DNA of 64,000 nucleotides from contig NEUK01000060.1 in NCBI GenBank assembly GCA_002290555.1, positions 2,225 through 66,224 on the forward strand, given 5' to 3'. Below the pieces are notes generated by a model. That model worked only from the letters and a program-made list of their open reading frames with translations. It was not told the origin of the DNA and did not search any database. Origin of the DNA: Spartobacteria bacterium AMD-G4 (GTDB lineage: Bacteria; Verrucomicrobiota; Verrucomicrobiia; Chthoniobacterales; Terrimicrobiaceae). A program made the translations under genes and the position numbers. Positions 1 to 64,000 of the stretch are shown here, piece by piece. The number at the start of each line of letters is the position of its first letter. Within the stretch, counting starts at the first letter, position 1.

Positions 1-1267
1 GCGGAAGCCATGTGGTGGAGTCGACCTCTTCGAGCGCCTTGGCGCGGATGTTTTCGATGCGGATAAAAAACTGCTCGACCGCGCGGAAGATGACCGGCGT
101 CTTGGAGCGCCAGCAGTGCGGGTAGGAGTGCTGATGGTCACCCTGCCCGGCGAGGGCTCCTTTTTGTTTGAGAATCTCGATGATGCCGGCATTCGCCTCG
201 AAGACATTTTTGCCGACGAAATCAGGCAATCCACACTCCTCGGTGTAGCGCCCGTAGTCATCGACAGGCGAGAGGAGCGTGAGCCCGCGTTCCATGCCGA
301 GATGGTAGTCGTCCTCACCATGCCCTGGCGCGATGTGAACGCAGCCCGTGCCAGTATCCAGCGTCACAAATGCCGCTGTGTAGATCGTCGCATGGCGTGG
401 CAGGAAGGGGTGGCTGGCCTCGAGGCCCTCCAATGCGGAGCCAGGGAGGGTTTTTTCGACGCTGACTTTTTCAGCGCCGGTGGCCGCGCAGAACGAATCC
501 AGCAGGGACTCGGCGAGGATGATCGTTTTTTCCACACCCTCGAGACGCACCCGGGCCACGGCGTATTGGTGGCCGGCATTGACGGCGATGGCGAGGTTCG
601 CAGGAAGTGTCCACGGCGTGGTGGTCCAGATGACGACCGAGGCCGCGCCGGCAAATTCTCCGCTGACGAGCGGGAACATGACATACACTGCGGGAGAGGT
701 TTTATCCTGATACTCCACCTCGGCTTCGGCGAGGGCGGTTTGCGCGCCCGTGCTCCAGAGGACGGGTTTTTTCTTGCGATAGACGAGGCCCTTTTCCACG
801 AAACGCGCGAAGGAGCGGATCATGCCGGCCTCGTAGGAAGGATCGAGCGTGAGATAGGGATGCTCCCAGTCGCCCAGAACGCCCAGGCGGCGGAATTGGC
901 GGCGTTGGATGTCGATAAATTTGCGGGCGTATTCCTCCGAAGATTTCACCACGCGGAACTCTATCGGAAGACCGTGGCAATCCCAACCGGGAACAAAAGG
1001 CGCCCGGAATCCCGCCATCGTGCGGCTCTTAACAACGAAGTCCTTCAGAATCTTATTCAGCGCCGTTCCCATATGCACGTCGCCATTCGCAAAGGGAGGG
1101 CCATCGTGCAGGAGATAAAGCGGAGCATCCTTGCGGCGCTCTTGAATCTTTTCGTAAAGCCCCTCCCCTTCCCACCTGGCCAGCATTTCAGGCTCGCGCT
1201 GGGCCAACCCGGCCTTCATTGGAAAATCGGTTTTAGGAAGATTGATCGTATTTTTGTATCCGCTCAT
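1..1267 (-). CDS. ileS: Isoleucyl-tRNA synthetase, N-terminal ~422 codons (gene runs off the left edge)
   Basis: Manual minus-strand translation from the ATG at 1267-1265 gives MSGYKNTINLPKTDFPMKAGLAQREPEMLARWEGEGLYEKIQ...LLHDGPPFANGDVHMGTALNKILKD...FVPGWDCHGLPIE...WTTTPWTLPANLAI...HIAPGHGEDDY...YPHCWRSKTPVIFRAVEQFF. It has a class I HIGH-type motif and typical IleS blocks. It is absent from the ORF track only because there is no stop in the window. Confidence 0.93.
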   Translation of the reverse strand, partial: MSGYKNTINLPKTDFPMKAGLAQREPEMLARWEGEGLYEKIQERRKDAPLYLLHDGPPFANGDVHMGTALNKILKDFVVKSRTMAGFRAPFVPGWDCHGLPIEFRVVKSSEEYARKFIDIQRRQFRRLGVLGDWEHPYLTLDPSYEAGMIRSFARFVEKGLVYRKKKPVLWSTGAQTALAEAEVEYQDKTSPAVYVMFPLVSGEFAGAASVVIWTTTPWTLPANLAIAVNAGHQYAVARVRLEGVEKTIILAESLLDSFCAATGAEKVSVEKTLPGSALEGLEASHPFLPRHATIYTAAFVTLDTGTGCVHIAPGHGEDDYHLGMERGLTLLSPVDDYGRYTEECGLPDFVGKNVFEANAGIIEILKQKGALAGQGDHQHSYPHCWRSKTPVIFRAVEQFFIRIENIRAKALEEVDSTTWLP

Positions 1268-1587
1268 GAGAGGCGAGAACGACTATCAGCCAATGACCAG
1301 CGGGTCAACGGCGCCGGGCGAATCCTTCGGCTGTGCAGAGCGGATGGTGACTCCAAAAACAACCACCAAGTCACGCTCGTGTCAGGAGGAAAATCCAGAG
1401 CGACAGGATGGTGACCCGATTTACAGAATTCAAGTTCGCCAACACTTCGCTGCCCTCACTTTGATCAAATGGAAATACACTGGAGACGCGTATCCCGTAT
1501 TTCTACCGCCCGCCATTGCCACTTCGCAGGCGACCATCCTCGACTTGAGCCCTCGCAAACAAAACGCGCAACTTGCTGAGCGTTTGC

Positions 1588-3105
1588 TCAGGCATTGCTG
1601 GGATTCGGTGTCGGTGTCGGTGTCGGTGTCGGCGGCGGCGTTGCTGTTGGGCTTGGAGGTGTCGGGGTCGGAGGTGTCGGGGTCGATGTTGGCGCAGGCG
1701 CAGGCGGTGGAGGCTGAGTTGGGTTGGTCGGAATCACCGGTGGGAGATCAATTTGGCTGGAGGCTTCTTGGCCGTCGCCCACTCCTTGGTCTTCTGCTTC
1801 CGCTTGGACTTCGGATGAGATGGAAGCCGCCGATTCGGGCACGGCTTGAGATGTGGTTTGAATGATTTCTTCGAGCTGCTGCCGCTGGGCTCGCGCAACG
1901 CTCCGTGCGATGGCAGTCGCTGCGCTTGGTAATGCTGCCGCCACGCTTGCCGCAATTTGAGCAGCTTGAGATGGGACAGCAGAAGCCACTACCGCTGCAA
2001 TCCTTGGAGCGGCATTTGGAACCGTTGTAGCTACACTCGTTGCGATTTGGGCGGCTTGCGATGGCGCCGTGAATGTGACGGCCAAGGCGATCTGCACCGC
2101 GACTTGGGAAGCTCCCTTGGCAGCCGCAGCCGCGATCTCAGCGGCTGCTTCGGGATTCAAACCTGTAGCGTAGGCAGCGATTTTAGGGGCTGCAGAAACT
2201 CTGTCGGCCGAGAGCTGTTCCACTGTCGTTAAAAGTGCCTCCTTACCAATAGCGGCTGCATCCTCAATCGTGTTAGTCTGTCTTGTGTTAAGGCCTGAAC
2301 TGGGTGAAATGGCTCTCTCAAGCAGATTATTAGTAAAAACCTGCGCTGCAGAAGTTCTTTGATTTCGCACTAACTGCAGAATTGAAAGACTCACTTCTGC
2401 TGCGATTTGAGTTGTGGTTGGTTGGCTCATCGACGAACCCTGTCCGTTGGTGCTTGGTATCACGCTGACACTGGTGGAGAAGCCTCCCTTTACCGAGGTG
2501 GTTGCTCCACCTTTGGTAGCCACTGCAACCTCGCCCGAGGCCACAGCAACACTCAGGCCTTTGGAACCGCCTTTTGCATCCCTCTGTAAGCTGACCTTGA
2601 AGTCCGTGCCCAGAATTCCTGCCGTGCCGAAAGGGGTCGCTACGGTAAGGCTGGAGCCGGGTTTCAATTTTTTGACACCCGATGTCACATCCCCATATTC
2701 AAGGAATGTCGAGAGCTTGGAATTGCTGGGTTCCGTTTTCATCTCGCTCAAGGCGGCTTCTGAAACATCCCAGGGGGCTTGAAGAAATTCTTCAACAATA
2801 AAACTCGTCTCTGGTTCGACCTGAATGACCGAACCGTTTTCAAATGCCAGAGAGATTGTCGAATCTTTATCTGTCATCACCCTTTCCCCCTGCTGCAAGG
2901 CTTGCGCCTTGGACGCATTTTTGCCCTCCGTTTCGCCCGGCTTGATAATCAGCACCTTGCCTTGAACCTCCGTGATGATGATCGCCCCGCGCCTCATCTG
3001 GCGGGTATCGTTCTCTTGAGCAGTGACGACAGAGGCGGTCGAAAGCGCCGCTATGATAAGAGATAAGCTAATGGCATGGTCAAAAAGACAAAATTTATTA
3101 GGCAT
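1588..3105 (-). CDS. Secreted protein: signal peptide, FecR-like beta domain, Ala-rich 15-residue repeats, Pro/Thr-rich C-terminal tail
   Basis: 505-aa ORF. The N-terminus has a hydrophobic signal (LSLIIAALSTASVVTAQE). The segment GAIIITEVQGKVLIIKPGE...QALQQGERVMTDKDSTISLAFENGSVIQVEPETSFIVEEF resembles FecR-family domains (recollection only). Repeats follow: APSQAAQIATSVATT / VPNAAPRIAAVVASA / VPSQAAQIAASVAAA / LPSAATAIARSVARA. The tail is PPPPAPAPTSTPTPPTPTPPSPTATPPPTPTPTPTPNPSNA. Confidence 0.8.
   Translation of the reverse strand: MPNKFCLFDHAISLSLIIAALSTASVVTAQENDTRQMRRGAIIITEVQGKVLIIKPGETEGKNASKAQALQQGERVMTDKDSTISLAFENGSVIQVEPETSFIVEEFLQAPWDVSEAALSEMKTEPSNSKLSTFLEYGDVTSGVKKLKPGSSLTVATPFGTAGILGTDFKVSLQRDAKGGSKGLSVAVASGEVAVATKGGATTSVKGGFSTSVSVIPSTNGQGSSMSQPTTTQIAAEVSLSILQLVRNQRTSAAQVFTNNLLERAISPSSGLNTRQTNTIEDAAAIGKEALLTTVEQLSADRVSAAPKIAAYATGLNPEAAAEIAAAAAKGASQVAVQIALAVTFTAPSQAAQIATSVATTVPNAAPRIAAVVASAVPSQAAQIAASVAAALPSAATAIARSVARAQRQQLEEIIQTTSQAVPESAASISSEVQAEAEDQGVGDGQEASSQIDLPPVIPTNPTQPPPPAPAPTSTPTPPTPTPPSPTATPPPTPTPTPTPNPSNA
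1606..1685. repeat. Short tandem repeats inside the Pro/Thr tail coding region: (CGGTGT)n followed by 2 copies of GGAGGTGTCGGGGTC
   Basis: Direct reading: cggtgtcggtgtcggtgtcggtgtcgg at ~1606-1632 and ggaggtgtcggggtc ggaggtgtcggggtc at ~1656-1685. These encode the (PT)n stretch of the 1588-3105 protein on the minus strand. Confidence 0.85.
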
Positions 3106-3595
3106 AATCAGGGAAGGTATTTTGGAGAGGGAGGGCTATCAAACTTGTGCCACTTTTTGGACTTCCGCAATAAGATTTTTTTCTGCTGTCGCGGTAAGGA
3201 AGTTAGCGCGGGGGTATTGCCTGAAGCAGGCACTCGCGCGGCAACCTGGACTGGCATTCTCTGGCCTGCACGGTGGGGATGGCCGCCCCCCGTGAACGAG
3301 GCAGGGCAGGCGCGGCGGAAAAATTTATGGAACTTAGAACTTGAGTTTTCACTACGAACGAGAGATGGTGATAGGGCTTCCGACGCTTTCATTTATGCAA
3401 AACGGATCCGGAGACCCACTTTATTGAGGTCCAAGGTCTGAATTCATCGCGTCACTCATGTTCCTTGCAGTGTGCATGAAGCACACACTTGCAAGGGGGT
3501 GTGCATCGTCGGAGGCGAAACCGCCATCCCTATCACTGCTGCGGGAAGCACTTCCCCGCGTGCCAGGATGGCCATGCAATGCAAGAATAGAATAC

Positions 3596-4207
3596 ATGTC
3601 ATCAGAATACACACCCAGCGGATCGCGCCGTTCGCCGCGCCGGGGATCCAGCCGACGCCCTGAGCGCGGCAGCCGTTCCCCCTCATCCGCCCAGCGCGAT
3701 AACAAACCCAAGCCAAAACAATCCCTCCTCTCACGAATCCTTGGATTCCTGACAGGAAAGTCCGAAGAACCAACCCAAGCCGCGCGCGAGGAGCGCCCGG
3801 CCCGCAGCCGCGAGTCCACTGACTCGGAGCGTCCAACGCGCGAGCGCCCAGCTCGCAGCGAGCGTCAAGAACGCAGCGAACGCCCGACCGGCATGCGCTC
3901 ACCAGAGGTGGTGGAAGTCACTTCCCCTCGTCTCTATGTAGGCAACCTGTCATTCGACGCTGGCGAAAGCGACCTCTCAGACCTCTTCAACGGGGTCGGA
4001 TCGGTGCAAAATGTGGAAATCGTGATCAACCGGCACAATATGCGCTCGAAGGGATTTGCCTTTGTGCAAATGCAGTCGGTGGACGAAGCGAAGCGCGCTG
4101 TCTCGGAACTCCACGACAAGGAATTCATGAGCCGCAAACTCGTGGTCAGTGGAGCCAAGGCTCTCGAGGAGCGCCGCTCAGAACGCACCGCCCAGCCCGC
4201 TGAGTAA
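3596..4207 (+). CDS. RNA-binding protein: C-terminal RRM domain with a long Arg/Ser/Glu/Pro-rich N-terminal region
   Basis: The RRM shows RNP-2 and RNP-1-like motifs: LYVGNLSF...KGFAFVQM within RLYVGNLSFDAGESDLSDLFNGVGSVQNVEIVINRHNMRSKGFAFVQMQSVDEAKRAVSELHDKEFMSRKLVV. The track ORF starts at 3458. I prefer the ATG at 3596 (MSSEYTPSGSRRSPRRG...), but the start is uncertain. Confidence 0.85.
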   Translation: MSSEYTPSGSRRSPRRGSSRRPERGSRSPSSAQRDNKPKPKQSLLSRILGFLTGKSEEPTQAAREERPARSRESTDSERPTRERPARSERQERSERPTGMRSPEVVEVTSPRLYVGNLSFDAGESDLSDLFNGVGSVQNVEIVINRHNMRSKGFAFVQMQSVDEAKRAVSELHDKEFMSRKLVVSGAKALEERRSERTAQPAE

Positions 4208-5132
4208 AATACAAACATCCTTCGCCAAAGGGCCCCGTCCGATCATCGTGACGGGGCCCACAGGCGCGGGAAAATCCGCCCTGGCCGCCGCTCTGGCCCT
4301 CCACCTCGGAGGAGAAGTGGTGGGAGCGGATGCCTTTCAAATCTACGCTGGTCTGCCGATTCTCACGGCGCAAGCGTCGCCCGAGCTTCGGGCTCTCGTC
4401 CCCCACCATCTTGTGGGATTTTTGGATCTCACGCAGAAGTTCGACGCCGCCCGCTATGCGGAGGAGGCCTGGCGCTGCGTTGAAGACATTCAGTCACGCG
4501 GCCGCGTTCCCATTCTCACAGGTGGAACGGGACTTTACCTGAAAGCTCTCACTCACGGCCTTGCGGAAATGCCGAAGCCGGATGACGCCATCCGCGCCCG
4601 CATCCAGTCGATGCCAATCGCCGAGGCGCTGGCGGAACTTGCGGAAAAAGACCCCGCCGCACCAGAGGCCATCGATACCCGCAATCCCGCACGCGTGCGG
4701 CGTGCGCTGGAGATCGTCCTGCTCACGAAAAAGCCATTGGCGGAATCCCGGAGAACTTGGAGCGAAGACCGTGGCCAATTTGGAGGCGTAGTGGTCACAC
4801 GGGACCGCGATGATTTACGGAATCGGATTGCTGCAAATGTGGAAGCCATGTTTGCCTCGAGTGTCGTGGAGGAGGTGAAAGCGGCACAGCACGCGGGCGA
4901 GGGAGCCTCGAGGGCGATCGGATTCCGGGAAATCCTGCAATTCCTGCAAGGCGAACTCACCGAGAGCGCCTGCAAAGCGGCCATGGTGCAGGCAAGCCAG
5001 CGCTATGCGAAACGCCAGTTGACCTGGTGCAGAACGCAATTTAATTTTCCAGTCTTGAATCTTTCTGGCCACCCCAATCCCGTTGACACCCTCTCCGCCG
5101 CCCTCGCGTTGCTGAGCACGCAATCCCAATGA
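4149..5132 (+). CDS. miaA: tRNA dimethylallyltransferase
   Basis: P-loop IIVTGPTGAGKSALAAALALHLGGEVVGADAFQIYAGLPILTAQ, then LTGGTGLYLKAL and a QRYAKRQLTW tail, all typical of MiaA. The GTG at 4149 overlaps the RRM gene by 59 nt, so the true start may lie further downstream (for example the CTG at 4200). Confidence 0.9.
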   Translation: MEPRLSRSAAQNAPPSPLSKIQTSFAKGPRPIIVTGPTGAGKSALAAALALHLGGEVVGADAFQIYAGLPILTAQASPELRALVPHHLVGFLDLTQKFDAARYAEEAWRCVEDIQSRGRVPILTGGTGLYLKALTHGLAEMPKPDDAIRARIQSMPIAEALAELAEKDPAAPEAIDTRNPARVRRALEIVLLTKKPLAESRRTWSEDRGQFGGVVVTRDRDDLRNRIAANVEAMFASSVVEEVKAAQHAGEGASRAIGFREILQFLQGELTESACKAAMVQASQRYAKRQLTWCRTQFNFPVLNLSGHPNPVDTLSAALALLSTQSQ

Positions 5133-5782
5133 CTCGGGATTCCGATAGGAAAAAAAGACTCCTTCCCAGTTGGCGGGTGTGCCTTTTTTTGGCTTTGTGC
5201 CTTTGTTTAGCAGGCTGCCAGACCCGCATGCTCATCGAGACATCTCCGGGGCGTGAGGAAACGCAGATTTACTCCTCAAAACCGACACTTGTTGAACATG
5301 GCACAGCCTCTTGGTATGGAGGCCGCTGGATCGGAAGGTTGACGGCCAACGGGGAGACCTACCGTGCGGGAGATATCACCGCAGCGCATAAAAAACTCCC
5401 CTTCGACACGCGCGTGAGAGTGGTGGATCTGAAAACCGGGAATTCACTCATCGTGCGGATCAATAATCGAGGTCCCTTCGTGAAAGGGCGGATTATCGAT
5501 CTGAGCGTAGTTGCAGCGAAAAAGCTCGGCTTCTACGACCGTGGGCTTGCCAAAGTGCGAGTAGAGGCCCTGCGGGAAATTCCGCTTCTGCAAAATTCAA
5601 ACCTCAAGGCGCTCAAACCGCCAAAACCGCCTGCGCCTTTAAACGAAACCGCGCCCGTGCCGAAATCAAAAGCGAAAGAAAATTCCCCTGTTCCAAAGCC
5701 TGTAAAAAAGGCCCCCGATATCAGAACCATCAAGCAGCCTCAAAGTTCGCAGACAAAAAAGTCCCCACCCAGTAGGATTTGA
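5129..5782 (+). CDS. rlpA: RlpA-like lipoprotein (double-psi beta-barrel domain) with a Lys/Pro-rich tail
   Basis: Lipobox LCLAGC. The DPBB block is GTASWYGGRWIGRLTANGETYRAGDITAAHKKLPFDTRVRVVDLKTGNSLIVRINNRGPFVKGRIIDLS. The ATGA start overlaps the miaA stop. Confidence 0.88.
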   Translation: MTRDSDRKKRLLPSWRVCLFLALCLCLAGCQTRMLIETSPGREETQIYSSKPTLVEHGTASWYGGRWIGRLTANGETYRAGDITAAHKKLPFDTRVRVVDLKTGNSLIVRINNRGPFVKGRIIDLSVVAAKKLGFYDRGLAKVRVEALREIPLLQNSNLKALKPPKPPAPLNETAPVPKSKAKENSPVPKPVKKAPDIRTIKQPQSSQTKKSPPSRI

Positions 5783-6182
5783 AGGGCTGCCGGCCGCCTC
5801 TGTAGTGGACGGAAGCGCTCAGGCCAAAGCCGATAGCTTTTGGACTTTTGAAGAGGGGCACAGGCGTCTCTTCGAGACGGAGGCACCGCCTGTGTAAGGC
5901 AGTGGATACCATAATTCGGATGGGCATGGTGCAAGCAAGTGGACCAGTCTCAACACGGCCGAGACGGCCATGCCCCCTTCTTTTGTGATGCAAAGTCCAA
6001 TTACAAAGAGACATTGGTATAAAAGCGAAGATACCAGTGTTTCCAAGGTTGTGGATTTTAGAAGGCTCTTATGTAGGTCGGGTGTCTCGCCTGACATAGA
6101 AGGCCTTACAATCGCAGGCGTAACGCCCGTGCCACCTTCCAGGCGTCCAGACGGGATCGAGGCGTGTCTCGGGGGGCGAAAA

Positions 6183-6728
6183 CTACAGAGGAGCAAGGGG
6201 ATGAGATATGCGTGGCAAGACACTACTCTCGGCGATCTCGACCTCCCGCTCCATGCCGAGGAGCTCCAAGAGCACCTTTACGCGCGCCTGAGCTGGAAGC
6301 ACTTGCGTGACTATTGCCCTAATACCACTGAAGGCTCCCTGTAGCACCTGCACCTCGCTACCCACTTCAATATGGGTTCGGATTTCCACAATTTCCTCAT
6401 CAACCACAGCCGCTCGCAGGGCTTGGATGATCTCCTCGCCCACGATGGCAGCGATGCCGCCAAATTTCACAATATGCGATACCCCGTGACAGGCCCCGAG
6501 ATGGCGGTGGGTGGCGCGGTAATTGAAGCGGGCGAAGAGATAGCCCGGGAACATGGCCTCCGTGACACGCACTCGGCCGGTGCGGCGCGCGCGCTCAAAG
6601 CGCAACATCGGGCAAAAAACTTCCACACCAACATCGCGTAGGATACTTCTCTTCGAAGTAGATTCCTGACGAGGTTTGCACTTCACGCAAAACCAATAGA
6701 GGGCGTCACTTTCAAGACTCGTTGTCAC
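6183..6728 (-). CDS. NusG-family paralog (RfaH/UpxY-like specialised transcription antiterminator): NGN plus KOW domains
   Basis: NGN-like segment WFCVKCKPRQE...VEVFCPMLRFERARRTGRVRVTEAMFPGYLFARF. KOW-like segment GSEVQVLQGAFSGIRAIVTQVLPAQARVKVLLELLGMEREVEI. It lies directly after the Wza-like gene on the same strand and is not in a secE-nusG-rplK context. Confidence 0.8.
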   Translation of the reverse strand: MTTSLESDALYWFCVKCKPRQESTSKRSILRDVGVEVFCPMLRFERARRTGRVRVTEAMFPGYLFARFNYRATHRHLGACHGVSHIVKFGGIAAIVGEEIIQALRAAVVDEEIVEIRTHIEVGSEVQVLQGAFSGIRAIVTQVLPAQARVKVLLELLGMEREVEIAESSVLPRISHPLAPL

Positions 6729-6739
6729 TGTAGGGACGG

Positions 6740-7297
6740 TTACCAGAAACTTTGCGGCACTTCAATTCTGTCGCCAGGCTTGAGGCGAATATCCTTCTCG
6801 GGTTCTTTGCGGACTTGCTTGACATTGACGATCGTAACTTTCCCTTCCCGCAGGAGGCGGACTTTCCCCTGATCGGCAAAATCCGTGAAACCACCTGACG
6901 CACTTATGGCCCCGAGCAAGGTCAGATCTGCTGTGAAAGGAACGCGTTGAGGAGCTTTTACTTCTCCTCCGGTATTAACAAAGCGTGCCGTATTAGGTAT
7001 ACTGAGCGTAATAGAAGGATTCGTGTAAATCTGGCGCGATGTGTATCCACTCTCAATGGCTAACTGCAACTCCGACTGGGTAGCTTGCGCAGCCCGAATT
7101 TTGCCAATGTGTGGGAGATTCACGAATCCGTCACCATCGATCGTGTAAGTCCCGGAAACCTGTTGGACTTCCTCAGGAGGCACCCCACCGATGCGAACTT
7201 CCAAGGAGTCGCCAGCACGAAGAACGGCATCCTGCGCGGTCAGGATCGATGCAGATAGGACGAGGAGTATTGCGGCAATAAAAGACTTAGTATTCAC
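6740..7297 (-). CDS. Polysaccharide export protein, Wza-like periplasmic component (Poly_export/SLBB type)
   Basis: From the GTG at 7297 the product is (M)NTKSFIAAILLVLSASILTAQDAVLRAGDSLEVRIGGVPPEE...GTYTIDGDGFVNLPHIGKIRAAQATQSELQLAIE...VNTGGEVKAPQRVPF...TLLGAISASGG...VRLLREGKVTIVNV...LKPGDRIEVPQSFW. The track ORF extends to 7477 inside the Wzc gene. The GTG start gives a clean signal peptide and an 11-nt overlap with the Wzc stop. Confidence 0.82.
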   Translation of the reverse strand: MNTKSFIAAILLVLSASILTAQDAVLRAGDSLEVRIGGVPPEEVQQVSGTYTIDGDGFVNLPHIGKIRAAQATQSELQLAIESGYTSRQIYTNPSITLSIPNTARFVNTGGEVKAPQRVPFTADLTLLGAISASGGFTDFADQGKVRLLREGKVTIVNVKQVRKEPEKDIRLKPGDRIEVPQSFW

Positions 7298-9443
7298 CAG
7301 ATTGAGGGGTTGGTTTTGTCGTTGCCGGGGAAGCAGCTTGGGCGTTTTGTCCGGACTTCTCAGGAACATTTTTGGACGGACTGTAGTAGTTATAATAACT
7401 TGTGTAATAGCCATAAGACTGATCATGGCGGATATCCACATTGTTAAGAACCACCCCCAATATGTTACCACCCACATTCTCGATAGCCTGTTTGACCCTT
7501 TGGATCATCTCCTTGGGGAATCTTCGGTGCTGGACGACGATAATCGTGAGGTCTAATTCGCTGGAGAGCACTGAGGCGTCGCTGACGCCAAGAATGGGGG
7601 GAGAATCAAAGAAAACGATATCAAAGCGGGATTTTGTTTCTTGGATCACCTCCATCATTCGCTGGGAATTCAAGATTCCGACAGCGTCCCTTGGAAGCAA
7701 ACCGCTCGGCATGAAAAAAAGATTTTCAACTTTCGTTTTATGCACGACTTGTTCCAAACTTAATTGCTTCGTTAAAAGGTCACTGAGGCCATTTTTGTTG
7801 TCAATCCCAAAAATTCTGTGCTGTGAAGGACGCCTCAGATCGGCATCTACTACGAGCGTTGTGTAGCCACCTTTGGCAAATGTATAAGCCAAATTGTTGA
7901 GAGTTGTTGACTTACCTTCACCAGGACCACCGCTTACGATGGTTATCGAGTTCGAGGCAGGGTTTTTGCGGTTGAATTCGATGTTCGTCCGCATAATGCG
8001 ATACGCTTCCGCGTCGGGGTTGTCATCATTACCATTAATGAGGAGACTAATTTCCTTGGGTATGACGGCGAGGACTGGAATCTTTAGAATGGATTCCAAG
8101 TCCTGAAGCGTTTTGACGCTGGTGTCCAGATACTCAATGAAAAAAGCCAGACCGACTCCAAATCCAATGCCAACGACCACGCCAAGTATCATATTCAACA
8201 GCACGCGGGGTCGCGAGGGATACTCAGCAGGCTCGGCTCGCTCCCAGATCACCGTGGGATCTTGAGGCATCGTGCGCTGCATGGTTTCGGTGGACAGCCG
8301 CATCTCGGCAGCCTCGAGGATTTTTTTAGCCTGAATGTAGTTATTTTTTGCCTCGTAGTATCCTGAGGCCCGTGTTTTGGATGTCTGCTGTTTGGCTTGG
8401 GATTCGCGAAGACGCTGCTCAAGTTGAGTGATCGAGTCCTCGCCGATACGGATATTAGCCTCCATGCTGGCGCGCAGCGAAGCTATCTGGGTGACGAGTT
8501 GAGTGGCCATGACCTCTTTTTTGGCCCGCATGGATTTGACTGTCGGGTGGTTGACACCCAATCCGCTATTGAGGAGTCGGGCCTCTTCCGAAGCTACTTC
8601 CTGGAACTGGGGAAGCATCTGGGTGATAGTTGGATCTTGAACATCCAGCGTGCTGATGCTTCGCATGATCTGGTCATCCGAGAGCTTGCTAATTTGTTCA
8701 TATTTCGCGCGCAGAGTGGAAACTCTTAACCGTTCCGTGCTGACTTGCTGCTCGACCGAGAGGAGAACTTCATTGGCAGCCTGCATGGGATCCACAACGC
8801 TATCCGGGTTGAGATCCTGGATTTCGTTTTCAATCCTTATTCTCTGCGCCTCGGCGCGGAGTTCATCGACCCGTCGACTCTGTTTGGCAACCTCGTCCTT
8901 CAACTGGATCAGTGAGCGATTCACAGTGCCCTGCTGTTCCCCGATCCGGCGGCGCTGATATTCCTCTGCGATGCGGTTGGCGATTTCCGAAGCCTCATTT
9001 CTATCTTGGTCGAGAACGCTGATTTGAATGAGTTCGGTGTTACGGATTTCGCGGACATCAATCATTTTTCGGAGCCTGAAGATTGTTTGCTCCTTACCAG
9101 CGATGCCGTAGAGTTTTTTCCATGTCTGCTCAAGCCCGAGCGCTTCGATGACAGGATAAAGGATTTCCTTGCGCTGAATGATTTCAAATTGGGTGGTGAT
9201 GAAGCGAGGGTCGAAACCCCGCCCTCCGCCGCGATCGTCGAAAACCTGCAGATATGTGTCGTTTTGATTGACCTGCATCGTGACGCTCGACTCGTATTGC
9301 TTGGGGAGGAAATAGGTCACCACACCGGTTGTGATGACAACGAGAAGGAATACCAAGACAATGAGCGGAAGCCTGATTCGGATGACTCTCCAATAATCAA
9401 GAAAATGGAGTTGGATTTCGTTAGAGTCGGATGAGTTCATCAA
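7287..9443 (-). CDS. Polysaccharide co-polymerase / BY-kinase (Wzc/GumC-like): Wzz domain, coiled coil, second TM, P-loop kinase, C-terminal Tyr cluster
   Basis: N-terminal LHFLDYWRVIRIRLPLIVLVFLLVVITTGVVTYFLPKQYES, then a long coiled-coil region. Walker A IVSGGPGEGKSTT, Walker A' VVDADLRRP, Walker B FDIVFFDSPP. The Tyr cluster is SYGYYTSYYNYYSPS. Confidence 0.92.
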   Translation of the reverse strand: MMNSSDSNEIQLHFLDYWRVIRIRLPLIVLVFLLVVITTGVVTYFLPKQYESSVTMQVNQNDTYLQVFDDRGGGRGFDPRFITTQFEIIQRKEILYPVIEALGLEQTWKKLYGIAGKEQTIFRLRKMIDVREIRNTELIQISVLDQDRNEASEIANRIAEEYQRRRIGEQQGTVNRSLIQLKDEVAKQSRRVDELRAEAQRIRIENEIQDLNPDSVVDPMQAANEVLLSVEQQVSTERLRVSTLRAKYEQISKLSDDQIMRSISTLDVQDPTITQMLPQFQEVASEEARLLNSGLGVNHPTVKSMRAKKEVMATQLVTQIASLRASMEANIRIGEDSITQLEQRLRESQAKQQTSKTRASGYYEAKNNYIQAKKILEAAEMRLSTETMQRTMPQDPTVIWERAEPAEYPSRPRVLLNMILGVVVGIGFGVGLAFFIEYLDTSVKTLQDLESILKIPVLAVIPKEISLLINGNDDNPDAEAYRIMRTNIEFNRKNPASNSITIVSGGPGEGKSTTLNNLAYTFAKGGYTTLVVDADLRRPSQHRIFGIDNKNGLSDLLTKQLSLEQVVHKTKVENLFFMPSGLLPRDAVGILNSQRMMEVIQETKSRFDIVFFDSPPILGVSDASVLSSELDLTIIVVQHRRFPKEMIQRVKQAIENVGGNILGVVLNNVDIRHDQSYGYYTSYYNYYSPSKNVPEKSGQNAQAASPATTKPTPQSGEY

Positions 9444-9556
9444 AGTGGACGCTCAATAACTGTCTCTGGAGCGATAAAAAAGAAAGCTCGCCGTAAGAAA
9501 GACGGCATGGATGGATTGTCGACAAAAGCCAGAACGGCGCTAAGTTGCGCCAAAAA

Positions 9557-10846
9557 TCAAAAATCCATGTTCAAGCCGAGAAAGACAACATTGCGGGTGT
9601 AGCTCAACTGCTCCGACTCAGGGGCCATATCAACCGTGTAGGTGTAGCCACCTTGCAGGATGAGGTTCTTCGTGATCCTGAAATTGGCACCTACCGAGTA
9701 TTCTAAAACGTTTTCGTAAAATCCCGTTGTGGGAGTTTGTTTATCAAATTCGTTATAGAAATTGTTTTGGTAGTTCAGACCAGCTTGAAAGGAGAGCTTG
9801 GCAGTGATGCCTTGAACGACATTCACTCCGATACGGAATGTCTCGCGAGTGGCAGCGCCACTGAGTCCTGAGGCTTCTGTTCCGTAGCGAAGATTCAGAC
9901 CAACGCTCGAGTTTTTTTGATACTCGTAGGAACCATTCAGCTCACCGTAAGGTCCAAAATATTCTGGATTGTTATTATCAGCACTGTAGAACCGCAACTC
10001 CGCACCGCCGCGTGCGTTCACTTTAAATTTGGAATTGAAAACTTGATCGACTCCCAGGAGGAAGAATTGGCCGAAGTTGTCCAATGGAGCGCTGTAATAG
10101 TTTACAGGATTGACACGATACTCCAATACAGCGGTGGTTTTGGGGAGAGCGAGCCAACGAAAGGATTGGCCGATTGTTTGCTCAATACGACCTTGGCTGT
10201 CATTGAGGGATTCCTCGACATAATAGAAGGGTGTAAAATTGTATTTGGTATCTGTGGAAAACTTGTCAGACCATTGATACATGCCAGCCACCGTCGTCGA
10301 TGAAAACATATAGTCGCCGTTGTCTCGGGCACTGGTACCTGCCACTTCCAAGTCCGGTTGGGAGAGGTAGGCTGTATTAGTGGAAAAGTTTAAGGTGAGA
10401 CGAGGGGTGAGTTTGTAGCTGCCTTGGATGTTTACGGCGCCTGTGTAGTCGAATTTGTTTCCAGGACGGGAATAGTAATAGGTTACACCACCGTTTAGGG
10501 CCGCCGTGAGTTGCAGGCGCGAACTTTCCGCGGTGTAATTAACCCCACCTGCCATGTTGGTGTATAAACTTCCCGAGCGATTTGTTTCGGTTGTGAAAAG
10601 GTTGTCATCATATCCCTCGCGGAGCGCAAAAGAAAAAGTGAAAGGTTTGTCTTCAAAAATCCCACCAGAAACTGGCTCGGAAGGGATCTCTAAAGCCGCT
10701 GCATTGTCATCCACGGAGGCACCCAATTCTTGCGGAAAGTCTGCAGGTGCAGGCGCCCCATAGAAGTCCTCGGAAGGCTGTTGAGCGAATAGGGAGGTCG
10801 AGCAGAGTCCCACGGAAACCGCGAGCGGCATGATTTTTTTAAGCAT
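9557..10846 (-). CDS. Outer-membrane beta-barrel protein associated with the export locus (BBP2/EpsL-like by recollection)
   Basis: Signal peptide MLKKIMPLAVSVGLCSTSLFAQQ. Alternating aromatic/polar beta-strand pattern throughout, rich in Y/N/G/T/S. The C-terminus is an OMP-type terminal Phe (...VVFLGLNMDF). Confidence 0.8.
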   Translation of the reverse strand: MLKKIMPLAVSVGLCSTSLFAQQPSEDFYGAPAPADFPQELGASVDDNAAALEIPSEPVSGGIFEDKPFTFSFALREGYDDNLFTTETNRSGSLYTNMAGGVNYTAESSRLQLTAALNGGVTYYYSRPGNKFDYTGAVNIQGSYKLTPRLTLNFSTNTAYLSQPDLEVAGTSARDNGDYMFSSTTVAGMYQWSDKFSTDTKYNFTPFYYVEESLNDSQGRIEQTIGQSFRWLALPKTTAVLEYRVNPVNYYSAPLDNFGQFFLLGVDQVFNSKFKVNARGGAELRFYSADNNNPEYFGPYGELNGSYEYQKNSSVGLNLRYGTEASGLSGAATRETFRIGVNVVQGITAKLSFQAGLNYQNNFYNEFDKQTPTTGFYENVLEYSVGANFRITKNLILQGGYTYTVDMAPESEQLSYTRNVVFLGLNMDF

Positions 10847-10882
10847 TTGAGAGTGGTTTGGATTCGATGAGGTTGAAAATGA

Positions 10883-11755
10883 TTAGTTGGATGCAGGAGT
10901 GGGCCTTGGGGGTGTGCCGCTAGTGCCGCTGCCTGCCGTGCCAGATCCTGTCGAACCGGGAAGGCTCTGGCCTGCCGTCGATGTGCCTTGGTCTCCTGTA
11001 TTAGCTGGCTGATTGGCTGTTGGTGCTGGATTTTGCGAGCCGGTCTGCGCTGCTGCGGAAATTGCTGCTGCATCGGCGCTGGGCACCGCTGCCGTCACCG
11101 CAGACGCAACGGCCGTAGCGGAGGCAGGGACTGCAGAAGACACACTTTGGGCGATACTGACAGCTGCTGCAGGAACTGCGGCGGAGACACTGGCGGCAAT
11201 CTGAGGCGCGGACGCTGGCGCGACTGTTGCCACTGCCGCCGCGATGGCCGCTGCTTGAGCAGGCGCTGCAGTTGCCACTGCCGCTGCGACCGCCGCTGCT
11301 TGAGCGGGCGCTGCAGTTGCCACTGCTGCGGCTACCGCTGCGGCCTGAGCTGGAGCGGCTGCAGCTGCGCTTGCCGCGATTTGAGAAGAGAGGGCAGGAG
11401 CAAATGCCGTCGCCGCAGCAGCAATGGCCGCAGCTTGTGCGGGATTGGCTTGAGTCAGAGCAGACACTGCCGCGAGGAGGGCTTGTGTGTTCCCATCTTC
11501 CCCTAAAGCATTCAAGAGCGCTTGAACGGTTGACTGAGCTTGTGCGGGGGTAAGTTTGTACTGGGCTGCTATTGCCGTAGCGGCCTGTCTTTGTTGACGG
11601 AGGCTCTGTGCGCTGGAAACCGAAGATGTCGCGAGTGAGGTAGCGATGATCAAAAGGAAGAGGGATGCGATTGAGGATGTTTTCATGGTTTGATAAGTGG
11701 GTGTTGAATGTCTCTTACAGGAACCTAATACAGTTTCCAGCGCCAAATCAATCAT
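10883..11755 (-). CDS. Secreted Ala-rich 15-residue-repeat protein with a Gly/Ser/Thr/Pro tail (paralogous repeat to 1588-3105)
   Basis: Signal peptide MKTSSIASLFLLIIATSLATSSVSSAQ (an internal Met of the track ORF is the likely start). Repeats: APAQAAAVAAAVATA x2, APAQAAAIAAAVATV, APASAPQIAASVSAA, VPAAAVSIAQSVSSA, VPASATAVASAVTAA, VPSADAAAISAAA. The tail is ...GSTGSGTAGSGTSGTPPRPTPASN. Confidence 0.78.
   Translation of the reverse strand: MIDLALETVLGSCKRHSTPTYQTMKTSSIASLFLLIIATSLATSSVSSAQSLRQQRQAATAIAAQYKLTPAQAQSTVQALLNALGEDGNTQALLAAVSALTQANPAQAAAIAAAATAFAPALSSQIAASAAAAAPAQAAAVAAAVATAAPAQAAAVAAAVATAAPAQAAAIAAAVATVAPASAPQIAASVSAAVPAAAVSIAQSVSSAVPASATAVASAVTAAVPSADAAAISAAAQTGSQNPAPTANQPANTGDQGTSTAGQSLPGSTGSGTAGSGTSGTPPRPTPASN
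11226..11360. repeat. 45-bp tandem repeat (two near-identical copies plus a diverged third) encoding the 15-aa Ala-rich unit
   Basis: 11226-11270 reads gttgccactgccgccgcgatggccgctgcttgagcaggcgctgca. 11271-11315 reads gttgccactgccgctgcgaccgccgctgcttgagcgggcgctgca. A more diverged copy follows from 11316. Confidence 0.9.
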
Positions 11756-11920
11756 GAATGTTACAATTTCGTAACAAAAAAAACCGTCATTGCGATGCGT
11801 TTGCCGTTTTCGGCTTCACGAATTCCAGAGTGGCGTATCGCCCTTGCTGCCACTGATTCTCCCGTCGAAACAGTCATCCGTTTTTTGCCTCTTTTGTGGA
11901 AAGGGTCGGAATGTCTACAC

Positions 11921-13786
11921 CTACTTTCGTGCTTCTATGAGCGCTTCCCTCCGGAGCATCGAGAATGTTGGCCCAGGAAGATTGAGGGCTAACCCGTAGT
12001 AGGAGATCGCCTCGTCTATCGAACCCGAGAGCTCAAGATGGAGCGCATAGAATTCGTAGGGGGTGGCGTAGTAGGGGGCCTTGGCGATAGCCGCCCGGTG
12101 AAGGGGAGCGGCTTGTTTGAAGTTTCCGAGATTGTCGTGGGCATGAGCAAGATTGATCAAATACCAGGCATCGCCGGGTTCCCTATTTGTGGCGAGTGAG
12201 GATAATTCGATGGAGCGCTCCAACAAGCGCCGACGATCATTTTCTTGAAGAACCGGATTCTTTCCAAGGCTGAGGGCTGCACGCCCACCTGTAGCCGCAA
12301 GCGCGCTGTGCTTCGGATTAGACAGCAACCCCGATTCCGCAAAATGGAGTGCCGACTCGGAATTCCCTTGGGAAAATGCAGCGTCCGACTTGATCCATGC
12401 AAACTCCGACTGGTGGAAATTCCAAGATGACCATGCAATCCACACTGCTGCGATAAGGGCCGTGGCAAAAGTCGTGAGGGAGGCAATTTTCGGAACAATT
12501 CCGGACACGCTCCGCCGCCCGGGTGATGCCAGAATGGCCAGTGAGACACAGGCGAGCAGTGCATTGCCCGGGACTTGCATGTTAAAATCAAAAAGCGAGT
12601 GCACGGCAAAGGCTCCGAGGGAGGAAACGGCTCCCATCTGCATCGCAGACTTGACACTGGCGGGCAAATCCCCGGCGGACAATCGTTGACAGAGGCCATC
12701 GACAAAGCCCCGCCAGCCAGAAAAAAGATGCACAAAAAACACACACAAGCCCAGAGCCACTCCAATGAGGCCGATCTCCGCGAGCGCCTGCACCCAGTCA
12801 TTATGGGCAAACACGTCATCCAAAGCATCTGCGCGAAACCTGTATTGACGCGCAAAGTTCGTAAAGGTGCCGATCCCTGTCCCCAAAAGCGGTTCCGACT
12901 GCCATTGACGCAGGGCTGTTTTCCAGACGGTAGCACGATAGTTTTCTTCCCCAGCCTTCAGGATACGAAACTGCGCAAGGTCACTGGACTCGTAAACCTG
13001 CCAAGCCACACCGAAACTCACCAGCAAGGCCAAGGCTATCAAACCAAACATCCTTCCACGCACGCCCCAGGCTCCGAGCATCAAACCGCGTGCGCTGAGA
13101 ATGACAAAAACTCCGAGTGCGACACCTGCTCCGAGGATCCCTCCACGGCTTTGCGTCAGGATTCCCACACCGAAAAACATGGCTGCCCCGTAGAGAAGGA
13201 GGACGCGCGGCCAGAGCCCTACCCGCCCCCACACTCCCAGAGAGAGCGCAAAGGCCCCCGCGAAGTTCAGGAGCCAGGCGAGATGATTGGCGTTGTAGTA
13301 AAAGCCCCTCGCCCGAAAGGCGTGTCCCTCCATCCGCTCGGGACACAAATCTGAAATCCATCCGAGGTGTGGATTCGCGTCTGGAAATAGATATTGGAAA
13401 ACCCCAAAAGCCGCCTGCGCGAAGGCTCCGAGAAGCAGGATCGAGAGGAGCACAAGCCTTTCTCTCGTGCCAGTGAGCACAAAAACAATGAGGGCATAGA
13501 CAAGCCAACAAGCCAAAACCAAGCGCAGAGTCGCTCCCTGCAACCACAGGTCGGCCTGCCCTGCCAGCGGGATTGCAATCCAACACACCAATGCGGCGGC
13601 CAATGAAACACCCGCCCAGTGCGGCATCATGAAATCACGCTTCGTCCACTTCCAAGCACCTGAGAAGACGGCCAAGCAAAGAACAGCGTAAGCGGCCAAG
13701 GGCAAAAACGGATATGGCCCTCGGCCTACAAAATACTGCGCGGTGAGGAGAGCCAGCCCGCATAGAGCGGCAGAGAGGTAATTCAC
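11921..13786 (-). CDS. O-antigen ligase-like (Wzy_C/WaaL-type) polytopic membrane protein fused to C-terminal TPR repeats
   Basis: At least 10 hydrophobic segments. The block with RGFYYNANHLAWLLNFAGAFALSLG...MFFGVGILTQSRGGILGAGVAL is typical of O-antigen ligase/polymerase families. The C-terminal ~170 aa is TPR-like (AWYLINLAHAHDNLGNFKQAAPLHRAAIAKAPYYATPYEFYALHLELSGSIDEAISYYGLAL). The start is uncertain. The GTG at 13786 (MNYLSAALCGLALL...) avoids overlap with the divergent + gene, while the track gives 13945. Confidence 0.8.
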   Translation of the reverse strand: MNYLSAALCGLALLTAQYFVGRGPYPFLPLAAYAVLCLAVFSGAWKWTKRDFMMPHWAGVSLAAALVCWIAIPLAGQADLWLQGATLRLVLACWLVYALIVFVLTGTRERLVLLSILLLGAFAQAAFGVFQYLFPDANPHLGWISDLCPERMEGHAFRARGFYYNANHLAWLLNFAGAFALSLGVWGRVGLWPRVLLLYGAAMFFGVGILTQSRGGILGAGVALGVFVILSARGLMLGAWGVRGRMFGLIALALLVSFGVAWQVYESSDLAQFRILKAGEENYRATVWKTALRQWQSEPLLGTGIGTFTNFARQYRFRADALDDVFAHNDWVQALAEIGLIGVALGLCVFFVHLFSGWRGFVDGLCQRLSAGDLPASVKSAMQMGAVSSLGAFAVHSLFDFNMQVPGNALLACVSLAILASPGRRSVSGIVPKIASLTTFATALIAAVWIAWSSWNFHQSEFAWIKSDAAFSQGNSESALHFAESGLLSNPKHSALAATGGRAALSLGKNPVLQENDRRRLLERSIELSSLATNREPGDAWYLINLAHAHDNLGNFKQAAPLHRAAIAKAPYYATPYEFYALHLELSGSIDEAISYYGLALNLPGPTFSMLRREALIEARK

Positions 13787-13896
13787 TTTGCCTATGCATA
13801 AACAAAAATCCCTTCGCGCATGAACAAGGATTTCACATCTCCGGAGCGAATTTTTTTTGAATCGTCGGCAGCAAATGATGCGTAGATCATCTTCGC

Positions 13897-15063
13897 ATGA
13901 ACCAGACACCCATTCCCACGCAGGCAGCACGCCGTATTTTTCCAAAATTCCGTTTGGAAAATCTCCTCCGCAGCACCTTTGAACCTCGGATTGCTCAGAG
14001 GATTTGTATTTTGATCGACCTCCCGGATGCGTCGCAAATCAAAGAATTCGCTTTTTTGAAAAATCCGGAACTCACCATTCAAAAGAACGCTGTGAAGTTC
14101 TTCTTCGAGCCCCTCCGCGACGGCACCCTCGCCGAACTCGGACTCGGCGGCGGCGAGATGTATGCATACAAAATCACAGGTGGCAGCAACCTCGACCTTC
14201 CCGATGAGGCCTACACCCCAGACGGACGCACGGTGAGTTTGGAAAAGGATGTCTACCCGAACTACGACATCATCCTCTGCATTTCGACCTATTCTGCTAC
14301 AGCCCCGCTCACCGCCTTCGCCAAGAAATACGGATTTCGAGGCGCCACGCTCCACGGGGTCAACCAGACGATTCTTCGCACCGGACTTGCGGTGAGCTAC
14401 GACGATGTGAGTGTGGATGCTGAAAAGATGCGCCTCGGCATGACCGGGGCCGATTGGGTGGAGATCGATTTTCTGTTTAACGGAAACAGTCACACACTTC
14501 GACTCGAACTCGGGGGCCAAGAGGCACAAAAAAGCCACGGTCTCTGCCGGGGCGACGAACCCGATGTCGCCAACCTCCCAGCAGGCGAGATTTATTATGT
14601 GCCAACCGGCGCTTCGGGCGAATTCCCCATGCGCTACGAAGATGGAACAATCGGCCTCATGCATGTCGCCGACGGCCGCATCCAGAAAGCTGAACTCCTC
14701 AGTGGCGACGCCTCCGTCGTGGAAGCACACAATAAGAAGCTCTCCTCCGACCCTGTCACCGGAGAGCTCGGCGAGTTGGGCTTCGGCACACAGGTACTCC
14801 CAGTTTCGGGCCGTGACATTCAGGATGAAAAAATCCGTGGAACCATCCATGTGGCCACCGGGCGCAGCGATCATCTCGGCGGGTCGCTGACGCCGGACAA
14901 GTTTGCGGAGCACCTCAACGCCACGCATGACGACATCCTTTTTGCCCCGCACAAGACATCGGAGATTCTGGTGACCCAAGCTCGCATGCACAGGCACGGA
15001 GAGACGGTCGTGTTGATAGAAAACTTCGAGCCTTCTGCGTATATCAACAACCTGCTCGCCTGA
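13897..15063 (+). CDS. M29-family (aminopeptidase T/PepS-like) metallopeptidase
   Basis: Motifs match my recollection of M29: NLPAGEIYYVP, GELGELGFGTQ, DEKIRGTIHVATGRSDHLGG, NATHDDILF. Confidence 0.8.
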   Translation: MNQTPIPTQAARRIFPKFRLENLLRSTFEPRIAQRICILIDLPDASQIKEFAFLKNPELTIQKNAVKFFFEPLRDGTLAELGLGGGEMYAYKITGGSNLDLPDEAYTPDGRTVSLEKDVYPNYDIILCISTYSATAPLTAFAKKYGFRGATLHGVNQTILRTGLAVSYDDVSVDAEKMRLGMTGADWVEIDFLFNGNSHTLRLELGGQEAQKSHGLCRGDEPDVANLPAGEIYYVPTGASGEFPMRYEDGTIGLMHVADGRIQKAELLSGDASVVEAHNKKLSSDPVTGELGELGFGTQVLPVSGRDIQDEKIRGTIHVATGRSDHLGGSLTPDKFAEHLNATHDDILFAPHKTSEILVTQARMHRHGETVVLIENFEPSAYINNLLA

Positions 15064-15076
15064 GCAGGTCTGGCTT

Positions 15077-16003
15077 TCACAGGTTTTTTAGAAAGCACTC
15101 ATGGGCGTCGCGGATGCCTTCTCTCAGATTGACGCGAGGTTTCCAGCCGAGGGCAAGAAGCCTGCCGATATTCATAAGCTTGCGCGGAGTTCCGTCCGGT
15201 TTGGAAGTGTCGAAAACGAGTGATCCCTCGAATCCGAGCACCTCGCAGACGGTCTCGGCGAGTTCCTTGATCGAGACATCCTCGCCGCAGCCGATGTTCA
15301 CGATTTCGGGTGAGTCGTAATTTTCGAGAAGGAAAAAACAGGCGTCGGCGAGGTCGTCCACATGAAGAAACTCACGGCGCGGCGTGCCGCTGCCCCACAC
15401 GGAAACCTCCTTCGCTCCACCCTGCTTGGCCTCATGCACCTTGCGGATGAGCGCAGGTAGCACATGCGAGGTATGCAGGTCGAAATTGTCATTCGGCCCG
15501 TAGAGATTCGTCGGCATGCCAGAGATGAAATTTTTCCCATACTCGCGGGCGTAAGCCTGGCAGAGCTTGATGCCGGCGATCTTGGCGATGGCATAGGCGT
15601 CGTTCGTCGGCTCCAGCGGACCCGTGAGCAACGCATCCTCCGTGAGCGGCTGGGGAGCCAATTTCGGATAAATGCACGAGCTGCCGAGGAAGAGGAGTTT
15701 CGTCACGCCAAAGTCGGCTGCGGCTTGGATGACATTGTTCTGAATCGTGAGGTTCTCGATGAGGAACTCGACCGGCTTCTCAAAGTTTGCTGCAATGCCT
15801 CCCACCCTTGCGGCGGCATCCACCACATAGTCCGGACGCTCGGCTTCGAAAAAACCACGCACGGCGGCGCGATCCATCAGGTCCAGTTCCTGCCGCGTGC
15901 GGGTGAGGATGTTCTCAAAAGCGGCACGCTGGAGGCGCCTCACGATGGCGCTCCCGACCATTCCGCGATGCCCGGCCACAAAAATCTTCGCTTCTTTTTT
16001 CAT
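15077..16003 (-). CDS. fcl: GDP-L-fucose synthase (GDP-4-keto-6-deoxy-D-mannose 3,5-epimerase/4-reductase)
   Basis: [19 protein letters not shown]...[49 protein letters not shown]...NLYGPNDNF...[10 protein letters not shown]. This is the classic Fcl/WcaG pattern. Confidence 0.93.
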
Positions 16004-16044
16004 GCTGTGTTTTTAGCGGACTTGGTCTTCCCCGCAAGACAGGA

Positions 16045-16896
16045 TCACCCTGCGCGCAGGCCTGCTTCGAGCGATGGATACCGGAACGCGTAGCCCAGAC
16101 TCTCTGCCGCAGCCGGACGCACGCGCACACTGTCGAGCATGACATGCGACAACTCGCCGAGCGCGAGTTTGAGGGCACAGGAAGGCGCGGGCACAATCGC
16201 AGGACGCCGCACCACACGCGCCAGCGTGCGGGTAAACTCGGCATTCCGCACCGGTTGCGGATTCACGGCATTCACCGCGCCACTGACCGATGAGGTTTCA
16301 ATCGCCCAAAGAATCATCCCGGCGACATCGTCCACATGGATGCAACTCATCCACTGCCGCCCATTGCCGAGATTTCCTCCCAAACCGAACTGAAAAACCG
16401 GTCGCACCAGACCCATCGCGCCTCCCGGGCCGGTTACAAAGCCAATCCGAAGCCTGACCACTCGGCATCCGGGCGCTTCGGCAGGCAATGCCGCCGCTTC
16501 CCACGCCTTGCACACCTCCGCCAGAAAACCGCTTCCCGCCGCAGCCGATTCATCGACCTCCCGCTCGCCCGTGTCACCGTAAAATCCAATCGCCGACGCG
16601 TTCACCAGCACACCAATACCCGAATGAAGACTGCCGACCACCTGACGGGTTGATTCCACACGACTGCGCAGGATTTTTTCCTTCTTCGATGCGGTCCACA
16701 GTCCCAAAATCGGTTCTCCCGCGAGATTCACCACGGCATCCAAGCCCGAAAGATCGAGCCCTCCAGTTGCTTCGATCCTGCGAAACCCGACCCGCGCGCT
16801 TCGTGAAAACCGCACCACGCCATGCCCCGCCGCTTCGGCCATGCGACACAGTCGCGCCCCCACATACCCCGTTGCTCCGATGACTCCGATCTTCAT
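16045..16896 (-). CDS. TIGR01777/YfcH-family NAD-dependent epimerase-like protein (SDR fold plus DUF1731)
   Basis: From the ATG at 16896: MKIGVIGATGYVGARL...NLAGEPI...GNGRQWMSCIHVDDVAGMILWAIE...GAVNAVNPQPVRNAEFTRTLARVVRRPAIVPAPSCALKLALGE...GYAFRYPSLEAGL. The upstream part of the track ORF (to 17169) overlaps the neighbouring gene and is rejected. Confidence 0.88.
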   Translation of the reverse strand: MKIGVIGATGYVGARLCRMAEAAGHGVVRFSRSARVGFRRIEATGGLDLSGLDAVVNLAGEPILGLWTASKKEKILRSRVESTRQVVGSLHSGIGVLVNASAIGFYGDTGEREVDESAAAGSGFLAEVCKAWEAAALPAEAPGCRVVRLRIGFVTGPGGAMGLVRPVFQFGLGGNLGNGRQWMSCIHVDDVAGMILWAIETSSVSGAVNAVNPQPVRNAEFTRTLARVVRRPAIVPAPSCALKLALGELSHVMLDSVRVRPAAAESLGYAFRYPSLEAGLRAG

Positions 16897-16924
16897 GTTC
16901 CAGACAAAGTGCGCTGACTTCCAC

Positions 16925-17854
16925 TCAAGCGCCAGCAAGAATACGCCGTGCCGCCTCAAGGCCTGCCAACCAAGCGGATTCGACCCGCGACTCGCCGAGC
17001 AAATCTCCGGCGAAATGCCATCCATCGGGCAAGGACGGGATCTCCATTTTCTGCGAAATCCGCGCATATCGCCAGCGGTGGGGATGCATGGCCCGAAAAG
17101 CGCTTGAGGGAATTTCCCAGCGCTCCTCCACAAGAACCCGCAAATCCTCAACCCAGCATGCGGGATCATCTTCCAAGCGTGCGCGGCTGAATGGCTCCGA
17201 AGCGTGGGCGATCATCACAGTAAAGCCCTCACCGACACGCCCTGGCTTGTGATTCTCGCACGCTGACCAAGCCAGCGCCTGACCCGAACGGTCACTAACG
17301 GCATACCTCGTTGCCGATAATCCAAGCCGCCCGCCTTCGTAGAGAAAAAGCCCTGCCAGGCACGGAGCGTAGGGATTTTGCACGCTCGAAATCCCAGCCA
17401 GTTTTGCGGTCTGCGGCCAGGGAGCCGTGCTGAGGATGAAGTCGAATTCCTCCTCTCCCACACGGCGATTTTCCACGGCTTCAATTGCCACGCCCGTCCT
17501 CACATCCAATCCCTCGGCCAGAGCCCTCGCCAGCCGGTTGTTGCCTTTCGCATGGAAAAAACGCCCGGCGCTGGGCAACTCCCGACCGACCTCATCCACA
17601 ATCGGCGCTTGAATTTCCAACAAATCCCCTCCACAGGCCGATCTCACCGTGTGCGCAAATTCCGCGTCCCTCATCGTGAAATACTGCGCCCCGTGATCCA
17701 CCGAGTGCCCTTCCCAGCGCTTCGTCGCACACCGCCCGCCCAAGCCGCGCGACTTGTCAAAAACGACCACCCGAAATCCCGCATCGGCCAGCACACGCGC
17801 CGCACCAATTCCAGCCATCCCGGCACCGATTACGGCCAAAGATTTTTTTCCCAT
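16925..17854 (-). CDS. NAD/FAD-dependent oxidoreductase (renalase/COG3380-like amine-oxidase fold)
   Basis: Dinucleotide-binding N-terminus MGKKSLAVIGAGMAGIGAARVLADAGFRVVVFDKSRGLGGRCATKRW...DHGAQYFT, and C-terminal HFAGDLLGESRVESAWLAG. Confidence 0.82.
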   Translation of the reverse strand: MGKKSLAVIGAGMAGIGAARVLADAGFRVVVFDKSRGLGGRCATKRWEGHSVDHGAQYFTMRDAEFAHTVRSACGGDLLEIQAPIVDEVGRELPSAGRFFHAKGNNRLARALAEGLDVRTGVAIEAVENRRVGEEEFDFILSTAPWPQTAKLAGISSVQNPYAPCLAGLFLYEGGRLGLSATRYAVSDRSGQALAWSACENHKPGRVGEGFTVMIAHASEPFSRARLEDDPACWVEDLRVLVEERWEIPSSAFRAMHPHRWRYARISQKMEIPSLPDGWHFAGDLLGESRVESAWLAGLEAARRILAGA

Positions 17855-17989
17855 GCCCAGAAGGCTACATCAGAAGATCATGGGGGGCGCGAGTTTTGAG
17901 GGTCTTTTTTTAACTGGTCTGACGCCTGATTGGCGTAGGAACAGAAAAGACTTTTGCGCTATGGGGCATCTGTGGCTTGAATAGTTTGA

Positions 17990-18862
17990 ATGTCAAAGCA
18001 CGAGATCGAAAACACCCCGCAGGATCAAATTCAGTATCGCGAGTATAAGATTATTTTGCAGGCGCAGCATTTCACCTCCGCGCACGCATTCGTAGATTTT
18101 TGGAGCATCGTGCGAGAGACGGCGAAGAAGTTTGATGTGAAGGTGAAGGAGGCTGAGAACGCTTTTGAGAGCAATGTGCGGGAGGTACTTTTCTACGACA
18201 CGGAGGATTTCGCACTTTATAAAAACCACTTTATCCTGCGTTTGCGCACGCACTACAAGGGCGGCTGGCCACAGGGTATTCCGGAGCTGACCTTCAAATT
18301 CCGCCACCCGGATTTCAAGACGGCGGCGGCGGTGGATGTGCGCCCAGCAGCTTCGGGGGGTATTGCGAGGATCAAATTCAAGGAGGAGCTCCTGCCGCTG
18401 CGGGAGACTCTGGGCGGCACGCGATCGATTTTTTCCCACAACTGCGTTCTGGCGAAGCCTCGCGAGGGCTTGGAGGTGGCGGTGAAGGATCTTGCCTGGG
18501 CTTTTCCAGCCATTCATCAAGTCGGCGCGGACCATGAGACACCGCTGAAACTCGTAAACGACATGGCGGTGGAGGAGGTTCAGGTCGATGTGGGCGAGCT
18601 GCACTTCGGCGGTGGCTTCAATGGCAAAACGACAATCGCCGTGTGGCGAACCCGCAAATACGAAAGAGCCTTCTGCGGCGAATTCGCCTTCCAGTGCCGA
18701 TTCGACAGCGAGGACGAAATTCACAAGTCGAGCCTGCAGCGGGCGGAGGATTTCTACAAAACGCTCCAACTCGACGCTCACGAGTGGGTCTCCCTCGCCA
18801 GCACGAAGACTGCGCTTGTTTATCAAATCGGACAACCTCTCCATGCCACCCGCAGCGAGTAA
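17990..18862 (+). CDS. Hypothetical protein (possibly a CYTH/triphosphate-tunnel-like beta fold, low confidence)
   Basis: 290-aa ORF with normal-looking composition. Alternating charged beta-strand motifs (YREYKIIL, FILRLRTHY, LTFKFRH, RIKFKEE, AFQCRFDSE) faintly recall CYTH-like domains. The equally long antisense ORF (17993-18844 -) is Leu/Arg-rich and judged a shadow. The 3' end overlaps the next gene's start by 20 nt. Confidence 0.65.
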   Translation: MSKHEIENTPQDQIQYREYKIILQAQHFTSAHAFVDFWSIVRETAKKFDVKVKEAENAFESNVREVLFYDTEDFALYKNHFILRLRTHYKGGWPQGIPELTFKFRHPDFKTAAAVDVRPAASGGIARIKFKEELLPLRETLGGTRSIFSHNCVLAKPREGLEVAVKDLAWAFPAIHQVGADHETPLKLVNDMAVEEVQVDVGELHFGGGFNGKTTIAVWRTRKYERAFCGEFAFQCRFDSEDEIHKSSLQRAEDFYKTLQLDAHEWVSLASTKTALVYQIGQPLHATRSE

Positions 18863-19406
18863 TCAACTTGGCGTGGCGGAGATCTTCCGCGCGTTTGCGA
18901 AGATCGGCGTCACCAGCTTCGGCGGAGGCCTTGTGGCCTACCTGCGCGATGCCCTGGTGACAGACAAAAAGTGGATGAGTGAAGAGGAATTCCTCGCGGC
19001 CCTCGAGATCGGCCAGACACTGCCGGGGCTGAACTCCGTGAATGTCGCAATCATCGCCGGCCGAAAACTCGCGGGCCCTTGGGGAGCCTTTGCCGCAGCC
19101 TCGGGCCTTATTCTTCCCGGCGTGGTGCTTTTGCTGGTATTGGGCCTTTTGTATGACCGCTTCCGGCACGATCCAGATGTCGCCGCCGCACTGGCAGGAG
19201 TCGCCGCTGCGGCTGTGGGCCTGCTTCTTCAAGTCACGCTGAAGATCGGCGCCAAGCAATTCCTGAACCTCCGCGATCTGTGTTTTGTTCTGGGCACCTT
19301 TTACCTTGTCGCTTTCCAACATGTCTCGTTGCCAGTGGTTCTGTTCCTCGTGGCCCCCATCGCGATCATTCTTTGCCGACCCGGCAAACTCAAACCCAAG
19401 GCATGA
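18843..19406 (+). CDS. chrA: Chromate transporter family protein, short-chain half 1
   Basis: From the ATG at 18843: MPPAASNQLGVAEIFRAFAKIGVTSFGGGLVAYLRDALVTDKKWMSEEEFLAALEIGQTLPGLNSVNVAIIAG. This is the CHR-family signature. The upstream part of the track ORF is an out-of-context extension. Confidence 0.88.
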   Translation: MPPAASNQLGVAEIFRAFAKIGVTSFGGGLVAYLRDALVTDKKWMSEEEFLAALEIGQTLPGLNSVNVAIIAGRKLAGPWGAFAAASGLILPGVVLLLVLGLLYDRFRHDPDVAAALAGVAAAAVGLLLQVTLKIGAKQFLNLRDLCFVLGTFYLVAFQHVSLPVVLFLVAPIAIILCRPGKLKPKA

Positions 19407-19954
19407 AGGATCTCATTAAAATCCTGAATGTTTTTTGCCTCCTCTCCCTGCTCGCCGTGGGAGGTGGAAGCGCAGTGCTGCCTCAGATGGAACATGAGAC
19501 AGTGAGCCTTCAGCACTGGGTCACAGGGGATCAGTTTGCCACAATCTACAGCCTCGGCCAGATGGCTCCAGGGCCGAACATGTCGATGGTTGCCCTCATC
19601 GGCTGGCAGGCTGCAGGCGGCGCTGGGCTCATTATTGCGCTTGTGGCCTTCTATCTGCCTTCGAGTTTTCTGACCTACGGATGCAGCTATGTGTGGGACA
19701 TCTTCAAGGACAACCCGTGGCGGAACTCGCTGCAGCGCGGCATGGCCCCGATCACGATCGGCCTCATGCTCGCGGGCGTGCATGCTGTGGGGAAGACGGC
19801 ATGCATCAATCCCGACCGCAGCCTGCACTTCAACACCATCACCTGCCTCACCGCCCTGGCTGTGACCGGTATCCTCTTTGCCAAACGAATCAATCCCGCC
19901 CTACTCATGCTCGGCGGCGGCGCGGCCGGCTGGTTTCTACTGCGCGGGCACTGA
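19403..19954 (+). CDS. chrA: Chromate transporter family protein, short-chain half 2
   Basis: From the ATG at 19403 (ATGA overlap with the half-1 stop): MKDLIKILNVFCLLSLLAVGGGSAVLPQMEHETVSLQHWVTGDQFATIYSLGQMAPGPN. The paired short CHR arrangement is known from other bacteria. Confidence 0.88.
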   Translation: MKDLIKILNVFCLLSLLAVGGGSAVLPQMEHETVSLQHWVTGDQFATIYSLGQMAPGPNMSMVALIGWQAAGGAGLIIALVAFYLPSSFLTYGCSYVWDIFKDNPWRNSLQRGMAPITIGLMLAGVHAVGKTACINPDRSLHFNTITCLTALAVTGILFAKRINPALLMLGGGAAGWFLLRGH

Positions 19955-19998
19955 GAGATATCCTCCTGCATCAATTTAGGAAAACTTGGAAGTTGAAG

Positions 19999-21711
19999 AT
20001 GAATGACCTTGGTTTCAAAGCGGCCTGCATAGCACTTCACCTCGCCATTGCAGCGAGTGCATATGCCGTTGCCGGGGACTTTGAAAAACCTCCCGAAAAA
20101 GAAGACATCGATTCTATTTTTCAGGAGGGTTTCACCAAGTCGCTGGAACGCCTAGAATCCATTTTTGTTCTTCATCACAAGCCGACGAGCATTGGTTCAT
20201 CGCTTAACTCGGCGACTGAAAATTTCACGGCATGGCTCGACATCTGGCGCTGGTGCAAAATATTTTCGACCTCGGGCGAGTGGGATTCAGACGCACTGTT
20301 GGATCAGGATCTCGCACGGGAACTCATGAGCGACCCAGTGATCTCACGCATGTTTTTTTCCACGATCTGCGGGCAGGATTCCGTTCCTCAGACTCTCAAG
20401 ACTCTGGGTTCCATCCGCGCAGCCCATCCCAAAAAGTGGCGCGAGTATGCAAGCTTGGCGATTGCTATTGCCGTGGTGAACGACACTCCAGTCCCGCCGT
20501 CATGGCCGCACCATCAAGTGAACCCGCAGCTCGTTCCGAAAATCGTCCTGCCGGTTGAGCAACAATTTTCCCGCTGGGTCACCGCAAATGAGGCCCGGCA
20601 ACTACTTTTAGACCCTCGAAAGCTGTCCCCCTTGCAGCTGAAATTTGTGGTGGATGCCTTTGTCACAGAAGACGAGCTTATGTGGGCGAGAAAAAATGTG
20701 CGCCTGACGCGCGCGACATTCGAGAGGGCCTATTTCCAGATCAGCTACAGCCGCGACAGGCTACATGCTCAGAAATATAATTGGGATGCGGGTGCCTACA
20801 CGCTCGGAGCAATCCGGAAACAGGGTGGCATCTGCGTTGACCAAGCCTACTACGCCGCCATCGCAGGAAAAGCGCTGGGCTTGCCGACATTGTTTTTTAC
20901 CGGCCAAGGCAGCGACGGTGGGCATGCGTGGTTCGGTTATATGCGAAGCGACGACCGGTGGGTCATCGATTGCGGGCGTTATTCGCAGCAAAACTTCACG
21001 GTCGGCGAGGCACTCGATCCGCAGACTTGGCAACCAATCAGCGACCACGAACTGGAACTCCTTGCCGCCCATTTTCGCGACAAGCCAGAATTCACCGCTT
21101 CCATGAACACTCTTGCCGTGGCGGAAATTCTTGAAAATGTCGGCGAGTCGCAGAGAGCTGGTCAGGCCTTCGAAAAGGCCGTGCAACTTTGTCCAAAGAA
21201 TCCGGAGGCTTGGCTCGCCGTTGGCAAATTTTTGGAGCGTAGCGGCTCACCGACAAAGAAACGCATTGCCCTGCATGAACAAGCAGTAACCCAATTTGCC
21301 AACCAAGCGGATTTGAAGGTTTTTCACCAGCAGGCTCTCGCCAACATTTACCAGGAGATGGGCGACACTTCCTCCCTGAAAAAAATCGAGCAGCTTATCC
21401 TTTCGCAAAACAGGCTCAAACGCTCCGACCTGAGCGTTGGCATGGCAGCCAGCCAACTCTCCAACCTCTTAGAGGAAGGAAATATACCGGAGGCGGAAAA
21501 ACTCTTCCGCAGACAAATCCACTCTCTGGGCCAAACGGGAGGCGGCAACTTCTATTACGATATTGCCGAGCCATACATTCGCGTCCTGATTGCAAAAGGA
21601 AACAAGAGCGAGGCTCGTCGTAATATTGCTCTGGTTCGTCGAAAGCTCGCGACAGATTCAGGAGGGATCTTGGGTGCCTCGCTGGATGAACTGGAGGTAT
21701 CAGCAAAATAA
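19999..21711 (+). CDS. Secreted transglutaminase-like cysteine protease-fold protein with C-terminal TPR repeats
   Basis: From the ATG at 19999: MNDLGFKAACIALHLAIAASAYAVAGD (signal peptide). The Cys/His/Asp core is GGICVDQAYYAAIAGKALGLPTLFFTGQGSDGGHAWFGYMRSDDRWVIDCG. The C-terminus is TPR-like (AGQAFEKAVQLCPKNPEAWLAVGKFLERSG...). Confidence 0.8.
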   Translation: MNDLGFKAACIALHLAIAASAYAVAGDFEKPPEKEDIDSIFQEGFTKSLERLESIFVLHHKPTSIGSSLNSATENFTAWLDIWRWCKIFSTSGEWDSDALLDQDLARELMSDPVISRMFFSTICGQDSVPQTLKTLGSIRAAHPKKWREYASLAIAIAVVNDTPVPPSWPHHQVNPQLVPKIVLPVEQQFSRWVTANEARQLLLDPRKLSPLQLKFVVDAFVTEDELMWARKNVRLTRATFERAYFQISYSRDRLHAQKYNWDAGAYTLGAIRKQGGICVDQAYYAAIAGKALGLPTLFFTGQGSDGGHAWFGYMRSDDRWVIDCGRYSQQNFTVGEALDPQTWQPISDHELELLAAHFRDKPEFTASMNTLAVAEILENVGESQRAGQAFEKAVQLCPKNPEAWLAVGKFLERSGSPTKKRIALHEQAVTQFANQADLKVFHQQALANIYQEMGDTSSLKKIEQLILSQNRLKRSDLSVGMAASQLSNLLEEGNIPEAEKLFRRQIHSLGQTGGGNFYYDIAEPYIRVLIAKGNKSEARRNIALVRRKLATDSGGILGASLDELEVSAK

Positions 21712-21716
21712 AAAAA

Positions 21717-21783
21717 CAATCCGGTCGTCCCAAGCCCACTCCCTCCCCCAAGTTTGTGGGCTTTGTTCCCTACGACCGGATTG
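21717..21783 (+). terminator. Long compound hairpin immediately after the 19999-21711 stop (putative terminator or structured element)
   Basis: The outer 12-bp stem pairs caatccggtcgt (21717-21728) with acgaccggattg (21772-21783). The inner 8-bp stem pairs aagcccac (21732-21739) with gtgggctt (21756-21763). It is followed by a weak T tract (tctttat). Confidence 0.5.
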
Positions 21784-22018
21784 TCTTTATGAAAAAGGTA
21801 GCAGCAAAATTCGTGCCAACACTTTTGGGTTCCAAAAAACCATCCTTGCTGTGAAGAAAACTACCTCCCTGTCAGGAAGTTTTTTTTGTAAGTCATTTCC
21901 CGCCAATTTTTCATGTTTTCTCATAGGAAAAACTGAGCGCGCTCCAATCGTGAATCAACCCTCTGTTGAAAAAGCTCCACATCTGTGAGCAACTGGTAAA
22001 AATTCCGCATTCTTTGAC

Positions 22019-22432
22019 ATGACGATCCTTTTCCGAGTTCTTGATTTTTCACTCAACCGCGCCGCCGTGCCAGCAACCCTTTTCGCAATCTGGCTCGCCG
22101 CTCTTCACTATGTCTCAAACCGCGTGCCGACCGATATGCCGGAGATGCTCGTGCCACAGCAGGATAAGATCCTGCACTTTGTTTTTTTTCTCGGTGGGGG
22201 AATGGCGCTGACGGCCTCTCTGCGCCTTCTGGCGAGGCTCCGAGGTTTCCCACTGCTCTTCGTGGTGGTCTTGGCGATGGGCTTTCTCGGCGCCCTCGAC
22301 GAATACAATCAGCAATTCATCCCAGGGCGCTCCGGGGTGAGCATTGAAGACTGGATCGCCGATCTGAGCGGGGCTTTTGCTGGTGTGGGGATTTTGCATC
22401 TCCTCGTTGCATTTCTCCAAAAGAAAAAATAG
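22019..22432 (+). CDS. VanZ-family membrane protein
   Basis: 137 aa with four hydrophobic segments. Motifs: DKILHFVFFLGGGMALT...LDEYNQQFIPGRSGVSIEDWIADLSGAFAGVGI. Confidence 0.8.
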   Translation: MTILFRVLDFSLNRAAVPATLFAIWLAALHYVSNRVPTDMPEMLVPQQDKILHFVFFLGGGMALTASLRLLARLRGFPLLFVVVLAMGFLGALDEYNQQFIPGRSGVSIEDWIADLSGAFAGVGILHLLVAFLQKKK

Positions 22433-23123
22433 CAGCCGCTCCAAAGGTCGAAGTTCAGATATCCGGTCCTCCACCCATTCGTTTCCGCATCGCGAGAAAA
22501 CCGGATCACCCCCGTTTTGCCCGGAAAGCCACGTCCATTCAAAGATCAGCAACAATCCATGAGCAATGGTGTTTTTTTAAGTTGGATCCGGCGATGGAAT
22601 AGTTTTAGCAAAATTAACCGAATTAAAAGAATGACTTACAGAGAATCAGCCAGCTCTGAAAGTGTCCCCGCTTTTGGCTGCATGTCCTTTTGGTGCAATT
22701 CTGTTCATTTTGTTAGTTGATTCCCTGCGAACACCCTTCGGGCTGCCTGCGGCAGTCTTTCTCCGCTTCGCTCCGATTCTGTCTAAAATCCGTTCTCGGG
22801 TTTAACCACGAGTAGAACGAGTTTTCATGAATGGGGAGCGGCTTTGCCGGAGAATTTCATAGGCTGCAGTCATAGCAAAAGCCAATTGCATTCCTACTTC
22901 TGGAAAGTGGCGCGGTAGCGCCCTGTCCCGGGGAGCGCGCCCACTCCACGAGAGTGTCCCGCGCTGTGACATCCGAGCAGATCGGGCTCATTCGTTTTTC
23001 CAGCGAATCAAGATGTCTGAAGTTCCGAAAGGCAAACGCGTGCAAGCGAGACAGGGCCTGGGGCTCCGGTGCAGTCTCTTGCTTGGAGATCGCACATTTT
23101 GCTTCCCGATTGTTTCACGTAAA

Positions 23124-23160
23124 ATCAAAAAAACGCGCCCTGCGGACAGGACGCGTTTTT
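23124..23160 (-). terminator. Rho-independent terminator ending the ribosomal cluster after rpsD (flanking A and T runs make it potentially bidirectional)
   Basis: The minus strand reads ACGCGTCCTG-TCCG-CAGGGCGCGT, a 10-bp stem with one G-U pair and a 4-nt loop, followed by TTTTTTT. It lies ~35 nt downstream of the rpsD stop at 23192. Confidence 0.85.
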
Positions 23161-23191
23161 CTCTTTGGTGGGAAACCGGTGTAGCTCGCTG

Positions 23192-23803
23192 TTAGCGGGC
23201 GTAAAGTTCGACGACGAGTTGTTCGTTGACGATGGGATTGATTTCTTGACGTGTGGGGATACGGACGACGCTGCCGCTCAGGTTGTCTTTATCGACAAGA
23301 AGCCAATCTGGAACGGTGACAATCTGAGTGAGTTCGACTCCGCGCTTGGCGAGGCGGGTGGATTTGTCATTGCTCTTGATGGCAACAACATCGCCGGGCT
23401 TGAGATTCATCGAGGAGATGTCGGTTTTGCGTCCATTGACGGTGACATGTCCGTGGCCAACCATCTGGCGTGCTCCGCGGAGCGTCTTGGAGAAGCCCAT
23501 TTTTTGAACGACATTGTCGAGACGGGTTTCGAGGAGTTGGAGGAGAATCTCACCGGTGACGCCGCGGCGGCGGCTGGCAATCTGGAAGTAGCGGCGGAAT
23601 TGGCGCTCCAGAACCCCATACTGGTGGCGGAGCTTTTGTTTCTCGGCGAGGGCGATCGAATAATCGGTCTGTTTGCGGCGGGAGCCCTTAGGTCCGTGTT
23701 GGCCGGGAGGGTAGTTCTTGTTCTCGAATGCTTTTGGTGAGCCGCTGATCAGAACGCCATAGCGGCGGCTGACTTTGGTCTTGGGTCCTGTGTAACGTGC
23801 CAT
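23192..23803 (-). CDS. rpsD: 30S ribosomal protein S4
   Basis: MARYTGPKTKVSRRYGVLISGSPKAFENKNYPPGQHGPKGSRRKQTDYSIALAEKQKLRHQYG... Confidence 0.97.
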   Translation of the reverse strand: MARYTGPKTKVSRRYGVLISGSPKAFENKNYPPGQHGPKGSRRKQTDYSIALAEKQKLRHQYGVLERQFRRYFQIASRRRGVTGEILLQLLETRLDNVVQKMGFSKTLRGARQMVGHGHVTVNGRKTDISSMNLKPGDVVAIKSNDKSTRLAKRGVELTQIVTVPDWLLVDKDNLSGSVVRIPTRQEINPIVNEQLVVELYAR

Positions 23804-23936
23804 GAAGAGTTTTAAGTTTTAAGGTTTAGGTTTTTAAGTTGGTGGTGGTGTAGTGGAGTTCTTGGCTTCGGGTCCCGCTTGAGGCGTGATTTTTTTTCTT
23901 AAAACTTGAGACTTGGAAGATAAAACTCCGACAGGA

Positions 23937-24608
23937 TCAGACTCGGCGTTGCTTTGGCGGGCGGCAGCCGTTGTGGGGAATCGGGGTAACGTCGCAGATG
24001 ATCGTGACATCGAGGCCGATGGCCTGCATGGCGCGGACTGCGGATTCGCGGCCCGAGCCAGGACCCTTGACGCGCACTTCTACTTCTTTCAGGCCGTGGC
24101 CCATGGCTTGACGGCAGGCATCTTGCGCTGCCATCTGGGCGGCGTAAGCGGTGCTTTTGCGGGAGCCCTTAAAGCCACACTTGCCTGCACTGGACCATCC
24201 GATGATAGCGCCCCGAAGGTCGGTGATGCTGATGATCGTATTGTTGAAGCTCGCTTGAACGTGGGCGATACCCTGTATGATGTTCTTGCTGCCTTTGGCC
24301 TTGACGATTTTGATCGGCTCAATGGTGTCATCCAGCGAAATGCTAATCGGCGTGGGAGCTGCTGCGGTTGCTTTTTCTGCGCCGGCAGCTTTTTTCCCCT
24401 TGGGAGCCGCTTTGGCTTTTGGAGCTTTCTTCGCGGGAGCCTCTGCAGTTGTAGCGGGTGCATCAGCGACTGCGGAGATTGCAGCAGGCGTCTCGACGGC
24501 TACGGCAGGAGCTTCGGCGGTCGGGGCGGGTGCCTCAACGACTACAGCGGGAGTTGCTGGAGCACTCTCGAGCGGAGCCTCGGTTGGTTTTGTGTTTTCT
24601 TCACTCAT
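23937..24608 (-). CDS. rpsK: 30S ribosomal protein S11 with an ~90-aa Ala/Pro/Glu/Lys-rich N-terminal extension
   Basis: The C-terminal ~125 aa is canonical S11 ([52 protein letters not shown]...[45 protein letters not shown]). The ATG at 24608 lies 19 nt after the rpsM stop, and there is no in-frame Met before the S11 core. Confidence 0.93.
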
Positions 24609-24627
24609 ACTTCAGTAAAATGCGGGA

Positions 24628-25023
24628 TTAGACTTTGCCGGCTTTGGCGTCTTTGTTGCGCTGAACGCCCACGGTTTTGCGTGGTCCCTTACGGGTGCGG
24701 GCATTGGTGGATGTGCGCTGGCCACGGACAGGAAGGCCACGGCGATGACGGATGCCACGGTAGCAGTTAATGGCTTGAAGGCGCTTGAGGTTACCTTGAA
24801 CCTCACGGCGCAGGTCGCCTTCGATCGCAATTTTGTTGGCGTTGATCGCGTGGATGATCGCATTGAGTTGCTCTGGCGAGAGGTCTTTGGCACGCGCATT
24901 GGGGTCAATGTTCGCCTGTTCGAGGACTTTCTTTGTGTTGCTCGGCCCCATTCCGTAAATATAGGGAAGGGAAGCTTCGATGCGTTTGTCGCCGGGGATG
25001 TCTACTCCGAGTAAGCGTGGCAT
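24628..25023 (-). CDS. rpsM: 30S ribosomal protein S13
   Basis: [52 protein letters not shown]... Confidence 0.97.
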
Positions 25024-25056
25024 AGTATTGGTGTTTGGGATTCGGCTGCGGATGGA

Positions 25057-25170
25057 TCAGCCCTGTTTTTGTTTGTGACGCGGGTTTTTGCAAACAACGC
25101 GGATCACGTTTTGTCGGCGCACAATTTTGCACGCTTCACACAGTCTTTTTACTGAGGCTCTAACTTTCAT
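25057..25170 (-). CDS. rpmJ: 50S ribosomal protein L36
   Basis: Not in the ORF track because it is too short. Manual minus-strand translation gives [37 protein letters not shown] (37 aa, CxxC...C...H zinc pattern). Its ATG overlaps the infA stop (ATGA). Confidence 0.93.
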
Positions 25171-25421
25171 TTTCTTTTATTTGGTTGAAATGATGATGAT
25201 TCGTTTTTATGGCGGTAGGTGATGCGCCCTTTGGTCAGGTCGTAGGGCGACATTTCCAACATGACGCGGTCTCCAGGAAGAATGCGAATGAAGTGGAGAC
25301 GCATCTTGCCGGAGATGTGGGCGAGGACACGATGACCGTTCTCAAGTTCAATCCTGAACATGGTATTTGGTAAAAGTTCAACAACCTTGCCTCCTACTTC
25401 GATAGCGTCTTTCTTGGCCAT
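25167..25421 (-). CDS. infA: Translation initiation factor IF-1 (with a ~12-aa C-terminal tail)
   Basis: From the ATG at 25421: [72 protein letters not shown] followed by [12 protein letters not shown]. The upstream part of the track ORF lies inside map. Confidence 0.95.
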
Positions 25422-26170
25422 GTCAATACTTCTGGAGCGTGATCTGTAATTAAAACGGTATGCTCGAAGTGAGCTGAGGGAAGGCCGTCGGCTGTAACAG
25501 CAGTCCACTTGTCGGCGAGAACCTTGACCTCTGCTCGGCCCATATTGATCATAGGCTCGATGGCGAGTGTCATGCCGGCTTTGAGTTTGGGACCGCTGCC
25601 GCGCTTGCCGAAATTGGGAACTTGGGGATCCTCATGAAGCTTCCGGCCGACTCCGTGGCCAACGAATTCACGCACGACGCTGAAGCCATTTTTAACGGCC
25701 TCCGTTTCGACGAAGTTTGAAATGTCACCAACACGATGCCCAGGGCGGGCAAGTTGCACGGCGCCATGGAGAATTTCTTCGGTTACAGTCAAAAGACGCT
25801 CAACTTCAGGGTCGATGATACCCACGGCCACCGAAGTGGCGTTGTCACCGATCCATCCATCGCGAATGATACCTACATCCATTTTGACAATGTCGCCATA
25901 GGCAATCGCGCGGGAGCTTCCAATGCCATGAACGACCTCTTCATTGAGGCTAATGCAGATGTGACCCGGAAACTTTTTGTATCCAAGAAAAGCACTACGG
26001 ACGCCTGCCGCAGACATGAGCTGAGCCGCCGCGTGGTCAATCTGGCCAGTGGTGACCCCAGGGGCTATCCGAGAGGCGAGCTCGTTGAGGATGGCGGCAG
26101 CAACCTCGCCAGCCTGCCTCATCTTCTCGATTTCATGTGGACGCTTGATAGTGATCACACGGCCTCCCAT
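25394..26170 (-). CDS. map: Methionine aminopeptidase type I
   Basis: From the ATG at 26170: [31 protein letters not shown]...[23 protein letters not shown]...GDIVKMDVG...GWIGDNA...[18 protein letters not shown]...[11 protein letters not shown]...[10 protein letters not shown]. The 3' end overlaps the infA start by 28 nt. Confidence 0.95.
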
Positions 26171-26309
26171 GTGTTGAAGTAGGAAAAAAAATTGCGAGTG
26201 AAGCCACCCAAACTTTTTGATATTTCGCCGGAGCAACATTCAATCTCCCTGAGGGTTGCACGCAAAGAGGACACTTCGACCGGAATCTTCAGGAAAACGA
26301 ACACAAGCT

Positions 26310-27821
26310 CTAAAGCTGAGTAGCGAAATAGATCGTCACACCAGCTATGACGAGGATTGCAATACCGACATACATCCAAACGAGCGCTTGGTCGTTGATC
26401 GAATGACCCGAAGAAAGTCGGCTACGCGATTCTTGCGAGCTACGGATACGGCCCTTACGCAAGAAGCCATCATAATGTCGCTGAAGCAAATGCGTCTCAA
26501 CTTGGCGCATGGTATCCAAGACAACGCCAACGATGATTAAGAGACCTGTTCCACCGAAAAACTGGGATGTCATATAAGGCACCTGCAGGCTTTGGCTAAG
26601 GAGTTGGGGAAGAACCGCGACTGCAGTCAAAAAGATGGCGCCAGCAAAGGTGAGCCGTGTCATTGTGTAGTCCAAAAAGTCGGCCGTTGGCTTCCCTGGG
26701 CGAACACCGGGTATAAAGCCACCATATTTCTTAAGGTCATCGGCAATCTGAACAGGTTGAAATTGCGTCGCCACCCAGAAGTAACTGAAGAAGAAAATCA
26801 TCAGGGCGTAGAAAAGGTAGTGCAACCAACCGTAGGTGAGGAGATTTGAAAGGTCTTGAGCCCAACCCACTCCGGGAAAAGCCATGTTTAGAATTGTGGA
26901 AGGGAAGAGGAGGATGGCTTGCGCAAAAATGATGGGCATCACTCCTGCGTAGTTGATCTTCAAGGGCATGTATTGCGTCTGCCCTCCATAGACTTTACGA
27001 CCTACGACACGCTTTGCATATTGGACAGTAATCTTCCGCTGTGCTTGCGTAACAGCTATTACGGCAGCAATTACGAAAAAGAGAAACGCAATCATGAGGA
27101 CAAGCACAACAGGGCTTACAGTAGCTTGACCAGCGGTTGCTGCACTTGGAACAAATGTTCTCCATGCTTGAATGAGACCGGCAGGCAACTGAGCAAGGAT
27201 ACCCACAGTAATAATGATGGACATGCCATTGCCAATGCCTTTTTCGGTTAATTGGTCACCAAGCCACATGAGTAGCAATGTGCCAGCGGTCATTGTTATG
27301 ATTGTAACAAGCTGGAAACCAAAGCCGGGAGTCGTTACAAGTGGCATCCCAAGTTTATTGATGGTATCCATGATCCCGGGAAGAAAAGGATTCGCCTGCG
27401 GATTTTCAAAAGACTTCGACAGCAGATAAGCTTGAAAAACGCATAGCCCGATCGTTGCATACCGGGTATATTGCATGATTTTTTGGCGACCACCATCCTC
27501 GCGTGCCAATTTACCGAGTTGCGGAATGACAGCGGTGAGAAGCTGCAACATGATCGAAGCGCTAATGAAAGGCATGACGCCTAACGAAAAAATGGCACAG
27601 TTCGAAAGCGCTCCCCCACTGAAAAGGTTAAAGAGAGCAGCGACACCTCCGCTGGATGCAGCGTCGGCACTATCAAGAAACCATTGCCTGAGAACCTGGG
27701 CGTTAACACCAGGCGCAGTAATCGAAGATCCTGCACGGATTACAATTATCGCAGCAAGAGTAAAGAGAACCCTTGCACGGAGTTCTGGAATCTTGAAAAT
27801 GTTGGCGAAGGCGCTAATCAT
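26310..27821 (-). CDS. secY: Preprotein translocase subunit SecY (503 aa, with an extra C-terminal tail containing a hydrophobic segment)
   Basis: MISAFANIFKIPELRARVLFTLAAIIVIRAGSSITAPGVN...GVMPFISASIMLQLL...GGTGLLIIVGVVLDTMRQVETHLLQRHYDGFL, then the tail RKGRIRSSQESRSRLSSGHSINDQALVWMYVGIAILVIAGVTIYFATQL. Confidence 0.96.
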   Translation of the reverse strand: MISAFANIFKIPELRARVLFTLAAIIVIRAGSSITAPGVNAQVLRQWFLDSADAASSGGVAALFNLFSGGALSNCAIFSLGVMPFISASIMLQLLTAVIPQLGKLAREDGGRQKIMQYTRYATIGLCVFQAYLLSKSFENPQANPFLPGIMDTINKLGMPLVTTPGFGFQLVTIITMTAGTLLLMWLGDQLTEKGIGNGMSIIITVGILAQLPAGLIQAWRTFVPSAATAGQATVSPVVLVLMIAFLFFVIAAVIAVTQAQRKITVQYAKRVVGRKVYGGQTQYMPLKINYAGVMPIIFAQAILLFPSTILNMAFPGVGWAQDLSNLLTYGWLHYLFYALMIFFFSYFWVATQFQPVQIADDLKKYGGFIPGVRPGKPTADFLDYTMTRLTFAGAIFLTAVAVLPQLLSQSLQVPYMTSQFFGGTGLLIIVGVVLDTMRQVETHLLQRHYDGFLRKGRIRSSQESRSRLSSGHSINDQALVWMYVGIAILVIAGVTIYFATQL

Positions 27822-27842
27822 CTTGAGCTATTTGCATTACCA

Positions 27843-28307
27843 CTAAGACGCTGCTTCAACCTTTGGAAGGATGACTTGTCCGCCAGCTTTCTCGATCTTT
27901 TCGCGGGCAGTTGCACTCACCTCATCAGCTTCAACCGTAAAGGCTTTGGTCACTTCGCCACGGCCGAGGATTTTGATCCCGTCGAAACGACCCTTTACCA
28001 GACCAGCCTTGCGGAGAGTGGACTCGTTGATTATATCACCGGCTGAAAAGATTTTATCCAAGGAATCAAGATTCACGACGCCGTAAAATGTCTTGAAATC
28101 TTTGTTATTGAAACCGCGCTTAGGCAAGCGACGGTAAATAGGCATTTGACCACCTTCGAAACCGAGACGGATTGAACCACCCGAACGAGCTTTTTGACCC
28201 TTGTGGCCCTTACCGGAGGTTTTTCCTTTGCCGGAACTTTCACCGATTCCAAGGCGTTTACGGCGGTGTTTGGCACCAGGATTAGGTTTGAGTGTGTGAA
28301 GTCTCAT
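27843..28307 (-). CDS. rplO: 50S ribosomal protein L15
   Basis: MRLHTLKPNPGAKHRRKRLGIGESSGKGKTSGKGHKGQKARSGGSIRLGFEGGQMPIYRRLPKRGF... Confidence 0.97.
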   Translation of the reverse strand: MRLHTLKPNPGAKHRRKRLGIGESSGKGKTSGKGHKGQKARSGGSIRLGFEGGQMPIYRRLPKRGFNNKDFKTFYGVVNLDSLDKIFSAGDIINESTLRKAGLVKGRFDGIKILGRGEVTKAFTVEADEVSATAREKIEKAGGQVILPKVEAAS

Positions 28308-28312
28308 ATTGA

Positions 28313-28873
28313 TTAGGCGGCAACTGGTTCTGTCGGAGCGACGGCAACTTTAGGCCGTATTGTTTTGCCACGCAGACGGAAGACATCGTCTCTGAGGCGA
28401 AGTTGTGATAAGGCGGCAATGGTGGCTTGGACCACGTTAGCGTGGTTGCTGGAGCCAAGGGACTTGGCGAGAACATCACGTATTCCAACGGCTTCGAGCA
28501 CAGCGCGAACCCCACCGCCTGCAATAACGCCAGTTCCGGGCGATGCGGGACGCAGAAGAACGCGGCCTCCACCAAACTCACCGACCACCATGTGCGGAAT
28601 TGTATTCTCTTGAACAGCAATTTTAACCATTCGTTTCTTGGAGGCATCGGTAGCCTTACGGATAGCCTCACTGACTTCATTGGCCTTCCCAAAACCCACG
28701 CCAACTTTGCCTTTTTGATCTCCACAGACTATGAGAGCACTAAAGCTGAAACGACGACCGCCTTTGACAACTTTGGCGCATCGGTTGATGAAAACCACTT
28801 TCTCGGTGGTTTCTTTGGGTTCCCTTGGTGTATCAGAACGGGACTGTTTTCTATCTCTTGATTTCGGAGGCAT
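28313..28873 (-). CDS. rpsE: 30S ribosomal protein S5
   Basis: [49 protein letters not shown]...[31 protein letters not shown]. It has a basic N-terminal extension. Only 5 nt separate it from rplO, so there is no rpmD between them. Confidence 0.96.
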
Positions 28874-28885
28874 GATAAGTTCGTA

Positions 28886-29242
28886 TTAGAATTCAAAACC
28901 GCCCTCTCGAGCGGCGTCGGCAAGGGCTTTGACCTTACCATGGTATTTAAAGCCACCTCGATCAAAAACAACCTTGGTGATTTTGTGAGCGGCGGCCCGT
29001 TCGGCGATGAGCTTGCCGACTTCTGAAGCAGTGGCCACATTGGCCCTCGCGCCTGGTTTAGCACGAAGTTCAGCTTCAGTGGTGTTTACTGAAACAAGAG
29101 TCTTACCGATAGAGTCATCAATGACTTGGGCCGTGATATGGCGACCGGAAAAGTGAACCGCCAACCTCGGACGGGAGGGTGTGCCTGCAATCTTTTTACG
29201 CAGGCGGACATGACGGAATTTGCGTTTATCTGTAGCGGACAT
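28886..29242 (-). CDS. rplR: 50S ribosomal protein L18
   Basis: [34 protein letters not shown]...[28 protein letters not shown]. Confidence 0.97.
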
Positions 29243-29245
29243 GAT

Positions 29246-29785
29246 TTATTGGACTGTTTTGCCTTCCTTACGGCGGATTTGTTCACCAACGAAGCGGACG
29301 CCCTTACCCTTGTAAGGTTCTGGTGGATAATACGCACGGATATCTGCAGCGCACTGTCCGACGACCTGCTTGTCGATGCCTTCTATGGAGAGCTTTGTGT
29401 TCTCAGTAACCGTGACTTTGACGCCCTCGGGAATGTTAAATATGATGGGATGAGACTTTCCAAGGTTGAGGTTGAGCTTCTGACCTTGGACAGCGGCTTT
29501 AAATCCGACACCATGGATTTCCATGTCGCGCTTGAAGCCATCCGTAACACCCGTAATCATGTTTGATATCAACGAGCGGGAAAGACCGTGGAGGGCCTTC
29601 TGCTGACGATTTTCGCCCTCGCGAAGCACTGAAAGTTCTTCACCATCAAGTTTAGCACTGATCTTTGATGGCAGGGTCCAGTCGAGTTGTCCCTTTGGGC
29701 CCTCAACATTGACACTACCATTGGATGCCAAGGTGACTTTGACCTTTGGCGGGACTTTTATAGCTTGTTTTCCGATGCGTGACAT
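29246..29785 (-). CDS. rplF: 50S ribosomal protein L6
   Basis: MSRIGKQAIKVPPKVKVTLASNGSVNVEGPKGQL...YYPPEPYKGKGVRFVGEQIRRKEGK. Confidence 0.97.
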   Translation of the reverse strand: MSRIGKQAIKVPPKVKVTLASNGSVNVEGPKGQLDWTLPSKISAKLDGEELSVLREGENRQQKALHGLSRSLISNMITGVTDGFKRDMEIHGVGFKAAVQGQKLNLNLGKSHPIIFNIPEGVKVTVTENTKLSIEGIDKQVVGQCAADIRAYYPPEPYKGKGVRFVGEQIRRKEGKTVQ

Positions 29786-29789
29786 GTTA

Positions 29790-30179
29790 TTACCAGATGT
29801 AGGCGAGCAATTCCCCGCCGACTTTTTGTTTGCGCGCTTCGTGGCCGGTTAGAATCCCGCGAGAGGTGGAAAGAACCGCAATGCCCATTCCGCCGAGGAC
29901 GCGAGGAATTTCCTCTGCTCCCACATAGCGGCGAAGGCCAGGACGGCTTACGCGTTTCAGGCCGGTTATGGCGCTAGTTTTGTTGACGAACTTGGTTTGG
30001 ATTTTGATATTCTGGTGACCATCAACGGTTACCAGCTCAGTTTCTTTGATGTAGCCTTCCTTTTTGAGAACTTGGGCAATATCGCTTTTAAGCTTGGAGT
30101 AGGGTAGAGTGAGAGAGGCTTGCCCAGCTGCGGCAGAGTTGCGCAGGCGTGTTAACATATCAGCAATGGGATCGGTCAT
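29790..30179 (-). CDS. rpsH: 30S ribosomal protein S8
   Basis: MTDPIADMLTRLRNSAAAGQASLTLPYSKLKSDIAQVLKKEGYI...GMGIAVLSTSRGILTGHEARKQKVGGELLAYIW. Confidence 0.97.
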   Translation of the reverse strand: MTDPIADMLTRLRNSAAAGQASLTLPYSKLKSDIAQVLKKEGYIKETELVTVDGHQNIKIQTKFVNKTSAITGLKRVSRPGLRRYVGAEEIPRVLGGMGIAVLSTSRGILTGHEARKQKVGGELLAYIW

Positions 30180-30188
30180 ATCGTAGGA

Positions 30189-30785
30189 TTAAAGGGCTGG
30201 AGCTGTTGCGGATTTACTCTCAACCTGCTTTTTAGGTTTATCGGTGAAGGGCATGCCAAGCTCAGTGAGAAGGGACTTGGCTTCTGCATTTGTTGATGCT
30301 GTGGTGACGATGGTCACATCAAAACCAATATTCTTTTTGATACGATCGAGCTCAATTTCAGGAAAAATAGACTGGTCGGAAACGCCAAGTGTGTAGTTTC
30401 CTTGCCCATCGAAAGCGCGCGGAGAAATGCCCCTAAAATCACGAATACGAGGGAGAGCTGTTTTAATGAGGCGCTCCAAAAACTCATACATGATACGCCC
30501 ACGCAATGTCACCTTGGCACCAATGGGTTGCGCTTCACGAAGTTTGAAGTTTGAAATGGCTTTTTTGGCCATGGTCGTTACTGGGCGTTGGCCAGAGATC
30601 GTAGTGAGCTCTGTACGAGCAACTTCGAGGGACTCTTTGACATCTGGCGCAGATCCAATACAGGTATTGATAACGACCTTCGAGATTTTAGGGATCTGGT
30701 GAATGTTCGAATATCCATGCTTCTCTCGCAGCGCAGGAATGACACGGGTTTTGTAGTCGGTAAGGAGTTCGGGTTCTTGAATCAT
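30189..30785 (-). CDS. rplE: 50S ribosomal protein L5
   Basis: LLTDYKTRVIPALREKHGYSNIHQIPKISKVVINTCIG...RDFRGISPRAFDGQGNYTLGVSDQSIFPEI. Only 9 nt separate it from rpsH, so there is no rpsN/rpsZ between them. Confidence 0.97.
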   Translation of the reverse strand: MIQEPELLTDYKTRVIPALREKHGYSNIHQIPKISKVVINTCIGSAPDVKESLEVARTELTTISGQRPVTTMAKKAISNFKLREAQPIGAKVTLRGRIMYEFLERLIKTALPRIRDFRGISPRAFDGQGNYTLGVSDQSIFPEIELDRIKKNIGFDVTIVTTASTNAEAKSLLTELGMPFTDKPKKQVESKSATAPAL

Positions 30786-30798
30786 GGCTATGTACTAC

Positions 30799-31068
30799 TT
30801 ACGCGGCGTTTTTTGACTTCTTATCGTTGGTTGCATGTTCGAGCAACTTTACATTTGAGATATGAATAGGACCCTCGCGTTCAAGAATTGCACCGTTGGG
30901 ATGCTCTTGAGACTTGCGCTGGTGCTTTTTGATCATCCGCACGCCTTCCACAATGACTTGTAGCTTGGCTGCTTTAACTTCGAGAACTTTGCCGCTGGCA
31001 CCTCGGTGGTTGCCCGAGATAACTTGCACAGTATCGCCTCGACGAACATGGAATTTGACTTGGCTCAT
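30799..31068 (-). CDS. rplX: 50S ribosomal protein L24
   Basis: VRRGDTVQVISGNHRGASGKVLEVKAAKLQVIVEGVRMIKKHQRKSQEHPNGAILEREGPIHISNV. Confidence 0.96.
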   Translation of the reverse strand: MSQVKFHVRRGDTVQVISGNHRGASGKVLEVKAAKLQVIVEGVRMIKKHQRKSQEHPNGAILEREGPIHISNVKLLEHATNDKKSKNAA

Positions 31069-31433
31069 TATAGGACCTCCGGGGCTAAGGAGATAATCTT
31101 CATAAAATTCTTTTCACGCAGTTCACGGGCCACGGGGCCAAAGATACGAGTGCCACGCGGGTTCATGTCTTTGTCAATAATAACAATGGCGTTACTATCA
31201 AAGCGCAGAGCGGAACCATCTTCTCTTATTACTGGTTTTTTGGTGCGGACTACGACAGCACGGACAACATCACCCTTCTTTACTGTGCCACCAGCGGAAG
31301 CTTCCTTCACATTGGCTGTGATGACATCGCCGATACGAGCGACTTTAGTGGCTTTGCCAATGACACCAATCATTGTGGCCATTCGTGCACCGGTGTTATC
31401 GGCGACATCGAGGCGGGAGCGGATTTGAATCAT
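31068..31433 (-). CDS. rplN: 50S ribosomal protein L14
   Basis: [66 protein letters not shown]... Confidence 0.98.
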
Positions 31434-31438
31434 AAAAA

Positions 31439-31723
31439 TTAGTGCTTTAGGACTTCGAGGAGACGCCAGCGTTTCGTTCGGCTTAGCGGGCGGGTTTCCA
31501 TAATACTCACGCGGTCACCAATCTGTGCTTCATTCTTTTCATCGTGAGCATGAAACTTGGTCACATGCTTTGTGATCTTCCCGAATTTGGGGTGAGGTAC
31601 GCGTGTGATTGCTCGAACAACAATGGTCTTGTCCATCTTGTTCGAAACGACTTCACCGACACGAACCTTGCGTAATCCGCGGGACTCGGCTTGTGTGGCT
31701 TCGAGAGTGTTTGTATCTTCCAT
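31439..31723 (-). CDS. rpsQ: 30S ribosomal protein S17
   Basis: [73 protein letters not shown]. Confidence 0.96.
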
Positions 31724-31726
31724 TGA

Positions 31727-31930
31727 CTACTTAGCGGCTGTTTCCTGAGCCTTGCGGCTAAGAACGGTTTCGATGCGAGCAACATTCCGGCGAGCAACTC
31801 GAATGAGATGCGGCCTTTCGAGTTGGGAACTTTGTTGCTGGATGCGCAGAGTGAACATCTCTTCTTTGAGTTCCCGTTTGCGGGATAGGAGCTCCTTGGG
31901 CGTGAGTTCCTGAATTTCTTTGATTTTCAT
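31727..31930 (-). CDS. rpmC: 50S ribosomal protein L29
   Basis: MKIKEIQELTPKELLSRKRELKEEMFTLRIQQQSSQLERPHLIRVARRNVARIETVL. Confidence 0.95.
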   Translation of the reverse strand: MKIKEIQELTPKELLSRKRELKEEMFTLRIQQQSSQLERPHLIRVARRNVARIETVLSRKAQETAAK

Positions 31931-31938
31931 ATGTTCAA

Positions 31939-32358
31939 TTAGGAGGCGTGGTGGCGGGTAATGAATCGAGTGCGGAGTGGGAGTTTGTTTGCAGCCAACC
32001 TGAGAGATTCACGCGCAACTGTTTCTGAGATTCCATCCAATTCAAAAAGGATGTTACCAGGCCGAACAACAGCAACCCAGTATTCAGGTTGCCCTTTTCC
32101 TTTACCCATGCGAGTCTCTGGCGGGCGGGCTGTGACAGACTTGTCAGGAAAAATGCGAATCCATAGCTTACCCTTACGCTTCATATTGCGGGTCAAAGCA
32201 ACGCGCGCGGCTTCAATTTGTGTATTTGTAATCCAACCCCGCTCCAGCGTCTGTAGACCGAATTCACCGAAATCAATTGTGATGTTGCGTGAAGCGAGTC
32301 CCTTGCGGCTTCCCCGCTGGGTCTTGCGATACTTCACGCGTTTTGGCATTAATGGCAT
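31939..32358 (-). CDS. rplP: 50S ribosomal protein L16
   Basis: [57 protein letters not shown]... Confidence 0.98.
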
Positions 32359-32393
32359 AGATTTATCCTTTTACTTAAGATTCAGTTCGTGCT

Positions 32394-33107
32394 TCAGGCT
32401 ACATGCGGCTCACTGGCGGCAACTGGTGCCGATGGCGCCGATGGCGCCGGCTGCCGAGGATCTTGGGGCTTCTCTTGAACTTCCTCAACCTTCTTACAAA
32501 TCCAGCATTTGACGCCAATCTTGCCAGCGATTGTCTCAGCCTCCGTAAACCCGTAGTCGATAGGCGTTCTGAGTGTGTGAAGTGGCACTTTACCTTCATG
32601 GTAACGCTCAGTGCGAGCAATTTCGGAGCCACCAAGGCGCCCTGCGACGCGAATTTTGATACCAAGAGCCCCTTGCTCCATGGTGATTTGAACAGCACGC
32701 TTCATTGCACGGCGAAACGAAATACGCCGCTCGAGTTGAGAAGCTACATTTTCTGCAACCAACTGGGCATCCAGATCGGGATTTTTGACCTCAACAATAT
32801 CAATTTTAACCTGCTTGCCGCCAGCAAGATCGCTCACTTCTTTTGTGAGGCCTTCGATTTCCTGACCTCGACGACCGATAACGACACCTGGGCGAGCGGT
32901 ATGAATGGTCACACGAACACTGTTCCATGCCCGCTCGATAACGATCCGGGAGATAGCCGCCTGCTTGAGCTTACGTTTTAAAACGTTGCGTATTTTATCG
33001 TCGGCAATGAGGTAGTCTGCAAAATCTTTACGAGAGGCATACCAGCGCGAGCCCCAATCACGAGTGATGGGGAGGCGGAATCCGATTGGGTTAACTTTTT
33101 GTCCCAT
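32394..33107 (-). CDS. rpsC: 30S ribosomal protein S3 (with a Pro/Ala-rich C-terminal tail)
   Basis: [44 protein letters not shown]...[31 protein letters not shown]. Confidence 0.98.
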
Positions 33108-33109
33108 GA

Positions 33110-33586
33110 TTATTCCTTAATATCCGCAGCTTTGGCGGAGTCTTCTGTTGGTGTTGTTGCCGTGACTTGAGCTACTGAAGCTTTATTCTTGGCGGAAGGT
33201 TTGGTGTTTGACGATTTTTTGCTCTTGGGCTTATCGCTACGTCGGACGATCTCAATCTCATCTGTGAGAGTGACACTGATATGGCTTGTGCGCTTGCGGA
33301 TGGGACCAGCACTGCCACGAGCTTTTGGCTGAAACCGCTTCAGCGTTGGCCCCTCACCTACGACAGCCTCTTTGACGACTAAATCGCCCGAGTTAAGTTG
33401 ATTGTTATTCTCTGCATTAGCTATGGCGCTTTTGAGAGTTTTCAGGATGAGACCTGCCGCCTTTTTGGGTGTGAAACGCAAAAGGTCAAGGGCGTCGGTG
33501 GCCGGCATTCCTTGAATAGCGCGTGTAACCTCACGTGCCTTGAAGGCAGAGATTTTAGCAAACCTATGAATCGATTTTACCTGCAT
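33110..33586 (-). CDS. rplV: 50S ribosomal protein L22 (with a Lys/Ser-rich C-terminal extension)
   Basis: [61 protein letters not shown]...[18 protein letters not shown]. Confidence 0.97.
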
Positions 33587-33604
33587 TTTATTATGTGTTT
33601 TAAA

Positions 33605-34390
33605 TTATTTGAGAGCTTCAACTTTGAGTTGATCTCCTTTTTCAATACGGAGCTTTTCTGAAGAAAGAGATTGAATCACGCCACCGGATATTTTTTCCCG
33701 GACATCTACTATTTTAATACTGTTGATGAGTTTACCTTTTCTTAAAACTTGGAATGGCATGCCAAGTTTGACCCCGTGTATTTTACCAATGTTAACAACA
33801 ACGAGGGAGATTTCCCCTTTCGTATCGATTACCAATCCATCATTTAAACTGGAGGTCAAAGAGTTGGGAGAGGCTTGAAGCGAAGACGCGAGCAACTCGC
33901 TTGTTTTTCGCATCTCGGTTTCCACCAGCATTCGGGATTGCGGGTTGCTGTCTTTGGCGGTGAGCAGTAGCACTTGGATGGCCTCGTGTAAGAGCAACAA
34001 TTGATTGCGAGTAGACTCATCACTGCTTTTGAGAACTCTTAATTCCTGAAGACATTCCAGCATCCGCTTTTCAATAGCAGAACGATCTTCTGCTCTTGTG
34101 GTCAGGCTAAAGACTTCAAGTTTTTGGCGTGCCTCCTCAAGTTCCCTACGCGATGCCTCTGCACTATTTCCCATTTCTGCGACTGTCGCGGTCAGCGCAG
34201 AAATGGTCGTTTCGGCCAAAAGGAGTTTCTCCTTCAAGGCACCAATAGTATTAGAATCGGACTCCGAAGCTTTTGCTTTGGAGTATCCTATTCGTGATTC
34301 AAAATCTGTCAAAGATCGGTCATCCTCCGCCGGTGCTTGGATAAGCAGTGGCAGGATGATGAGTGCTGCCGCCGTGGCGACAACCCTCAT
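33605..34390 (-). CDS. Hypothetical secreted coiled-coil protein with a beta-rich C-terminal module, embedded between rpsS and rplV
   Basis: 261-aa ORF on the same strand as the operon, 4 nt after the rpsS stop and 18 nt before the rplV start. Signal peptide MRVVATAAALIILPLLIQAPAEDD, a long helical E/L/S/T-rich middle, and a C-terminal GLVIDTKGEISLVVVNIGKIHGVKLGMPFQVLRKGKLINSIKIVDVREKISGGVIQSLSSEKLRIEKGDQLKVEALK. I recognise no family. Confidence 0.75.
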   Translation of the reverse strand: MRVVATAAALIILPLLIQAPAEDDRSLTDFESRIGYSKAKASESDSNTIGALKEKLLLAETTISALTATVAEMGNSAEASRRELEEARQKLEVFSLTTRAEDRSAIEKRMLECLQELRVLKSSDESTRNQLLLLHEAIQVLLLTAKDSNPQSRMLVETEMRKTSELLASSLQASPNSLTSSLNDGLVIDTKGEISLVVVNIGKIHGVKLGMPFQVLRKGKLINSIKIVDVREKISGGVIQSLSSEKLRIEKGDQLKVEALK

Positions 34391-34394
34391 GGGT

Positions 34395-34673
34395 TTATTT
34401 GGTCACTTTTGCGGTGTGAGAACCGTGTTTCTTAAAGATTCGCGTTGGAGAAAATTCCCCCAACTTGTGACCCACCATGTTCTCAGTAACAAAAACAGGT
34501 ATGAAAGTTTTGCCGTTGTGCACATTGAAAGTGTGGCCTACAAAATCTGGGGTAATTGTGCTACGGCGGGACCAGGTTTTGATCGGCTTCTTGCCACCCG
34601 ATTCATTCATTTTATCGATCTTGTCGAGGAGTTTCCACTCGACGTATGGGCCTTTTTTAAGTGAGCGTGCCAT
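34395..34673 (-). CDS. rpsS: 30S ribosomal protein S19
   Basis: [74 protein letters not shown]. Confidence 0.98.
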
Positions 34674-34682
34674 ATTTAGTTT

Positions 34683-35531
34683 TTAGCTTTTAGCTTTAGA
34701 TTTACGACGCTGAACGATGAATGTGTCGCTTGGTTTGTGTTTTCGCCGAGTCTTAAAGCCCTTGGCAAGTTGACCCCAAGGTGACATAGGATGGTGGCGA
34801 CCACCACCGCCTTTGCTCTTGCCTTGTCCGCCACCCATCGGGTGATCGACTGGGTTCATGACCATGCCACGAACATGTGGGCGGATGCCAAGCCATCGGC
34901 TGCGGCCTGCCTTACCGGAGGACACATTCATGTGATCGGAGTTGCCAACTTGGCCAATTGTGGCGTAGCAGTTTTCGTTGATCCTACGAATTTCACCGGA
35001 AGCCAGTTTGACCAGCGCATGGCCACCTTCGCGGTTGGCGAGAACAGCCACTGAACCTGCGCTCCGGACGATCTGACCGCCACGGCCTGGAATGAACTCG
35101 ACATTGTGAATAGATGTTCCAAGAGGAATCACTTTGAGGGGGAGGGCATTCCCAACTTTCGGCTCTGCACCTTCGCCAGCCATGATTTTGTGACCCACCT
35201 CGAGTCCGACAGGAGCGAGAATGTAGGATTTCTCGCCGTCTTCATATTTGACAAGCGCGATGCGCGCTGTCCGGTTGGGATCATATTCAATAGCAATAAC
35301 TTCAGCAGATAAATCACGGCGACTGCGCTTGAAGTCTATGATGCGATAACGGCGTTTGTGCCCACCTCCAACATGTCGCATCGTGATGCGGCCTTGGTTG
35401 TTTCTACCACCAGTTTTTTTGATTGGCTCGGTGAGCTTTTTCTCGGGCTTACTCTTGGTAATCTCGGCAAAATCCGGCAGCGCTTTAAAGCGCGCGGATG
35501 GCGTGAGAGGTCGGAAAGTTTTAATGGCCAT
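34683..35531 (-). CDS. rplB: 50S ribosomal protein L2
   Basis: [16 protein letters not shown]...[28 protein letters not shown]...[40 protein letters not shown]. Confidence 0.98.
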
Positions 35532-35543
35532 GATCTGATTTTT

Positions 35544-35831
35544 TTAAACGAAGTCGAGTTTCTCGCCGTCTTTAAGCGTCACAATTGCTTTTTTCCAACT
35601 TGCTTGGCGTCCAAAATCCGCACGGCGCTCGCGTTTCTTTTTGCCTGCATAGTTGGCAGTGTTCACATCGGCCACTTTCTTCTTAAAGATGACTTCGATA
35701 GCGCGCTTGATCTGAAGTTTGTTGGCAGAAGGTCGGACTCGAAAAACATACTTATTGAGTTTTTCGGACAGCAAGGTTGCCTTTTCTGTCAACAGAACAG
35801 TTTCTATGTGGTCGTAAATTTCGGTATTCAT
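35544..35831 (-). CDS. rplW: 50S ribosomal protein L23
   Basis: VLLTEKATLLSEKLNKYVFRVRPSANKLQIKRAIEVIFKKKVADVNTANYAGKKKR...WKKAIVTLKDGEKLDF. Confidence 0.96.
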   Translation of the reverse strand: MNTEIYDHIETVLLTEKATLLSEKLNKYVFRVRPSANKLQIKRAIEVIFKKKVADVNTANYAGKKKRERRADFGRQASWKKAIVTLKDGEKLDFV

Positions 35832-36463
35832 TACGCGAGTCTTTCGGAAATTTTTTGCAGGGCGCCACGCGTGACGATGATTTTGTCAAACGCAAGCAGG
35901 TGCTCGGTATTGACGTCTGCAGCCCGAGTGAGTTGAGCGGTGCTCACATTGCGGGCGGCCTTGAAGGTATTTTCATCGAAGCCTTCGGAGACGATCAGGG
36001 TCTTGCGAGCATTGGGAATAGCCTCGCGGAGAAGAGTGACAAAATTCTTTGTCTTTGGCTCTGCCACAACAAATACATCCACGAGGAGAACATCGCCAAG
36101 GGCGATACGGGCGCTGAGGGCTTTTCGCAAAGCGAGTTTCTTAACAGCCTTGGGAGTGTTCTTGGTGTAGTCGCGAGGAACTGGGCCGTGAGCGACGCCA
36201 CCACCAACCCACACCGGGCTTGAGAAATATCCAGCACGGGCGCGGCCGGTTCCCTTTTGACGCCAGGGTTTGCGACCTGAGAGGTTGACTTCCGCCTTGG
36301 TTTTCGCACATGCGGTTCCACTGCGGCGGGCAGCTTGAAGGGCTACGACGACATCGTGGACGGCTTGGTTGCCTTTGGCTTCATCTGTGATGAGTTCTAT
36401 TTTCGCCTCTGCGGCGTCTGCTGCTGTAAGAACGGTGGCGCTCATGATCAAAGTTTTTTGCAA
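35831..36463 (-). CDS. rplD: 50S ribosomal protein L4 (first gene of this cluster; no rplC or rpsJ upstream)
   Basis: AVHDVVVALQAARRSGTACAKTKAEVNLSGRKPWRQKGTGRARAGYFSSPVWVGGGVAHGPVPRDY... The start could also be the second Met (MSATVL...). Confidence 0.96.
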   Translation of the reverse strand: MQKTLIMSATVLTAADAAEAKIELITDEAKGNQAVHDVVVALQAARRSGTACAKTKAEVNLSGRKPWRQKGTGRARAGYFSSPVWVGGGVAHGPVPRDYTKNTPKAVKKLALRKALSARIALGDVLLVDVFVVAEPKTKNFVTLLREAIPNARKTLIVSEGFDENTFKAARNVSTAQLTRAADVNTEHLLAFDKIIVTRGALQKISERLA

Positions 36464-36712
36464 TCACAACAACTCGCTATCGCTCTGGTAGCGATTTCGG
36501 ATGGAGTGTATGTGTTGCTTTTCATGTTTGGTTTTTCCGCGGAGCATCTTGTTTCAAAGGGATGGAATCGTTTTTAGATTGTCGATCCACTCCCCCTCGA
36601 GGCTTTGCGGGAAGGGGGAAGCTACAGAGCATCGAAAAGTTGGCAAGCGAAAAAAGAAAAAAAAACCTGCATCCGACTCTGGGCCCCCAGTGACGAGTTT
36701 CACGCAGATACT

Positions 36713-37180
36713 TTAATATCGGAAATCCGGCCTAGAATCGGCGTCAGGCTCCATGTCCGATATGGGATGAAGAATGTCAACTGGCTCAGGCAGAGCTTCG
36801 ATCTCCGGCGTTAGTAAAGGGTGAGTCGCTTCATCATTTACAGCAACGAAGGCCCCTCGCTGAGAGGGCTTGCGGGTTGGCTTTGGCGAATCCAAAGGCG
36901 CAACAGGCGGCGCTGACGAAATGTCTTCGTTGGCAATGTAGCCCGCGCGGCCGTCGCTCATTTCCACGAAGCTGTAACCAAACTCACGGCGCAGCATCTT
37001 GACTCTTTCGCCACGATGAAGCGAGGCGTCTGGTCCTCGCTCTTGGCCGGGCCCAAGCTGGTAGACGAGCGCGTAGTCGGACTGCACTAAAAACTCTGGA
37101 GCTTTCGTTGGATCAAAACTCTCGGTCGCGCATCCCACCAACGAGGCAAGGAGGGGAATAAAAAGAAAAAAGGGTTTCAT
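36713..37180 (-). CDS. Lipoprotein with a bacterial SH3-like domain
   Basis: Lipobox MKPFFLFIPLLASLVGC. SH3_3-like segment YALVYQLGPGQERGPDASLHRGERVKMLRREFGYSFVEMSDGRAGYIANEDI. Confidence 0.75.
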   Translation of the reverse strand: MKPFFLFIPLLASLVGCATESFDPTKAPEFLVQSDYALVYQLGPGQERGPDASLHRGERVKMLRREFGYSFVEMSDGRAGYIANEDISSAPPVAPLDSPKPTRKPSQRGAFVAVNDEATHPLLTPEIEALPEPVDILHPISDMEPDADSRPDFRY

Positions 37181-37217
37181 CTTGGGTATGCGGACTGGAG
37201 TAAAATTTATTCAACGA

Positions 37218-38195
37218 TCATGAAACGCCAAATCTCAATTCCTCTTCGAAGTGGCAGACGACTTTGGGTGTCACCACGGCATTTCTCAAGATGGTGCCGC
37301 TCTCGATTTTTGTATCTGGCCAGACGATGACATTTTCCAGTCTTGCGCGCTCGCCCACTTCGGCACTCCCCGCGACTGCGGAGGCGCCTGTAATAACGGC
37401 GGAAGGATGAATTTGAGAACCGGCCTGAAGGGGCTCACACCATCCAGAGTCGAGATAGGAAAACGCGTGCTGGCCCTCGGCTAATAAGCGATGGACGTCC
37501 AAGTAGGAGGAGACATTGCCTATGTCAAACCACACGCCTTCATCGATGACCTCACCTCCCACGGTTGCGCCTTGGCGGATGAGGTCTACGAGGACAGGGA
37601 TAATGGAAACAACATTCCCTGCCGGGATGTGTGTAAAAATTTCCGGAGAGAAAACACTCACGCCTGTGAAAAGAAATGATGGATTCGCACATCCTCCGAT
37701 GAGACCCCGCATGTCGCTGATATGCCCCGTGGAGGGATCACACTGGATGCGCTTTTCTCCTCCAGAGGACCTCAGCGCGAGCGTCGCAATATTCCCAGAC
37801 CTGCGGTGGGCCTCGATCAGGGGTTCCAGCGGAAAGTCGGCGAGCACATCTCCATTGTAGACTAGGAATGGAGATCCGCCGATGAGGTCTGCCGCGTTTT
37901 TGATTCCTCCGCCGGTTTCTAAAAGCACAGGCTCATGTCGAAAAAAAACAGGGCGTCCGCGATATTCGGTGCCCCCGGAAACATCACCGAGCCATTGCGA
38001 GTAGGCCTCTGGACAATGATGCGTGTTTACCACGATGCGACTCACACCAACAGCCATCAGATGGTCAAAAGCAAAAGTGATAAGCGGCTTGTTAAAGATA
38101 GGCACAAGCGGCTTGGGCCGAAACTCAGTGAGCGGGCGAAGGCGGGTGCCTAGACCTGCCCCAAGCACGAAGGCGGTCGAGATGCCATTGTTCAA
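37218..38195 (-). CDS. Sugar-phosphate nucleotidyltransferase (NTP_transferase domain plus a left-handed beta-helix C-terminus)
   Basis: AFVLGAGLGTRLRPLTEFRPKPLVPIFNKPLITFAFDHL. The C-terminus has hexapeptide-like repeats (ITGASAVAGSAEVGERARLENVIVWPDTKIESGTIL). The sugar specificity cannot be determined from the sequence. Confidence 0.85.
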   Translation of the reverse strand: MNNGISTAFVLGAGLGTRLRPLTEFRPKPLVPIFNKPLITFAFDHLMAVGVSRIVVNTHHCPEAYSQWLGDVSGGTEYRGRPVFFRHEPVLLETGGGIKNAADLIGGSPFLVYNGDVLADFPLEPLIEAHRRSGNIATLALRSSGGEKRIQCDPSTGHISDMRGLIGGCANPSFLFTGVSVFSPEIFTHIPAGNVVSIIPVLVDLIRQGATVGGEVIDEGVWFDIGNVSSYLDVHRLLAEGQHAFSYLDSGWCEPLQAGSQIHPSAVITGASAVAGSAEVGERARLENVIVWPDTKIESGTILRNAVVTPKVVCHFEEELRFGVS

Positions 38196-38219
38196 CCCCC
38201 TACCCCCTTACCAAGAAAA

Positions 38220-38687
38220 TCAGGCTTCATTTTTAACGAAAAAGCGCATCGGCTGCATGTTGCTTTCGACGAATCCGTGCTTGAGATAAAATTTTCGCAT
38301 TTCCTCGGGATTGTCAGTGAGGAGCGTAATGCGCAGAAATTTTTTCTCACGAGCAAACCCTATGGCGTGCTCCAAGAGGCGCGACCCGTAGCCGCTTCCA
38401 CGATGCTCGCGGTGCACCACCAGGTCTTCCAGCACAAGCACGAATCCCCCCTCTGCCGTGCTGATAGTGATGAGAAGATTGATCATTCCGATGATCATCC
38501 TTTCATTGCGGAGAACGAAAATCCGCCCCCTTGCGGGCTGCTCCAAAATCAAGCGCAGGCCGCGCATTTGTTTTTCCGGGTCGGGTTGGAAGTCTGCTTC
38601 TTGCTGGAACAGGTCGCGGAGGAGATCAGTCAACTCGGGCAGGTCGTCCAAGGTCGCGGGTTCGATTCGGAGATCGGGCATGGGCAA
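38220..38687 (-). CDS. GNAT-family N-acetyltransferase
   Basis: LEDLVVHREHRGSGYGSRLLEHAIGFAREKKFLRITLLTD...FYLKHGF (acetyl-CoA binding motif A). Confidence 0.88.
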   Translation of the reverse strand: MPMPDLRIEPATLDDLPELTDLLRDLFQQEADFQPDPEKQMRGLRLILEQPARGRIFVLRNERMIIGMINLLITISTAEGGFVLVLEDLVVHREHRGSGYGSRLLEHAIGFAREKKFLRITLLTDNPEEMRKFYLKHGFVESNMQPMRFFVKNEA

Positions 38688-38732
38688 TTTATCTCACACC
38701 AACTCCACCCAGGCAACCCGCGAGCGGTGAAA

Positions 38733-40448
38733 TCAGCGCCCAAATTTACGGTCTAACTCACCGAACGACCATTGGATCATGGTAGGGCGGCCTTGGGGGC
38801 AGGCATAGGGCAACTCGCATTTGAGCAACTCCCGCACGAGACGCCGTGCGCGGGATTCCTCATAGTCGAAGCCATTCATTGCCGCGATGCGCGAGACAGA
38901 GCGCACGAGAGCATCAAGCACGGGTTGGCCCGAGCCGAGAAGACCGGTCGAGCGCAGTGTTTCGCACACATCGAGCAAGGCCACACGGACATCCCGTTCC
39001 GCAAGGCAGCTGGGTAGGCCCTCGACTTTAAAGGAGGAACCCCCGAAGGCCTCGACGGAAAATCCAGATTTCTGCAGAGCGTCCAGATTTGCAGAAATCC
39101 ACACCGCGTCCCTAGGCATGAGCTCGACGATTTCGGGCAGCAGGAGGCGCTGCGAGGATACATGGCCCCGAGCGACCTCGCGGCGGAGGCTTTCAAAAAG
39201 AATTCGCTCCGACGCTGCTCGCGCATCGAGTAGCACAAGCCCCTCCGCCCCCTCCATGAGAATCCAGCGACCGCCAAGACCTTCAAGAAGACGAAAGGCG
39301 TCCTCCTCCACAGCGCGCTCAGGCTGGGGCAGGGAAGGCAAATCCATCTGAGGTGGCGGGGAAAATGAGGAACGGGACGGGTGATAAGGAGGCGGCTCGG
39401 TCTTTACTTCATTCTGGGCCATCAGTGGTTCTTTCGGCGCGGACTCGACGGGTGTCCGAAATGCATCCAGAGCCCGCTTGGCGGCCGCATAAACTACCTG
39501 GCGAAGCAGATCAGGCCGATGCAGTCGCACCTCTCGCTTGGCGGGATGCACATTACAATCGAAAGACAGTGGATCCATGGAGACCTTTAAAACGGCCAGT
39601 GGATGCCGACCTTTCGGCAGGGCCTCCGCATAGGCTTCGCGGAGCGATTGAAAAACCGCTGGGCATTGAACCACACGCCGGTTGAGAACCACAAACTGCA
39701 ATTCCCGGTCGGGTCTCCCCTCCCCAGGTTTCGCCACAAAACCCTCGATGCGGATCCCGTGTTCCTCGATCGGTTGAACTGGCATGAGGCGCCCCACGAA
39801 ATCCGCCCCGAAAAGGTCGCGGATCCGCACCTTTTGCTCCTCTGTGGCGGCAGCTTGCCAGACAGTTCGTCCATCGCGCACAAGCGTCATAGCAACGCTG
39901 GGATGTGCAAGGGCGAGCGACTGCATCTGGTGCAAAATGTGTGCCGCCTCGGTCTCCTCACCGCGAAGAAATTTTTTCCGCGCTGGCAGATTGAAGAATA
40001 GGGATCTCACTTCCACCGATGTTCCTGGAGCACACCCGCTGTCCGACACCGACTCCATTTTCCCGCCGGCTATTTGAATTTCCGTTCCCGCCGCATCATC
40101 GACGGGGCGCGTCACCAAACAGAATCTGGAGACGCTCGCGATGCTTGGCACCGCCTCTCCACGAAATCCCATGGTGCCTACATCCGCCAAGTCCGTAGCC
40201 GTCCGGATTTTGCTCGTAGCATGCCGCTCCAAGCTCAGCAATGCGTCCTCGCGGTCCATGCCCGAGCCGTCGTCTTCGACCCGAATCAACTGGGTGCCGC
40301 CCCGCGCAAATTCCACGCGTATTCGCCGCGCACCGGCATCAATACTGTTCTCAACGAGTTCCTTCACCACCGAAGCCGGGCGCTCCACGACCTCGCCCGC
40401 CGCGACTTGGCTGGCAACTTCGTCTGTGAGCAGGCGGATCTTTCCCAT
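38733..40448 (-). CDS. mutL: DNA mismatch repair protein MutL
   Basis: MGKIRLLTDEVASQVAAGEVVERPASVVKELVENSIDAGARRIRVEF...GGTQLIRVEDDGSGM...TMGFRGEA. The C-terminal domain carries DARAASERILFE and ACPQGRP. Confidence 0.95.
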   Translation of the reverse strand: MGKIRLLTDEVASQVAAGEVVERPASVVKELVENSIDAGARRIRVEFARGGTQLIRVEDDGSGMDREDALLSLERHATSKIRTATDLADVGTMGFRGEAVPSIASVSRFCLVTRPVDDAAGTEIQIAGGKMESVSDSGCAPGTSVEVRSLFFNLPARKKFLRGEETEAAHILHQMQSLALAHPSVAMTLVRDGRTVWQAAATEEQKVRIRDLFGADFVGRLMPVQPIEEHGIRIEGFVAKPGEGRPDRELQFVVLNRRVVQCPAVFQSLREAYAEALPKGRHPLAVLKVSMDPLSFDCNVHPAKREVRLHRPDLLRQVVYAAAKRALDAFRTPVESAPKEPLMAQNEVKTEPPPYHPSRSSFSPPPQMDLPSLPQPERAVEEDAFRLLEGLGGRWILMEGAEGLVLLDARAASERILFESLRREVARGHVSSQRLLLPEIVELMPRDAVWISANLDALQKSGFSVEAFGGSSFKVEGLPSCLAERDVRVALLDVCETLRSTGLLGSGQPVLDALVRSVSRIAAMNGFDYEESRARRLVRELLKCELPYACPQGRPTMIQWSFGELDRKFGR

Positions 40449-40488
40449 GTCGTTTGACTTTGCACGGATTCATTCATAAGAAAAGAGC

Positions 40489-40824
40489 GTGATCACTCTC
40501 ACGGACCAAGCGGCTCTTGCCCTGCTGGACCTGATTACCTCTAAAGGTTCAGGGGAAGGACTGCGTCTCGCCGTCGAAAAAGGCGGTTGCGCCGGCCTCC
40601 AGTATGTCATGGAAATTGACTGCGCCCGCCCCTCGGATGTCACTATCGAGCACTTGGGGGCGAAGGTTTTTATCGATCCAGAGAGCGCCGAAAAACTGGC
40701 TGGATCATCATTGGACTACGAGGACGGCCTATCCGGCGCTGGTTTCCGTATCCGCAATCCCCATGCCACGCGTTCCTGTGGTTGTGGCACATCCTTCGAA
40801 CCCGCTGCAGCCGCCGAGGCCTAA
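40489..40824 (+). CDS. HesB/IscA-family iron-sulfur cluster insertion protein
   Basis: [20 protein letters not shown]...[19 protein letters not shown]...[22 protein letters not shown] start at 40489. Confidence 0.9.
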
Positions 40825-40829
40825 GCAAA

Positions 40830-42299
40830 ATGCCGCAAAATCCGGAAACAAAAAATAGCCGCGCTTGGTTTAAAGATCCCGACTCCGACCCATCCAAGCC
40901 AGCGCGCAAAGATGAGAGTGGCCTTTTTGGATGGACGATACTCATCTTGGTATTCATCGGCATCGCTATTGTTTGCTGGATCGGAAGCTTCTATGTTTTC
41001 GGCCATCCGGAAAAGCCCTTTAGCCACGGAATCCTGACCAAGCTCAAAAAAATCGAGACCCCCAAGCGCTTCGAACTCACCGAGGCCCCTCGCGGGGAAT
41101 TCCTCCGTGCTCAACAGATCATGGAGCGCTACGGGAAAATGAAACCCCGCCAACTTGAACGAACGAATGACATCCTCATTCGTAATTACATTCGCAACTT
41201 CAAGCTCGCAGAAGGACTCGTCCCCTATGTGCTCGGCACATTCAACATCCTTGATTCCTTTGAGCTTTCCGAGAGCGATTACTTCCCGTCGGGCGTTGCC
41301 GCGCTGGCCGTTTCAAAAGACGACCCACGCCTGTTGGTCGAGCAAATTTTCTCCTCAGGCAAACGGATCATTCCCATACTCCACCGCACGCTCCTCACCG
41401 GCCTCGACATTGATCTGAAGCGTGAGAACGAATTGGCAGCCATCATCCATATTGAACGCCTCAAGGACGGCAGACTCAAGCTGACCACGGTTTCGATCAT
41501 GTATCCCAGCTATGAGTCGGCAGGCTCGGATGGGACATTCACCCTCGAACCTCCGACGATGCTCAATGTTCACGCTGGGCTTCCTGTGATCGATGCCACC
41601 CGGCAGGCCGAGGCAGATGCGAAATATGATCACTTCCGCAAGAAAGCACGCCTTACCGCCACAAAAAAACAAGAGCCCAAACCTGAGGATGCGGACGCTG
41701 CCAAAGCCCGACTCATGCGCGTCGAGAAGCCGTTGCCCGCATCCACACCGGGCCCGACTCCTGTTGCCACACCCGCTCTTTTCGCCTCGGCAGAGCCCTC
41801 TCCCACTCCTACATCCACCCCATTACCCACCCCCTTGCCGTCACCCTCGGCAAAGCCCTCGCCTTCCGCCACCCCCACACCTTCGCCCTCTCCTTCGCCC
41901 ACGCCCACGCCCGAGATTCCGAAAGCCATAGCGGCGGCGGGTTCCAAAAACTGGGCAGTCTACGAGCAGGGGCGCATGCCGAGAGGACGACTTGTCGCTC
42001 CTGGGGAACTCTCGGACATTGCCAAAAAAGGCACCGGCGGGGAGAGAATCTATTTGCAGGGCAGTTTCAATGTCACGGCTGCCGGCAGCGACCGTGCCGT
42101 CATGCGCGCCCCGCAGCGCGGCTTTGGGGCACGCACGGACAACATCCGCATCATCGTTCAATACCCGAGCGGCATGACCGCCCCAGCGGATGGCTCCTCC
42201 GTCTCGCGCGATGCACGGCGCCCGTTCCAGGTCATGGATGTGAAGGAAAGCCCCGGTGGCCAGATCAATGTCTATGTCCGCGAGGTCACCAAGCCTTAG
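40830..42299 (+). CDS. Hypothetical single-pass membrane protein with a Pro/Ser/Thr-rich linker
   Basis: From the ATG at 40830: [16 protein letters not shown]...[28 protein letters not shown] (TM segment). The linker is [62 protein letters not shown] recognise no family. Confidence 0.65.
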
Positions 42300-43500
42300 C
42301 GACCGCATCCGGCAGGAAATCGAAACGCGGGGCCCCATGGCCTTCTCTCGTTTTATGGATCTCGCACTCTATGATCCGCTCGAGGGCTACTATGCATCAG
42401 ACCGTGCCGCCGTGGGCCGCGAGGGCGATTTCTTCACCAGCGTGAGCATTGGCCCTGTCTTTGGCGCAGCGCTGGCGGGGCAGTTTTTGGAAATGTGGGA
42501 GGCTTTGGGGCGTCCGCCGGAGTTCCGTCTTGTCGAGCAGGGGGCGAACGATGGCCGGCTTTCAAACGACATCCTCTCCGCTCTTTCGCAGACGCCTCTG
42601 GCGGGGGTCCCCCTGACAATCATCGAGCCGATTTCCCTTCTGCGTGAAAAACAGGCCTCCACACTCGCGGAGTGGAATGTCAGTTGGGTCGAAAAACCAG
42701 AGAACCTCTCCGAATTCGTGGGAGTCCATTTTTCCAACGAGCTTTTCGACGCCCTGCCGTTCGATATTCTTGAGGCGCGCGAAGGTGGCTGGCATGAAGT
42801 CCAGGTGCACGCGGACGAAGCCGGTTTTTCCTTCAAAACCTCCCCTCATCCTCTCGCGAACACCGGCCTGCCCGAGCGCCCCGAGGGCTTTCGGGCCGAG
42901 CTCCGCCGCCACCAGCGCGAATTGCTGGAATCCGTCTCCGCCCGCATGAGTCGGGGTTTTCTTCTTGCCATCGACTATGGAATGTCGCAGAGCGAACTCC
43001 TCTTGCCACACCGCCGCGGAGGTACGCTTGCCTGCTACTCACAGCACCGCCGCGACGAGGCTCCGCTTGATTTTCCCGGCGAAAAGGACATCACGGCCCA
43101 TGTCGATTTCTCCGCACTCGCCAGAGATGCCGCCGCTTGCGCTCTGGCGCTCGAAGGCTACACCGACCAGCACCACTTCCTCGTCGGCGCGTCGACCGGA
43201 CTCCTTAAATCCCTCGATGGCGCCGCGCCGACTCCCTCCACACTCAAAATCCTGCGCTCACTCCGCACCCTGCTGCATCCCGAGACCATGGGAACGCAGT
43301 TCAAAGCGATCTTATTTTCAAAAAACACACCACCCGCCAAGTGTCTCTCGGGCTTCCAACACGCGGGCGATTGCGACTTTCTTCTAGCTCAAGTCGAACT
43401 CAGAAAAGACATGCCGTTCGCGATAACAGCAAATCCCGAACCATTGCTCACAACCGCCGAGCAGGGCAAATCGTGGGAGGCGGCTCTTCGCGAGTGTTGA
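42268..43500 (+). CDS. Class I SAM-dependent methyltransferase, MidA/NDUFAF7-like (DUF185/COG1565)
   Basis: [31 protein letters not shown]...[46 protein letters not shown]...[10 protein letters not shown]...DYG...[12 protein letters not shown]. The start is ambiguous (42256, 42268 or 42274). Confidence 0.85.
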
Positions 43501-43710
43501 TGCCAACGCCGGGGAGGTTTGGGCTGCTGATTTCAGCACTGCCGCGAAGCAACGGCCAGTTCTTGTTTTGGCATTTCCCCAGCCCTCTGATACGCGTGCC
43601 TTGGTCGTATTGGGTAAGCTGAACGCCCCCCGACCAACTGGAGTCGGTGAAGGATGCGGTGAGGGATTTATTGGGGTCTGTAGCTTGGCAGCGAAAGCCG
43701 CGACTGCCTC

Positions 43711-46700
43711 TTATTTCGCAGGAGGCTCGGGCGTTTCCGCGGGTTTGTGGTCGCTGCCAACGAAATATTTTTCCACGATGTAGAAGCAGGCCGGGATGAG
43801 GAAGATCGAGAGGAAGGTGGCCGCGAGCATTCCGCCAATGACCGTTGTGCCGAGGACCTGCCGGCTCACAGCTCCCGATCCGCTGGCGAGCGCGAGCGGA
43901 ATGGTGCCGAGGATGAAGGCGAAGGCGGTCATGAGGATCGGACGCAAGCGAAGGCGCGCGCCGGCGATCGTGGCTTCGAAGAGGGGCGTTCCTTTTTCGT
44001 ATTCATCCTTCGCGAATTCCACGATCAGGATGGCATTTTTCGCGGCGAGGCCGATGAGCATCACGAGGCCGATCTGGGCGTAGAGGTTGTTCTGCATGCC
44101 ACGCATGGAGAGTCCGGCGAAAGCGCCGAAAACGGCGACAGGTGTTGTGAACAGCACACTGAAAGGCAGGCTCCAGCTCTCGTATTGTGCGGCGAGGATG
44201 AGAAACACGAAGAGCAATGAGAGCGCGAAAATCGCACTCGGAGGCACTCCTTGGGCCGCGAGGTTTTCTTGGTATGACATGCCGAAGTAGTCGTAGCCCA
44301 TGCCACTCGGCATGGTTTCGCGGAAGACCTCCTCCATGGCGTTCATCGCCTGCGCGGTGGAGTAGCCCGGAGCCACGGAAGCGTTGATCTGCGAGGCGCG
44401 GAACATGTTGTATCTCATTGTGAATTCCGGACCGTAGGACTCCGAGGCCGTGATGAAAGAGTTCACCGGCACGGCTTCCTTTTTGTCGTTGGAAATATAA
44501 AACATTCCCAAATTGTCGAGGTCTGTTCGGTATTCGCCCTCTGCCTGCACATAGACCTGCCACTGGAGGCCGAATCGGTTGAAATAATTCACAAAATAAC
44601 CACCGAGGAATGTCTGCACGGTCTGGTAGGCATCGGTGAGGTTCACGCCTTGGATCATGGCTTGGGCCTCATCCACCGAGAGGTGGATTTGCGGCACATC
44701 CCAGAGTGATGTCGTGAAGAGAGTGGTCAATTCCGGGCGGGCCTTGAGAGCGGTCATGAACTTCTGGGTGTTGGAGGCGATGAACTCCACCGGACCACCT
44801 GTGCGGTCCTCGAGCATGAATGTCACTCCACCCGCCGTGCCGATGCCTGGAATCGCGGGCGGAGGAAAGGCGAACGCGGCCGTGGGATTAGCGAGTGCGG
44901 CGAGTTCCTTGTTGATATTCGCTTGGATGGCGCCGACCTGGAGTTCCGGCGTCTTGCGTTTCGACCATTCCTCGAGGGTGATAAAAAAGAACCCCGTGTA
45001 GGTGCTCGTGACGGTGCTCAGGAGGTTGAAGCCGATGATCGAGGTCACATACTGGACGCCTGGAGTCTTCAAAAGCAGCTGCTCGATGCGTTCAGAAGCC
45101 TCGGTTGTTTGCTGCAGGGACGATGCCCGTGGAAGTTGGACCACACCGAAAAGATAGCCTTGGTCTTCCTCGGGAATAAACGCGGTGGGCATGGTGCTGC
45201 CGATGCCGCCTGCCCCGAGCGTCAGCGCCACAAGAAGAAGTATGGCAATCGCAATCTTGCGAATCAGCCCTCGGCAGATGGCAACATAGCCATTTGTTGC
45301 GGTGTCGAAAAGTTTGTTGAAGCCCCGGAAGAACGCTCCCAGCGGTCCGCGTGTCTCTTTGCGAGGGCGGAGGAGGAGCGCGCCTAGCGCAGGGCTGAGC
45401 GAGAGGGCGTTGAAGGCCGAGATGAGCACAGACACCGCCATGGTCACGGCGAACTGCTGATACATCGCACCGGTGATGCCGGGAATGAAAACTGTCGGAA
45501 TGAACACCGCCGCGAGAATGAGCGCGATGGCGATCACGGGTCCGGACACCTGCGACATGGCCTTGAAGGCGGCATCCCTCGGACTCAACCCCTCCTCGAT
45601 ATGCGACTCGATGGCTTCGACCACAACGATGGCATCATCCACCACCAGGCCGATGGCCAGCACCATGCCGAAAAGCGAGAGGGTATTAATCGAAAAACCA
45701 AGCATCGGGAAGAGCGCAAAGGTGCCGATGAGGGAAACCGGAACGGCGATGAGCGGAATGAGGGTTGCCCGCCAACCTTGGAGGAAAATGAAGACGACGA
45801 GTATGACGAGTGCCATGGCCTCGAAGAGCGTCTTGATGATTTCCTGGATGCCATCGGTGATGGCGAGGGTGGTATCGAGGGCAACCGTGTATTGGAGCCC
45901 GGCGGGAAATTGCTTCGACTGCTGCTCGAAGAATTCCCGCATTTGCTTCATGGTGTCCACCGCATTCGAGCCGGGCAGCTGGTAGACGGCGATGATGGCC
46001 GCATTCTGGCCCTGGAAGCGCCCGCGAATGTTGTAAACTTGGCCACCGAGTTCAACGCGGGCGACATCCTTGATTCTTACAATCGAACCGTCTGGATTGG
46101 CACGAACAACGATATTTTCAAACTCCTCGGCCGTGGTGAGGCGCCCGGTAGTGGTGACGGTGAAAGTGAAAACCTGTCCTTGGGGAACCGGCTCGCCTCC
46201 GATCTGTCCTGCCGGGTTCACTTTGTTCTGCGCGCTGACCGCCTGGATCACTTCCGGAACTGTGATATTGAGAGTGGCGAGGCGGTCGGGCTTCACCCAG
46301 ATACGCATCGCGTATTCGCCAGCGCCGAAGATACTCACGCTGCCGACGCCAGGGATACGGGTGAGCGGATCGTTGATGTTGATGTAGGCGTAGTTCGCCA
46401 AAAAGGTGGGATCGAACTCCCCGCTGGGCGAGGAGAGAATGAAAACGCCGAGGGGTGAGGAGAGGGCCTGCTGGACCGTGACGCCGTAGTTTTTCACCTC
46501 CGCTGGAAGCTGCGAGGCGGCCTGCGTCTGCCTCATCTGGGCGAGAATCTGATCTGTGGTCGGCTCGGTATCCGTGCCGAAAATGACATTCAGGTTCATA
46601 ATGCCGGAGTTGGCATTGATGGAATACATGTATTCCATGCCCTCGACGCCGCTCATCTGCTGCTCGATGGGCGTGGCGACGGATTGCTCGACCGTGAGGG

Positions 46701-46860
46701 CATCGGCGCCGACATAAGTGGTCGTCACCTGAATTTGCGGAGGGACGATATTCGGATACTGCGCAACGGGAAGACTCGCCATGGAGACGAGGCCGACAAT
46801 GACGGTGATGATGGCGATAACCATCGCCACAATCGGCCTGCGGATGAAAAAATTCGACAT
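43711..46860 (-). CDS. RND efflux transporter, inner-membrane permease (AcrB/HAE1-like)
   Basis: 1049 aa. MSNFFIRRPIVAMVIAIITVIVGLVSMASLPVAQYPNIVPPQIQVTTTYVGADA...GLVVDDAIVVVE... Confidence 0.96.
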   Translation of the reverse strand: MSNFFIRRPIVAMVIAIITVIVGLVSMASLPVAQYPNIVPPQIQVTTTYVGADALTVEQSVATPIEQQMSGVEGMEYMYSINANSGIMNLNVIFGTDTEPTTDQILAQMRQTQAASQLPAEVKNYGVTVQQALSSPLGVFILSSPSGEFDPTFLANYAYININDPLTRIPGVGSVSIFGAGEYAMRIWVKPDRLATLNITVPEVIQAVSAQNKVNPAGQIGGEPVPQGQVFTFTVTTTGRLTTAEEFENIVVRANPDGSIVRIKDVARVELGGQVYNIRGRFQGQNAAIIAVYQLPGSNAVDTMKQMREFFEQQSKQFPAGLQYTVALDTTLAITDGIQEIIKTLFEAMALVILVVFIFLQGWRATLIPLIAVPVSLIGTFALFPMLGFSINTLSLFGMVLAIGLVVDDAIVVVEAIESHIEEGLSPRDAAFKAMSQVSGPVIAIALILAAVFIPTVFIPGITGAMYQQFAVTMAVSVLISAFNALSLSPALGALLLRPRKETRGPLGAFFRGFNKLFDTATNGYVAICRGLIRKIAIAILLLVALTLGAGGIGSTMPTAFIPEEDQGYLFGVVQLPRASSLQQTTEASERIEQLLLKTPGVQYVTSIIGFNLLSTVTSTYTGFFFITLEEWSKRKTPELQVGAIQANINKELAALANPTAAFAFPPPAIPGIGTAGGVTFMLEDRTGGPVEFIASNTQKFMTALKARPELTTLFTTSLWDVPQIHLSVDEAQAMIQGVNLTDAYQTVQTFLGGYFVNYFNRFGLQWQVYVQAEGEYRTDLDNLGMFYISNDKKEAVPVNSFITASESYGPEFTMRYNMFRASQINASVAPGYSTAQAMNAMEEVFRETMPSGMGYDYFGMSYQENLAAQGVPPSAIFALSLLFVFLILAAQYESWSLPFSVLFTTPVAVFGAFAGLSMRGMQNNLYAQIGLVMLIGLAAKNAILIVEFAKDEYEKGTPLFEATIAGARLRLRPILMTAFAFILGTIPLALASGSGAVSRQVLGTTVIGGMLAATFLSIFLIPACFYIVEKYFVGSDHKPAETPEPPAK

Positions 46861-46866
46861 GGCGTG

Positions 46867-48054
46867 TTACTTCGTGGTCTCGGGAGCAGGTGAGGTGGAG
46901 GGCTTGGCGGCCCCTGTGGCGGAAGCCGTTGGCATCTGGTAGGCGGAGGCGGACACCTTCATGCCTGGGCGGGCCTTTTCTATGCCTTCGACAACGACTT
47001 TTTCACCCGCTTGAAGGGAACCGGAAACAACGCGGAACTGGCCTTGGGGCGGGCCGAGTTTCACAAACACAGGCTTCACCGTGTCGTCGGGTTGAAGCAC
47101 CGAAACAAAATAGTTCCCCTGCATTTCCACCGTGGCTTTCTGTGGAACAAGAAGGGCTCCCTTGATTTCCTGGACTGGCGCGGTGATTTTGGCGAAGAGG
47201 CCCGGGCGCAGCACGCCATTGGGATTTGGGAAGATCGCCGTGATCTGGATGGCGCCGGTGGAGACATTGACCTGGCGATTGAAGAAGTCGAACTTGCCGA
47301 GTTCGGGGTAGCTGGAGCCATTTGCAAGCTGGAGCGAGAAGCGGGCTTTTTTTTCCTCCTCCGGCTGATTCTGAACGCGTTGGAGCAGCTCAACCGCGCC
47401 GAGGTATTCGGCCTCGGTGATGAAGAAATTCATCTTCATTGGATCAATCTGCGAGGCTTGGGTCAGACTGCTCACGCGTCCACCGGGGCCGACAAGGTCA
47501 CCGATCTGCGCTTGAGCAAGGCCGGCGACACCATCGAAAGGCGCACGGATCGTGCAGTAGTCCAGATTCACCTGCGCGGCCTGCATGGAGGCTTGGGAGG
47601 CGGCAACATTGGCCAGCGAGGCTTGGGTGTTTTGGTAGGATGTCTGGTATTCCTGCTCGCTGATGACCTTGGTTTGGTAGAGTTGGGTTTGCTTTTGCAG
47701 CGTGAGTTGCTGGAGCTGGGCCTTGGCAACGGAACTTGCGTAATCGGCCTCAGCCTGCGCAAAGGCGGCTTGGAATGGTCTCGGGTCGATGGTGAAAAGG
47801 ATGTCGCCTTTTTTGACCGCGGAGCCTTCCTTGTAGTTCTGGGTCAGAAGATAGCCGGTGACCTGTGCTTGGATGTTCGAATTCTGAAACCCATCGAGAA
47901 GGCCGACCCATTGATTGCTCACAATGACATCATTCTGGATGATTGGCGCCACGGTCACTGGGACTGGCGGGGCCTCAACGGGGGCACTTTTTTTACAGGA
48001 GACAAAAAGACCTGTGGCCGCAAAAAAAACCACGGCGTAAATTCGGAACTTCAT
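46867..48054 (-). CDS. RND efflux periplasmic adaptor (membrane fusion protein), lipoprotein
   Basis: Lipobox-like GLFVSC. QVTGYLLTQNYKEGSAVKKGDILFTIDPRPFQAAFAQAEAD...LDYCTIRAPFDGVAG...LVPQKAT. Its stop lies 6 nt before the RND gene start. Confidence 0.93.
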   Translation of the reverse strand: MKFRIYAVVFFAATGLFVSCKKSAPVEAPPVPVTVAPIIQNDVIVSNQWVGLLDGFQNSNIQAQVTGYLLTQNYKEGSAVKKGDILFTIDPRPFQAAFAQAEADYASSVAKAQLQQLTLQKQTQLYQTKVISEQEYQTSYQNTQASLANVAASQASMQAAQVNLDYCTIRAPFDGVAGLAQAQIGDLVGPGGRVSSLTQASQIDPMKMNFFITEAEYLGAVELLQRVQNQPEEEKKARFSLQLANGSSYPELGKFDFFNRQVNVSTGAIQITAIFPNPNGVLRPGLFAKITAPVQEIKGALLVPQKATVEMQGNYFVSVLQPDDTVKPVFVKLGPPQGQFRVVSGSLQAGEKVVVEGIEKARPGMKVSASAYQMPTASATGAAKPSTSPAPETTK

Positions 48055-48107
48055 GCCCGCACTGCGTAGCGGGAAGCCTGCGGGAGAGCGAGGATTTTGT
48101 TTTCCGG

Positions 48108-48809
48108 CTACTCTTCGTCCTTCGGCCCGATCGTGCGCTCGCCGACGAGGAATTCCTGCACCGAGCCGACCGTGCGCAGCGTGGTGTCACCGACCTTGCG
48201 GGCGGTGGATTCCGTAAATTCTGCGATTTTTCCAAGGAGGCCGCCTGCTTTTTTGCTCGGAGATTTTTTCAAAGGCGAGCCGTCCGGCATTTGAAGGGAC
48301 TCGACAATGGCGCCGCCCTCGGCGGAGACGCCCATGGTTCCGACAAGAGCCCCCAAGTCATCGTAGAGGCGAATAGTCCAAACGGGTTTGCGCGTGGAAG
48401 GATCCGTGCGCAGCGTGTAATCCAGCCACTGGAAAGCCACCCTCGCCTCATTGGCCTGCTCCCGCACCAATTGGAGAAGATTGCTCGAATCCAGCGACAC
48501 CTGCGATGTCTGGATCGCCGCCATCTCGGCCACATTCTGAAAGCCTTTCAGCGGCGTCCGCTCGGAGGTGATCGCTCCATTGGCGACACTCACCTCGCGC
48601 ACCCCGCCGCGCGCAGAGGGATCGGCGAGGAGGATTCGCCACTCGTCGGGCATCGGATCCGCCCGCTCGCCCCGGAGTTCCACAATTGTTGCGTCGGACG
48701 CGTAGGGTTGATTCGCCACGGTGCGCAGGGCAAGGATCGCAGAGCCTGCGGTCGCTGCGAAGACGGAGGTTGTCCACACGAGAAGAAGCAGAAGGACGGC
48801 CGGGATCAT
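48108..48809 (-). CDS. Hypothetical secreted protein upstream of the RND pair
   Basis: Signal peptide MIPAVLLLLLVWTTSVFAATAGSA. The rest shows two loosely similar beta/alpha halves. I recognise no family. Confidence 0.6.
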   Translation of the reverse strand: MIPAVLLLLLVWTTSVFAATAGSAILALRTVANQPYASDATIVELRGERADPMPDEWRILLADPSARGGVREVSVANGAITSERTPLKGFQNVAEMAAIQTSQVSLDSSNLLQLVREQANEARVAFQWLDYTLRTDPSTRKPVWTIRLYDDLGALVGTMGVSAEGGAIVESLQMPDGSPLKKSPSKKAGGLLGKIAEFTESTARKVGDTTLRTVGSVQEFLVGERTIGPKDEE

Positions 48810-48976
48810 GAGGGAAAGCTACCTGTGCAGATGCGGGATTCCAGAGCTTTTTTTAGAACGCTGAAGTATCCGTATTCCGTCGGGGGGGAGTGACAAGAGC
48901 GTGTCTATTGCCGGAAGGCTCCTTCCCGCTCTGCAGCGCTTGCCTCTTCGGTTGTGTGTAGCAAGAATGGTCGCCT

Positions 48977-49915
48977 GTGCTTGCTTACTACATTCATGAT
49001 CTCAGTCCCTTTTTGATTCAGTTCAGCGAGAGCTTTGGACTCCGGTGGTATGGTCTCGCCTACGTGCTGGCGTTTGCCTCCGCATATGGCATCTGCCTCC
49101 ATCTTGCCCGGCGGGGCTACAGCGATATTCCAGCCCGAGACATAGGCGACTTCATCACTGGCACGGCGCTTTTTGGGGTCATTCTGGGAGGGCGACTTGG
49201 GTATGTGCTTTTTTACGATTGGCAAAATTTTTTGGGAAATCCGCTGGTTTTTTTCAGATTCTGGGATGGTGGCATGTCGAGCCACGGAGGCATTTTGGGC
49301 ATAGTGATTTTCACTTGGATTTACTCACGGAGAAAAAAAATTCCTTGGCTGAATATTGGTGACAACACGGTGGTAGCGGCGCCTGTCGGCCTCTTCCTCG
49401 GGCGGTGTGCAAACTTCATCAATGGGGAACTTTACGGGCGCACGACATCAGTGCCTTGGGCGGTTCAATTTCCCAAAGAGCTTTACGACGCCCCACCAGA
49501 AATCACACGCCAAGTTTTGCTCGAGGCATCGCAGATTGATCCAGCTTTCAACAGCCTTCCCGCCGTGGTGGAGAATGCGGGAGCATCGCCGGAGCTGCAC
49601 GGGCTCCTGGCAAAAAGCATCGCGCCGCGACACCCGTCACAGATTTACGAGGCCCTTCTGGAAGGGGCAGTGCTGTTTGCTATTCTTTGGGTTCTGAGGA
49701 CGCGGTTTCGCCTGCCTGATGGCGTTCTGACAGGTGTGTTTTTCATCGGCTATGCGATTTTACGGATTACCGGAGAATTTTTTCGGGAGCCGGACGCCCC
49801 GCTTACGCTTATGCTCACCCGCGGGCAGTTCCTCTCGGTCTTCCTGATCGCCATTGGCGTGGCTTTTCTGGTGGCGGCAAGAATCCGGCCAACATGGGCG
49901 CTAAAATTCCGTTGA
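48977..49915 (+). CDS. lgt: Prolipoprotein diacylglyceryl transferase
   Basis: LRWYGLAYVLAFASAYGICLHLARR...GGRLGYVLFYD...FFRFWDGGMSSHGGILG...LGRCANFINGELYGR...RHPSQIYEALLEG. GTG start. Confidence 0.93.
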   Translation: MLAYYIHDLSPFLIQFSESFGLRWYGLAYVLAFASAYGICLHLARRGYSDIPARDIGDFITGTALFGVILGGRLGYVLFYDWQNFLGNPLVFFRFWDGGMSSHGGILGIVIFTWIYSRRKKIPWLNIGDNTVVAAPVGLFLGRCANFINGELYGRTTSVPWAVQFPKELYDAPPEITRQVLLEASQIDPAFNSLPAVVENAGASPELHGLLAKSIAPRHPSQIYEALLEGAVLFAILWVLRTRFRLPDGVLTGVFFIGYAILRITGEFFREPDAPLTLMLTRGQFLSVFLIAIGVAFLVAARIRPTWALKFR

Positions 49916-50874
49916 TGAAAAAAACCGCCCTTCTTGCGTTTGTAATCCTCCTCCTCACCGTCATGGTCCTGTCGCAAATTCCCGCCTTCCAATCGACGCC
50001 CCGTCCGGCGGCCTCCTTTGAGGAGGCTCTGACAAAATTTGAAGCGTTGCAGCGCGAAGAGGCGACCCTCCCCCTGCGACCGGAAGGAGCCAGTCGCCTT
50101 CTTCACCACGGCCAAAAAACGGAACGCGTCTTTGTGCTTCTGCATGGTCTCACAAACTGTCCGGAGCAATTTGTGCCGTTTGCCAAAATCCTTCACGCGA
50201 AAGGTGCAAATGTAGTGATTCCCCGCGCCCGTCTCGCGGGGTTCGCAGACCGGCTTAACAAGGATCAAGGGCACCAAACGGCACAGGACTTGATCGATCA
50301 GGCTGCCACCGGCCTCGATATCGCGAGTGGGCTTGGCGACAGGATCACGCTTATCGGCCTCTCGGGCAGCGCGGTGGCGGCGGGGTGGATGGCACAAAAC
50401 CGCGAGGGCATTTACGATGCCATGCTCATAGCGCCTTTTTTTGGCATGTTTGGAGTTTCGCCTGCTGTTACCGATGCGGCAGCAGCAACGCTTTTGAAGC
50501 TGCCCAATTTTTACCAATGGTGGGATCCCTCGAAAAAAGAGACCCTGGCGGGCCCGATCTATGCCTATCCTCGCTTTGGAACACATTGCATGGCGGACAC
50601 GATCCAGCTTTCGCGGGCTGTGCGGAAGAATCTCAAGGAGCGCCCCGTTTTCGCCAAGCGGCTCGTTTTTCTAACCACGGCGAGCGACCGAGCGGCCAAT
50701 AATCTGCTGACCAACGAAATCTCGGAGCAACTAAAAACCCGAGAGGGAACGAGGGTGATCACCTACGAATTCCCGGAGTCGCTCGGCATACCGCATGACA
50801 TGATCGACCCAGCGCAACCACATGCAAACACGCCCCTGAGCTACTCAAAAATTCTCGAGCTCGTTGAAATATAG
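49915..50874 (+). CDS. Alpha/beta-fold hydrolase (secreted or membrane-anchored)
   Basis: From the ATG at 49915 (overlapping the lgt stop): MKKTALLAFVILLLTVMVLSQ. Then VFVLLHGLTNCPEQF and the nucleophile elbow LIGLSGSAVAAGW. Confidence 0.8.
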   Translation: MKKTALLAFVILLLTVMVLSQIPAFQSTPRPAASFEEALTKFEALQREEATLPLRPEGASRLLHHGQKTERVFVLLHGLTNCPEQFVPFAKILHAKGANVVIPRARLAGFADRLNKDQGHQTAQDLIDQAATGLDIASGLGDRITLIGLSGSAVAAGWMAQNREGIYDAMLIAPFFGMFGVSPAVTDAAAATLLKLPNFYQWWDPSKKETLAGPIYAYPRFGTHCMADTIQLSRAVRKNLKERPVFAKRLVFLTTASDRAANNLLTNEISEQLKTREGTRVITYEFPESLGIPHDMIDPAQPHANTPLSYSKILELVEI

Positions 50875-50943
50875 TTGTGCCAAATCCAGTGGTGGGCGGA
50901 TTTTTGCTGGAATGAAGGCGCTGGCGGTCGCAATGTGGAGTCT

Positions 50944-51297
50944 ATGCAAATTCACATCACTCCGCGAAACATTACCCTCACCGGCGCCATTCATGAATTT
51001 GTGGCCGAGAAAATCAGCCACCTCGAGGGTCATGGTGAAACGATTCTCGCCGCACATATCGTTCTTCTACACAACCACGACAGAAAGAAGCCTTACATCG
51101 TGAAGGTTCACCTTGCACTGAGCGGCCCCGATATTCATGCGGAAGACGCCGAAGCCGATCTCTATGTGGCGATCGACAAGGTCATCGACAAGCTCTCGCG
51201 TCAAATCAGCAAACTCAAAACCAAGAAAAAAGAGCACGACAAGCACCGCATCCAACAAAACCGCGAGGCGGAAAAACGCGGCTACAAGCGACCCTAA
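50944..51297 (+). CDS. hpf: Ribosome hibernation promoting factor (short HPF/RaiA type)
   Basis: From the ATG at 50944: MQIHITPRNITLTGAIHEFVAEKISHLEGHGETILAAHIVLL...YIVKVHLALSGPDIHAEDAEADLYVAIDKVIDKLSRQISKLK. Confidence 0.9.
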   Translation: MQIHITPRNITLTGAIHEFVAEKISHLEGHGETILAAHIVLLHNHDRKKPYIVKVHLALSGPDIHAEDAEADLYVAIDKVIDKLSRQISKLKTKKKEHDKHRIQQNREAEKRGYKRP

Positions 51298-51303
51298 GCT
51301 CGC

Positions 51304-52050
51304 GTGGAGGACTACAAGGTCAAACTCGATGTGTTCGAGGGTCCGCTCGATCTGTTGCTCTACCTCATCAAACGCGATGAGGTGGACATCTACGATATTT
51401 CGATCGAGCGGATCACCAAGCAATACATGGCCTACATTGAAGCCTTTCAGGTCCTGAACATCGAGCTGGCCGGCGAGTTCATTGTCATGGCTGCAAACCT
51501 CCTCTACATCAAAAGCCGGACGCTCCTCCCAGTGGATCAGCAGATGGCAGAGGAGGACGCCGAGGAGGATGATCCTCGCTTCGAGCTTATTCGACAGCTC
51601 ATCGAATACAAAAAGTTCAAAGAGGCGGCGGGACTTCTGCGCGATAACGAAACGGCTCAGTTGAACCTTTTTGCGCGTGTGCCCGTGACGCCGGATCTCG
51701 CCCCTTCCGAGAATCTCCTTGTGGAGGAGGTGGGGATTTTCGACCTCATCCATGCTTTTCAAAAAATCCTCAAGCGACTTGAAAAAAAGCCCGAAGACCT
51801 GCGTGAAATTTTTGCCGAGAATTTCACGGTTTCCGATAAAATTGAACTTGTCCTGCGCATCATGCAGGAAGGCATTCCTATCCGGTTTGAAGAACTCTTT
51901 GCTGATGCCGCCAGCCGCACGGAGATCGTAGTGACATTCCTTGCCATGCTGGAGCTCATAAGGCTCAAACAACTCCGCGTGCGTCAGGAGGCGGTTTGTG
52001 GTGAGATCTGGATTGATCGCGTGAGCAATACCCGCCCCGCTTTTGTATGA
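51304..52050 (+). CDS. scpA: Segregation and condensation protein A
   Basis: FEGPLDLLLYLIKRDEVDIYDISIERITKQYMAYIEAFQVLNIELAGEFIVMAANLLYIKSRTLLP. GTG start. Confidence 0.94.
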   Translation: MEDYKVKLDVFEGPLDLLLYLIKRDEVDIYDISIERITKQYMAYIEAFQVLNIELAGEFIVMAANLLYIKSRTLLPVDQQMAEEDAEEDDPRFELIRQLIEYKKFKEAAGLLRDNETAQLNLFARVPVTPDLAPSENLLVEEVGIFDLIHAFQKILKRLEKKPEDLREIFAENFTVSDKIELVLRIMQEGIPIRFEELFADAASRTEIVVTFLAMLELIRLKQLRVRQEAVCGEIWIDRVSNTRPAFV

Positions 52051-52793
52051 GTGAAGAACCCCCGACACCTGAATCCCAGTTCCCGCTCCACCGCATCATC
52101 GAGGCCGTCCTCTTTGCCTCTCAAAAACCCGTCTCCGCGAAAGAACTCACAGCCATTTTCAAAGGTGCTGCCGAGACGGGGAAGGACAAGCCAGAGGTAG
52201 CAGTCTTTGCCAAACTGAAGGCCGCCCAGATTCAGGAGGCGATTCAAAAGCTCGAACTCGAATATGCAGAAACCGGCCGTTCTTTTGAGGTGAGAGAGAG
52301 CGCCGCCGGCTGGCAACTCGTGACACGCGCTGACTTCGCACCTTGGCTGCGCCAGCTTTTTCCGGAGAACCGACAAGCCCGATTGAGCGCCCCGGCGATG
52401 GAAACGCTGGCTATTATCGCCTATCGGCAACCCATCACTCGCGCCGATATGGAAGCCGTGCGTGGCGTCGCAGTGGATGGTGTGCTCCAGACCCTGCTCG
52501 ACCGGAATCTGGTGAGGATTGCGGGACGCTCTGAGATCGCCGGACGCCCGCTTCTTTACGAGACCACCCAGTATTTCATGGATCATTTCGGATTGAAGAA
52601 TCTGGACGATCTTCCAAATGCCTCGGAACTCCGTCGTGTGGCACTCCCCAAAGCTGCCCCGCCTGAGGCAGTGCCTGGGCAATCCGACCTGGCGGCTGAG
52701 GAAAAAAAGACGGAACCAGCAGCCAGCGATTCACAACCCGCCGAGCCTCCACAGCCTGAAGAATCCGTAATCCAAGAGGAACCCCAGCCATGA
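52047..52793 (+). CDS. scpB: Segregation and condensation protein B (with an acidic, Pro-rich tail)
   Basis: IIEAVLFASQKPVSAKEL...GWQLVTRADFAPWL...LSAPAMETLAIIAYRQPITRADMEAVRGVAVDGVLQTLLDRNLVRIAGRSEIAGRPLLYETT. The ATGA start overlaps the scpA stop. Confidence 0.94.
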   Translation: MSEEPPTPESQFPLHRIIEAVLFASQKPVSAKELTAIFKGAAETGKDKPEVAVFAKLKAAQIQEAIQKLELEYAETGRSFEVRESAAGWQLVTRADFAPWLRQLFPENRQARLSAPAMETLAIIAYRQPITRADMEAVRGVAVDGVLQTLLDRNLVRIAGRSEIAGRPLLYETTQYFMDHFGLKNLDDLPNASELRRVALPKAAPPEAVPGQSDLAAEEKKTEPAASDSQPAEPPQPEESVIQEEPQP

Positions 52794-53623
52794 GCGATCT
52801 CGGAGAACTTCGCCAGCGCATCGACTCTCTCGATACCGAGTTGCTACGGCTTCTCAACGAGCGGGCCACTTTGGCAAAAGCGATCGGCGTCATCAAAAAC
52901 CGCGCCTCGCTTCCCATCTACTCGCCGGACCGGGAGATGAAACTTCTCAGGAGTCTGGTCGAGCGCAGTGAAGGTCCGCTACGCCCCGAATCCATCCGCG
53001 CTATTTACCGTGAAATCATGTCGGCCTCATTGGCTTTAGAAAACGACATCATTATCGCATGCCTCGGCCCTTCCGGCAGCTCGACACACCAGACTGCCAT
53101 TGCCAAATTCGGCTCCAGTGTCCGTTATACGACCCCAGTTTCAACCGCCGAGGTTCTTGAGCAAGTCAGCGCCAAAAAGGCCGACTGCGGAGTGATTCCC
53201 CTCGAGGATCCCGTTCATGGGTTCATGAATTCCACGCTGGACGAACTCGCGTGCACCGAACTTTCGATCTGTGCGGAAATCCTTCCCGAGGTGGATAATC
53301 AAAATCCGGTCACGAGGATACGCCATATCATTCTCGGCCATCAAATCAACGCGCCTACGGGAAGCGATCAGACCCTCATCATGCTTGGCATTGAAAACAA
53401 ACCCGGCTCGCTGGTTTCCGCGCTGGAGCCCTTTCGGCAAATGCAAGTCAACCTGGCCCACTTTGCGAGCCGCCCGTCCCTGGAAGACAGCGCCGACATG
53501 TTCTTTTTCGTGCAGACCGACGGCCACACCCGGGATTTGGAAGCCGTCGGCCTCCTTGAAGCACTCGCCAAAAGCTGCCGCTTGGTGAAAATTCTTGGGA
53601 GCTACCCGAAACCAGAACTTTGA
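52790..53623 (+). CDS. pheA: Chorismate mutase / prephenate dehydratase-like protein (unusually short, 277 aa)
   Basis: CM domain: LRQRIDSLDTELLRLLNERATLAKAIGVIK...IYSPDREMKLL. PDT start: IACLGPSGSSTHQTA...CGVIPLEDPVHG. ACT-like end: LIMLGIENKPGSLVSALEPFRQMQVNLAHFASRP...FFFVQTDGH. The middle of the PDT domain appears to be missing (see findings). Confidence 0.8.
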   Translation: MSDLGELRQRIDSLDTELLRLLNERATLAKAIGVIKNRASLPIYSPDREMKLLRSLVERSEGPLRPESIRAIYREIMSASLALENDIIIACLGPSGSSTHQTAIAKFGSSVRYTTPVSTAEVLEQVSAKKADCGVIPLEDPVHGFMNSTLDELACTELSICAEILPEVDNQNPVTRIRHIILGHQINAPTGSDQTLIMLGIENKPGSLVSALEPFRQMQVNLAHFASRPSLEDSADMFFFVQTDGHTRDLEAVGLLEALAKSCRLVKILGSYPKPEL

Positions 53624-54438
53624 AAACGATTCTTGACACAATTCTTGAAGATGTTCGCCGCGAAGTCGCAGAAGCAAAAAAAACGACACCTCTCGGCGAG
53701 ATTCAAGCCCGCCTCGCCGATGCACCGCCGGCCCGTGATTTCGTAGCTGCTCTTTCCAGCGACTTCGGCCTCATTGCCGAGATCAAAGAACGCTCGCCCA
53801 GCGTAGGCCCGATGCGCATTGAAAATGTCCACGCCGCTGTTGATGCCTACGCGGCTTCTCCGATTGTGAGAGCCGTTTCCGTCCTGACCAACCAGACACA
53901 CTTTGGGATGGATATCCACCGGCTTGGCGAGATTCGGAAACAAGTCCCCCAGCCCGTCCTACGGAAGGATTTTTTTGTGGAGGAGTATCAGGTTTATGAA
54001 GCCCGCGCCTTCGGAGCGGATGCCATTCTCCTGATGGCCAATGTGCTCGATGCAGCGACTATGCGACACCTCCACCAAGTCGCACTTGAGCTTGGCATGG
54101 AGGCGCTCTTCGAAATTCATACGACGGAGGAAATCGCCTCGCTGCCCGCTGGCGTACGCGTTGTTGGAATCAACAGCCGGAAATTCAAAACCCAATCGGG
54201 TTTCGTTGCAGCTGGCCAATCCTCGGCCACCGACTTCAGCCTCGACCTCGGAGTTTTCGACCTCGTGAATCTCCTTCCCCCATCAGCCATTCGCGTGGCA
54301 GAGAGCGGAATTTCTCCGCACAACCTTTCCGCAGTTGCGTCAAATTTTCAAGCCGCACTTGTAGGCACATCGCTCCTCCGTGATGAGCGCGGTATCCACG
54401 CTTGCCTTCGTGATTTCGAGATGGCGTGTCGCTCATGA
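53620..54438 (+). CDS. trpC: Indole-3-glycerol phosphate synthase
   Basis: ILDTILEDVRREV...GLIAEIKERSPSVG...AVSVLTNQTHFGMDIHRLGEIRKQVPQPVLRKDFFVEEYQVYEARAFGADAILLM...LFEIH...VGINSR. The TTG start overlaps the pheA stop. Confidence 0.92.
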   Translation: MKTILDTILEDVRREVAEAKKTTPLGEIQARLADAPPARDFVAALSSDFGLIAEIKERSPSVGPMRIENVHAAVDAYAASPIVRAVSVLTNQTHFGMDIHRLGEIRKQVPQPVLRKDFFVEEYQVYEARAFGADAILLMANVLDAATMRHLHQVALELGMEALFEIHTTEEIASLPAGVRVVGINSRKFKTQSGFVAAGQSSATDFSLDLGVFDLVNLLPPSAIRVAESGISPHNLSAVASNFQAALVGTSLLRDERGIHACLRDFEMACRS

Positions 54439-54815
54439 AATCACAACCCAAAGCCCACCGCGCCAGCGGCCGTATTGTGACGCTTTTTCTGCTCGCCCTG
54501 TGCGTTGCAGCATTTCTTTCAACCGTTTGGAATTATTCACGCAACCATGCTTTTGCAAAGAACGCCTCGCTGGACTCGAATGGAATGCCCTCTGTATTGA
54601 CCGCATCATTCGATCCGAAATCAAAAATTCAAGCGGGCCAACGGGTCGTCATCCGAATCGACGGCGACACTAAGCAAGTCCGTGGAGGAGTCATCAAAAA
54701 CCTGACGCCTCAGGGTATTGCCACGATTGAAACTGACGAGCAAGCCAGAGCGCCGCTTCACTCCAAGGCCAGCGTCAGTATCGACGGAACGATGGCCCCC
54801 CAGACAATGCCTTGA
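54435..54815 (+). CDS. Hypothetical membrane-anchored small protein
   Basis: From the ATG at 54435 (ATGA overlap with the trpC stop): MKSQPKAHRASGRIVTLFLLALCVAAFLSTVW, followed by a beta-rich ~80 aa. I recognise no family. Confidence 0.55.
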   Translation: MKSQPKAHRASGRIVTLFLLALCVAAFLSTVWNYSRNHAFAKNASLDSNGMPSVLTASFDPKSKIQAGQRVVIRIDGDTKQVRGGVIKNLTPQGIATIETDEQARAPLHSKASVSIDGTMAPQTMP

Positions 54816-54919
54816 GCGTTTCTGAGCAAGCACGAATCATGCAAAAATGTCGTAATAAATTGATTGCCTTTTTGTCGTAAACGACTAAACATTCTTCCCT
54901 CAACTAAATCGCACACTAT

Positions 54920-55240
54920 ATGGCTAACCTCACAAAACGTGATCTGGTAATGCAGATCAGTAAGAAAACCGGACTCACTCAACAGGAAGTATTCAGCGTC
55001 ATCCAACTCACATTGGATGGTATCACAGACGCCCTATCTACAGGCCGCGATGTCGAGCTGCGCAACTTTGGCGTCTTCGAGGTTCGCCTCACGAAATCAC
55101 GCGTTGGTCGCAATCCGAACAAACCGGAAAACGACGTCGTTATTCCAGCCCGTGCGACAGTTAAGTTCAAATCTGGAAAGATCATGCGCCAGCGCGTGCT
55201 TCTCCGCACCGAAGAACTGCGCGGAAACCAAGGCGCTTAA
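54920..55240 (+). CDS. HU/IHF-family DNA-binding protein
   Basis: MANLTKRDLVMQISKKTGLTQQEVFSVIQLTLDGITDALSTGRDVELRNFGVFEVRLTKSRVGRNPNKPENDVVIPARATVKFKSGK. Confidence 0.92.
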   Translation: MANLTKRDLVMQISKKTGLTQQEVFSVIQLTLDGITDALSTGRDVELRNFGVFEVRLTKSRVGRNPNKPENDVVIPARATVKFKSGKIMRQRVLLRTEELRGNQGA

Positions 55241-55258
55241 GCCAGCCGATCACTACGG

Positions 55259-58200
55259 GTGGAATTCATTCGGCTCCGCGGGGCCAGACAAAACAACCTT
55301 CAAGGGATTGATCTTGAGTTGCCTCTTGGCAAACTCATCGTGGTCACAGGCCCCAGCGGAAGCGGTAAGTCCAGTCTTGCCTTCGACACCATCTATGCCG
55401 AGGGACAAAGGCGCTATGTTGAGACATTCAGTCCATACACGCGCCAGTTCCTCGAGCGAATGGACAAACCACTTGCCGATAGCATTGAGGGCATTCCTCC
55501 CGCCATAGCCATCGAGCAGTCCAACAATGTCCGCACCACGCGGTCAACAGTTGGCACGATCACGGAAATCAATGACTACCTGAAGCTTCTCTTCCCGCGT
55601 GTTGCCAAGGGTTTTTGCCCAAAGTGCAAGGCGGAAGTCGTTCAGGGAACTCCCCATTCCATCCTGCGGCAAATCCTTGCCGACCACAGTGACAAAACGG
55701 TTTTCCTGACCTTCAGTGTCAAGGTTCCTGAAAAAACAGCGCCGAAGGAGTTTTTCGATTTCCTTGCTCAGCAAGGCTATCTGCGCATCTGGATCAAAGG
55801 CAAAATCCACCGCACCGACGAGGCACCCGAAATCCGGAAGCTTCCCGAGAGTGTTCTGGTTATTCAGGATCGCATCGATCTTGCAAACACTGCCCAAGCC
55901 CGCCTCTCCGAGGCTATCGAAGTCTCCCTCCGACTGGGGAATGATCGCTTGATGGTGATTGATTCGGAATCTGGAACACCCCACTCCCACACAGCGGGAT
56001 GGCATTGTTCCCACTGCGACATCGATATCCGGCCTCCATCTCCAGGCCTTTTTTCTTTCAATTCTCCGCTGGGGGCCTGCCCAGAGTGCAAGGGCTTCGG
56101 ACGCATCATCGGCATCGATATGCAGCGGGTCATTCCAGACCGCTCCCTTTCCATCTCAGACGGAGTCGTCCGCCCATTTCATAGTGGCCAATCCGCTGAA
56201 TGCCAAGACGATCTCATGCGCCATTGCAGAAAGCGTGGTATCGATACCGTCCGCTCTTTCGAACGGCTTTCCAAAGCGGACCAAGACTTTGTCATTCATG
56301 GTGATCCGAATGTTGATTCACGCCAAGCGTGGGACTCGGGTGATTGGTATGGAGTTGATGGATATTTTCAATGGCTCGAGAGCAAGACCTATAAAATGCA
56401 CGTCCGGGTGCTGCTCTCGCGCTACCGCAGTTACCAACCCTGCCCAAAGTGCCACGGTGGCCGATTCCAGCCCGATACGCTGAATTTTAAAATCCACCCG
56501 CCTGGCCTGACAATCGCAGATGTCGCTACAACTCCTCTCAAGCGCCTTGCACCGATTCTTGAATCCTTCGAGCTTCCCCCATCCGACTCCAGCGCACGCC
56601 TTGTTCACCAACAAGTCCTCTCCCGCGTCAACTATCTCTGCGAAATCGGATTAGGCTACCTGACTCTCGACCGTCCCACCCGCTCGCTTTCAGGTGGCGA
56701 AATCCAGCGCGTCAACCTCACCACCTGTCTCGGGGCATCTCTCGTCAATACCCTCTTCGTTCTCGATGAACCCAGCGTTGGCTTGCATCCACGCGACACC
56801 TCCCGCCTGATTGAGATCATGCGAGGCCTTCGTGACAAAGGCAACACCCTGCTGGTTGTGGAGCACGAAGAAGCAGTGATTCGCGCAGCGGATGAATTGG
56901 TCGATATTGGCCCGGGACGCGGCATTTCCGGCGGCCAGCTTCTTTACTGCGGCCCAGCCGAGAATTTTGCATCAGCTAAAAATTCACTCACAGCGGATTA
57001 CCTCCAAGGGAAAAAATCCATTCCCATCCCGAAAAATCGCCGCAAGGCCGAGGGCCATATCATTCTTAAAGGTGTCACGCACCACAATATCAAGAATCTC
57101 ACAGCCAAGTTCCCCCTGGGGGTCCTCTGTGCTGTAACGGGTGTTTCCGGATCTGGAAAAACCTCGCTCGTTCGTGATGTTCTTCACAGGCAACTTATTG
57201 GCGAGGATCCTGCCGAGGATGAGGCTGCGGGCTTTGTCAAATCGATCAGTGGTGACGAAGAAGTGGACGAGGTCGTCATGGTCGACCAGTCGCCCCTCGC
57301 CAAGACGCCACGATCAACCCCGGCCGTGTATCTTGGCGTTTACGAGCACATTCGAGACCTTTTTGCGGACACGCCAGCCGCAGAATCTGCCGGCTTCACC
57401 GCCTCCAGCTTTTCCTTCAATGCAGGAAACGGCCGTTGCGACCGCTGCAGCGGACTCGGATTCGAAAAAGTGGAAATGCAATTCCTCAGCGATCTCTTCC
57501 TGCGCTGCCCGGAATGTGATGGCACCCGCTTTCGCGCGCCTTTACTGAAAATCCAAGTCGGTGGAAAATCCATCCACGAGGTTCTGGAGATGACAGCCGC
57601 CGAGGCGATCACATTCTTCAAACCCCTTGACCCCAAGAAAAAAATCACGATTCCCTTGGAACTTCTCGGCGAGGTCGGCCTCGACTACCTGCGCCTCGGC
57701 CAGCCGGTCAACGCCCTCTCCGGAGGCGAATCCCAGCGCCTCAAGCTCGTCCACCACCTGATCCGCCAATCCCGCGAGAAGGCGCTCCTGATTTTCGACG
57801 AACCCACGACCGGCCTACACTTCGATGACGTGGCCCTTCTCATCAAGGTCTTCCACCGCCTCGTGGAGGAAGGCAACAGCGTCATCGTTATCGAGCACAA
57901 CCTCGAAGTCATCAAATGCGCGGACTGGGTCATCGACCTCGGTCCCGAAGGGGGAGATGAAGGGGGGAAAATCGTAGCTGCGGGGACTCCCGAAGACGTC
58001 GCAAGCGTTGCCGAATCTCTCACCGGTCAATTCCTCCAGCCGCTTCTGGCAGGACGCAGTGCTTTTTTACAGGAGCAACCCACCCGCCCGCGCCCGAAGA
58101 CTCCTCCATCCCGATTCATCACCGTGCGAGGCGCCCGCGAGCATAATTTAAAAAATATCGATGTGGATATCCCGAGGGACGGCATGGTCGTCGTCACAGG

Positions 58201-60742
58201 CTTGAGCGGCTCGGGCAAATCGACACTCGCCTTCGACATCCTCTTCGCCGAGGGCCAGCGCCGCTTCCTCGACAGCATGTCGGCCTACGCCCGCCAGTTC
58301 GTCGATCAACTGGAGAAGCCGGATGTGGACTCGATCGAAGGCCTGCCCCCAAGCGTGGCCATTGAGCAACGCGTTACGCGCGGTGGCGGAAAATCCACCG
58401 TCGCGACCGTCACCGAGATCTACCACTTTCTCCGCCTCCTCTTCTCGAAGCTCGGCACCCAATTCTGCCCCTCGTGCAATGTCGCCGTCGAAAACCGCAC
58501 GCCAACAGCCATCGCGGCTGAAGTCGACCAACGCGCCGCCAAGGGGCCGGTCAAAGTTTTCGCCAATCTCGTCAAGGGCCGTAAAGGCTTCCACACGGAT
58601 ATCGCCCGCGCAGCCGCCCGTCAGGGCATTACCACCCTCATCGTGGATGGCAGCGCGACTCCTGTGGAAGGCTTCCAAAAACTGGAGCGTTTCAAGGAAC
58701 ACACGATCGATGCCCTCGTTGGGGAACTGTCGGCCCCCGATGCAAAAAAATCCGACGAATTGGTCCGCAAAGCCCTCCGCATGGGTAAAGGCACCGCCCG
58801 TATGGAGGATGCAAAGGGCAAATCGACCATTCTCAGCACCGAGATGAATTGCCCGTCGTGCAGCCGCGCCTTTGAACCGCTCGACCCACGCCTTTTCTCC
58901 TTCAACTCTCCACACGGCTGGTGCAACCACTGCCGAGGCTTCGGAGAAGTCTGGAAGGGTCTCGGCGCGGAGGGGGATTTTGAGACCGCCATCGAAGCCG
59001 AACTCGATGAAGAGCGCCGCCACGAGGGCCTCGAGGATGATGAGCCCCGCCCCTGCCCGATCTGTAAAGGCACACGCCTCAACGAAACGGCCACTCATGT
59101 GCGGATTCAAAAGACATCCATCGCCGACTTCACCCGCTCGCCGGCGTCCGACGCCCTCTCGCTCTGCGACACGCTGAATTTCCAAGGCCCGGCCGCCGAG
59201 GTGGCCCGCGATGTGATCACCGAAATCCGCCAACGCCTGGAGTTCCTTGCCAAGGTCGGACTCGACTACCTTTCGCTCGACCGCAGCGCGAAGACCCTCT
59301 CCGGCGGGGAATCCCAGCGCATCCGCCTTGCCGCCCAGCTTGGCTCCAACCTGCGCGGTGTTCTTTATGTGCTGGACGAGCCGACCATCGGCCTCCATCC
59401 ACGCGACAACGAACGCCTCCTTGACGCCCTCCAGGCGCTGGCCAAAAAAGGAAACTCTCTCGTTATCGTCGAGCACGACGAGGAGACCATGCGTCGCGCC
59501 GACCGAATCCTCGACCTTGGTCCCGGCGCAGGCAGCCGTGGCGGCGAAGTCATCGCCTCCGGCACACTCCAGGAAATCCTGGACCATCCCACCTCGCTCA
59601 CCGGACGCGCACTCCGCGAGCCGATGAGGCACCCGATCCGCGGCGAGCGCCGCCCAACACCCACCGAGTGGCTCGAGCTCAAGGGCGCCCATCTTCACAA
59701 TATCAAAAACGAGAACGTGCGAATCCCCCTGCACCGTCTCAGCGTCCTCACAGGCGTCTCCGGTTCAGGAAAAAGCACCCTCATCCGGGGCATCGTCGTT
59801 CCAGCCGTTCGCGATGTCCTCACACGCAAACGCGCCCCTCTGCACTCGGACCTCCACAAGGGTATCGCCGGCTTTGAACCCCTCGGCGCCGTGCTTGAGG
59901 TGGACCAATCGCCCATCGGGAAAACTTCCCGCTCCACACCGGCAACCTACGTGAAGGTCTTCGACGAAATCCGCAAGGTTTTCTCCACCCTCCCCGCTGC
60001 CCGCATGCGCGGCTACACGGCAAGCCGGTTTTCCTTCAACAACGAGGGCGGACGCTGCGAAGCCTGCCTCGGCCAAGGCGTGATCAAGCTCGAGATGAAC
60101 TTCCTGCCGCCGTCCTACATGCCTTGCCAGGACTGCAATGGACGCCGCTACAACCCGGCCACGCTCGAGATCCTCTACAATGGAAAATCCATTGGCGATG
60201 TCATGGACATGACGATCGAACAGGCCACGGAATTCTTTGCCTCGCATCCGAAAATCCATCGCCCGCTCGCGCTTTTGCAGGAAACCGGACTCGGCTACCT
60301 CAAGCTCGGCCAACCCAGCCCCACACTGAGCGGCGGCGAAGCCCAACGCATCAAGCTCGTCACCCAACTCGCCCGCCGGGCCACACCCGGAGCCGAGGAA
60401 ATCCGCACCACCCGCAAGGGAAAATCCACCCTCTACGTCCTCGAGGAACCCACCATCGGCCTCCACGCCCACGACGTCGCCCAGCTCATCAATGTCCTCC
60501 ACCGCCTCGTCGATGAAGGCGGCACCGTCGTCGTCATCGAACACCACCTCGATGTCATCGCCGAAGCCGACCATGTCATCGATGTCGGCCCCGAAGCCGG
60601 TGCCAAAGGCGGAAAAATCATCGCCGAGGGAACCCCCGAAAAAGTCGCTCTTGTCAAAGGCAGCTGCACCGCCCCGTTCCTCCGAAAAATGCTCTGTATC
60701 GAGGAACCAAAAAAAGCCAAAACCCGCCCGAAAAAAGCTTAG
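55259..60742 (+). CDS. uvrA: Tandem UvrA-UvrA fusion protein (1827 aa, two complete UvrA-like units, four ABC ATPase modules)
   Basis: Unit 1 starts [53 protein letters not shown]. Unit 2 starts (~nt 58114) [53 protein letters not shown]. There are four Walker A sites ([36 protein letters not shown]), four LSGGE signature motifs, and CxxC zinc modules in both units. The reading frame is continuous through the linker ...[28 protein letters not shown].... Confidence 0.9.
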
Positions 60743-60868
60743 GCGCATTCAAGCACAACGGCGAACGAGGTTTGCCCTGCAAGAAATTTGAAACAAAGCT
60801 CCTGATTTTACAGCGCCACTTCAAAAGGTGGGTTGACAGGGAAAAATTGTTCAACTTATTTGTTTAAC

Positions 60869-61102
60869 ATGCTCTCCATCACCTCAAGGGATCTTGTCCA
60901 TCGTTCCAAGGAAATTCGCAAGCTGCTTGCCAGCGGGCAGACCCTTCGTTGGACATCACATGGCTCCCCTGTGGCTTTCATTCAACCTTTAACAGATAGC
61001 ATCCCATCCAAACCGGACTGGATTGCACGAGCCCGCGCATCCGGCGCGGTCAATACCAGCCAAACTTCTCTGGCAAAGGCTCTTTACGACGAACGGGGCT
61101 AA
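60869..61102 (+). CDS. vapB: Type II antitoxin (Phd/YefM- or VapB-like)
   Basis: From the ATG at 60869: MLSITSRDLVHRSKEIRKLLASGQTLRWTSHGSPVAFIQPL. It is a small 77-aa protein directly upstream (10-nt gap) of a PIN-domain gene. Confidence 0.7.
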   Translation: MLSITSRDLVHRSKEIRKLLASGQTLRWTSHGSPVAFIQPLTDSIPSKPDWIARARASGAVNTSQTSLAKALYDERG

Positions 61103-61112
61103 ACATTTTCCG

Positions 61113-61562
61113 ATGGCCAAGGTTTATTTTGACACTGGGGCGCTCATCAAACTGTATATTTGCGAACCTGGCAGCCTTTTTGTGCAAAATCATGCAAATG
61201 AAGCTGCTTCGATTCCTTTAAATCCACTTCAGGAAACCGAACTTCGAAACGCCATCCATGCGGCGATTGGCCGGAAGACCATCACGCTTGACGCCGGAAA
61301 GTTGGCACTCGAAGCTGTGAACACTGATATTCGCGACGGAGTCCTTGCCATTGAAGTGCTGGATTGGAAGCTCGTCTGGCAGCGCAGCGCGCATCTCGCC
61401 CATCTGCACACTCAGAAACTTCTTTGTCGCACTCTCGATATCCTCCATGTCGCCGCAGCCGAATCGTGCTGTGCCGACCTGCTTGTGACTGGTGAGAAGC
61501 GCCAGTTCCAACTTGGCAAAGCCGTGGGACTGCCAACTCTCCTCGTTCCCGATACCATTTAG
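61113..61562 (+). CDS. vapC: PIN-domain toxin (VapC family)
   Basis: From the ATG at 61113: MAKVYFDTGALIKLY...LQETELRNA...RTLDILHVAAA...LLVTGEKRQ. The acidic residues are spaced as in VapC-type PIN domains, with Glu where the last Asp is usual. Confidence 0.8.
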   Translation: MAKVYFDTGALIKLYICEPGSLFVQNHANEAASIPLNPLQETELRNAIHAAIGRKTITLDAGKLALEAVNTDIRDGVLAIEVLDWKLVWQRSAHLAHLHTQKLLCRTLDILHVAAAESCCADLLVTGEKRQFQLGKAVGLPTLLVPDTI

Positions 61563-61600
61563 CCGTCCGGGAATCGTTGGTGCTGTTTAGTCTGTGGGGA

Positions 61601-62479
61601 TCAGTCCGGCACGATTTCCGTGCCGATGCCCGCGTTGGTGAAAATCTCGAGGATCAAGCAATGTTGGATGTGCCCGCCGATCATGTGGATTTTTCCAACG
61701 CCGCGTTCCATAGCGGAAATGGCCGAAAGAACCTTCGGAATCATGCCGCCAGCGATGATTTTTTGCTGAATGAGGCTCTTCACCTGCTTGGTGGTGACGC
61801 TGGGAATGAGGGATTCGAGGTCTGCGGCGTCGCGCATGATGCCCGGAACATCGGTGACATAGATGAGCTTGGTGGCCTTGAGTTCCGCCGCGAGGGCCGC
61901 CGCTGCGATGTCGGCATTGATGTTTAAGACAACGCCCTCTGGCGTGGCTCCGATGGGGCTGATGACGGGGACGATTTCCGCATGCACCGCCTCCTGCACG
62001 GCTCCGGCATTCACTTCCTGGGCCTCCCCGACGAAACCGATCTCGATGGTCTCCCCATCGATGACGGCCTGCTTCTGAAGCTGGCGCGCGATGAAAACAT
62101 TTTTCCCGGAAAAGCCCTGTGCACAGCCACCGAATTCATTGATGGTCGAAACAATGGAGGGGTTGATTTCCTGGTCGAGTGTCTCCTCCACAATCTTGAT
62201 CGCCGTGGCATTTGTGGCCCTGAGACCCTCGATGAAGCGGGCCTGAAGGCCGGCGTCTTTCATGCGGGCGGTGATCGCCTTGCCCCCGCCGTGAACGAGG
62301 ACGGGATTGATGCCGGCCGCTTCAAGAAAAACAACATCACGCAGGAATTTGTCGACGATCTGCTCATCCTCCATCGCGGACCCACCGTATTTGATGACGA
62401 AGGTCTGGCCGCGATATTTTTGAAGGTAGGGAAGCGCCTCGATCAGGCATTCGGAGCGAACTTCGGGTGTGGTGAGCAT
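61601..62479 (-). CDS. argB: Acetylglutamate kinase
   Basis: LPYLQKYRGQTFVIKYGGSAMEDEQ...PVLVHGGGKAI...GFVGEAQEVN...VISPIG...NINADIAAAALAAELKATKLIYVTDVPG. Confidence 0.95.
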   Translation of the reverse strand: MLTTPEVRSECLIEALPYLQKYRGQTFVIKYGGSAMEDEQIVDKFLRDVVFLEAAGINPVLVHGGGKAITARMKDAGLQARFIEGLRATNATAIKIVEETLDQEINPSIVSTINEFGGCAQGFSGKNVFIARQLQKQAVIDGETIEIGFVGEAQEVNAGAVQEAVHAEIVPVISPIGATPEGVVLNINADIAAAALAAELKATKLIYVTDVPGIMRDAADLESLIPSVTTKQVKSLIQQKIIAGGMIPKVLSAISAMERGVGKIHMIGGHIQHCLILEIFTNAGIGTEIVPD

Positions 62480-62483
62480 GGGT

Positions 62484-63671
62484 TTATTCGCCGAGGTTCA
62501 GACGCACATATTCTTCGGTGAGGTCAGTGGTCCAGACATAGTAGGAGCCATTCCCGAGCTTGAGATCGACGGTCACCTTGAAGGATTTTTTCGCTGCGAC
62601 GGCACGGAGTTTTTCAAAGGGTGTCTTCGCGGCAATGCCGTTTTTCACCGAGGCGAGCTTGTCGTAGAAAATATCGGCCTTCGTGTCATCGACCTTTACG
62701 CCGCAATATCCAACGGCGTCGAGGATTCGGCCCCAATTCGGATCGCCGCCGGCCCAGGCACACTTCACAAGCGTGGAATTCGCGATGGCCTCGGCGGCTG
62801 TGCGGGCCTCCTTGTCGTTGGCCGCTCCGGTGACCTCGACTTCGACAAAACGCGAAACCCCCTCGCCGTCGCTCACGATCATTCGCGCCAGGGCGCGCGT
62901 GACTTCATCCAGCGCCTGGGAAAAAGCGGAGATGTCCGGAGTGCAGGCGCTGAGGCCATTGGCGAGGAGAATGACCGTATCGTTCGTGCTCATGTCGCCA
63001 TCGATCGTGATGCGGTTGAAGGAGTTTGCGACCGAACGCTTCAGCTCGGCACGTAGAGCTGGCTGGGGGATGATGGCATCCGTTGTCACCACGCACAGCA
63101 TGGTGGCCATGTTCGGATCGATCATTCCAGCTCCTTTGGCGATGCCTCCCACGCGGAACGAGCCCTTGGGAGTTTTCACCTCAACCGCATATTCCTTGGC
63201 GAAGGTATCGCTGGTCATGATGGCCGCGGCACACGCAGCGCTGCCATTCCGCGAGGGCTTCAGCGCCGCGATGCCTTTGGCGACGCGGTCCATCGGCATG
63301 GGAACCCCGATTCGACCAGTTGAGCAAACGAGGACCTCCTTTGGTTTCAATCCCAGAAGATCCGCCGTGCCCGCGCACATGGTGCGGGCGTCTTTGAGAC
63401 CATTTTCACCGGTGCAGGCGTTGGCATTGCCACTGTTGAGAATCACAGCGCGGTTTGCGCCGGCCTTGAGATGCTCGGACGAAATGCGAACCGGCGCGGC
63501 TTTGACCTTGTTGGTGGTGAAGGTCGCCGCAGAGGTGGCTGGGGATTCCGAGAAAACCACGGCCACATCGTCACGCATCACCTTGCCATTTTTGATTCCA
63601 CAACCAGAAGCCCCGGCAACAAAGCCCCGTGCGGCGCAGACGCCGCCTTTCATTTTTTTGATTTCGATCAT
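62484..63671 (-). CDS. argJ: Bifunctional ornithine acetyltransferase / N-acetylglutamate synthase
   Basis: GGVCAARGFVAGASGCGIK...NSGNANACTG...GGIAKGAGMIDPNMATMLCVVTTDA...DGDMSTNDT...WTTDLTEEYVRLN. Confidence 0.95.
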   Translation of the reverse strand: MIEIKKMKGGVCAARGFVAGASGCGIKNGKVMRDDVAVVFSESPATSAATFTTNKVKAAPVRISSEHLKAGANRAVILNSGNANACTGENGLKDARTMCAGTADLLGLKPKEVLVCSTGRIGVPMPMDRVAKGIAALKPSRNGSAACAAAIMTSDTFAKEYAVEVKTPKGSFRVGGIAKGAGMIDPNMATMLCVVTTDAIIPQPALRAELKRSVANSFNRITIDGDMSTNDTVILLANGLSACTPDISAFSQALDEVTRALARMIVSDGEGVSRFVEVEVTGAANDKEARTAAEAIANSTLVKCAWAGGDPNWGRILDAVGYCGVKVDDTKADIFYDKLASVKNGIAAKTPFEKLRAVAAKKSFKVTVDLKLGNGSYYVWTTDLTEEYVRLNLGE

Positions 63672-64000
63672 AGCAGTCCAGCCGTCTCATCGAGACCGGC
63701 CATGAGGTTGAAGTTCTGCACCGCCTGACCTGCGGCGCCTTTTACCAGATTATCCTCCGCAGAAAGCAGGATCAGCCTGCCCGTGCGAGCATCAAACCTT
63801 GCGGAAATGTCACAGAAATTTGTGCCTGTCACATGCTTCGTGTCGGGGAGATTCGTAGAGACACGAACAAACGGCTCGTTCGCATAGGCCATCTGAAGCG
63901 CGGGCAGAATGCTTTCCGGAGAAACCCCGGCCGCGAGTCGTGTGAAGATCGTCGTGTGGATTCCACGCGTCATGGGCGCCAGGTGCGGAGTGAAAGAGAT
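63668..64000 (-). CDS. argC: N-acetyl-gamma-glutamyl-phosphate reductase, C-terminal part (gene runs off the right edge)
   Basis: C-terminal sequence ...GIHTTIFTRLAAGVSPESILPALQMAYANEPFVRV...VTGTNFCDISARFDARTGRLILLSAEDNLVKGAAGQAVQNFNLMAGLDETAGL. Its stop overlaps the argJ start (ATGA). Confidence 0.9.
   Translation of the reverse strand: MSFTPHLAPMTRGIHTTIFTRLAAGVSPESILPALQMAYANEPFVRVSTNLPDTKHVTGTNFCDISARFDARTGRLILLSAEDNLVKGAAGQAVQNFNLMAGLDETAGLL

Follow-up and report, generated by a model that had tools for sequence, protein, structure and literature searches.

The genes rpsS and rplV, which encode ribosomal proteins S19 and L22, are adjacent in nearly all bacteria. In the 64,000-nucleotide stretch of Spartobacteria bacterium AMD-G4 DNA analysed here (the window), a third gene, which we call X, lies between them. 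This raises the questions of whether X is a genuine gene, how it is expressed from within a ribosomal operon and what its product may do. The locus is laid out as follows.

33605..34390, minus strand: gene X, an ORF of 261 aa with an ATG start (ORF list and translation)
34395..34673, minus strand: rpsS (ribosomal protein S19), immediately upstream of X (ORF list, translation)
33110..33586, minus strand: rplV (ribosomal protein L22), immediately downstream of X

The Pfam assignments of the flanking genes, Ribosomal_S19 for rpsS and Ribosomal_L22 for rplV, were taken from the syntenic genes in relatives. A first-pass annotation had described X as a 786-nt ORF on the same strand as its neighbours, 4 nt past the rpsS stop and 18 nt ahead of rplV, and as visibly AT-rich. 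The coordinates confirm this layout. The rpsS/X junction reads ...AAA TAA accc ATG AGG... (a spacer of 4 nt), and the 3' end of X reads ...CTC AAA TAA, followed by an 18-nt A/U-rich spacer and the rplV ATG. With a GC content of 0.459, X is also the lowest of the 59 long ORFs in the window, where the ribosomal-protein genes range from 0.47 to 0.55.

Comparison with two relatives yielded a dN/dS of 0.19-0.20 over the 261 codons of X, a value of about 0.2 that indicates purifying selection. The neighbouring ribosomal-protein genes had dN/dS values of 0.00-0.09, with the exception of rpmC, which reached 0.19 in one low-divergence comparison. The dN of X was roughly ten times that of its neighbours, and in the loci of relatives X was 35-68% identical where S19 was 83-100% identical. 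A word-indexed search returned 211 homologues, nearly all 261 aa long. An exhaustive HMMER search against representatives of 50%-identity clusters gave 1128 hits at E<1e-3, of which 149 were at E<1e-30. Length is also conserved across the 81 loci compared, 43 of which have an X of 260-261 aa.

The S19-X-L22 order was found in every sampled locus whose contig spans both flanks (~90 loci). The sample comprised about 80 loci from Chthoniobacterales-type MAGs, one from Methylacidiphilales, four labelled Verrucomicrobiales or Verrucomicrobiae, and two that were labelled only Verrucomicrobiota or were unlabelled. In the Methylacidiphilales locus, the order fusA-rpsJ-rplC-...-rpsS-X-rplV is intact. 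The spacers are short: the S19 stop is 2-8 nt from the X ATG in 60/81 loci, and the X stop is at most 31 nt from the L22 start in 75/81. In the Verrucomicrobiales loci, the spacers around X are longer. Across at least three orders, X was intact and in place, and no sampled locus had moved or lost it. A broken or missing ORF in relatives would have refuted the first-pass annotation, and this was not the case. Here, X was found in Verrucomicrobiota only, and in the planctomycete P. limnophila rpsS (Plim_0481) adjoins rplV (Plim_0482) with no X between them. The insertion of X between the two genes probably dates from early in the evolution of Verrucomicrobiota. On the basis of dN/dS and of the synteny conserved across orders, we excluded a pseudogene, a chance ORF and a recent horizontal insertion. 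X is a genuine protein-coding gene, kept in this position under purifying selection.

The gene had not been assigned to any named family, and our scans agree: nothing in Pfam or NCBIfam reached threshold with the window protein, and ten distant members gave sub-threshold matches only. A literature search returned no relevant account of any gene separating rpsS from rplV, nor of S10-spc organisation in Verrucomicrobia.

The rpsS/X junction itself is structured at the RNA level. Its elements are listed below.

34304..34439, minus strand: conserved mRNA structure at the rpsS/X junction (RNAalifold and covariation)
34431-34439 with 34304-34313, and 34421-34425 with 34317-34321, minus strand: P1 (long-range)
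34416-34419 with 34403-34406, minus strand: P1b
34377-34389 with 34360-34372, minus strand: P2 hairpin, from the U of the X AUG
34343-34357 with 34322-34338, minus strand: P3 hairpin, in the signal-peptide codons

In Chthoniobacterales, covariation shows an mRNA structure that extends from the end of rpsS to about 30 codons into X and sequesters the X start codon. The last ~15 rpsS codons provide its 5' strands. Among 73 sequences, 86.3% of cells were paired, versus 34-43% in slid controls, and the covariation score of 0.251 (0.07-0.10 in slid controls) was reached in 0/500 shuffles. Compensatory changes were found in 13/14 pairs of P3 and 6/12 pairs of P2. Changes in P1 were nearly all one-sided, with hardly any compensatory ones, and its pairing is broken in some sequences. 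The single-sequence MFE of the junction is -44.7 kcal/mol (z = -3.06). Synonymous codon choice is restricted over the same region: entropy was 0.89 bits in rpsS codons 76-90 versus 1.6-1.7 mid-gene, and 0.63-0.69 bits in X codons 1-40 versus 1.4-2.0 elsewhere in X, with about 0.9-1.7 bits across ribosomal-protein genes. A covariance model of the junction found one match per locus, with E-values of 1e-9 to 1e-34 in Chthoniobacterales; outside this order the structure was weakly detectable or undetectable. Rfam gave no match at gathering score across the whole window and chance-level matches only at the junction. The 136-nt junction RNA is a previously undescribed cis-element. Like the start-site hairpins and autoregulatory structures of ribosomal-protein mRNAs, it is a structured junction occluding a downstream start, here 4 nt past a stop codon, but the cistron regulated at the X junction does not encode a ribosomal protein.

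That X would have no promoter or terminator of its own was upheld by scans of positions 32800-35000, which revealed no excess of sites (promoter-like, 3 versus 2.2 expected). We considered an internal sigma-70 promoter, as the invariant TTGACA at codons 27-28 is -35-like and is followed 16 nt downstream in the window by TAGGAT, a candidate -10. This promoter is not supported, as relatives show no conservation at the -10 site. An intrinsic terminator between rpsS and rplV was rejected; P2 lacks a U-tract, and no excess of terminator-like sites emerged from the scan. X and the ribosomal-protein genes are likely co-transcribed.

A known parallel is offered by the secY, adk, map and infA genes of the S10-spc-alpha cluster, which are non-ribosomal housekeeping cistrons co-transcribed with ribosomal-protein genes. 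They occupy the distal part of spc and occur in nearly all bacteria. In the window, secY (26310-27821) belongs to the same gene cluster as X, and secY and map come after rplO. Unlike these genes, X splits rpsS-rplV inside S10, and it belongs to no named family. A role in protein export is served by secY as well.

The first-pass annotation had further expected X to be expressed at ribosomal-protein levels, which we now doubt. Codon adaptation to a ribosomal-protein table was 0.640 for X, 0.74 +/- 0.027 for the ribosomal-protein genes and 0.678 for other genes, so that X scored lower than every ribosomal-protein gene. Instead of low expression, the cause of the low codon adaptation could be weak selection or the amino-acid composition of the protein. 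The X start is also the most structured among the internal genes of the operon, with an MFE of -20.6 kcal/mol versus -3.8 to -11.6 kcal/mol for the ribosomal-protein genes and the lowest unpaired probability (0.30). The rplV start region is unstructured (MFE -5.4 kcal/mol). The X start was likewise the most structured in five of eight other loci tested, and in three Verrucomicrobiales loci it was not unusually structured. A sequestered X AUG points to translation of X being coupled to that of rpsS. Probably, X output is tied to ribosomal-protein synthesis, yet set below it. A novel coupling of an envelope protein to ribosome synthesis, as first proposed, is plausible.

Such coupling need not be adaptive. 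The position of X might be a frozen accident without functional meaning: an ordinary envelope-protein gene would have entered the operon a single time and become trapped, as its departure would harm essential neighbours, with the junction RNA merely insulating ribosomal-protein stoichiometry from an inserted cistron. This would fit a gene order that stayed fixed as the X protein diverged 5-20 times faster than its neighbours, as well as a codon usage unlike that of ribosomal-protein genes, and the longer spacers and ordinary X start structure in Verrucomicrobiales. However, retention in at least three orders with no sampled loss or move exceeds what entrapment by itself would lead us to expect, and the presence of so elaborate a covarying structure around the X start codon indicates selection on the level of X expression. 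We therefore regard an accident as unlikely. It agrees with most of the explanation that we favour, and the sole point of difference is the adaptive value of the coupling.

The N-terminus of X, where the RNA structure ends, has two features at the protein level.

34328..34390, minus strand: signal peptide, codons 1-21, MRVVATAAALIILPLLIQAPA then EDD (read from the sequence)
34298..34318, minus strand: motif R-S-L-T-D-F-E at the predicted mature N-terminus, with the underlying block TCTTTGACAGATTTTGAA

X had been thought to carry a cleavable signal peptide. In X, the features of a type I Sec signal are indeed present: the n-region is basic, the hydrophobic core is 15 residues long (10-15 are expected) and both -3 and -1 are occupied by small residues (A-P-A). 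The signal-like segment is conserved family-wide. The predicted layout is MR-VVATAAALIILPLLI-QAPA, with the cut before E. Residue A21 is at least 90% conserved in the family. A hydrophobic N-terminal 12-mer was found in 350/408 family members, and a small-x-small site follows the segment in 376/408. One member that seemingly has no hydrophobic N-terminus, P0268, has the segment upstream of a mis-called start. The X product is thus predicted to be Sec-exported with a type I cleavable signal peptide.

The nucleotide block TCTTTGACAGATTTTGAA is almost invariant among relatives, the codons TCT and TTG within it occur in 75/75 sequences, and the exact 11-mer TCTTTGACAGA had a single occurrence, in a constant position, in 54 of the 94 loci retrieved. 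Because the N-terminal 30 codons of X are under RNA-level constraint, conservation of the residues that they encode cannot count as separate support for a signal peptide. It is thus conceivable that X is a cytoplasmic factor associated with the ribosome or with translation, as its location in a ribosomal operon might suggest, and that its hydrophobic N-terminus was shaped only by the encoded RNA structure. Yet distant members whose N-termini are unrelated in both nucleotide and protein sequence keep the basic n-region, hydrophobic core and small-x-small site. The mature part is near neutral (35 K+R, 36 D+E, net charge -1), X matched no RNA-binding family in Pfam or NCBIfam, and the nearest folds of its C-terminal barrel are periplasmic modules. 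A cytoplasmic role is accordingly very improbable. The absence of any match to a ribosomal-protein family, together with the signal peptide, the near-neutral mature part and the tenfold higher dN, also bears out the original impression that the product is not a ribosomal protein.

The mature protein consists of two regions.

33884..34246, minus strand: helical region, residues 49-169 (AF2 model, pLDDT about 70-87)
33620..33838, minus strand: six-stranded C-terminal beta-barrel, residues ~185-257 (domain model, pLDDT 88.1, pTM 0.78)

A helical, heptad-like stretch of ~170 aa had been proposed. Its helical nature is supported, but the AF2 model contains four helices (residues 49-98, 105-119, 125-144 and 150-169), all amphipathic, instead of a single coiled coil. 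Helix 1 (49-98) combines an unbroken a/d heptad register with SLAxANxEAExFRR, a conserved motif of its polar core. On the single X sequence, heptad periodicity scored weakly in a crude FFT analysis; the family-wide hydrophobic pattern was clearer, with conserved hydrophobic positions spaced 3-4 residues apart. Sequence searches of the PDB with two X family profiles gave coiled-coil noise only (tetherin, vimentin, liprin), matched over the helical region alone, and an insignificant MexC-like match. This 45-residue match (E 0.3-0.47) and the absence of a Pfam HlyD match led us to reject X as an adaptor of the HlyD/MexC type.

The barrel has four family-invariant residues (G202, P212, R231 and D253) and the motifs GxxxGVxxGMP and VVDVRxxIxGAV. 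Its best structural match was the C-terminal domain of FlgT, a Vibrio flagellar H-ring protein (TM 0.69-0.70; 3w1e, 8z5n). Query-normalised Foldseek TM-scores were 0.70 for FlgT 3w1e, 0.60-0.69 for the N-terminal barrel of F1-ATPase alpha/beta and 0.52 for MreC 2j5u. A small barrel resembling those of MreC or membrane-fusion proteins had been suspected. The small barrel is supported by the model, but its likeness to MreC is at the fold level only and weaker than that to FlgT_C or the F1 crown. As modelled, the barrel fold is generic, since the F1-ATPase crown is matched equally well.

At the sequence level, FlgT_C (PF16538) was the only Pfam model matched by many X family members (23/46 at E<=0.1). 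The window protein scored 20.2-23.1 bits, below the 27-bit cut-off, and a few database relatives of X carry a precomputed PF16538 label. FlgT is a Sec-exported periplasmic protein and part of the solved LPHT ring (8z5n), and X is likewise predicted to be Sec-exported and periplasmic. The Foldseek match spans ~90 columns with the isolated X barrel and ~117 with the full-length model, and the rest of the 356-residue FlgT has no counterpart in X: the FlgT_N and FlgT_M domains of Pfam were unmatched. Conversely, the N-terminal two-thirds of X are helical and its long coiled-coil region is absent from FlgT. X also lies in a ribosomal operon, versus a flagellar cluster for FlgT.

MreC shares more of the overall plan, as both proteins have an N-terminal hydrophobic segment, a coiled coil and a beta-barrel in the same order. 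They also have in common a G-x-x-G-V-x-x-G-M-P-V strand motif, within the longer vIdkGsxxGVxxGmPV. X could accordingly be a divergent, single-barrel MreC paralogue in peptidoglycan elongation, for example as a PBP scaffold or activator, which entered the operon by chance. NCBI calls P0268 (MCS7064619.1) 'rod shape-determining protein MreC', Foldseek matched MreC structures 2j5u and 7eft, and sub-threshold matches to positions 7-42 of Pfam PF04085 and to NCBIfam MreC equivalogs were recurrent. These scores were far below the cut-offs, however. The window protein did not match the MreC models (Pfam PF04085, NCBIfam PRK13922 models) at E<=10, distant members reached 14-15.6 bits where the cut-off is 28 bits, and the NF010513 score was 20.7 bits for a cut-off of 380. 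Only 3/46 members matched MreC, versus the 23/46 for FlgT_C. An hhalign comparison of the X family profile with E. coli MreC gave 15% probability over 29 columns. MreC has two consecutive barrels after its coiled coil, whereas the AF2 model of X has one and nothing beyond, with a TM-score below that for FlgT. Nor is X adjacent to mreB or mreD, as it always lies between rpsS and rplV. In V. spinosum, a canonical and essential mreC lies beside mreB at another locus (VSP_RS17760, VSP_RS17765), so X is not the MreC of that organism. On these grounds we rejected X as a member of MreC proper and consider a divergent paralogue unlikely.

Predicted export together with extended amphipathic helices and a small ring-forming barrel, as in F1 and FlgT, could also describe a periplasmic holdase chaperone. 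Such a protein would resemble a Skp- or prefoldin-like 'jellyfish' with a barrel hub for oligomerisation and helical arms, and would receive newly exported proteins, its expression going along with that of translation and secretion genes. The presence of secY in the same gene cluster and synthesis tied to translation capacity would suit this role. On the other hand, neither sequence nor fold searches matched X to Skp/OmpH, prefoldin or SurA, and the highly conserved polar helix motif ANxEAExFRR suggests a specific partner and not promiscuous client binding. A holdase function is decidedly unlikely.

From its architecture and fold likeness only, we infer that X may be a periplasmic scaffold. 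The explanation that we favour joins this with the expression data: X would be a selected gene, coupled to rpsS, whose exported product serves as an envelope scaffold with a growth-linked supply. We put its probability at roughly 55%. In this explanation, X would be transcribed together with the S10/spc ribosomal-protein genes and translated chiefly by ribosomes coming off rpsS, which terminate 4 nt ahead of X after melting P1 and P2. Coupling would keep the yield of X in constant proportion to that of S19, and lower than the ribosomal-protein level. The product would be exported via Sec, with the signal peptide cut after A-P-A, and could oligomerise in the periplasm through its heptad helices and FlgT_C-like barrel. 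The oligomer would form a structural scaffold of the cell envelope, its supply scaling with growth rate.

Published transposon data may bear on how important X is. In V. spinosum, VSP_RS22560 is a 786-nt gene between rplV (VSP_RS22555) and rpsS (VSP_RS22565) (PMC12283558 Data S5). Its TraDIS insertion index was 0.00127389, or one insertion in 785 nt, where the library average was one insertion per 12 bp, and it was classed as essential (PMC12283558). Targeted mutagenesis is available for this species (PMC12283558). We link this gene to X by locus-tag order and gene length, because searches by name for an orthologue in V. spinosum, Akkermansia and other cultured species returned only MAG labels. 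A Tn5 insertion in VSP_RS22560 would be polar on essential downstream genes. The essential classification fits an important housekeeping role, and could alternatively reflect such a polarity effect. More tentatively, and at well below even odds, X may be an essential, Verrucomicrobiota-specific envelope-building protein that is metered by ribosomes finishing S19, unlocking the junction and reinitiating on X.

If true, the supply of an envelope scaffold would be slaved to translational capacity with no transcription factor needed. X would then be a hard-wired growth-rate coupler that links biosynthesis in the cytoplasm with that in the periplasm. It would also be a phylum-defining synapomorphy within a gene cluster that is among the most conserved in bacteria. 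As rpsS-rplV adjacency is near-universal, its lineage-wide interruption is a clean phylogenetic marker for Verrucomicrobiota, and it marks a protein that selection has neither lost nor relocated. With no Pfam or NCBIfam model, and with an essential-looking gene at its position in V. spinosum, the family is a priority target for the poorly studied verrucomicrobial envelope. The junction RNA offers a directly testable case of how a ribosomal operon of set stoichiometry can express a non-ribosomal cistron and remain undisturbed. Should the coupling be adaptive, it would bear on the old question of how envelope growth in bacteria is kept in step with biosynthetic capacity.

The minus strand of the window carries a ribosomal protein cluster reading rplD-rplW-rplB-rpsS-[X]-rplV-rpsC-rplP-rpmC-rpsQ-rplN-rplX-rplE-rpsH-rplF-rplR-rpsE-rplO-secY-map...rpsK-rpsD, an order matched by the gene calls of a 92%-identical relative. 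X denotes the following gene:

33605-34390, minus strand: gene X, 261 aa, between rpsS (S19) and rplV (L22)

Four nucleotides (accc) separate the rpsS stop codon from the X ATG, and 18 A/U-rich nucleotides lie between the X stop codon and the rplV ATG. Consensus scans found no excess of promoter- or terminator-like sites around X, and its G+C content of 0.459 is the lowest among all long ORFs in the window. As coordinates, gaps, site scans and G+C content agree, the first-pass annotation had described the position, spacing and AT-richness of X, and its lack of a promoter or terminator of its own, accurately. An internal promoter suggested by an invariant TTGACA was not supported, as no -10 element is conserved.

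Scanning one genome per GTDB species yielded 209 X-encoding stretches, of which 80 were kept. The search patterns reach close relatives only, and the kept records carry, with few exceptions, the labels Terrimicrobiaceae, Chthoniobacterales, Spartobacteria or the broader Verrucomicrobia/Verrucomicrobiota. Wherever the contig reaches far enough, tblastn placed S19 directly before X and L22 directly after it in all 85 loci, with X identity down to 35% and S19 identity still at 83-100%. The S19 stop and the X ATG lie 2-8 nt apart in 60/81 loci, and the X stop precedes the L22 start by no more than 31 nt in 75/81. Seven distant family members were checked singly, and S19-X-L22 was present in each: a Methylacidiphilales MAG whose fusA-rpsJ-rplC-rplD-rplW-rplB-rpsS-X-rplV is intact, three MAGs labelled Verrucomicrobiales, one labelled Verrucomicrobiae, one record labelled only Verrucomicrobiota and one unlabelled. 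The arrangement first noticed in a single genome is thus kept among relatives, and in at least three verrucomicrobial orders every member sampled has its rpsS-rplV pair split by X. No X insertion was seen outside Verrucomicrobiota in the outgroup looked at, the planctomycete P. limnophila, where rpsS (Plim_0481) and rplV (Plim_0482) have consecutive locus tags. Together, the distant S19-X-L22 loci and these adjacent tags indicate that the insertion is old within Verrucomicrobiota. The literature searched held no description of a gene between rpsS and rplV. A rival reading of the position of X in the operon is a frozen accident.

Several other features of the cluster and its surroundings were observed. 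In this lineage the S10 operon begins at rplD; rpsJ and rplC are not upstream (36464-36712), and tblastn found neither in the whole 64-kb window. Other Chthoniobacterales loci (L001, L003, L086) likewise start at rplD, and in the Methylacidiphilales and Verrucomicrobiales loci (L090, L092-L097) rpsJ and/or rplC lie directly upstream of it. The rplD start region is strongly structured (-21.2 kcal/mol), so it may be a leader element. In L093, one of the distant relatives, a pair of short uncharacterised ORFs without Pfam match (63 and 71 aa) is called between rplD and rplW (L093:1081-1484), where the S10 operon may hold a further insertion. A 155-aa ORF (36713-37180, minus strand) immediately precedes the operon; it encodes a lipoprotein-type signal (MKPFFLFIPLLASLVGC) and a tail rich in proline, has no Pfam match, and was found in the closest relative, L086, and not in L088. 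The longest ORF for rpsK (S11; 23937-24608, minus strand) has 223 aa, of which only residues 113-222 form the S11 domain; the long N-terminus probably reflects a start called too far upstream, not a real extension. A polysaccharide- or envelope-related group at 7287-13945 (minus strand) includes a 718-aa protein whose C-terminal domain is a ParA/MinD-like P-loop (the architecture of a tyrosine-kinase-like chain-length regulator), two ORFs without Pfam match and a Wzy_C O-antigen-ligase-like protein of 674 aa. Close to this group is a NusG-family paralogue (6183-6728).

Loci whose X proteins share 43-68% identity have nearly the same first 30 nt of X. Codon entropy, taken at conserved four- and six-fold degenerate codons, amounts to 0.63-0.69 bits over X codons 1-40 and 1.4-2.0 bits in the remainder of X; in L2, S19, L22 and S3 it is about 0.9-1.7 bits, with a minimum of 0.89 in the last 15 codons of S19. 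The block TCTTTGACAGA (X codons 26-29) is exact in 54/94 loci. RNAalifold predicted a three-way structure at this junction:

34304-34439, minus strand: mRNA structure from the rpsS 3' end to X codons 1-30; three helices, X start codon buried, covarying
P1: long-range helix between the rpsS codons for IFK and X codons 26-30
P2: GC-rich hairpin whose first base is the U of the X AUG
P3: hairpin within the signal-peptide codons of X

We evaluated this structure on 73 sequences, aligned with MAFFT from sequence only, against slid structures and 500 shuffles. Paired cells amounted to 86.3% (slid controls 34-43%), the covariation score was 0.251 (0.07-0.10), a value reached by 0/500 shuffles, and 211 cells had changed on both sides (79-103). 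Compensatory changes occur in 13/14 pairs of P3 (one pair is CG 23, AU 19 and GC 14 times) and in 6/12 pairs of P2. P1 is 96% paired, but its changes are essentially one-sided, so this helix is consistent but unproven. The window sequence alone gives the same fold (-44.7 kcal/mol, z = -3.06). A covariance model found exactly one match per locus, with E-values of 1e-9 to 1e-34 in Chthoniobacterales, including loci outside its training set; matches outside this order were weak or absent, and the structure had no Rfam match. This structure explains why synonymous sites hardly vary here, those of the block TCTTTGACAGATTTTGAA (34298-34315) among them, and we infer that a previously undescribed covarying mRNA structure governs the X start in this lineage.

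Among the operon genes in the window, the first gene and map excepted, X has the most occluded start: its minimum free energy over -30..+45 is -20.6 kcal/mol, compared to -3.8 to -11.6 for internal ribosomal protein genes, and the mean unpaired probability around its AUG (0.30) is the lowest. X also has the most structured start in 5/8 other loci, but not in three Verrucomicrobiales loci. Strong Shine-Dalgarno sequences are lacking in all operon genes. Given an rpsS stop only 4 nt upstream, this occluded start would most simply be read as termination-reinitiation coupling of X to rpsS. A ribosome completing S19 would melt P1 and the 5' arm of P2 and expose the X AUG, at which ribosomes from solution would be unable to initiate. 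Codon adaptation of X to the ribosomal protein codon table is 0.640, 3.6 sd below the ribosomal protein mean of 0.74; the window's other genes score 0.678. As sequence-based indications, the occluded start, the presumed coupling and the low codon adaptation together argue that X would be made in proportion to the ribosomal proteins, yet at a lower level. The proposed expression at ribosomal protein abundance would thus need revising.

Across the operon starts (26310-36463, minus strand), almost no ribosomal protein gene has a GGAGG-type Shine-Dalgarno sequence and start regions are A/U-rich and unstructured, which suggests largely SD-independent initiation in this organism. Mean GC3 is 0.50 in ribosomal protein genes (27843-36463) versus 0.61 in other window genes; highly expressed genes therefore seem to prefer codons ending in A/U in this moderately GC-rich genome. 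In the Verrucomicrobiales MAG L092 (L092:2940-3030), a perfect hairpin, AAUAGGGUU...ACCCUAUU, is located in the rpsS-X spacer. ACCCUAUUG occurs a second time at X codons 7-10, which allows two mutually exclusive pairings, and this arrangement could be a different, switch-like solution to X start control.

The dN/dS of X is 0.19 and 0.20 against relatives with 92% and 77% identical X, and 0.00-0.09 for 13 neighbouring ribosomal protein genes, except rpmC (0.19 in the low-divergence comparison). These values point to purifying selection. A word-indexed search returned 211 homologues; almost every one is exactly 261 aa long, and their names are all uninformative. An exhaustive HMMER profile search of 1.84 billion cluster representatives matched 1128 of them at E<1e-3, 438 at E<1e-10 and 149 at E<1e-30. 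The window protein reached no family model's cut-off, in line with the earlier impression that X belongs to no named family. Judged from these comparisons, X is a real gene under purifying selection, of an unnamed protein family.

Saturating mini-Tn5 TraDIS in V. spinosum (mean one insertion per 12 bp) classed VSP_RS22560, the gene between rplV and rpsS, as essential, with an insertion index of 0.00127389 (1 in 785 nt); the indices are 0.0154 for rplV (VSP_RS22555; 6 in 389 nt) and 0.0108 for rpsS (VSP_RS22565; 3 in 278 nt) (PMC12283558). VSP_RS22560 is therefore a 786-nt, 261-codon gene, which matches X in length and position and is its putative counterpart. Insertions in it would also be polar on rplV and later genes.

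The N-terminus of X reads MRVVATAAALIILPLLIQAPA before and EDD after the predicted cleavage site. It is organised into n, h and c regions like a type I signal peptide, A occupies positions -3 and -1, and conservation of A21 is at least 90%. A strongly hydrophobic 12-mer (median start at residue 7) is present in 350/408 full-length family members. One member seemingly without this segment has it upstream of a mis-called start, and the design is kept in members with sequence-unrelated N-termini. The signal peptide proposed from the single sequence is borne out, and the X family is predicted to be exported; a cytoplasmic factor is the rival reading. Mature X starts with a conserved RSLTDFE motif and a low-confidence linker of ~20 aa, followed in the AF2 model by four helices (49-98, 105-119, 125-144 and 150-169). 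The first has a conserved a/d heptad pattern and an unusually conserved polar stretch, SLAxANxEAExFRR, whose conservation argues for a specific interaction over a generic spacer. The C-terminal 85 residues, modelled alone with 46 sequences, form a six-stranded barrel (pLDDT 88, pTM 0.78). Foldseek against the PDB gave query-normalised TM-scores of 0.69-0.70 to FlgT (3w1e, 8z5n LPHT ring), 0.60-0.69 to the F1-ATPase alpha/beta N-terminal barrel and 0.52 to MreC (2j5u).

The small barrel likened to MreC was recovered, but FlgT is closer, and among 46 members Pfam matches at E<=0.1 were to FlgT_C in 23/46 and to MreC in 3/46. One distant family member is labelled 'MreC' at NCBI and weak MreC matches recur. 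We rejected X as MreC: the profile aligns with E. coli MreC over 29 columns at 15% probability, X has a single barrel and not two, it never adjoins mreB, and an essential mreB-mreC pair is present separately in V. spinosum. Rival readings are a single-barrel MreC-like elongasome factor and a holdase chaperone. X belongs to neither the MreC nor the FlgT family. By loose analogy with both, it may act as an oligomeric scaffold in the periplasm. Our best-supported guess is that X functions as a growth-coupled periplasmic scaffold.

What the first reader, a model, noticed from the sequence alone, without database searches (positions are those of the whole stretch)
55259..60742. Single 1827-aa polypeptide made of two complete UvrA units (a covalent UvrA dimer mimic)
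UvrA normally is ~940 aa and acts as a homodimer. This continuous ORF contains two full UvrA-like units joined by a short Pro-rich linker (...[36 protein letters not shown]..., ~nt 58030-58113), which gives four Walker A sites, four LSGGE signatures and duplicated zinc modules.

The halves are clearly diverged, not a recent duplication or an assembly repeat. They are also asymmetric. Unit 1 has ~125 aa between its CPECKGFG and CPKCHGGR zinc knuckles, so its insertion domain is present. Unit 2 has only ~45 aa between CNHCRGFG and CPICKGTR, so its insertion domain is largely missing. Both retain a segment in the position of the UvrB-binding domain.

I recall that duplicated UvrA-like proteins have been listed among UvrA paralogue classes, but I cannot verify that here. 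To my knowledge their function is not established. A fixed heterodimer-like arrangement would allow functional specialisation of the two halves. An HU/IHF-like gene lies 18 nt upstream.
Basis: partly seen in the sequence, partly recalled or inferred. Interest (0 to 1): 0.65.

Follow-up and report, generated by a model that had tools for sequence, protein, structure and literature searches.

The report
Asymmetric double-length UvrA repair protein
This is a real, conserved gene that fuses two copies of the DNA-damage sensor UvrA into one protein, and only the first copy keeps the parts that dock the partner protein UvrB; such double UvrAs are common in public genomes, but I found no study of them.

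Summary
ORF 55259-60742 (+) encodes 1827 aa made of two UvrA units (36% identical) joined by a 22-aa Pro-rich linker. It has four Walker A sites, four LSGGE signatures and six zinc modules. It is not an assembly artefact. An independent metagenome contig crosses the junction with no indels. At least 120 homologue clusters and 35 complete genome loci keep the fusion in frame.

The fusion is old and widespread: Verrucomicrobiota, Beta- and Gammaproteobacteria, Binatia, Spirochaetes and Desulfobacterota. N units and C units form separate clades, each with 100% bootstrap support and mirrored branching.

The two halves are specialised. The N unit keeps the insertion domain and the conserved UvrB-docking residues (equivalents of E. 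coli R216/E222). The C unit has lost the insertion domain and those residues (K1164/R1170). It keeps all ATPase motifs, the Zn3 module and a conserved DNA-binding arginine patch.

Best reading: a hard-wired asymmetric single-chain UvrA "dimer" with one UvrB dock. Intramolecular pairing and a role in excision repair are inferred, not shown. Related Verrucomicrobiales also carry single-unit UvrAs, so it may be an accessory sensor.

Tandem UvrAs are already annotated (Chlamydia CT333, NCBIfam PRK00635). This is a new member of a known but unstudied kind.

The parts
55259..60742 (+). Tandem (double-length) uvrA gene, 1827 aa, GTG start
   Evidence: ORF list and translation. TIGR00630 scores 2029 bits against a cutoff of 729.8. 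At least 120 full-length homologue clusters. An independent contig shows no indels.
55259..58048 (+). N unit (aa 1-930): full class-I-like UvrA with NBD-I, NBD-II, Zn1-3, UvrB-binding domain and insertion domain
   Evidence: A single hit spans PRK00349 positions 4-941. It falls in the N-unit clade, 100% bootstrap. All ATPase motifs are intact.
55631..55993 (+). N-unit UvrB-binding domain (aa 125-245) with the conserved docking signature R176, D204, R205, R215, E221 (R215/E221 are equivalent to E. coli R216/E222)
   Evidence: PF17760, E=4.4e-14. The signature RDRRE is found in 32 of 36 N units and in nearly all single UvrAs. Pairwise alignment to Mtb UvrA agrees. R216/E222 are the UvrB interaction surface (PMC3025350).
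56102..56434 (+). N-unit insertion domain (aa 282-392), between Zn2 knuckles C274 and C395
   Evidence: PF17755, E=4.3e-10. All 36 N units have 98-129 residues here.
58049..58114 (+). Inter-unit linker [22 protein letters not shown] (aa 931-952)
   Evidence: Coordinates. In the other tandem genes compared, the homologous linkers are 20-61 aa, unconserved, rich in P/S/A/K/R, and always in frame. The AF2 model gives pLDDT below 50 here.
58115..60739 (+). C unit (aa 953-1827): UvrA core with both ATPase sites and Zn1-3, a degenerate UvrB-binding domain and no insertion domain. Net charge +11 against -11 for the N unit.
   Evidence: C-unit clade, 100% bootstrap. Motifs. The AF2 model (pLDDT 75.7) matches class I UvrA structures at TM 0.74-0.76. 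Charge.
58481..58837 (+). C-unit degenerate UvrB-binding-domain fold (aa 1075-1193). Docking signature replaced: T1126, G1155, gap, K1164, R1170.
   Evidence: PF17760, E=1.8e-13. Predicted folded, block pLDDT about 60-90. The signature is lost in all 34 C units of this family. An independent phmmer alignment to Mtb and E. coli UvrA shows the same substitutions.
58946..59053 (+). Stump replacing the insertion domain in the C unit (aa 1230-1265, between C1222 and C1266)
   Evidence: 34 residues occupy the insertion-domain columns, against 111 in the N unit. There is no PF17755 hit. The model shows one helix with pLDDT about 50-58.
59972..60028 (+). C-unit DNA-binding arginine patch: R1572, R1582, R1584, R1590 (equivalent to E. 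coli R712/R722/R724/R730)
   Evidence: These are 94-100% conserved in the C clade. In the window's N unit only R699 is kept; the others are E709, A711 and S717. The E. coli quadruple mutant is the DNA-binding mutant (PMC3025350).
60431..60466 (+). Walker B of the fourth NBD (distal site of the C unit), [12 protein letters not shown]: Glu1729 in place of the Walker B Asp
   Evidence: D to E in 16/16 Verrucomicrobiota C units. Asp in 18/18 other C units, 34/34 N units and 18/18 single UvrAs.
54920..55240 (+). HU/IHF-family gene 18 nt upstream (context only; probably not functionally linked)
   Evidence: PF00216, E=1.5e-24. The adjacency is conserved only in L001 and L003.

Best explanation
The gene encodes a single-chain, hard-wired asymmetric UvrA. 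It belongs to an old and widely distributed family of tandem UvrA paralogues.

Shown:
- Two UvrA units are fused in frame.
- All four ABC ATPase sites and all six zinc modules are intact.
- The N unit keeps every class I feature, including the insertion domain and the conserved UvrB/Mfd-docking residues.
- The C unit has lost the insertion domain and those docking residues. It keeps a strongly conserved DNA-binding arginine patch and the Zn3 module, and it is more basic.

Inferred:
- The two units pair with each other, as the two protomers of a canonical UvrA2 dimer do, and form one DNA-binding groove with four nucleotide sites.
- Only one composite UvrB site survives, so the protein would recruit a single UvrB through the N unit. 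Docking of that UvrB would displace the only insertion domain and hand the DNA over. This makes permanent the asymmetry that a homodimeric UvrA2 acquires only on a lesion (recognition-ID versus support-ID, and the UvrA2UvrB1 intermediate).
- It therefore acts as a UvrB-dependent damage sensor in nucleotide excision repair.

Unknown: whether it is this organism's main sensor or an accessory one.
For: Reality and conservation:
- establish the ORF and the junction.
- At least 120 clusters of about 1,750-1,880 aa at 65-99% identity.
- 35 complete in-frame tandem genes from at least 7 phylum- or class-level groups.

Single old fusion with co-inherited halves: the N clade and the C clade each have 100% bootstrap support and mirrored topologies.

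Intact catalytic and zinc motifs.

Asymmetry:
- The insertion domain has 98-121 residues in all 34 N units of this family and 11-38 in 32 of its 34 C units.
- The docking signature RDRRE is present in 32/36 N units and in about all single UvrAs, and in 0/34 C units of this family.
- Independent pairwise alignments confirm this.
- E. coli R216A/E222A is the published UvrB-interaction-surface mutant. Deleting residues 131-248 (the UvrB-binding domain) abolishes NER (PMC3025350).
- The C unit keeps all four DNA-binding Arg residues at 94-100% conservation. It is more basic than the N unit in 28/35 tandem genes.

The C-unit model is a class I UvrA fold, TM 0.74-0.76 to 3uwx/2r6f against 0.61-0.64 to class II structures.

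Complementary loss is tolerable only if N pairs with C. Fusion followed by one-sided loss recurred independently: Poribacteria lost the insertion domain in the C unit but kept RDRRE, and other configurations appear in the representative library.

Mechanistic frame, from Mtb cryo-EM (PMC11985968):
- The two insertion domains play different roles.
- UvrB docking on a protomer excludes that protomer's insertion-domain contact with DNA.
- Each UvrB contacts a UvrB-binding domain and the signature II domain of the opposite protomer.
- A UvrA2UvrB1 state exists.

Genomic context is housekeeping (lgt, scpA, scpB, pheA, trpC, HU | uvrA | argB, argJ). It is not a biosynthetic or defence island.
Against: - No direct test of intramolecular pairing was possible. 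The chain is 1827 aa and the prediction limit is 1200 aa. No tandem UvrA has a solved structure.
- No UvrB, UvrC or Mfd gene was seen among the window ORFs that were annotated, and the rest of the genome could not be searched.
- Related Verrucomicrobiales carry single-unit UvrAs with intact docking residues. In L007 one lies 558 nt downstream of the tandem gene. The tandem protein need not be the primary NER sensor.
- Its units are slightly less similar to E. coli UvrA (47-49% over core columns) than the Verrucomicrobial singles are (52%). That fits a diverged paralogue.
- The C-unit UvrB-binding domain is still folded and under some constraint. It may bind something, possibly UvrB in a non-canonical way.
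- The N-unit changes in the Arg patch lie at positions that are only 50-61% conserved among canonical single UvrAs, so that half of the 'division of labour' is weak.
- The tree is neighbour-joining with only 50 bootstrap replicates and midpoint rooting.
Confidence: 0.5

Rival explanations
1. A symmetric covalent dimer mimic. The two units pair as a UvrA2 dimer, both UvrB-binding domains work, and the protein loads two UvrB like a canonical UvrA2UvrB2 complex.
For: Both halves hit PF17760. The C-unit domain is predicted to fold. Some other tandem UvrA families do keep the docking signature in both units, for example P0126, P0138, P0150 and P0173.
Against: In this family the C unit has lost every conserved docking residue, with a charge reversal at the E222 position. 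This holds in 34/34 members. Those positions are unconserved within the C clade, where the commonest residue reaches only 17-41%. That pattern indicates relaxed constraint, not a new fixed interface.
Confidence: 0.1
2. The units do not pair with each other. Each pairs with the same unit of a second chain (N:N' and C:C'), giving a dimer of tandems or chains. One UvrA2-like module would be competent for UvrB and the other would be a DNA-binding or ATPase module.
For: Each unit is a complete UvrA core and should in principle be able to form the canonical dimer interface. Linkers of 20-61 aa constrain geometry only weakly. Nothing here tests quaternary structure.
Against: A C:C' module would have no insertion domain and no UvrB dock, so strict co-inheritance of both halves over at least 7 phyla would be hard to explain. 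One-sided degeneration after fusion recurs independently. That is the expected result when the fused partners are each other's obligate partners.
Confidence: 0.15
3. An accessory UvrA paralogue that works outside canonical excision repair. Examples would be clearing DNA-bound drugs or adducts, as class II UvrAs do (Ecm16, DrrC, UvrA2), or another DNA-surveillance role, while a separate single-unit UvrA carries out NER.
For: Verrucomicrobiales have single-unit UvrAs with intact UvrB docks alongside the tandem gene, and in L007 the two are adjacent. The tandem family also occurs in Beta- and Gammaproteobacteria, where from general knowledge a canonical uvrA is universal, so it is an extra copy there. 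The units are more diverged from E. coli UvrA than the singles are. Known UvrA paralogues have non-NER roles (PMC9328131, PMC10192343; found).
Against: Class II proteins lack the UvrB-binding domain. Here the N-unit domain and its R216/E222 equivalents are 94-100% conserved across the family, which argues for continued coupling to UvrB or Mfd. There is no biosynthetic cluster or resistance context. The C-unit model is closer to class I structures than to class II.
Confidence: 0.15
4. An artefact: two adjacent uvrA paralogues joined by a sequencing or assembly error that removed a stop codon or introduced a frameshift.
For: Logan contigs of three runs fragment around 57.9-58.3 kb. One related locus, L062 from a Nanopore-derived MAG, reads as two ORFs.
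Against: An independent 13.6-kb contig spans the junction with no indels. At least 120 clusters and 35 complete genome loci keep the fusion in frame with linkers of different sequence and length. The break in L062 sits at an A7 homopolymer and reads through into a plausible linker.
Confidence: 0.01

Closest known systems
Canonical class I UvrA (E. coli b4058; Geobacillus 2R6F/3UWX; T. maritima 3PIH; M. tuberculosis 3ZQJ/9GA2-5; C. thermocellum 9GX*)
   Same: Each unit has the UvrA core: two ABC NBDs with intact Walker A, Q-loop, signature, Walker B and H-loop, plus three zinc modules. The N unit also has the UvrB-binding domain with the R216/E222 equivalents and the insertion domain. Each half scores above the TIGR00630 cutoff (994 and 1041 bits against 729.8). 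The C-unit model matches at TM 0.74-0.76.
   Different: Two units sit in one chain instead of forming a homodimer of about 940-aa chains. The C unit lacks the insertion domain and the UvrB-docking residues. The units are only 36% identical to each other and 47-49% identical to E. coli UvrA over core columns. Each half alone falls below the stricter PRK00349 cutoff (1010 and 1057 bits against 1147).
Chlamydial double-length UvrA (C. trachomatis CT333, 1786 aa; NCBIfam NF001885 / PRK00635, 1809 positions)
   Same: It is also a UvrA of about 1,800 aa annotated as UvrABC subunit A (PMC6686042). The window protein aligns collinearly across the model's mid-point (query 386-1103 against model 390-1091). 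Chlamydiae and Verrucomicrobiota both belong to the PVC superphylum.
   Different: The window protein scores 1255 bits against a curated cutoff of 3054, so it is not a member of that equivalog. No chlamydial sequence could be obtained here, so common origin of the two fusions is untested. The function of the chlamydial protein is also uncharacterised; Tn insertions in it are tolerated in culture.
Class II UvrA paralogues (D. radiodurans UvrA2 2VF7, Ecm16 7SH1, DrrC) and their tandem forms of about 1,600 aa
   Same: They are diverged UvrA paralogues that have shed one accessory domain. Tandem versions exist: at least 20 representatives of about 1,590-1,680 aa with no UvrB-binding domain in either unit.
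   Different: Class II proteins lack the UvrB-binding domain and keep the insertion domain. The window's C unit does the opposite: the fold is kept and the insertion domain is lost. Its N unit is fully class I. The PDB sequence and fold matches to class II are weaker (621 and 467 bits against 879; TM 0.61-0.64).
Lesion-induced asymmetric states of homodimeric UvrA2 (M. tuberculosis UvrA2-DNA, UvrA2UvrB1-DNA; PMC11985968)
   Same: One insertion domain acts as the 'recognition' domain and the other as 'support'. One UvrB binds first. UvrB docking and the insertion-domain contact with DNA on the same protomer are mutually exclusive. The tandem protein has exactly one insertion domain and one competent dock.
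   Different: In the homodimer the asymmetry is transient and either protomer can take either role. Here it is encoded in the sequence. The resemblance is functional inference only.

Membership tests
UvrA (excinuclease ABC subunit A; TIGR00630 / PRK00349) | Score above the curated family cutoff | tested here: met
   Whole protein: TIGR00630 2029 bits (cutoff 729.8) and PRK00349 2061 bits (cutoff 1147). Each half passes TIGR00630 (994 and 1041 bits). Each half alone is below PRK00349 (1010 and 1057 bits).
UvrA (excinuclease ABC subunit A; TIGR00630 / PRK00349) | Two ABC nucleotide-binding domains per unit with intact Walker A, Q-loop, LSGGE signature, Walker B and H-loop | tested here: met
   All four NBDs are intact. 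The only deviation is Walker B LEEP instead of LDEP in NBD 4.
UvrA (excinuclease ABC subunit A; TIGR00630 / PRK00349) | Three zinc modules per unit, including the C-terminal Zn3 finger | tested here: met
   Twelve CxxC knuckles sit at the expected alignment columns in both units.
Class I (NER-proficient) UvrA | UvrB-binding domain with the UvrB/Mfd interaction residues (E. coli R216, E222) | tested here: met
   The N unit has R215/E221 and the full RDRRE signature. This holds for the N unit only. The C unit has K1164/R1170 and G/gap at the D205/R206 positions, so for that unit the feature is not met.
Class I (NER-proficient) UvrA | Insertion domain between the Zn2 knuckles | tested here: met
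   N unit: PF17755 hit, 111 residues. C unit: no hit, 34 residues, so not met for that unit.
Class I (NER-proficient) UvrA | Functions with UvrB and UvrC in damage-dependent incision; uvrB and uvrC present in the genome | not testable with these tools
   No uvrB or uvrC was seen among the window ORFs that were annotated.
Class I (NER-proficient) UvrA | Head-to-head dimer of two UvrA cores forming one DNA groove (here: intramolecular N-C pairing) | not testable with these tools
   The 1827-aa chain exceeds the 1200-aa prediction limit. No tandem UvrA is in the PDB. Only the C unit was modelled.
Chlamydia-type double UvrA (NCBIfam NF001885 / PRK00635) | Score above the curated cutoff of the 1809-position equivalog model | tested here: not met
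   1254.9 bits against a cutoff of 3054.
Class II UvrA (UvrA2 / Ecm16 / DrrC type) | Absence of the UvrB-binding domain | tested here: not met
   PF17760 is present in both units. 119-121 residues occupy those alignment columns in each unit.
Tandem UvrA family of this window (N: class-I-like; C: degenerate UvrB-binding domain, no insertion domain) | N unit and C unit fall in the respective orthologous clades, with an in-frame linker | tested here: met
   WIN_N lies in the N clade and WIN_C in the C clade, both at 100% bootstrap. Both lie inside the Verrucomicrobiota subclades, also at 100%. Linker.

The most novel reading that the evidence does not exclude
The protein is a natural, obligately asymmetric single-chain UvrA. 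It would load exactly one UvrB in a fixed geometry: the N unit supplies the only insertion domain and the only dock, and the C unit is a dedicated DNA-clamp and ATPase half. In Verrucomicrobiota the distal ATP site of the C unit is additionally retuned by the Walker B D-to-E change. If so, evolution has repeatedly hard-wired the transient UvrA2UvrB1 intermediate. The family would then be a ready-made tool for open NER questions: A2B1 versus A2B2 stoichiometry, which protomer senses and which hands off, and the separate roles of the four ATP sites.
Probability: 0.35. Interest if true: 0.6.

Novelty: new member of a known kind. Interest (0 to 1): 0.42.

Why it matters
UvrA is textbook as a homodimer. 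How a symmetric dimer produces an asymmetric pre-incision complex with one UvrB is still debated: UvrA2UvrB2 versus UvrA2UvrB1, recognition-ID versus support-ID, and the roles of the proximal and distal ATP sites (PMC11985968).

This gene belongs to a large family, annotated but with no study I could find, in which the two 'protomers' are fused and have diverged in complementary ways. The four ATP sites, the two DNA-binding halves and the single UvrB dock can therefore each be mutated separately in one polypeptide. That is impossible in a homodimer.

It also shows that genome annotation currently gives several architecturally distinct proteins the same name, 'excinuclease ABC subunit UvrA'. 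These include tandem, insertion-domain-less and dock-less forms. This matters when repair capacity is inferred from gene lists.

For this particular window the finding is ordinary. It is a chromosomal, vertically inherited member of that family.

Tried and rejected
1. Literature. Nine full-text searches looked for duplicated, tandem or class III UvrA. None found a paper describing tandem UvrA function. Goosen & Moolenaar 2008 and Timmins 2009, which I recall as classifying UvrA paralogues, are not held, so that recollection is unverified.

2. Does the same genome hold a single uvrA?
- P0060 (Terrimicrobium) is not on record for context look-up.
- Read laying refuses loci that come from the look-up of encoding contigs.
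- Laying four metagenomes that hold this organism on the L007 single uvrA at 80% likeness caught only short conserved ABC motifs from many genes. That result is uninformative.
- The two remaining homologue searches showed single-unit UvrAs in Luteolibacter and Akkermansiaceae, not in the window's own order.

3. A 'split' ancestor. L062 reads as two adjacent ORFs, but the break lies at an A7 run in a Nanopore-derived MAG and reads through into a linker-like peptide. It cannot count as a true split form.

4. HU as a functional partner: rejected. The adjacency occurs only in L001 and L003, and no gene is shared next to the tandem uvrA across 39 loci.

5. Promoter and terminator scan: counts are at background.

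6. RNA evidence: only two runs of unknown type hold 21% of the sampled words. Not pursued.

7. Recombination as the cause of the GC3 step inside the gene. The identity profile against L002, L001 and L003 shows no sharp break, and downstream genes share the higher GC3. The cause remains unexplained.

8. Full-length structure prediction of the intramolecular dimer is not possible under the 1200-aa limit. Domain-deleted constructs would still be about 1,440 aa.

Full report
1. THE OBSERVATION

The window holds one ORF, 55259..60742 on the + strand, 1827 aa, GTG start. Its translation has no internal stop.

BLASTP of aa 1-935 against aa 948-1827 aligns the two halves end to end at 36% identity (344/952). 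Counts on the translation:
- four Walker A sites (aa 31, 628, 981, 1499)
- four LSGGE signatures (aa 477, 820, 1347, 1690)
- twelve CxxC knuckles

The Zn2 knuckles are 121 aa apart in unit 1 and 44 aa apart in unit 2. The linker [22 protein letters not shown] is aa 931-952, nt 58049-58114.

Pfam finds the UvrB-interaction domain PF17760 in both halves and the insertion domain PF17755 only in the first. NCBIfam scores the protein at 2029 bits on TIGR00630 (cutoff 729.8). An HU-family gene ends 18 nt upstream.

2. IT IS NOT AN ARTEFACT

Four public metagenomes from different studies hold this sequence. One 13.6-kb contig (depth 35) covers 54800-60061 with 25 substitutions and no indel, and the tool reports no inserted or deleted letters in any run.

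The protein database holds at least 120 clusters of about 1,750-1,880 aa at 65-99% identity. Those that carry names come from Verrucomicrobiota: Terrimicrobium sacchariphilum, Terrimicrobiaceae and Chthoniobacterales. The source is therefore a freshwater member of Chthoniobacterales or a close relative.

In the species-representative genome collection, 35 complete tandem genes were recovered. In the tandem genes compared, the linkers are 20-61 aa, unrelated in sequence, of low complexity, and always in frame.

3. DISTRIBUTION AND ORIGIN

Tandem genes of this family occur in Verrucomicrobiota (Chthoniobacterales, Akkermansiaceae, Roseibacillus), Gammaproteobacteria (Marinimicrobium, Gilvimarinus, Steroidobacteraceae), Burkholderiales, Binatia, Spirochaetes and Desulfobacterota.

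I built a neighbour-joining tree of 106 UvrA units (819 columns, 50 bootstraps). All N units fall in one clade and all C units in another, each with 100% support. The internal branching is mirrored, and the Verrucomicrobiota subclades are at 100% in both. Adding E. coli UvrA and Verrucomicrobial single UvrAs gave the same picture. This points to one old duplication and fusion whose halves have been inherited together since.

Two Poribacteria tandems are different. Their N and C units are sisters (72% support), which suggests an independent duplication.

In a library of 1.84 billion representatives clustered at 50% identity, at least 120 of the best 150 hits to the C unit are tandem UvrAs of many kinds:
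- class-II-like doubled forms of about 1,600 aa
- forms that are fully class-I-like in both units
- the window's type
- a Binatia type
- a Poribacteria type
- forms with the unit order reversed

Fusing UvrA units is therefore a recurrent evolutionary event, not a rarity.

4. ANATOMY: THE HALVES ARE SPECIALISED

All ATPase motifs and zinc modules are canonical in both units. There is one exception. The Walker B motif of the fourth NBD reads LEEP, not LDEP (Glu1729). This D-to-E change is present in 16/16 Verrucomicrobiota C units and absent from all other units examined.

The insertion domain has 98-121 residues in every N unit of this family. It has 11-38 residues in every C unit of the family except the basal Binatia, which have 101-108. 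The independently derived Poribacteria C units have only 7.

The new finding concerns the UvrB-binding domain. Five positions are nearly invariant in canonical UvrAs: the equivalents of E. coli D205, R206, R216 and E222, plus an Arg at window position 176.
- They read RDRRE in 32/36 N units.
- They read RDRRE in 0/34 C units of this family, where they are also unconserved among the C units themselves.
- In the window's C unit they are T1126, G1155, a gap, K1164 and R1170. The last is a charge reversal.

Independent phmmer alignments of each domain to Mtb and E. coli UvrA give the same correspondences. R216A/E222A is the published 'UvrB interaction surface' mutant of E. coli UvrA, and deleting residues 131-248 abolishes repair (PMC3025350).

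The C-unit domain still scores on PF17760 (E=1.8e-13) and is predicted to fold, with block pLDDT about 60-90. The insertion-domain stump is one low-confidence helix. The model matches class I UvrA structures at TM 0.74-0.76 and class II structures at 0.61-0.64.

In the other direction, the four arginines whose joint mutation abolishes DNA binding in E. coli (R712, R722, R724, R730) are all kept in the C unit (R1572, R1582, R1584, R1590) and are 94-100% conserved in the C clade. The window's N unit keeps only the first. These positions are only 50-61% conserved in canonical singles, so this half of the argument is weaker.

The C unit is also more basic: +11 against -11 in the window, and C exceeds N in 28/35 tandem genes.

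5. HOW IT MOST LIKELY WORKS

Inferred: the N and C units pair like the two protomers of UvrA2. A protomer that has lost both accessory functions can only be tolerated as the obligate partner of one that keeps them. One-sided loss after fusion has also recurred independently.

The cryo-EM work on M. tuberculosis UvrA gives the frame (PMC11985968):
- The two insertion domains of a homodimer take different roles on a lesion.
- UvrB docking on a protomer is mutually exclusive with that protomer's insertion-domain contact with DNA.
- Each UvrB touches a UvrB-binding domain and the signature II domain of the opposite protomer.
- A UvrA2UvrB1 intermediate exists.

Mapped onto this protein, one UvrB would dock on the N-unit binding domain, against the C-unit signature II domain. 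It would displace the only insertion domain and receive the DNA. The distal ATP site is implicated in discriminating damaged from native DNA (PMC7835731). In Verrucomicrobiota the distal site of the C unit carries the Walker B D-to-E change.

I put this asymmetric single-chain model at about 0.5.

6. WHAT REMAINS OPEN

I could not determine whether this organism has another uvrA.
- The window has none.
- No uvrB or uvrC was seen among the window ORFs I annotated.

In the sister order Verrucomicrobiales, single-unit UvrAs with intact docking residues are common. They have no insertion domain (about 800 aa) or a 41-45-residue stump (about 860-940 aa). Named examples are Luteolibacter sp. AS25, L. 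algae, L. yonseiensis and Akkermansiaceae. In locus L007 one lies 558 nt downstream of the tandem gene on the same strand.

The tandem family is also present in Proteobacteria, where from general knowledge a canonical uvrA is universal. The tandem protein may therefore be an accessory sensor.

Against a UvrB-independent, class-II-like role: the N-unit dock is strictly conserved across the whole family, and the context is housekeeping (lgt, scpA, scpB, pheA, trpC, HU | uvrA | argB, argJ) with no conserved neighbour.

7. COMPARISON WITH WHAT IS KNOWN

- It is a member of the UvrA family by every sequence criterion tested.
- It is not a member of the chlamydial double-UvrA equivalog PRK00635 (1255 bits against a cutoff of 3054). 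C. trachomatis CT333 is documented as a 1,786-aa UvrA (PMC6686042), so the double-length architecture is already known from annotation.
- It is not class II, because the UvrB-binding domain is present.
- No tandem UvrA has a solved structure.
- No paper in the searchable library discusses their function.
- I recall that Goosen & Moolenaar (2008) listed duplicated UvrA classes, but that paper is not held, so the recollection stays unverified.

8. VERDICT

Novelty: a new member of a known, annotated but uncharacterised kind.

Interest is moderate. The complementary degeneration of the two halves is a clean, testable lead on an open mechanistic question in bacterial excision repair. This particular gene, however, is an ordinary, vertically inherited representative of a large family.

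Noticed in passing
window 60431-60466 (aa 1725-1736): The Walker B motif of the fourth ATPase site reads LEEP instead of LDEP. The Asp-to-Glu change is fixed in all 16 Verrucomicrobiota C units and absent from every other UvrA unit examined. It is a lineage-specific change in the distal site of the stripped-down unit, and its effect is unknown.
   Followed up: partly
window about 57569 (inside the N unit, roughly 500 nt before the unit junction): Third-position GC jumps from 0.59 to 0.74 at a single change point (2*dLL = 45). Tandem genes in relatives show no such step (|diff| at most 0.044). Upstream genes have GC3 of 0.57-0.66 and downstream argB/argJ have 0.70-0.73. The boundary of a regional compositional shift therefore lies inside the gene. 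No sharp identity break against relatives was seen. Unexplained.
   Followed up: partly
L007 16369-18789 (and P0271-P0511): A Verrucomicrobiota MAG carries a single-unit UvrA of about 800 aa, with an intact UvrB dock and no insertion domain, 558 nt downstream of its tandem uvrA on the same strand. Two families of such single UvrAs (about 800 aa with no insertion domain, and about 860-940 aa with a 41-45-residue stump) are widespread in Luteolibacter and Akkermansiaceae. In those genomes the only full insertion domain may be the one in the tandem protein's N unit.
   Followed up: partly
L035 9944-15724; L060 9878-15841 (Poribacteria): The tandem UvrAs of Poribacteria appear to come from an independent duplication: their N and C units are sisters at 72% bootstrap. 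Their C units also lost the insertion domain (7 residues left) but kept the UvrB-docking signature RDRRE. This is convergent loss of the second insertion domain after fusion.
   Followed up: partly
L024 and L033 (Binatia): The basal Binatia members of the family keep a full-length insertion domain in the C unit (101-108 residues) but have already lost the docking residues. In this family the UvrB dock degenerated before the insertion domain was lost.
   Followed up: partly
L062 12700-12940: An uncultured deltaproteobacterial MAG (a Microflora Danica MAG, apparently Nanopore-derived) shows the two units as separate overlapping ORFs. The frame break coincides with A7 homopolymer runs, and read-through gives a linker-like peptide. 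A TTG start for a genuine second gene is also possible. It is unclear whether this is a true split form or a sequencing error.
   Followed up: partly
L064, L067, L069, L075, L076, L078: Stand-alone UvrAs of about 840 aa in Nitrospira/Nitrospirota, Thermodesulfovibrionales and Saccharicenans keep the UvrB-binding domain but have only 14-27 residues in place of the insertion domain. They cluster with canonical single UvrAs, not with the tandem C units. UvrA without an insertion domain seems to be a normal state in several phyla.
   Followed up: no
P0196, P0204, P0212, P0225, P0230-P0236, P0240-P0242, P0250, P0251, P0254, P0264, P0268-P0270 (representative library): At least 20 representatives of about 1,590-1,680 aa are tandem UvrAs in which both units lack the UvrB-binding domain and keep the insertion domain, that is, class II doubled. 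Other representatives have both units fully class-I-like, reversed unit order, or lengths of about 2,340 aa.
   Followed up: partly
window 57925-58294, 58267-58391, 60169-60331: Logan contigs of three metagenomes fragment into short pieces of differing depth just around the unit junction. One run has contigs that skip 123 nt (in frame) and 161 nt inside the C unit. The likely cause is strain microdiversity or cross-assembly between conserved UvrA motifs. Not examined.
   Followed up: no
window 26310-27821, 38733-40448, 43711-46860, 48977-54438, 61601-63671: The surrounding genes are ordinary chromosomal housekeeping genes: secY, mutL, an AcrB-family RND pump, lgt, scpA, scpB, a chorismate mutase/prephenate dehydratase, trpC, and then argB and argJ on the opposite strand.
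   Followed up: no
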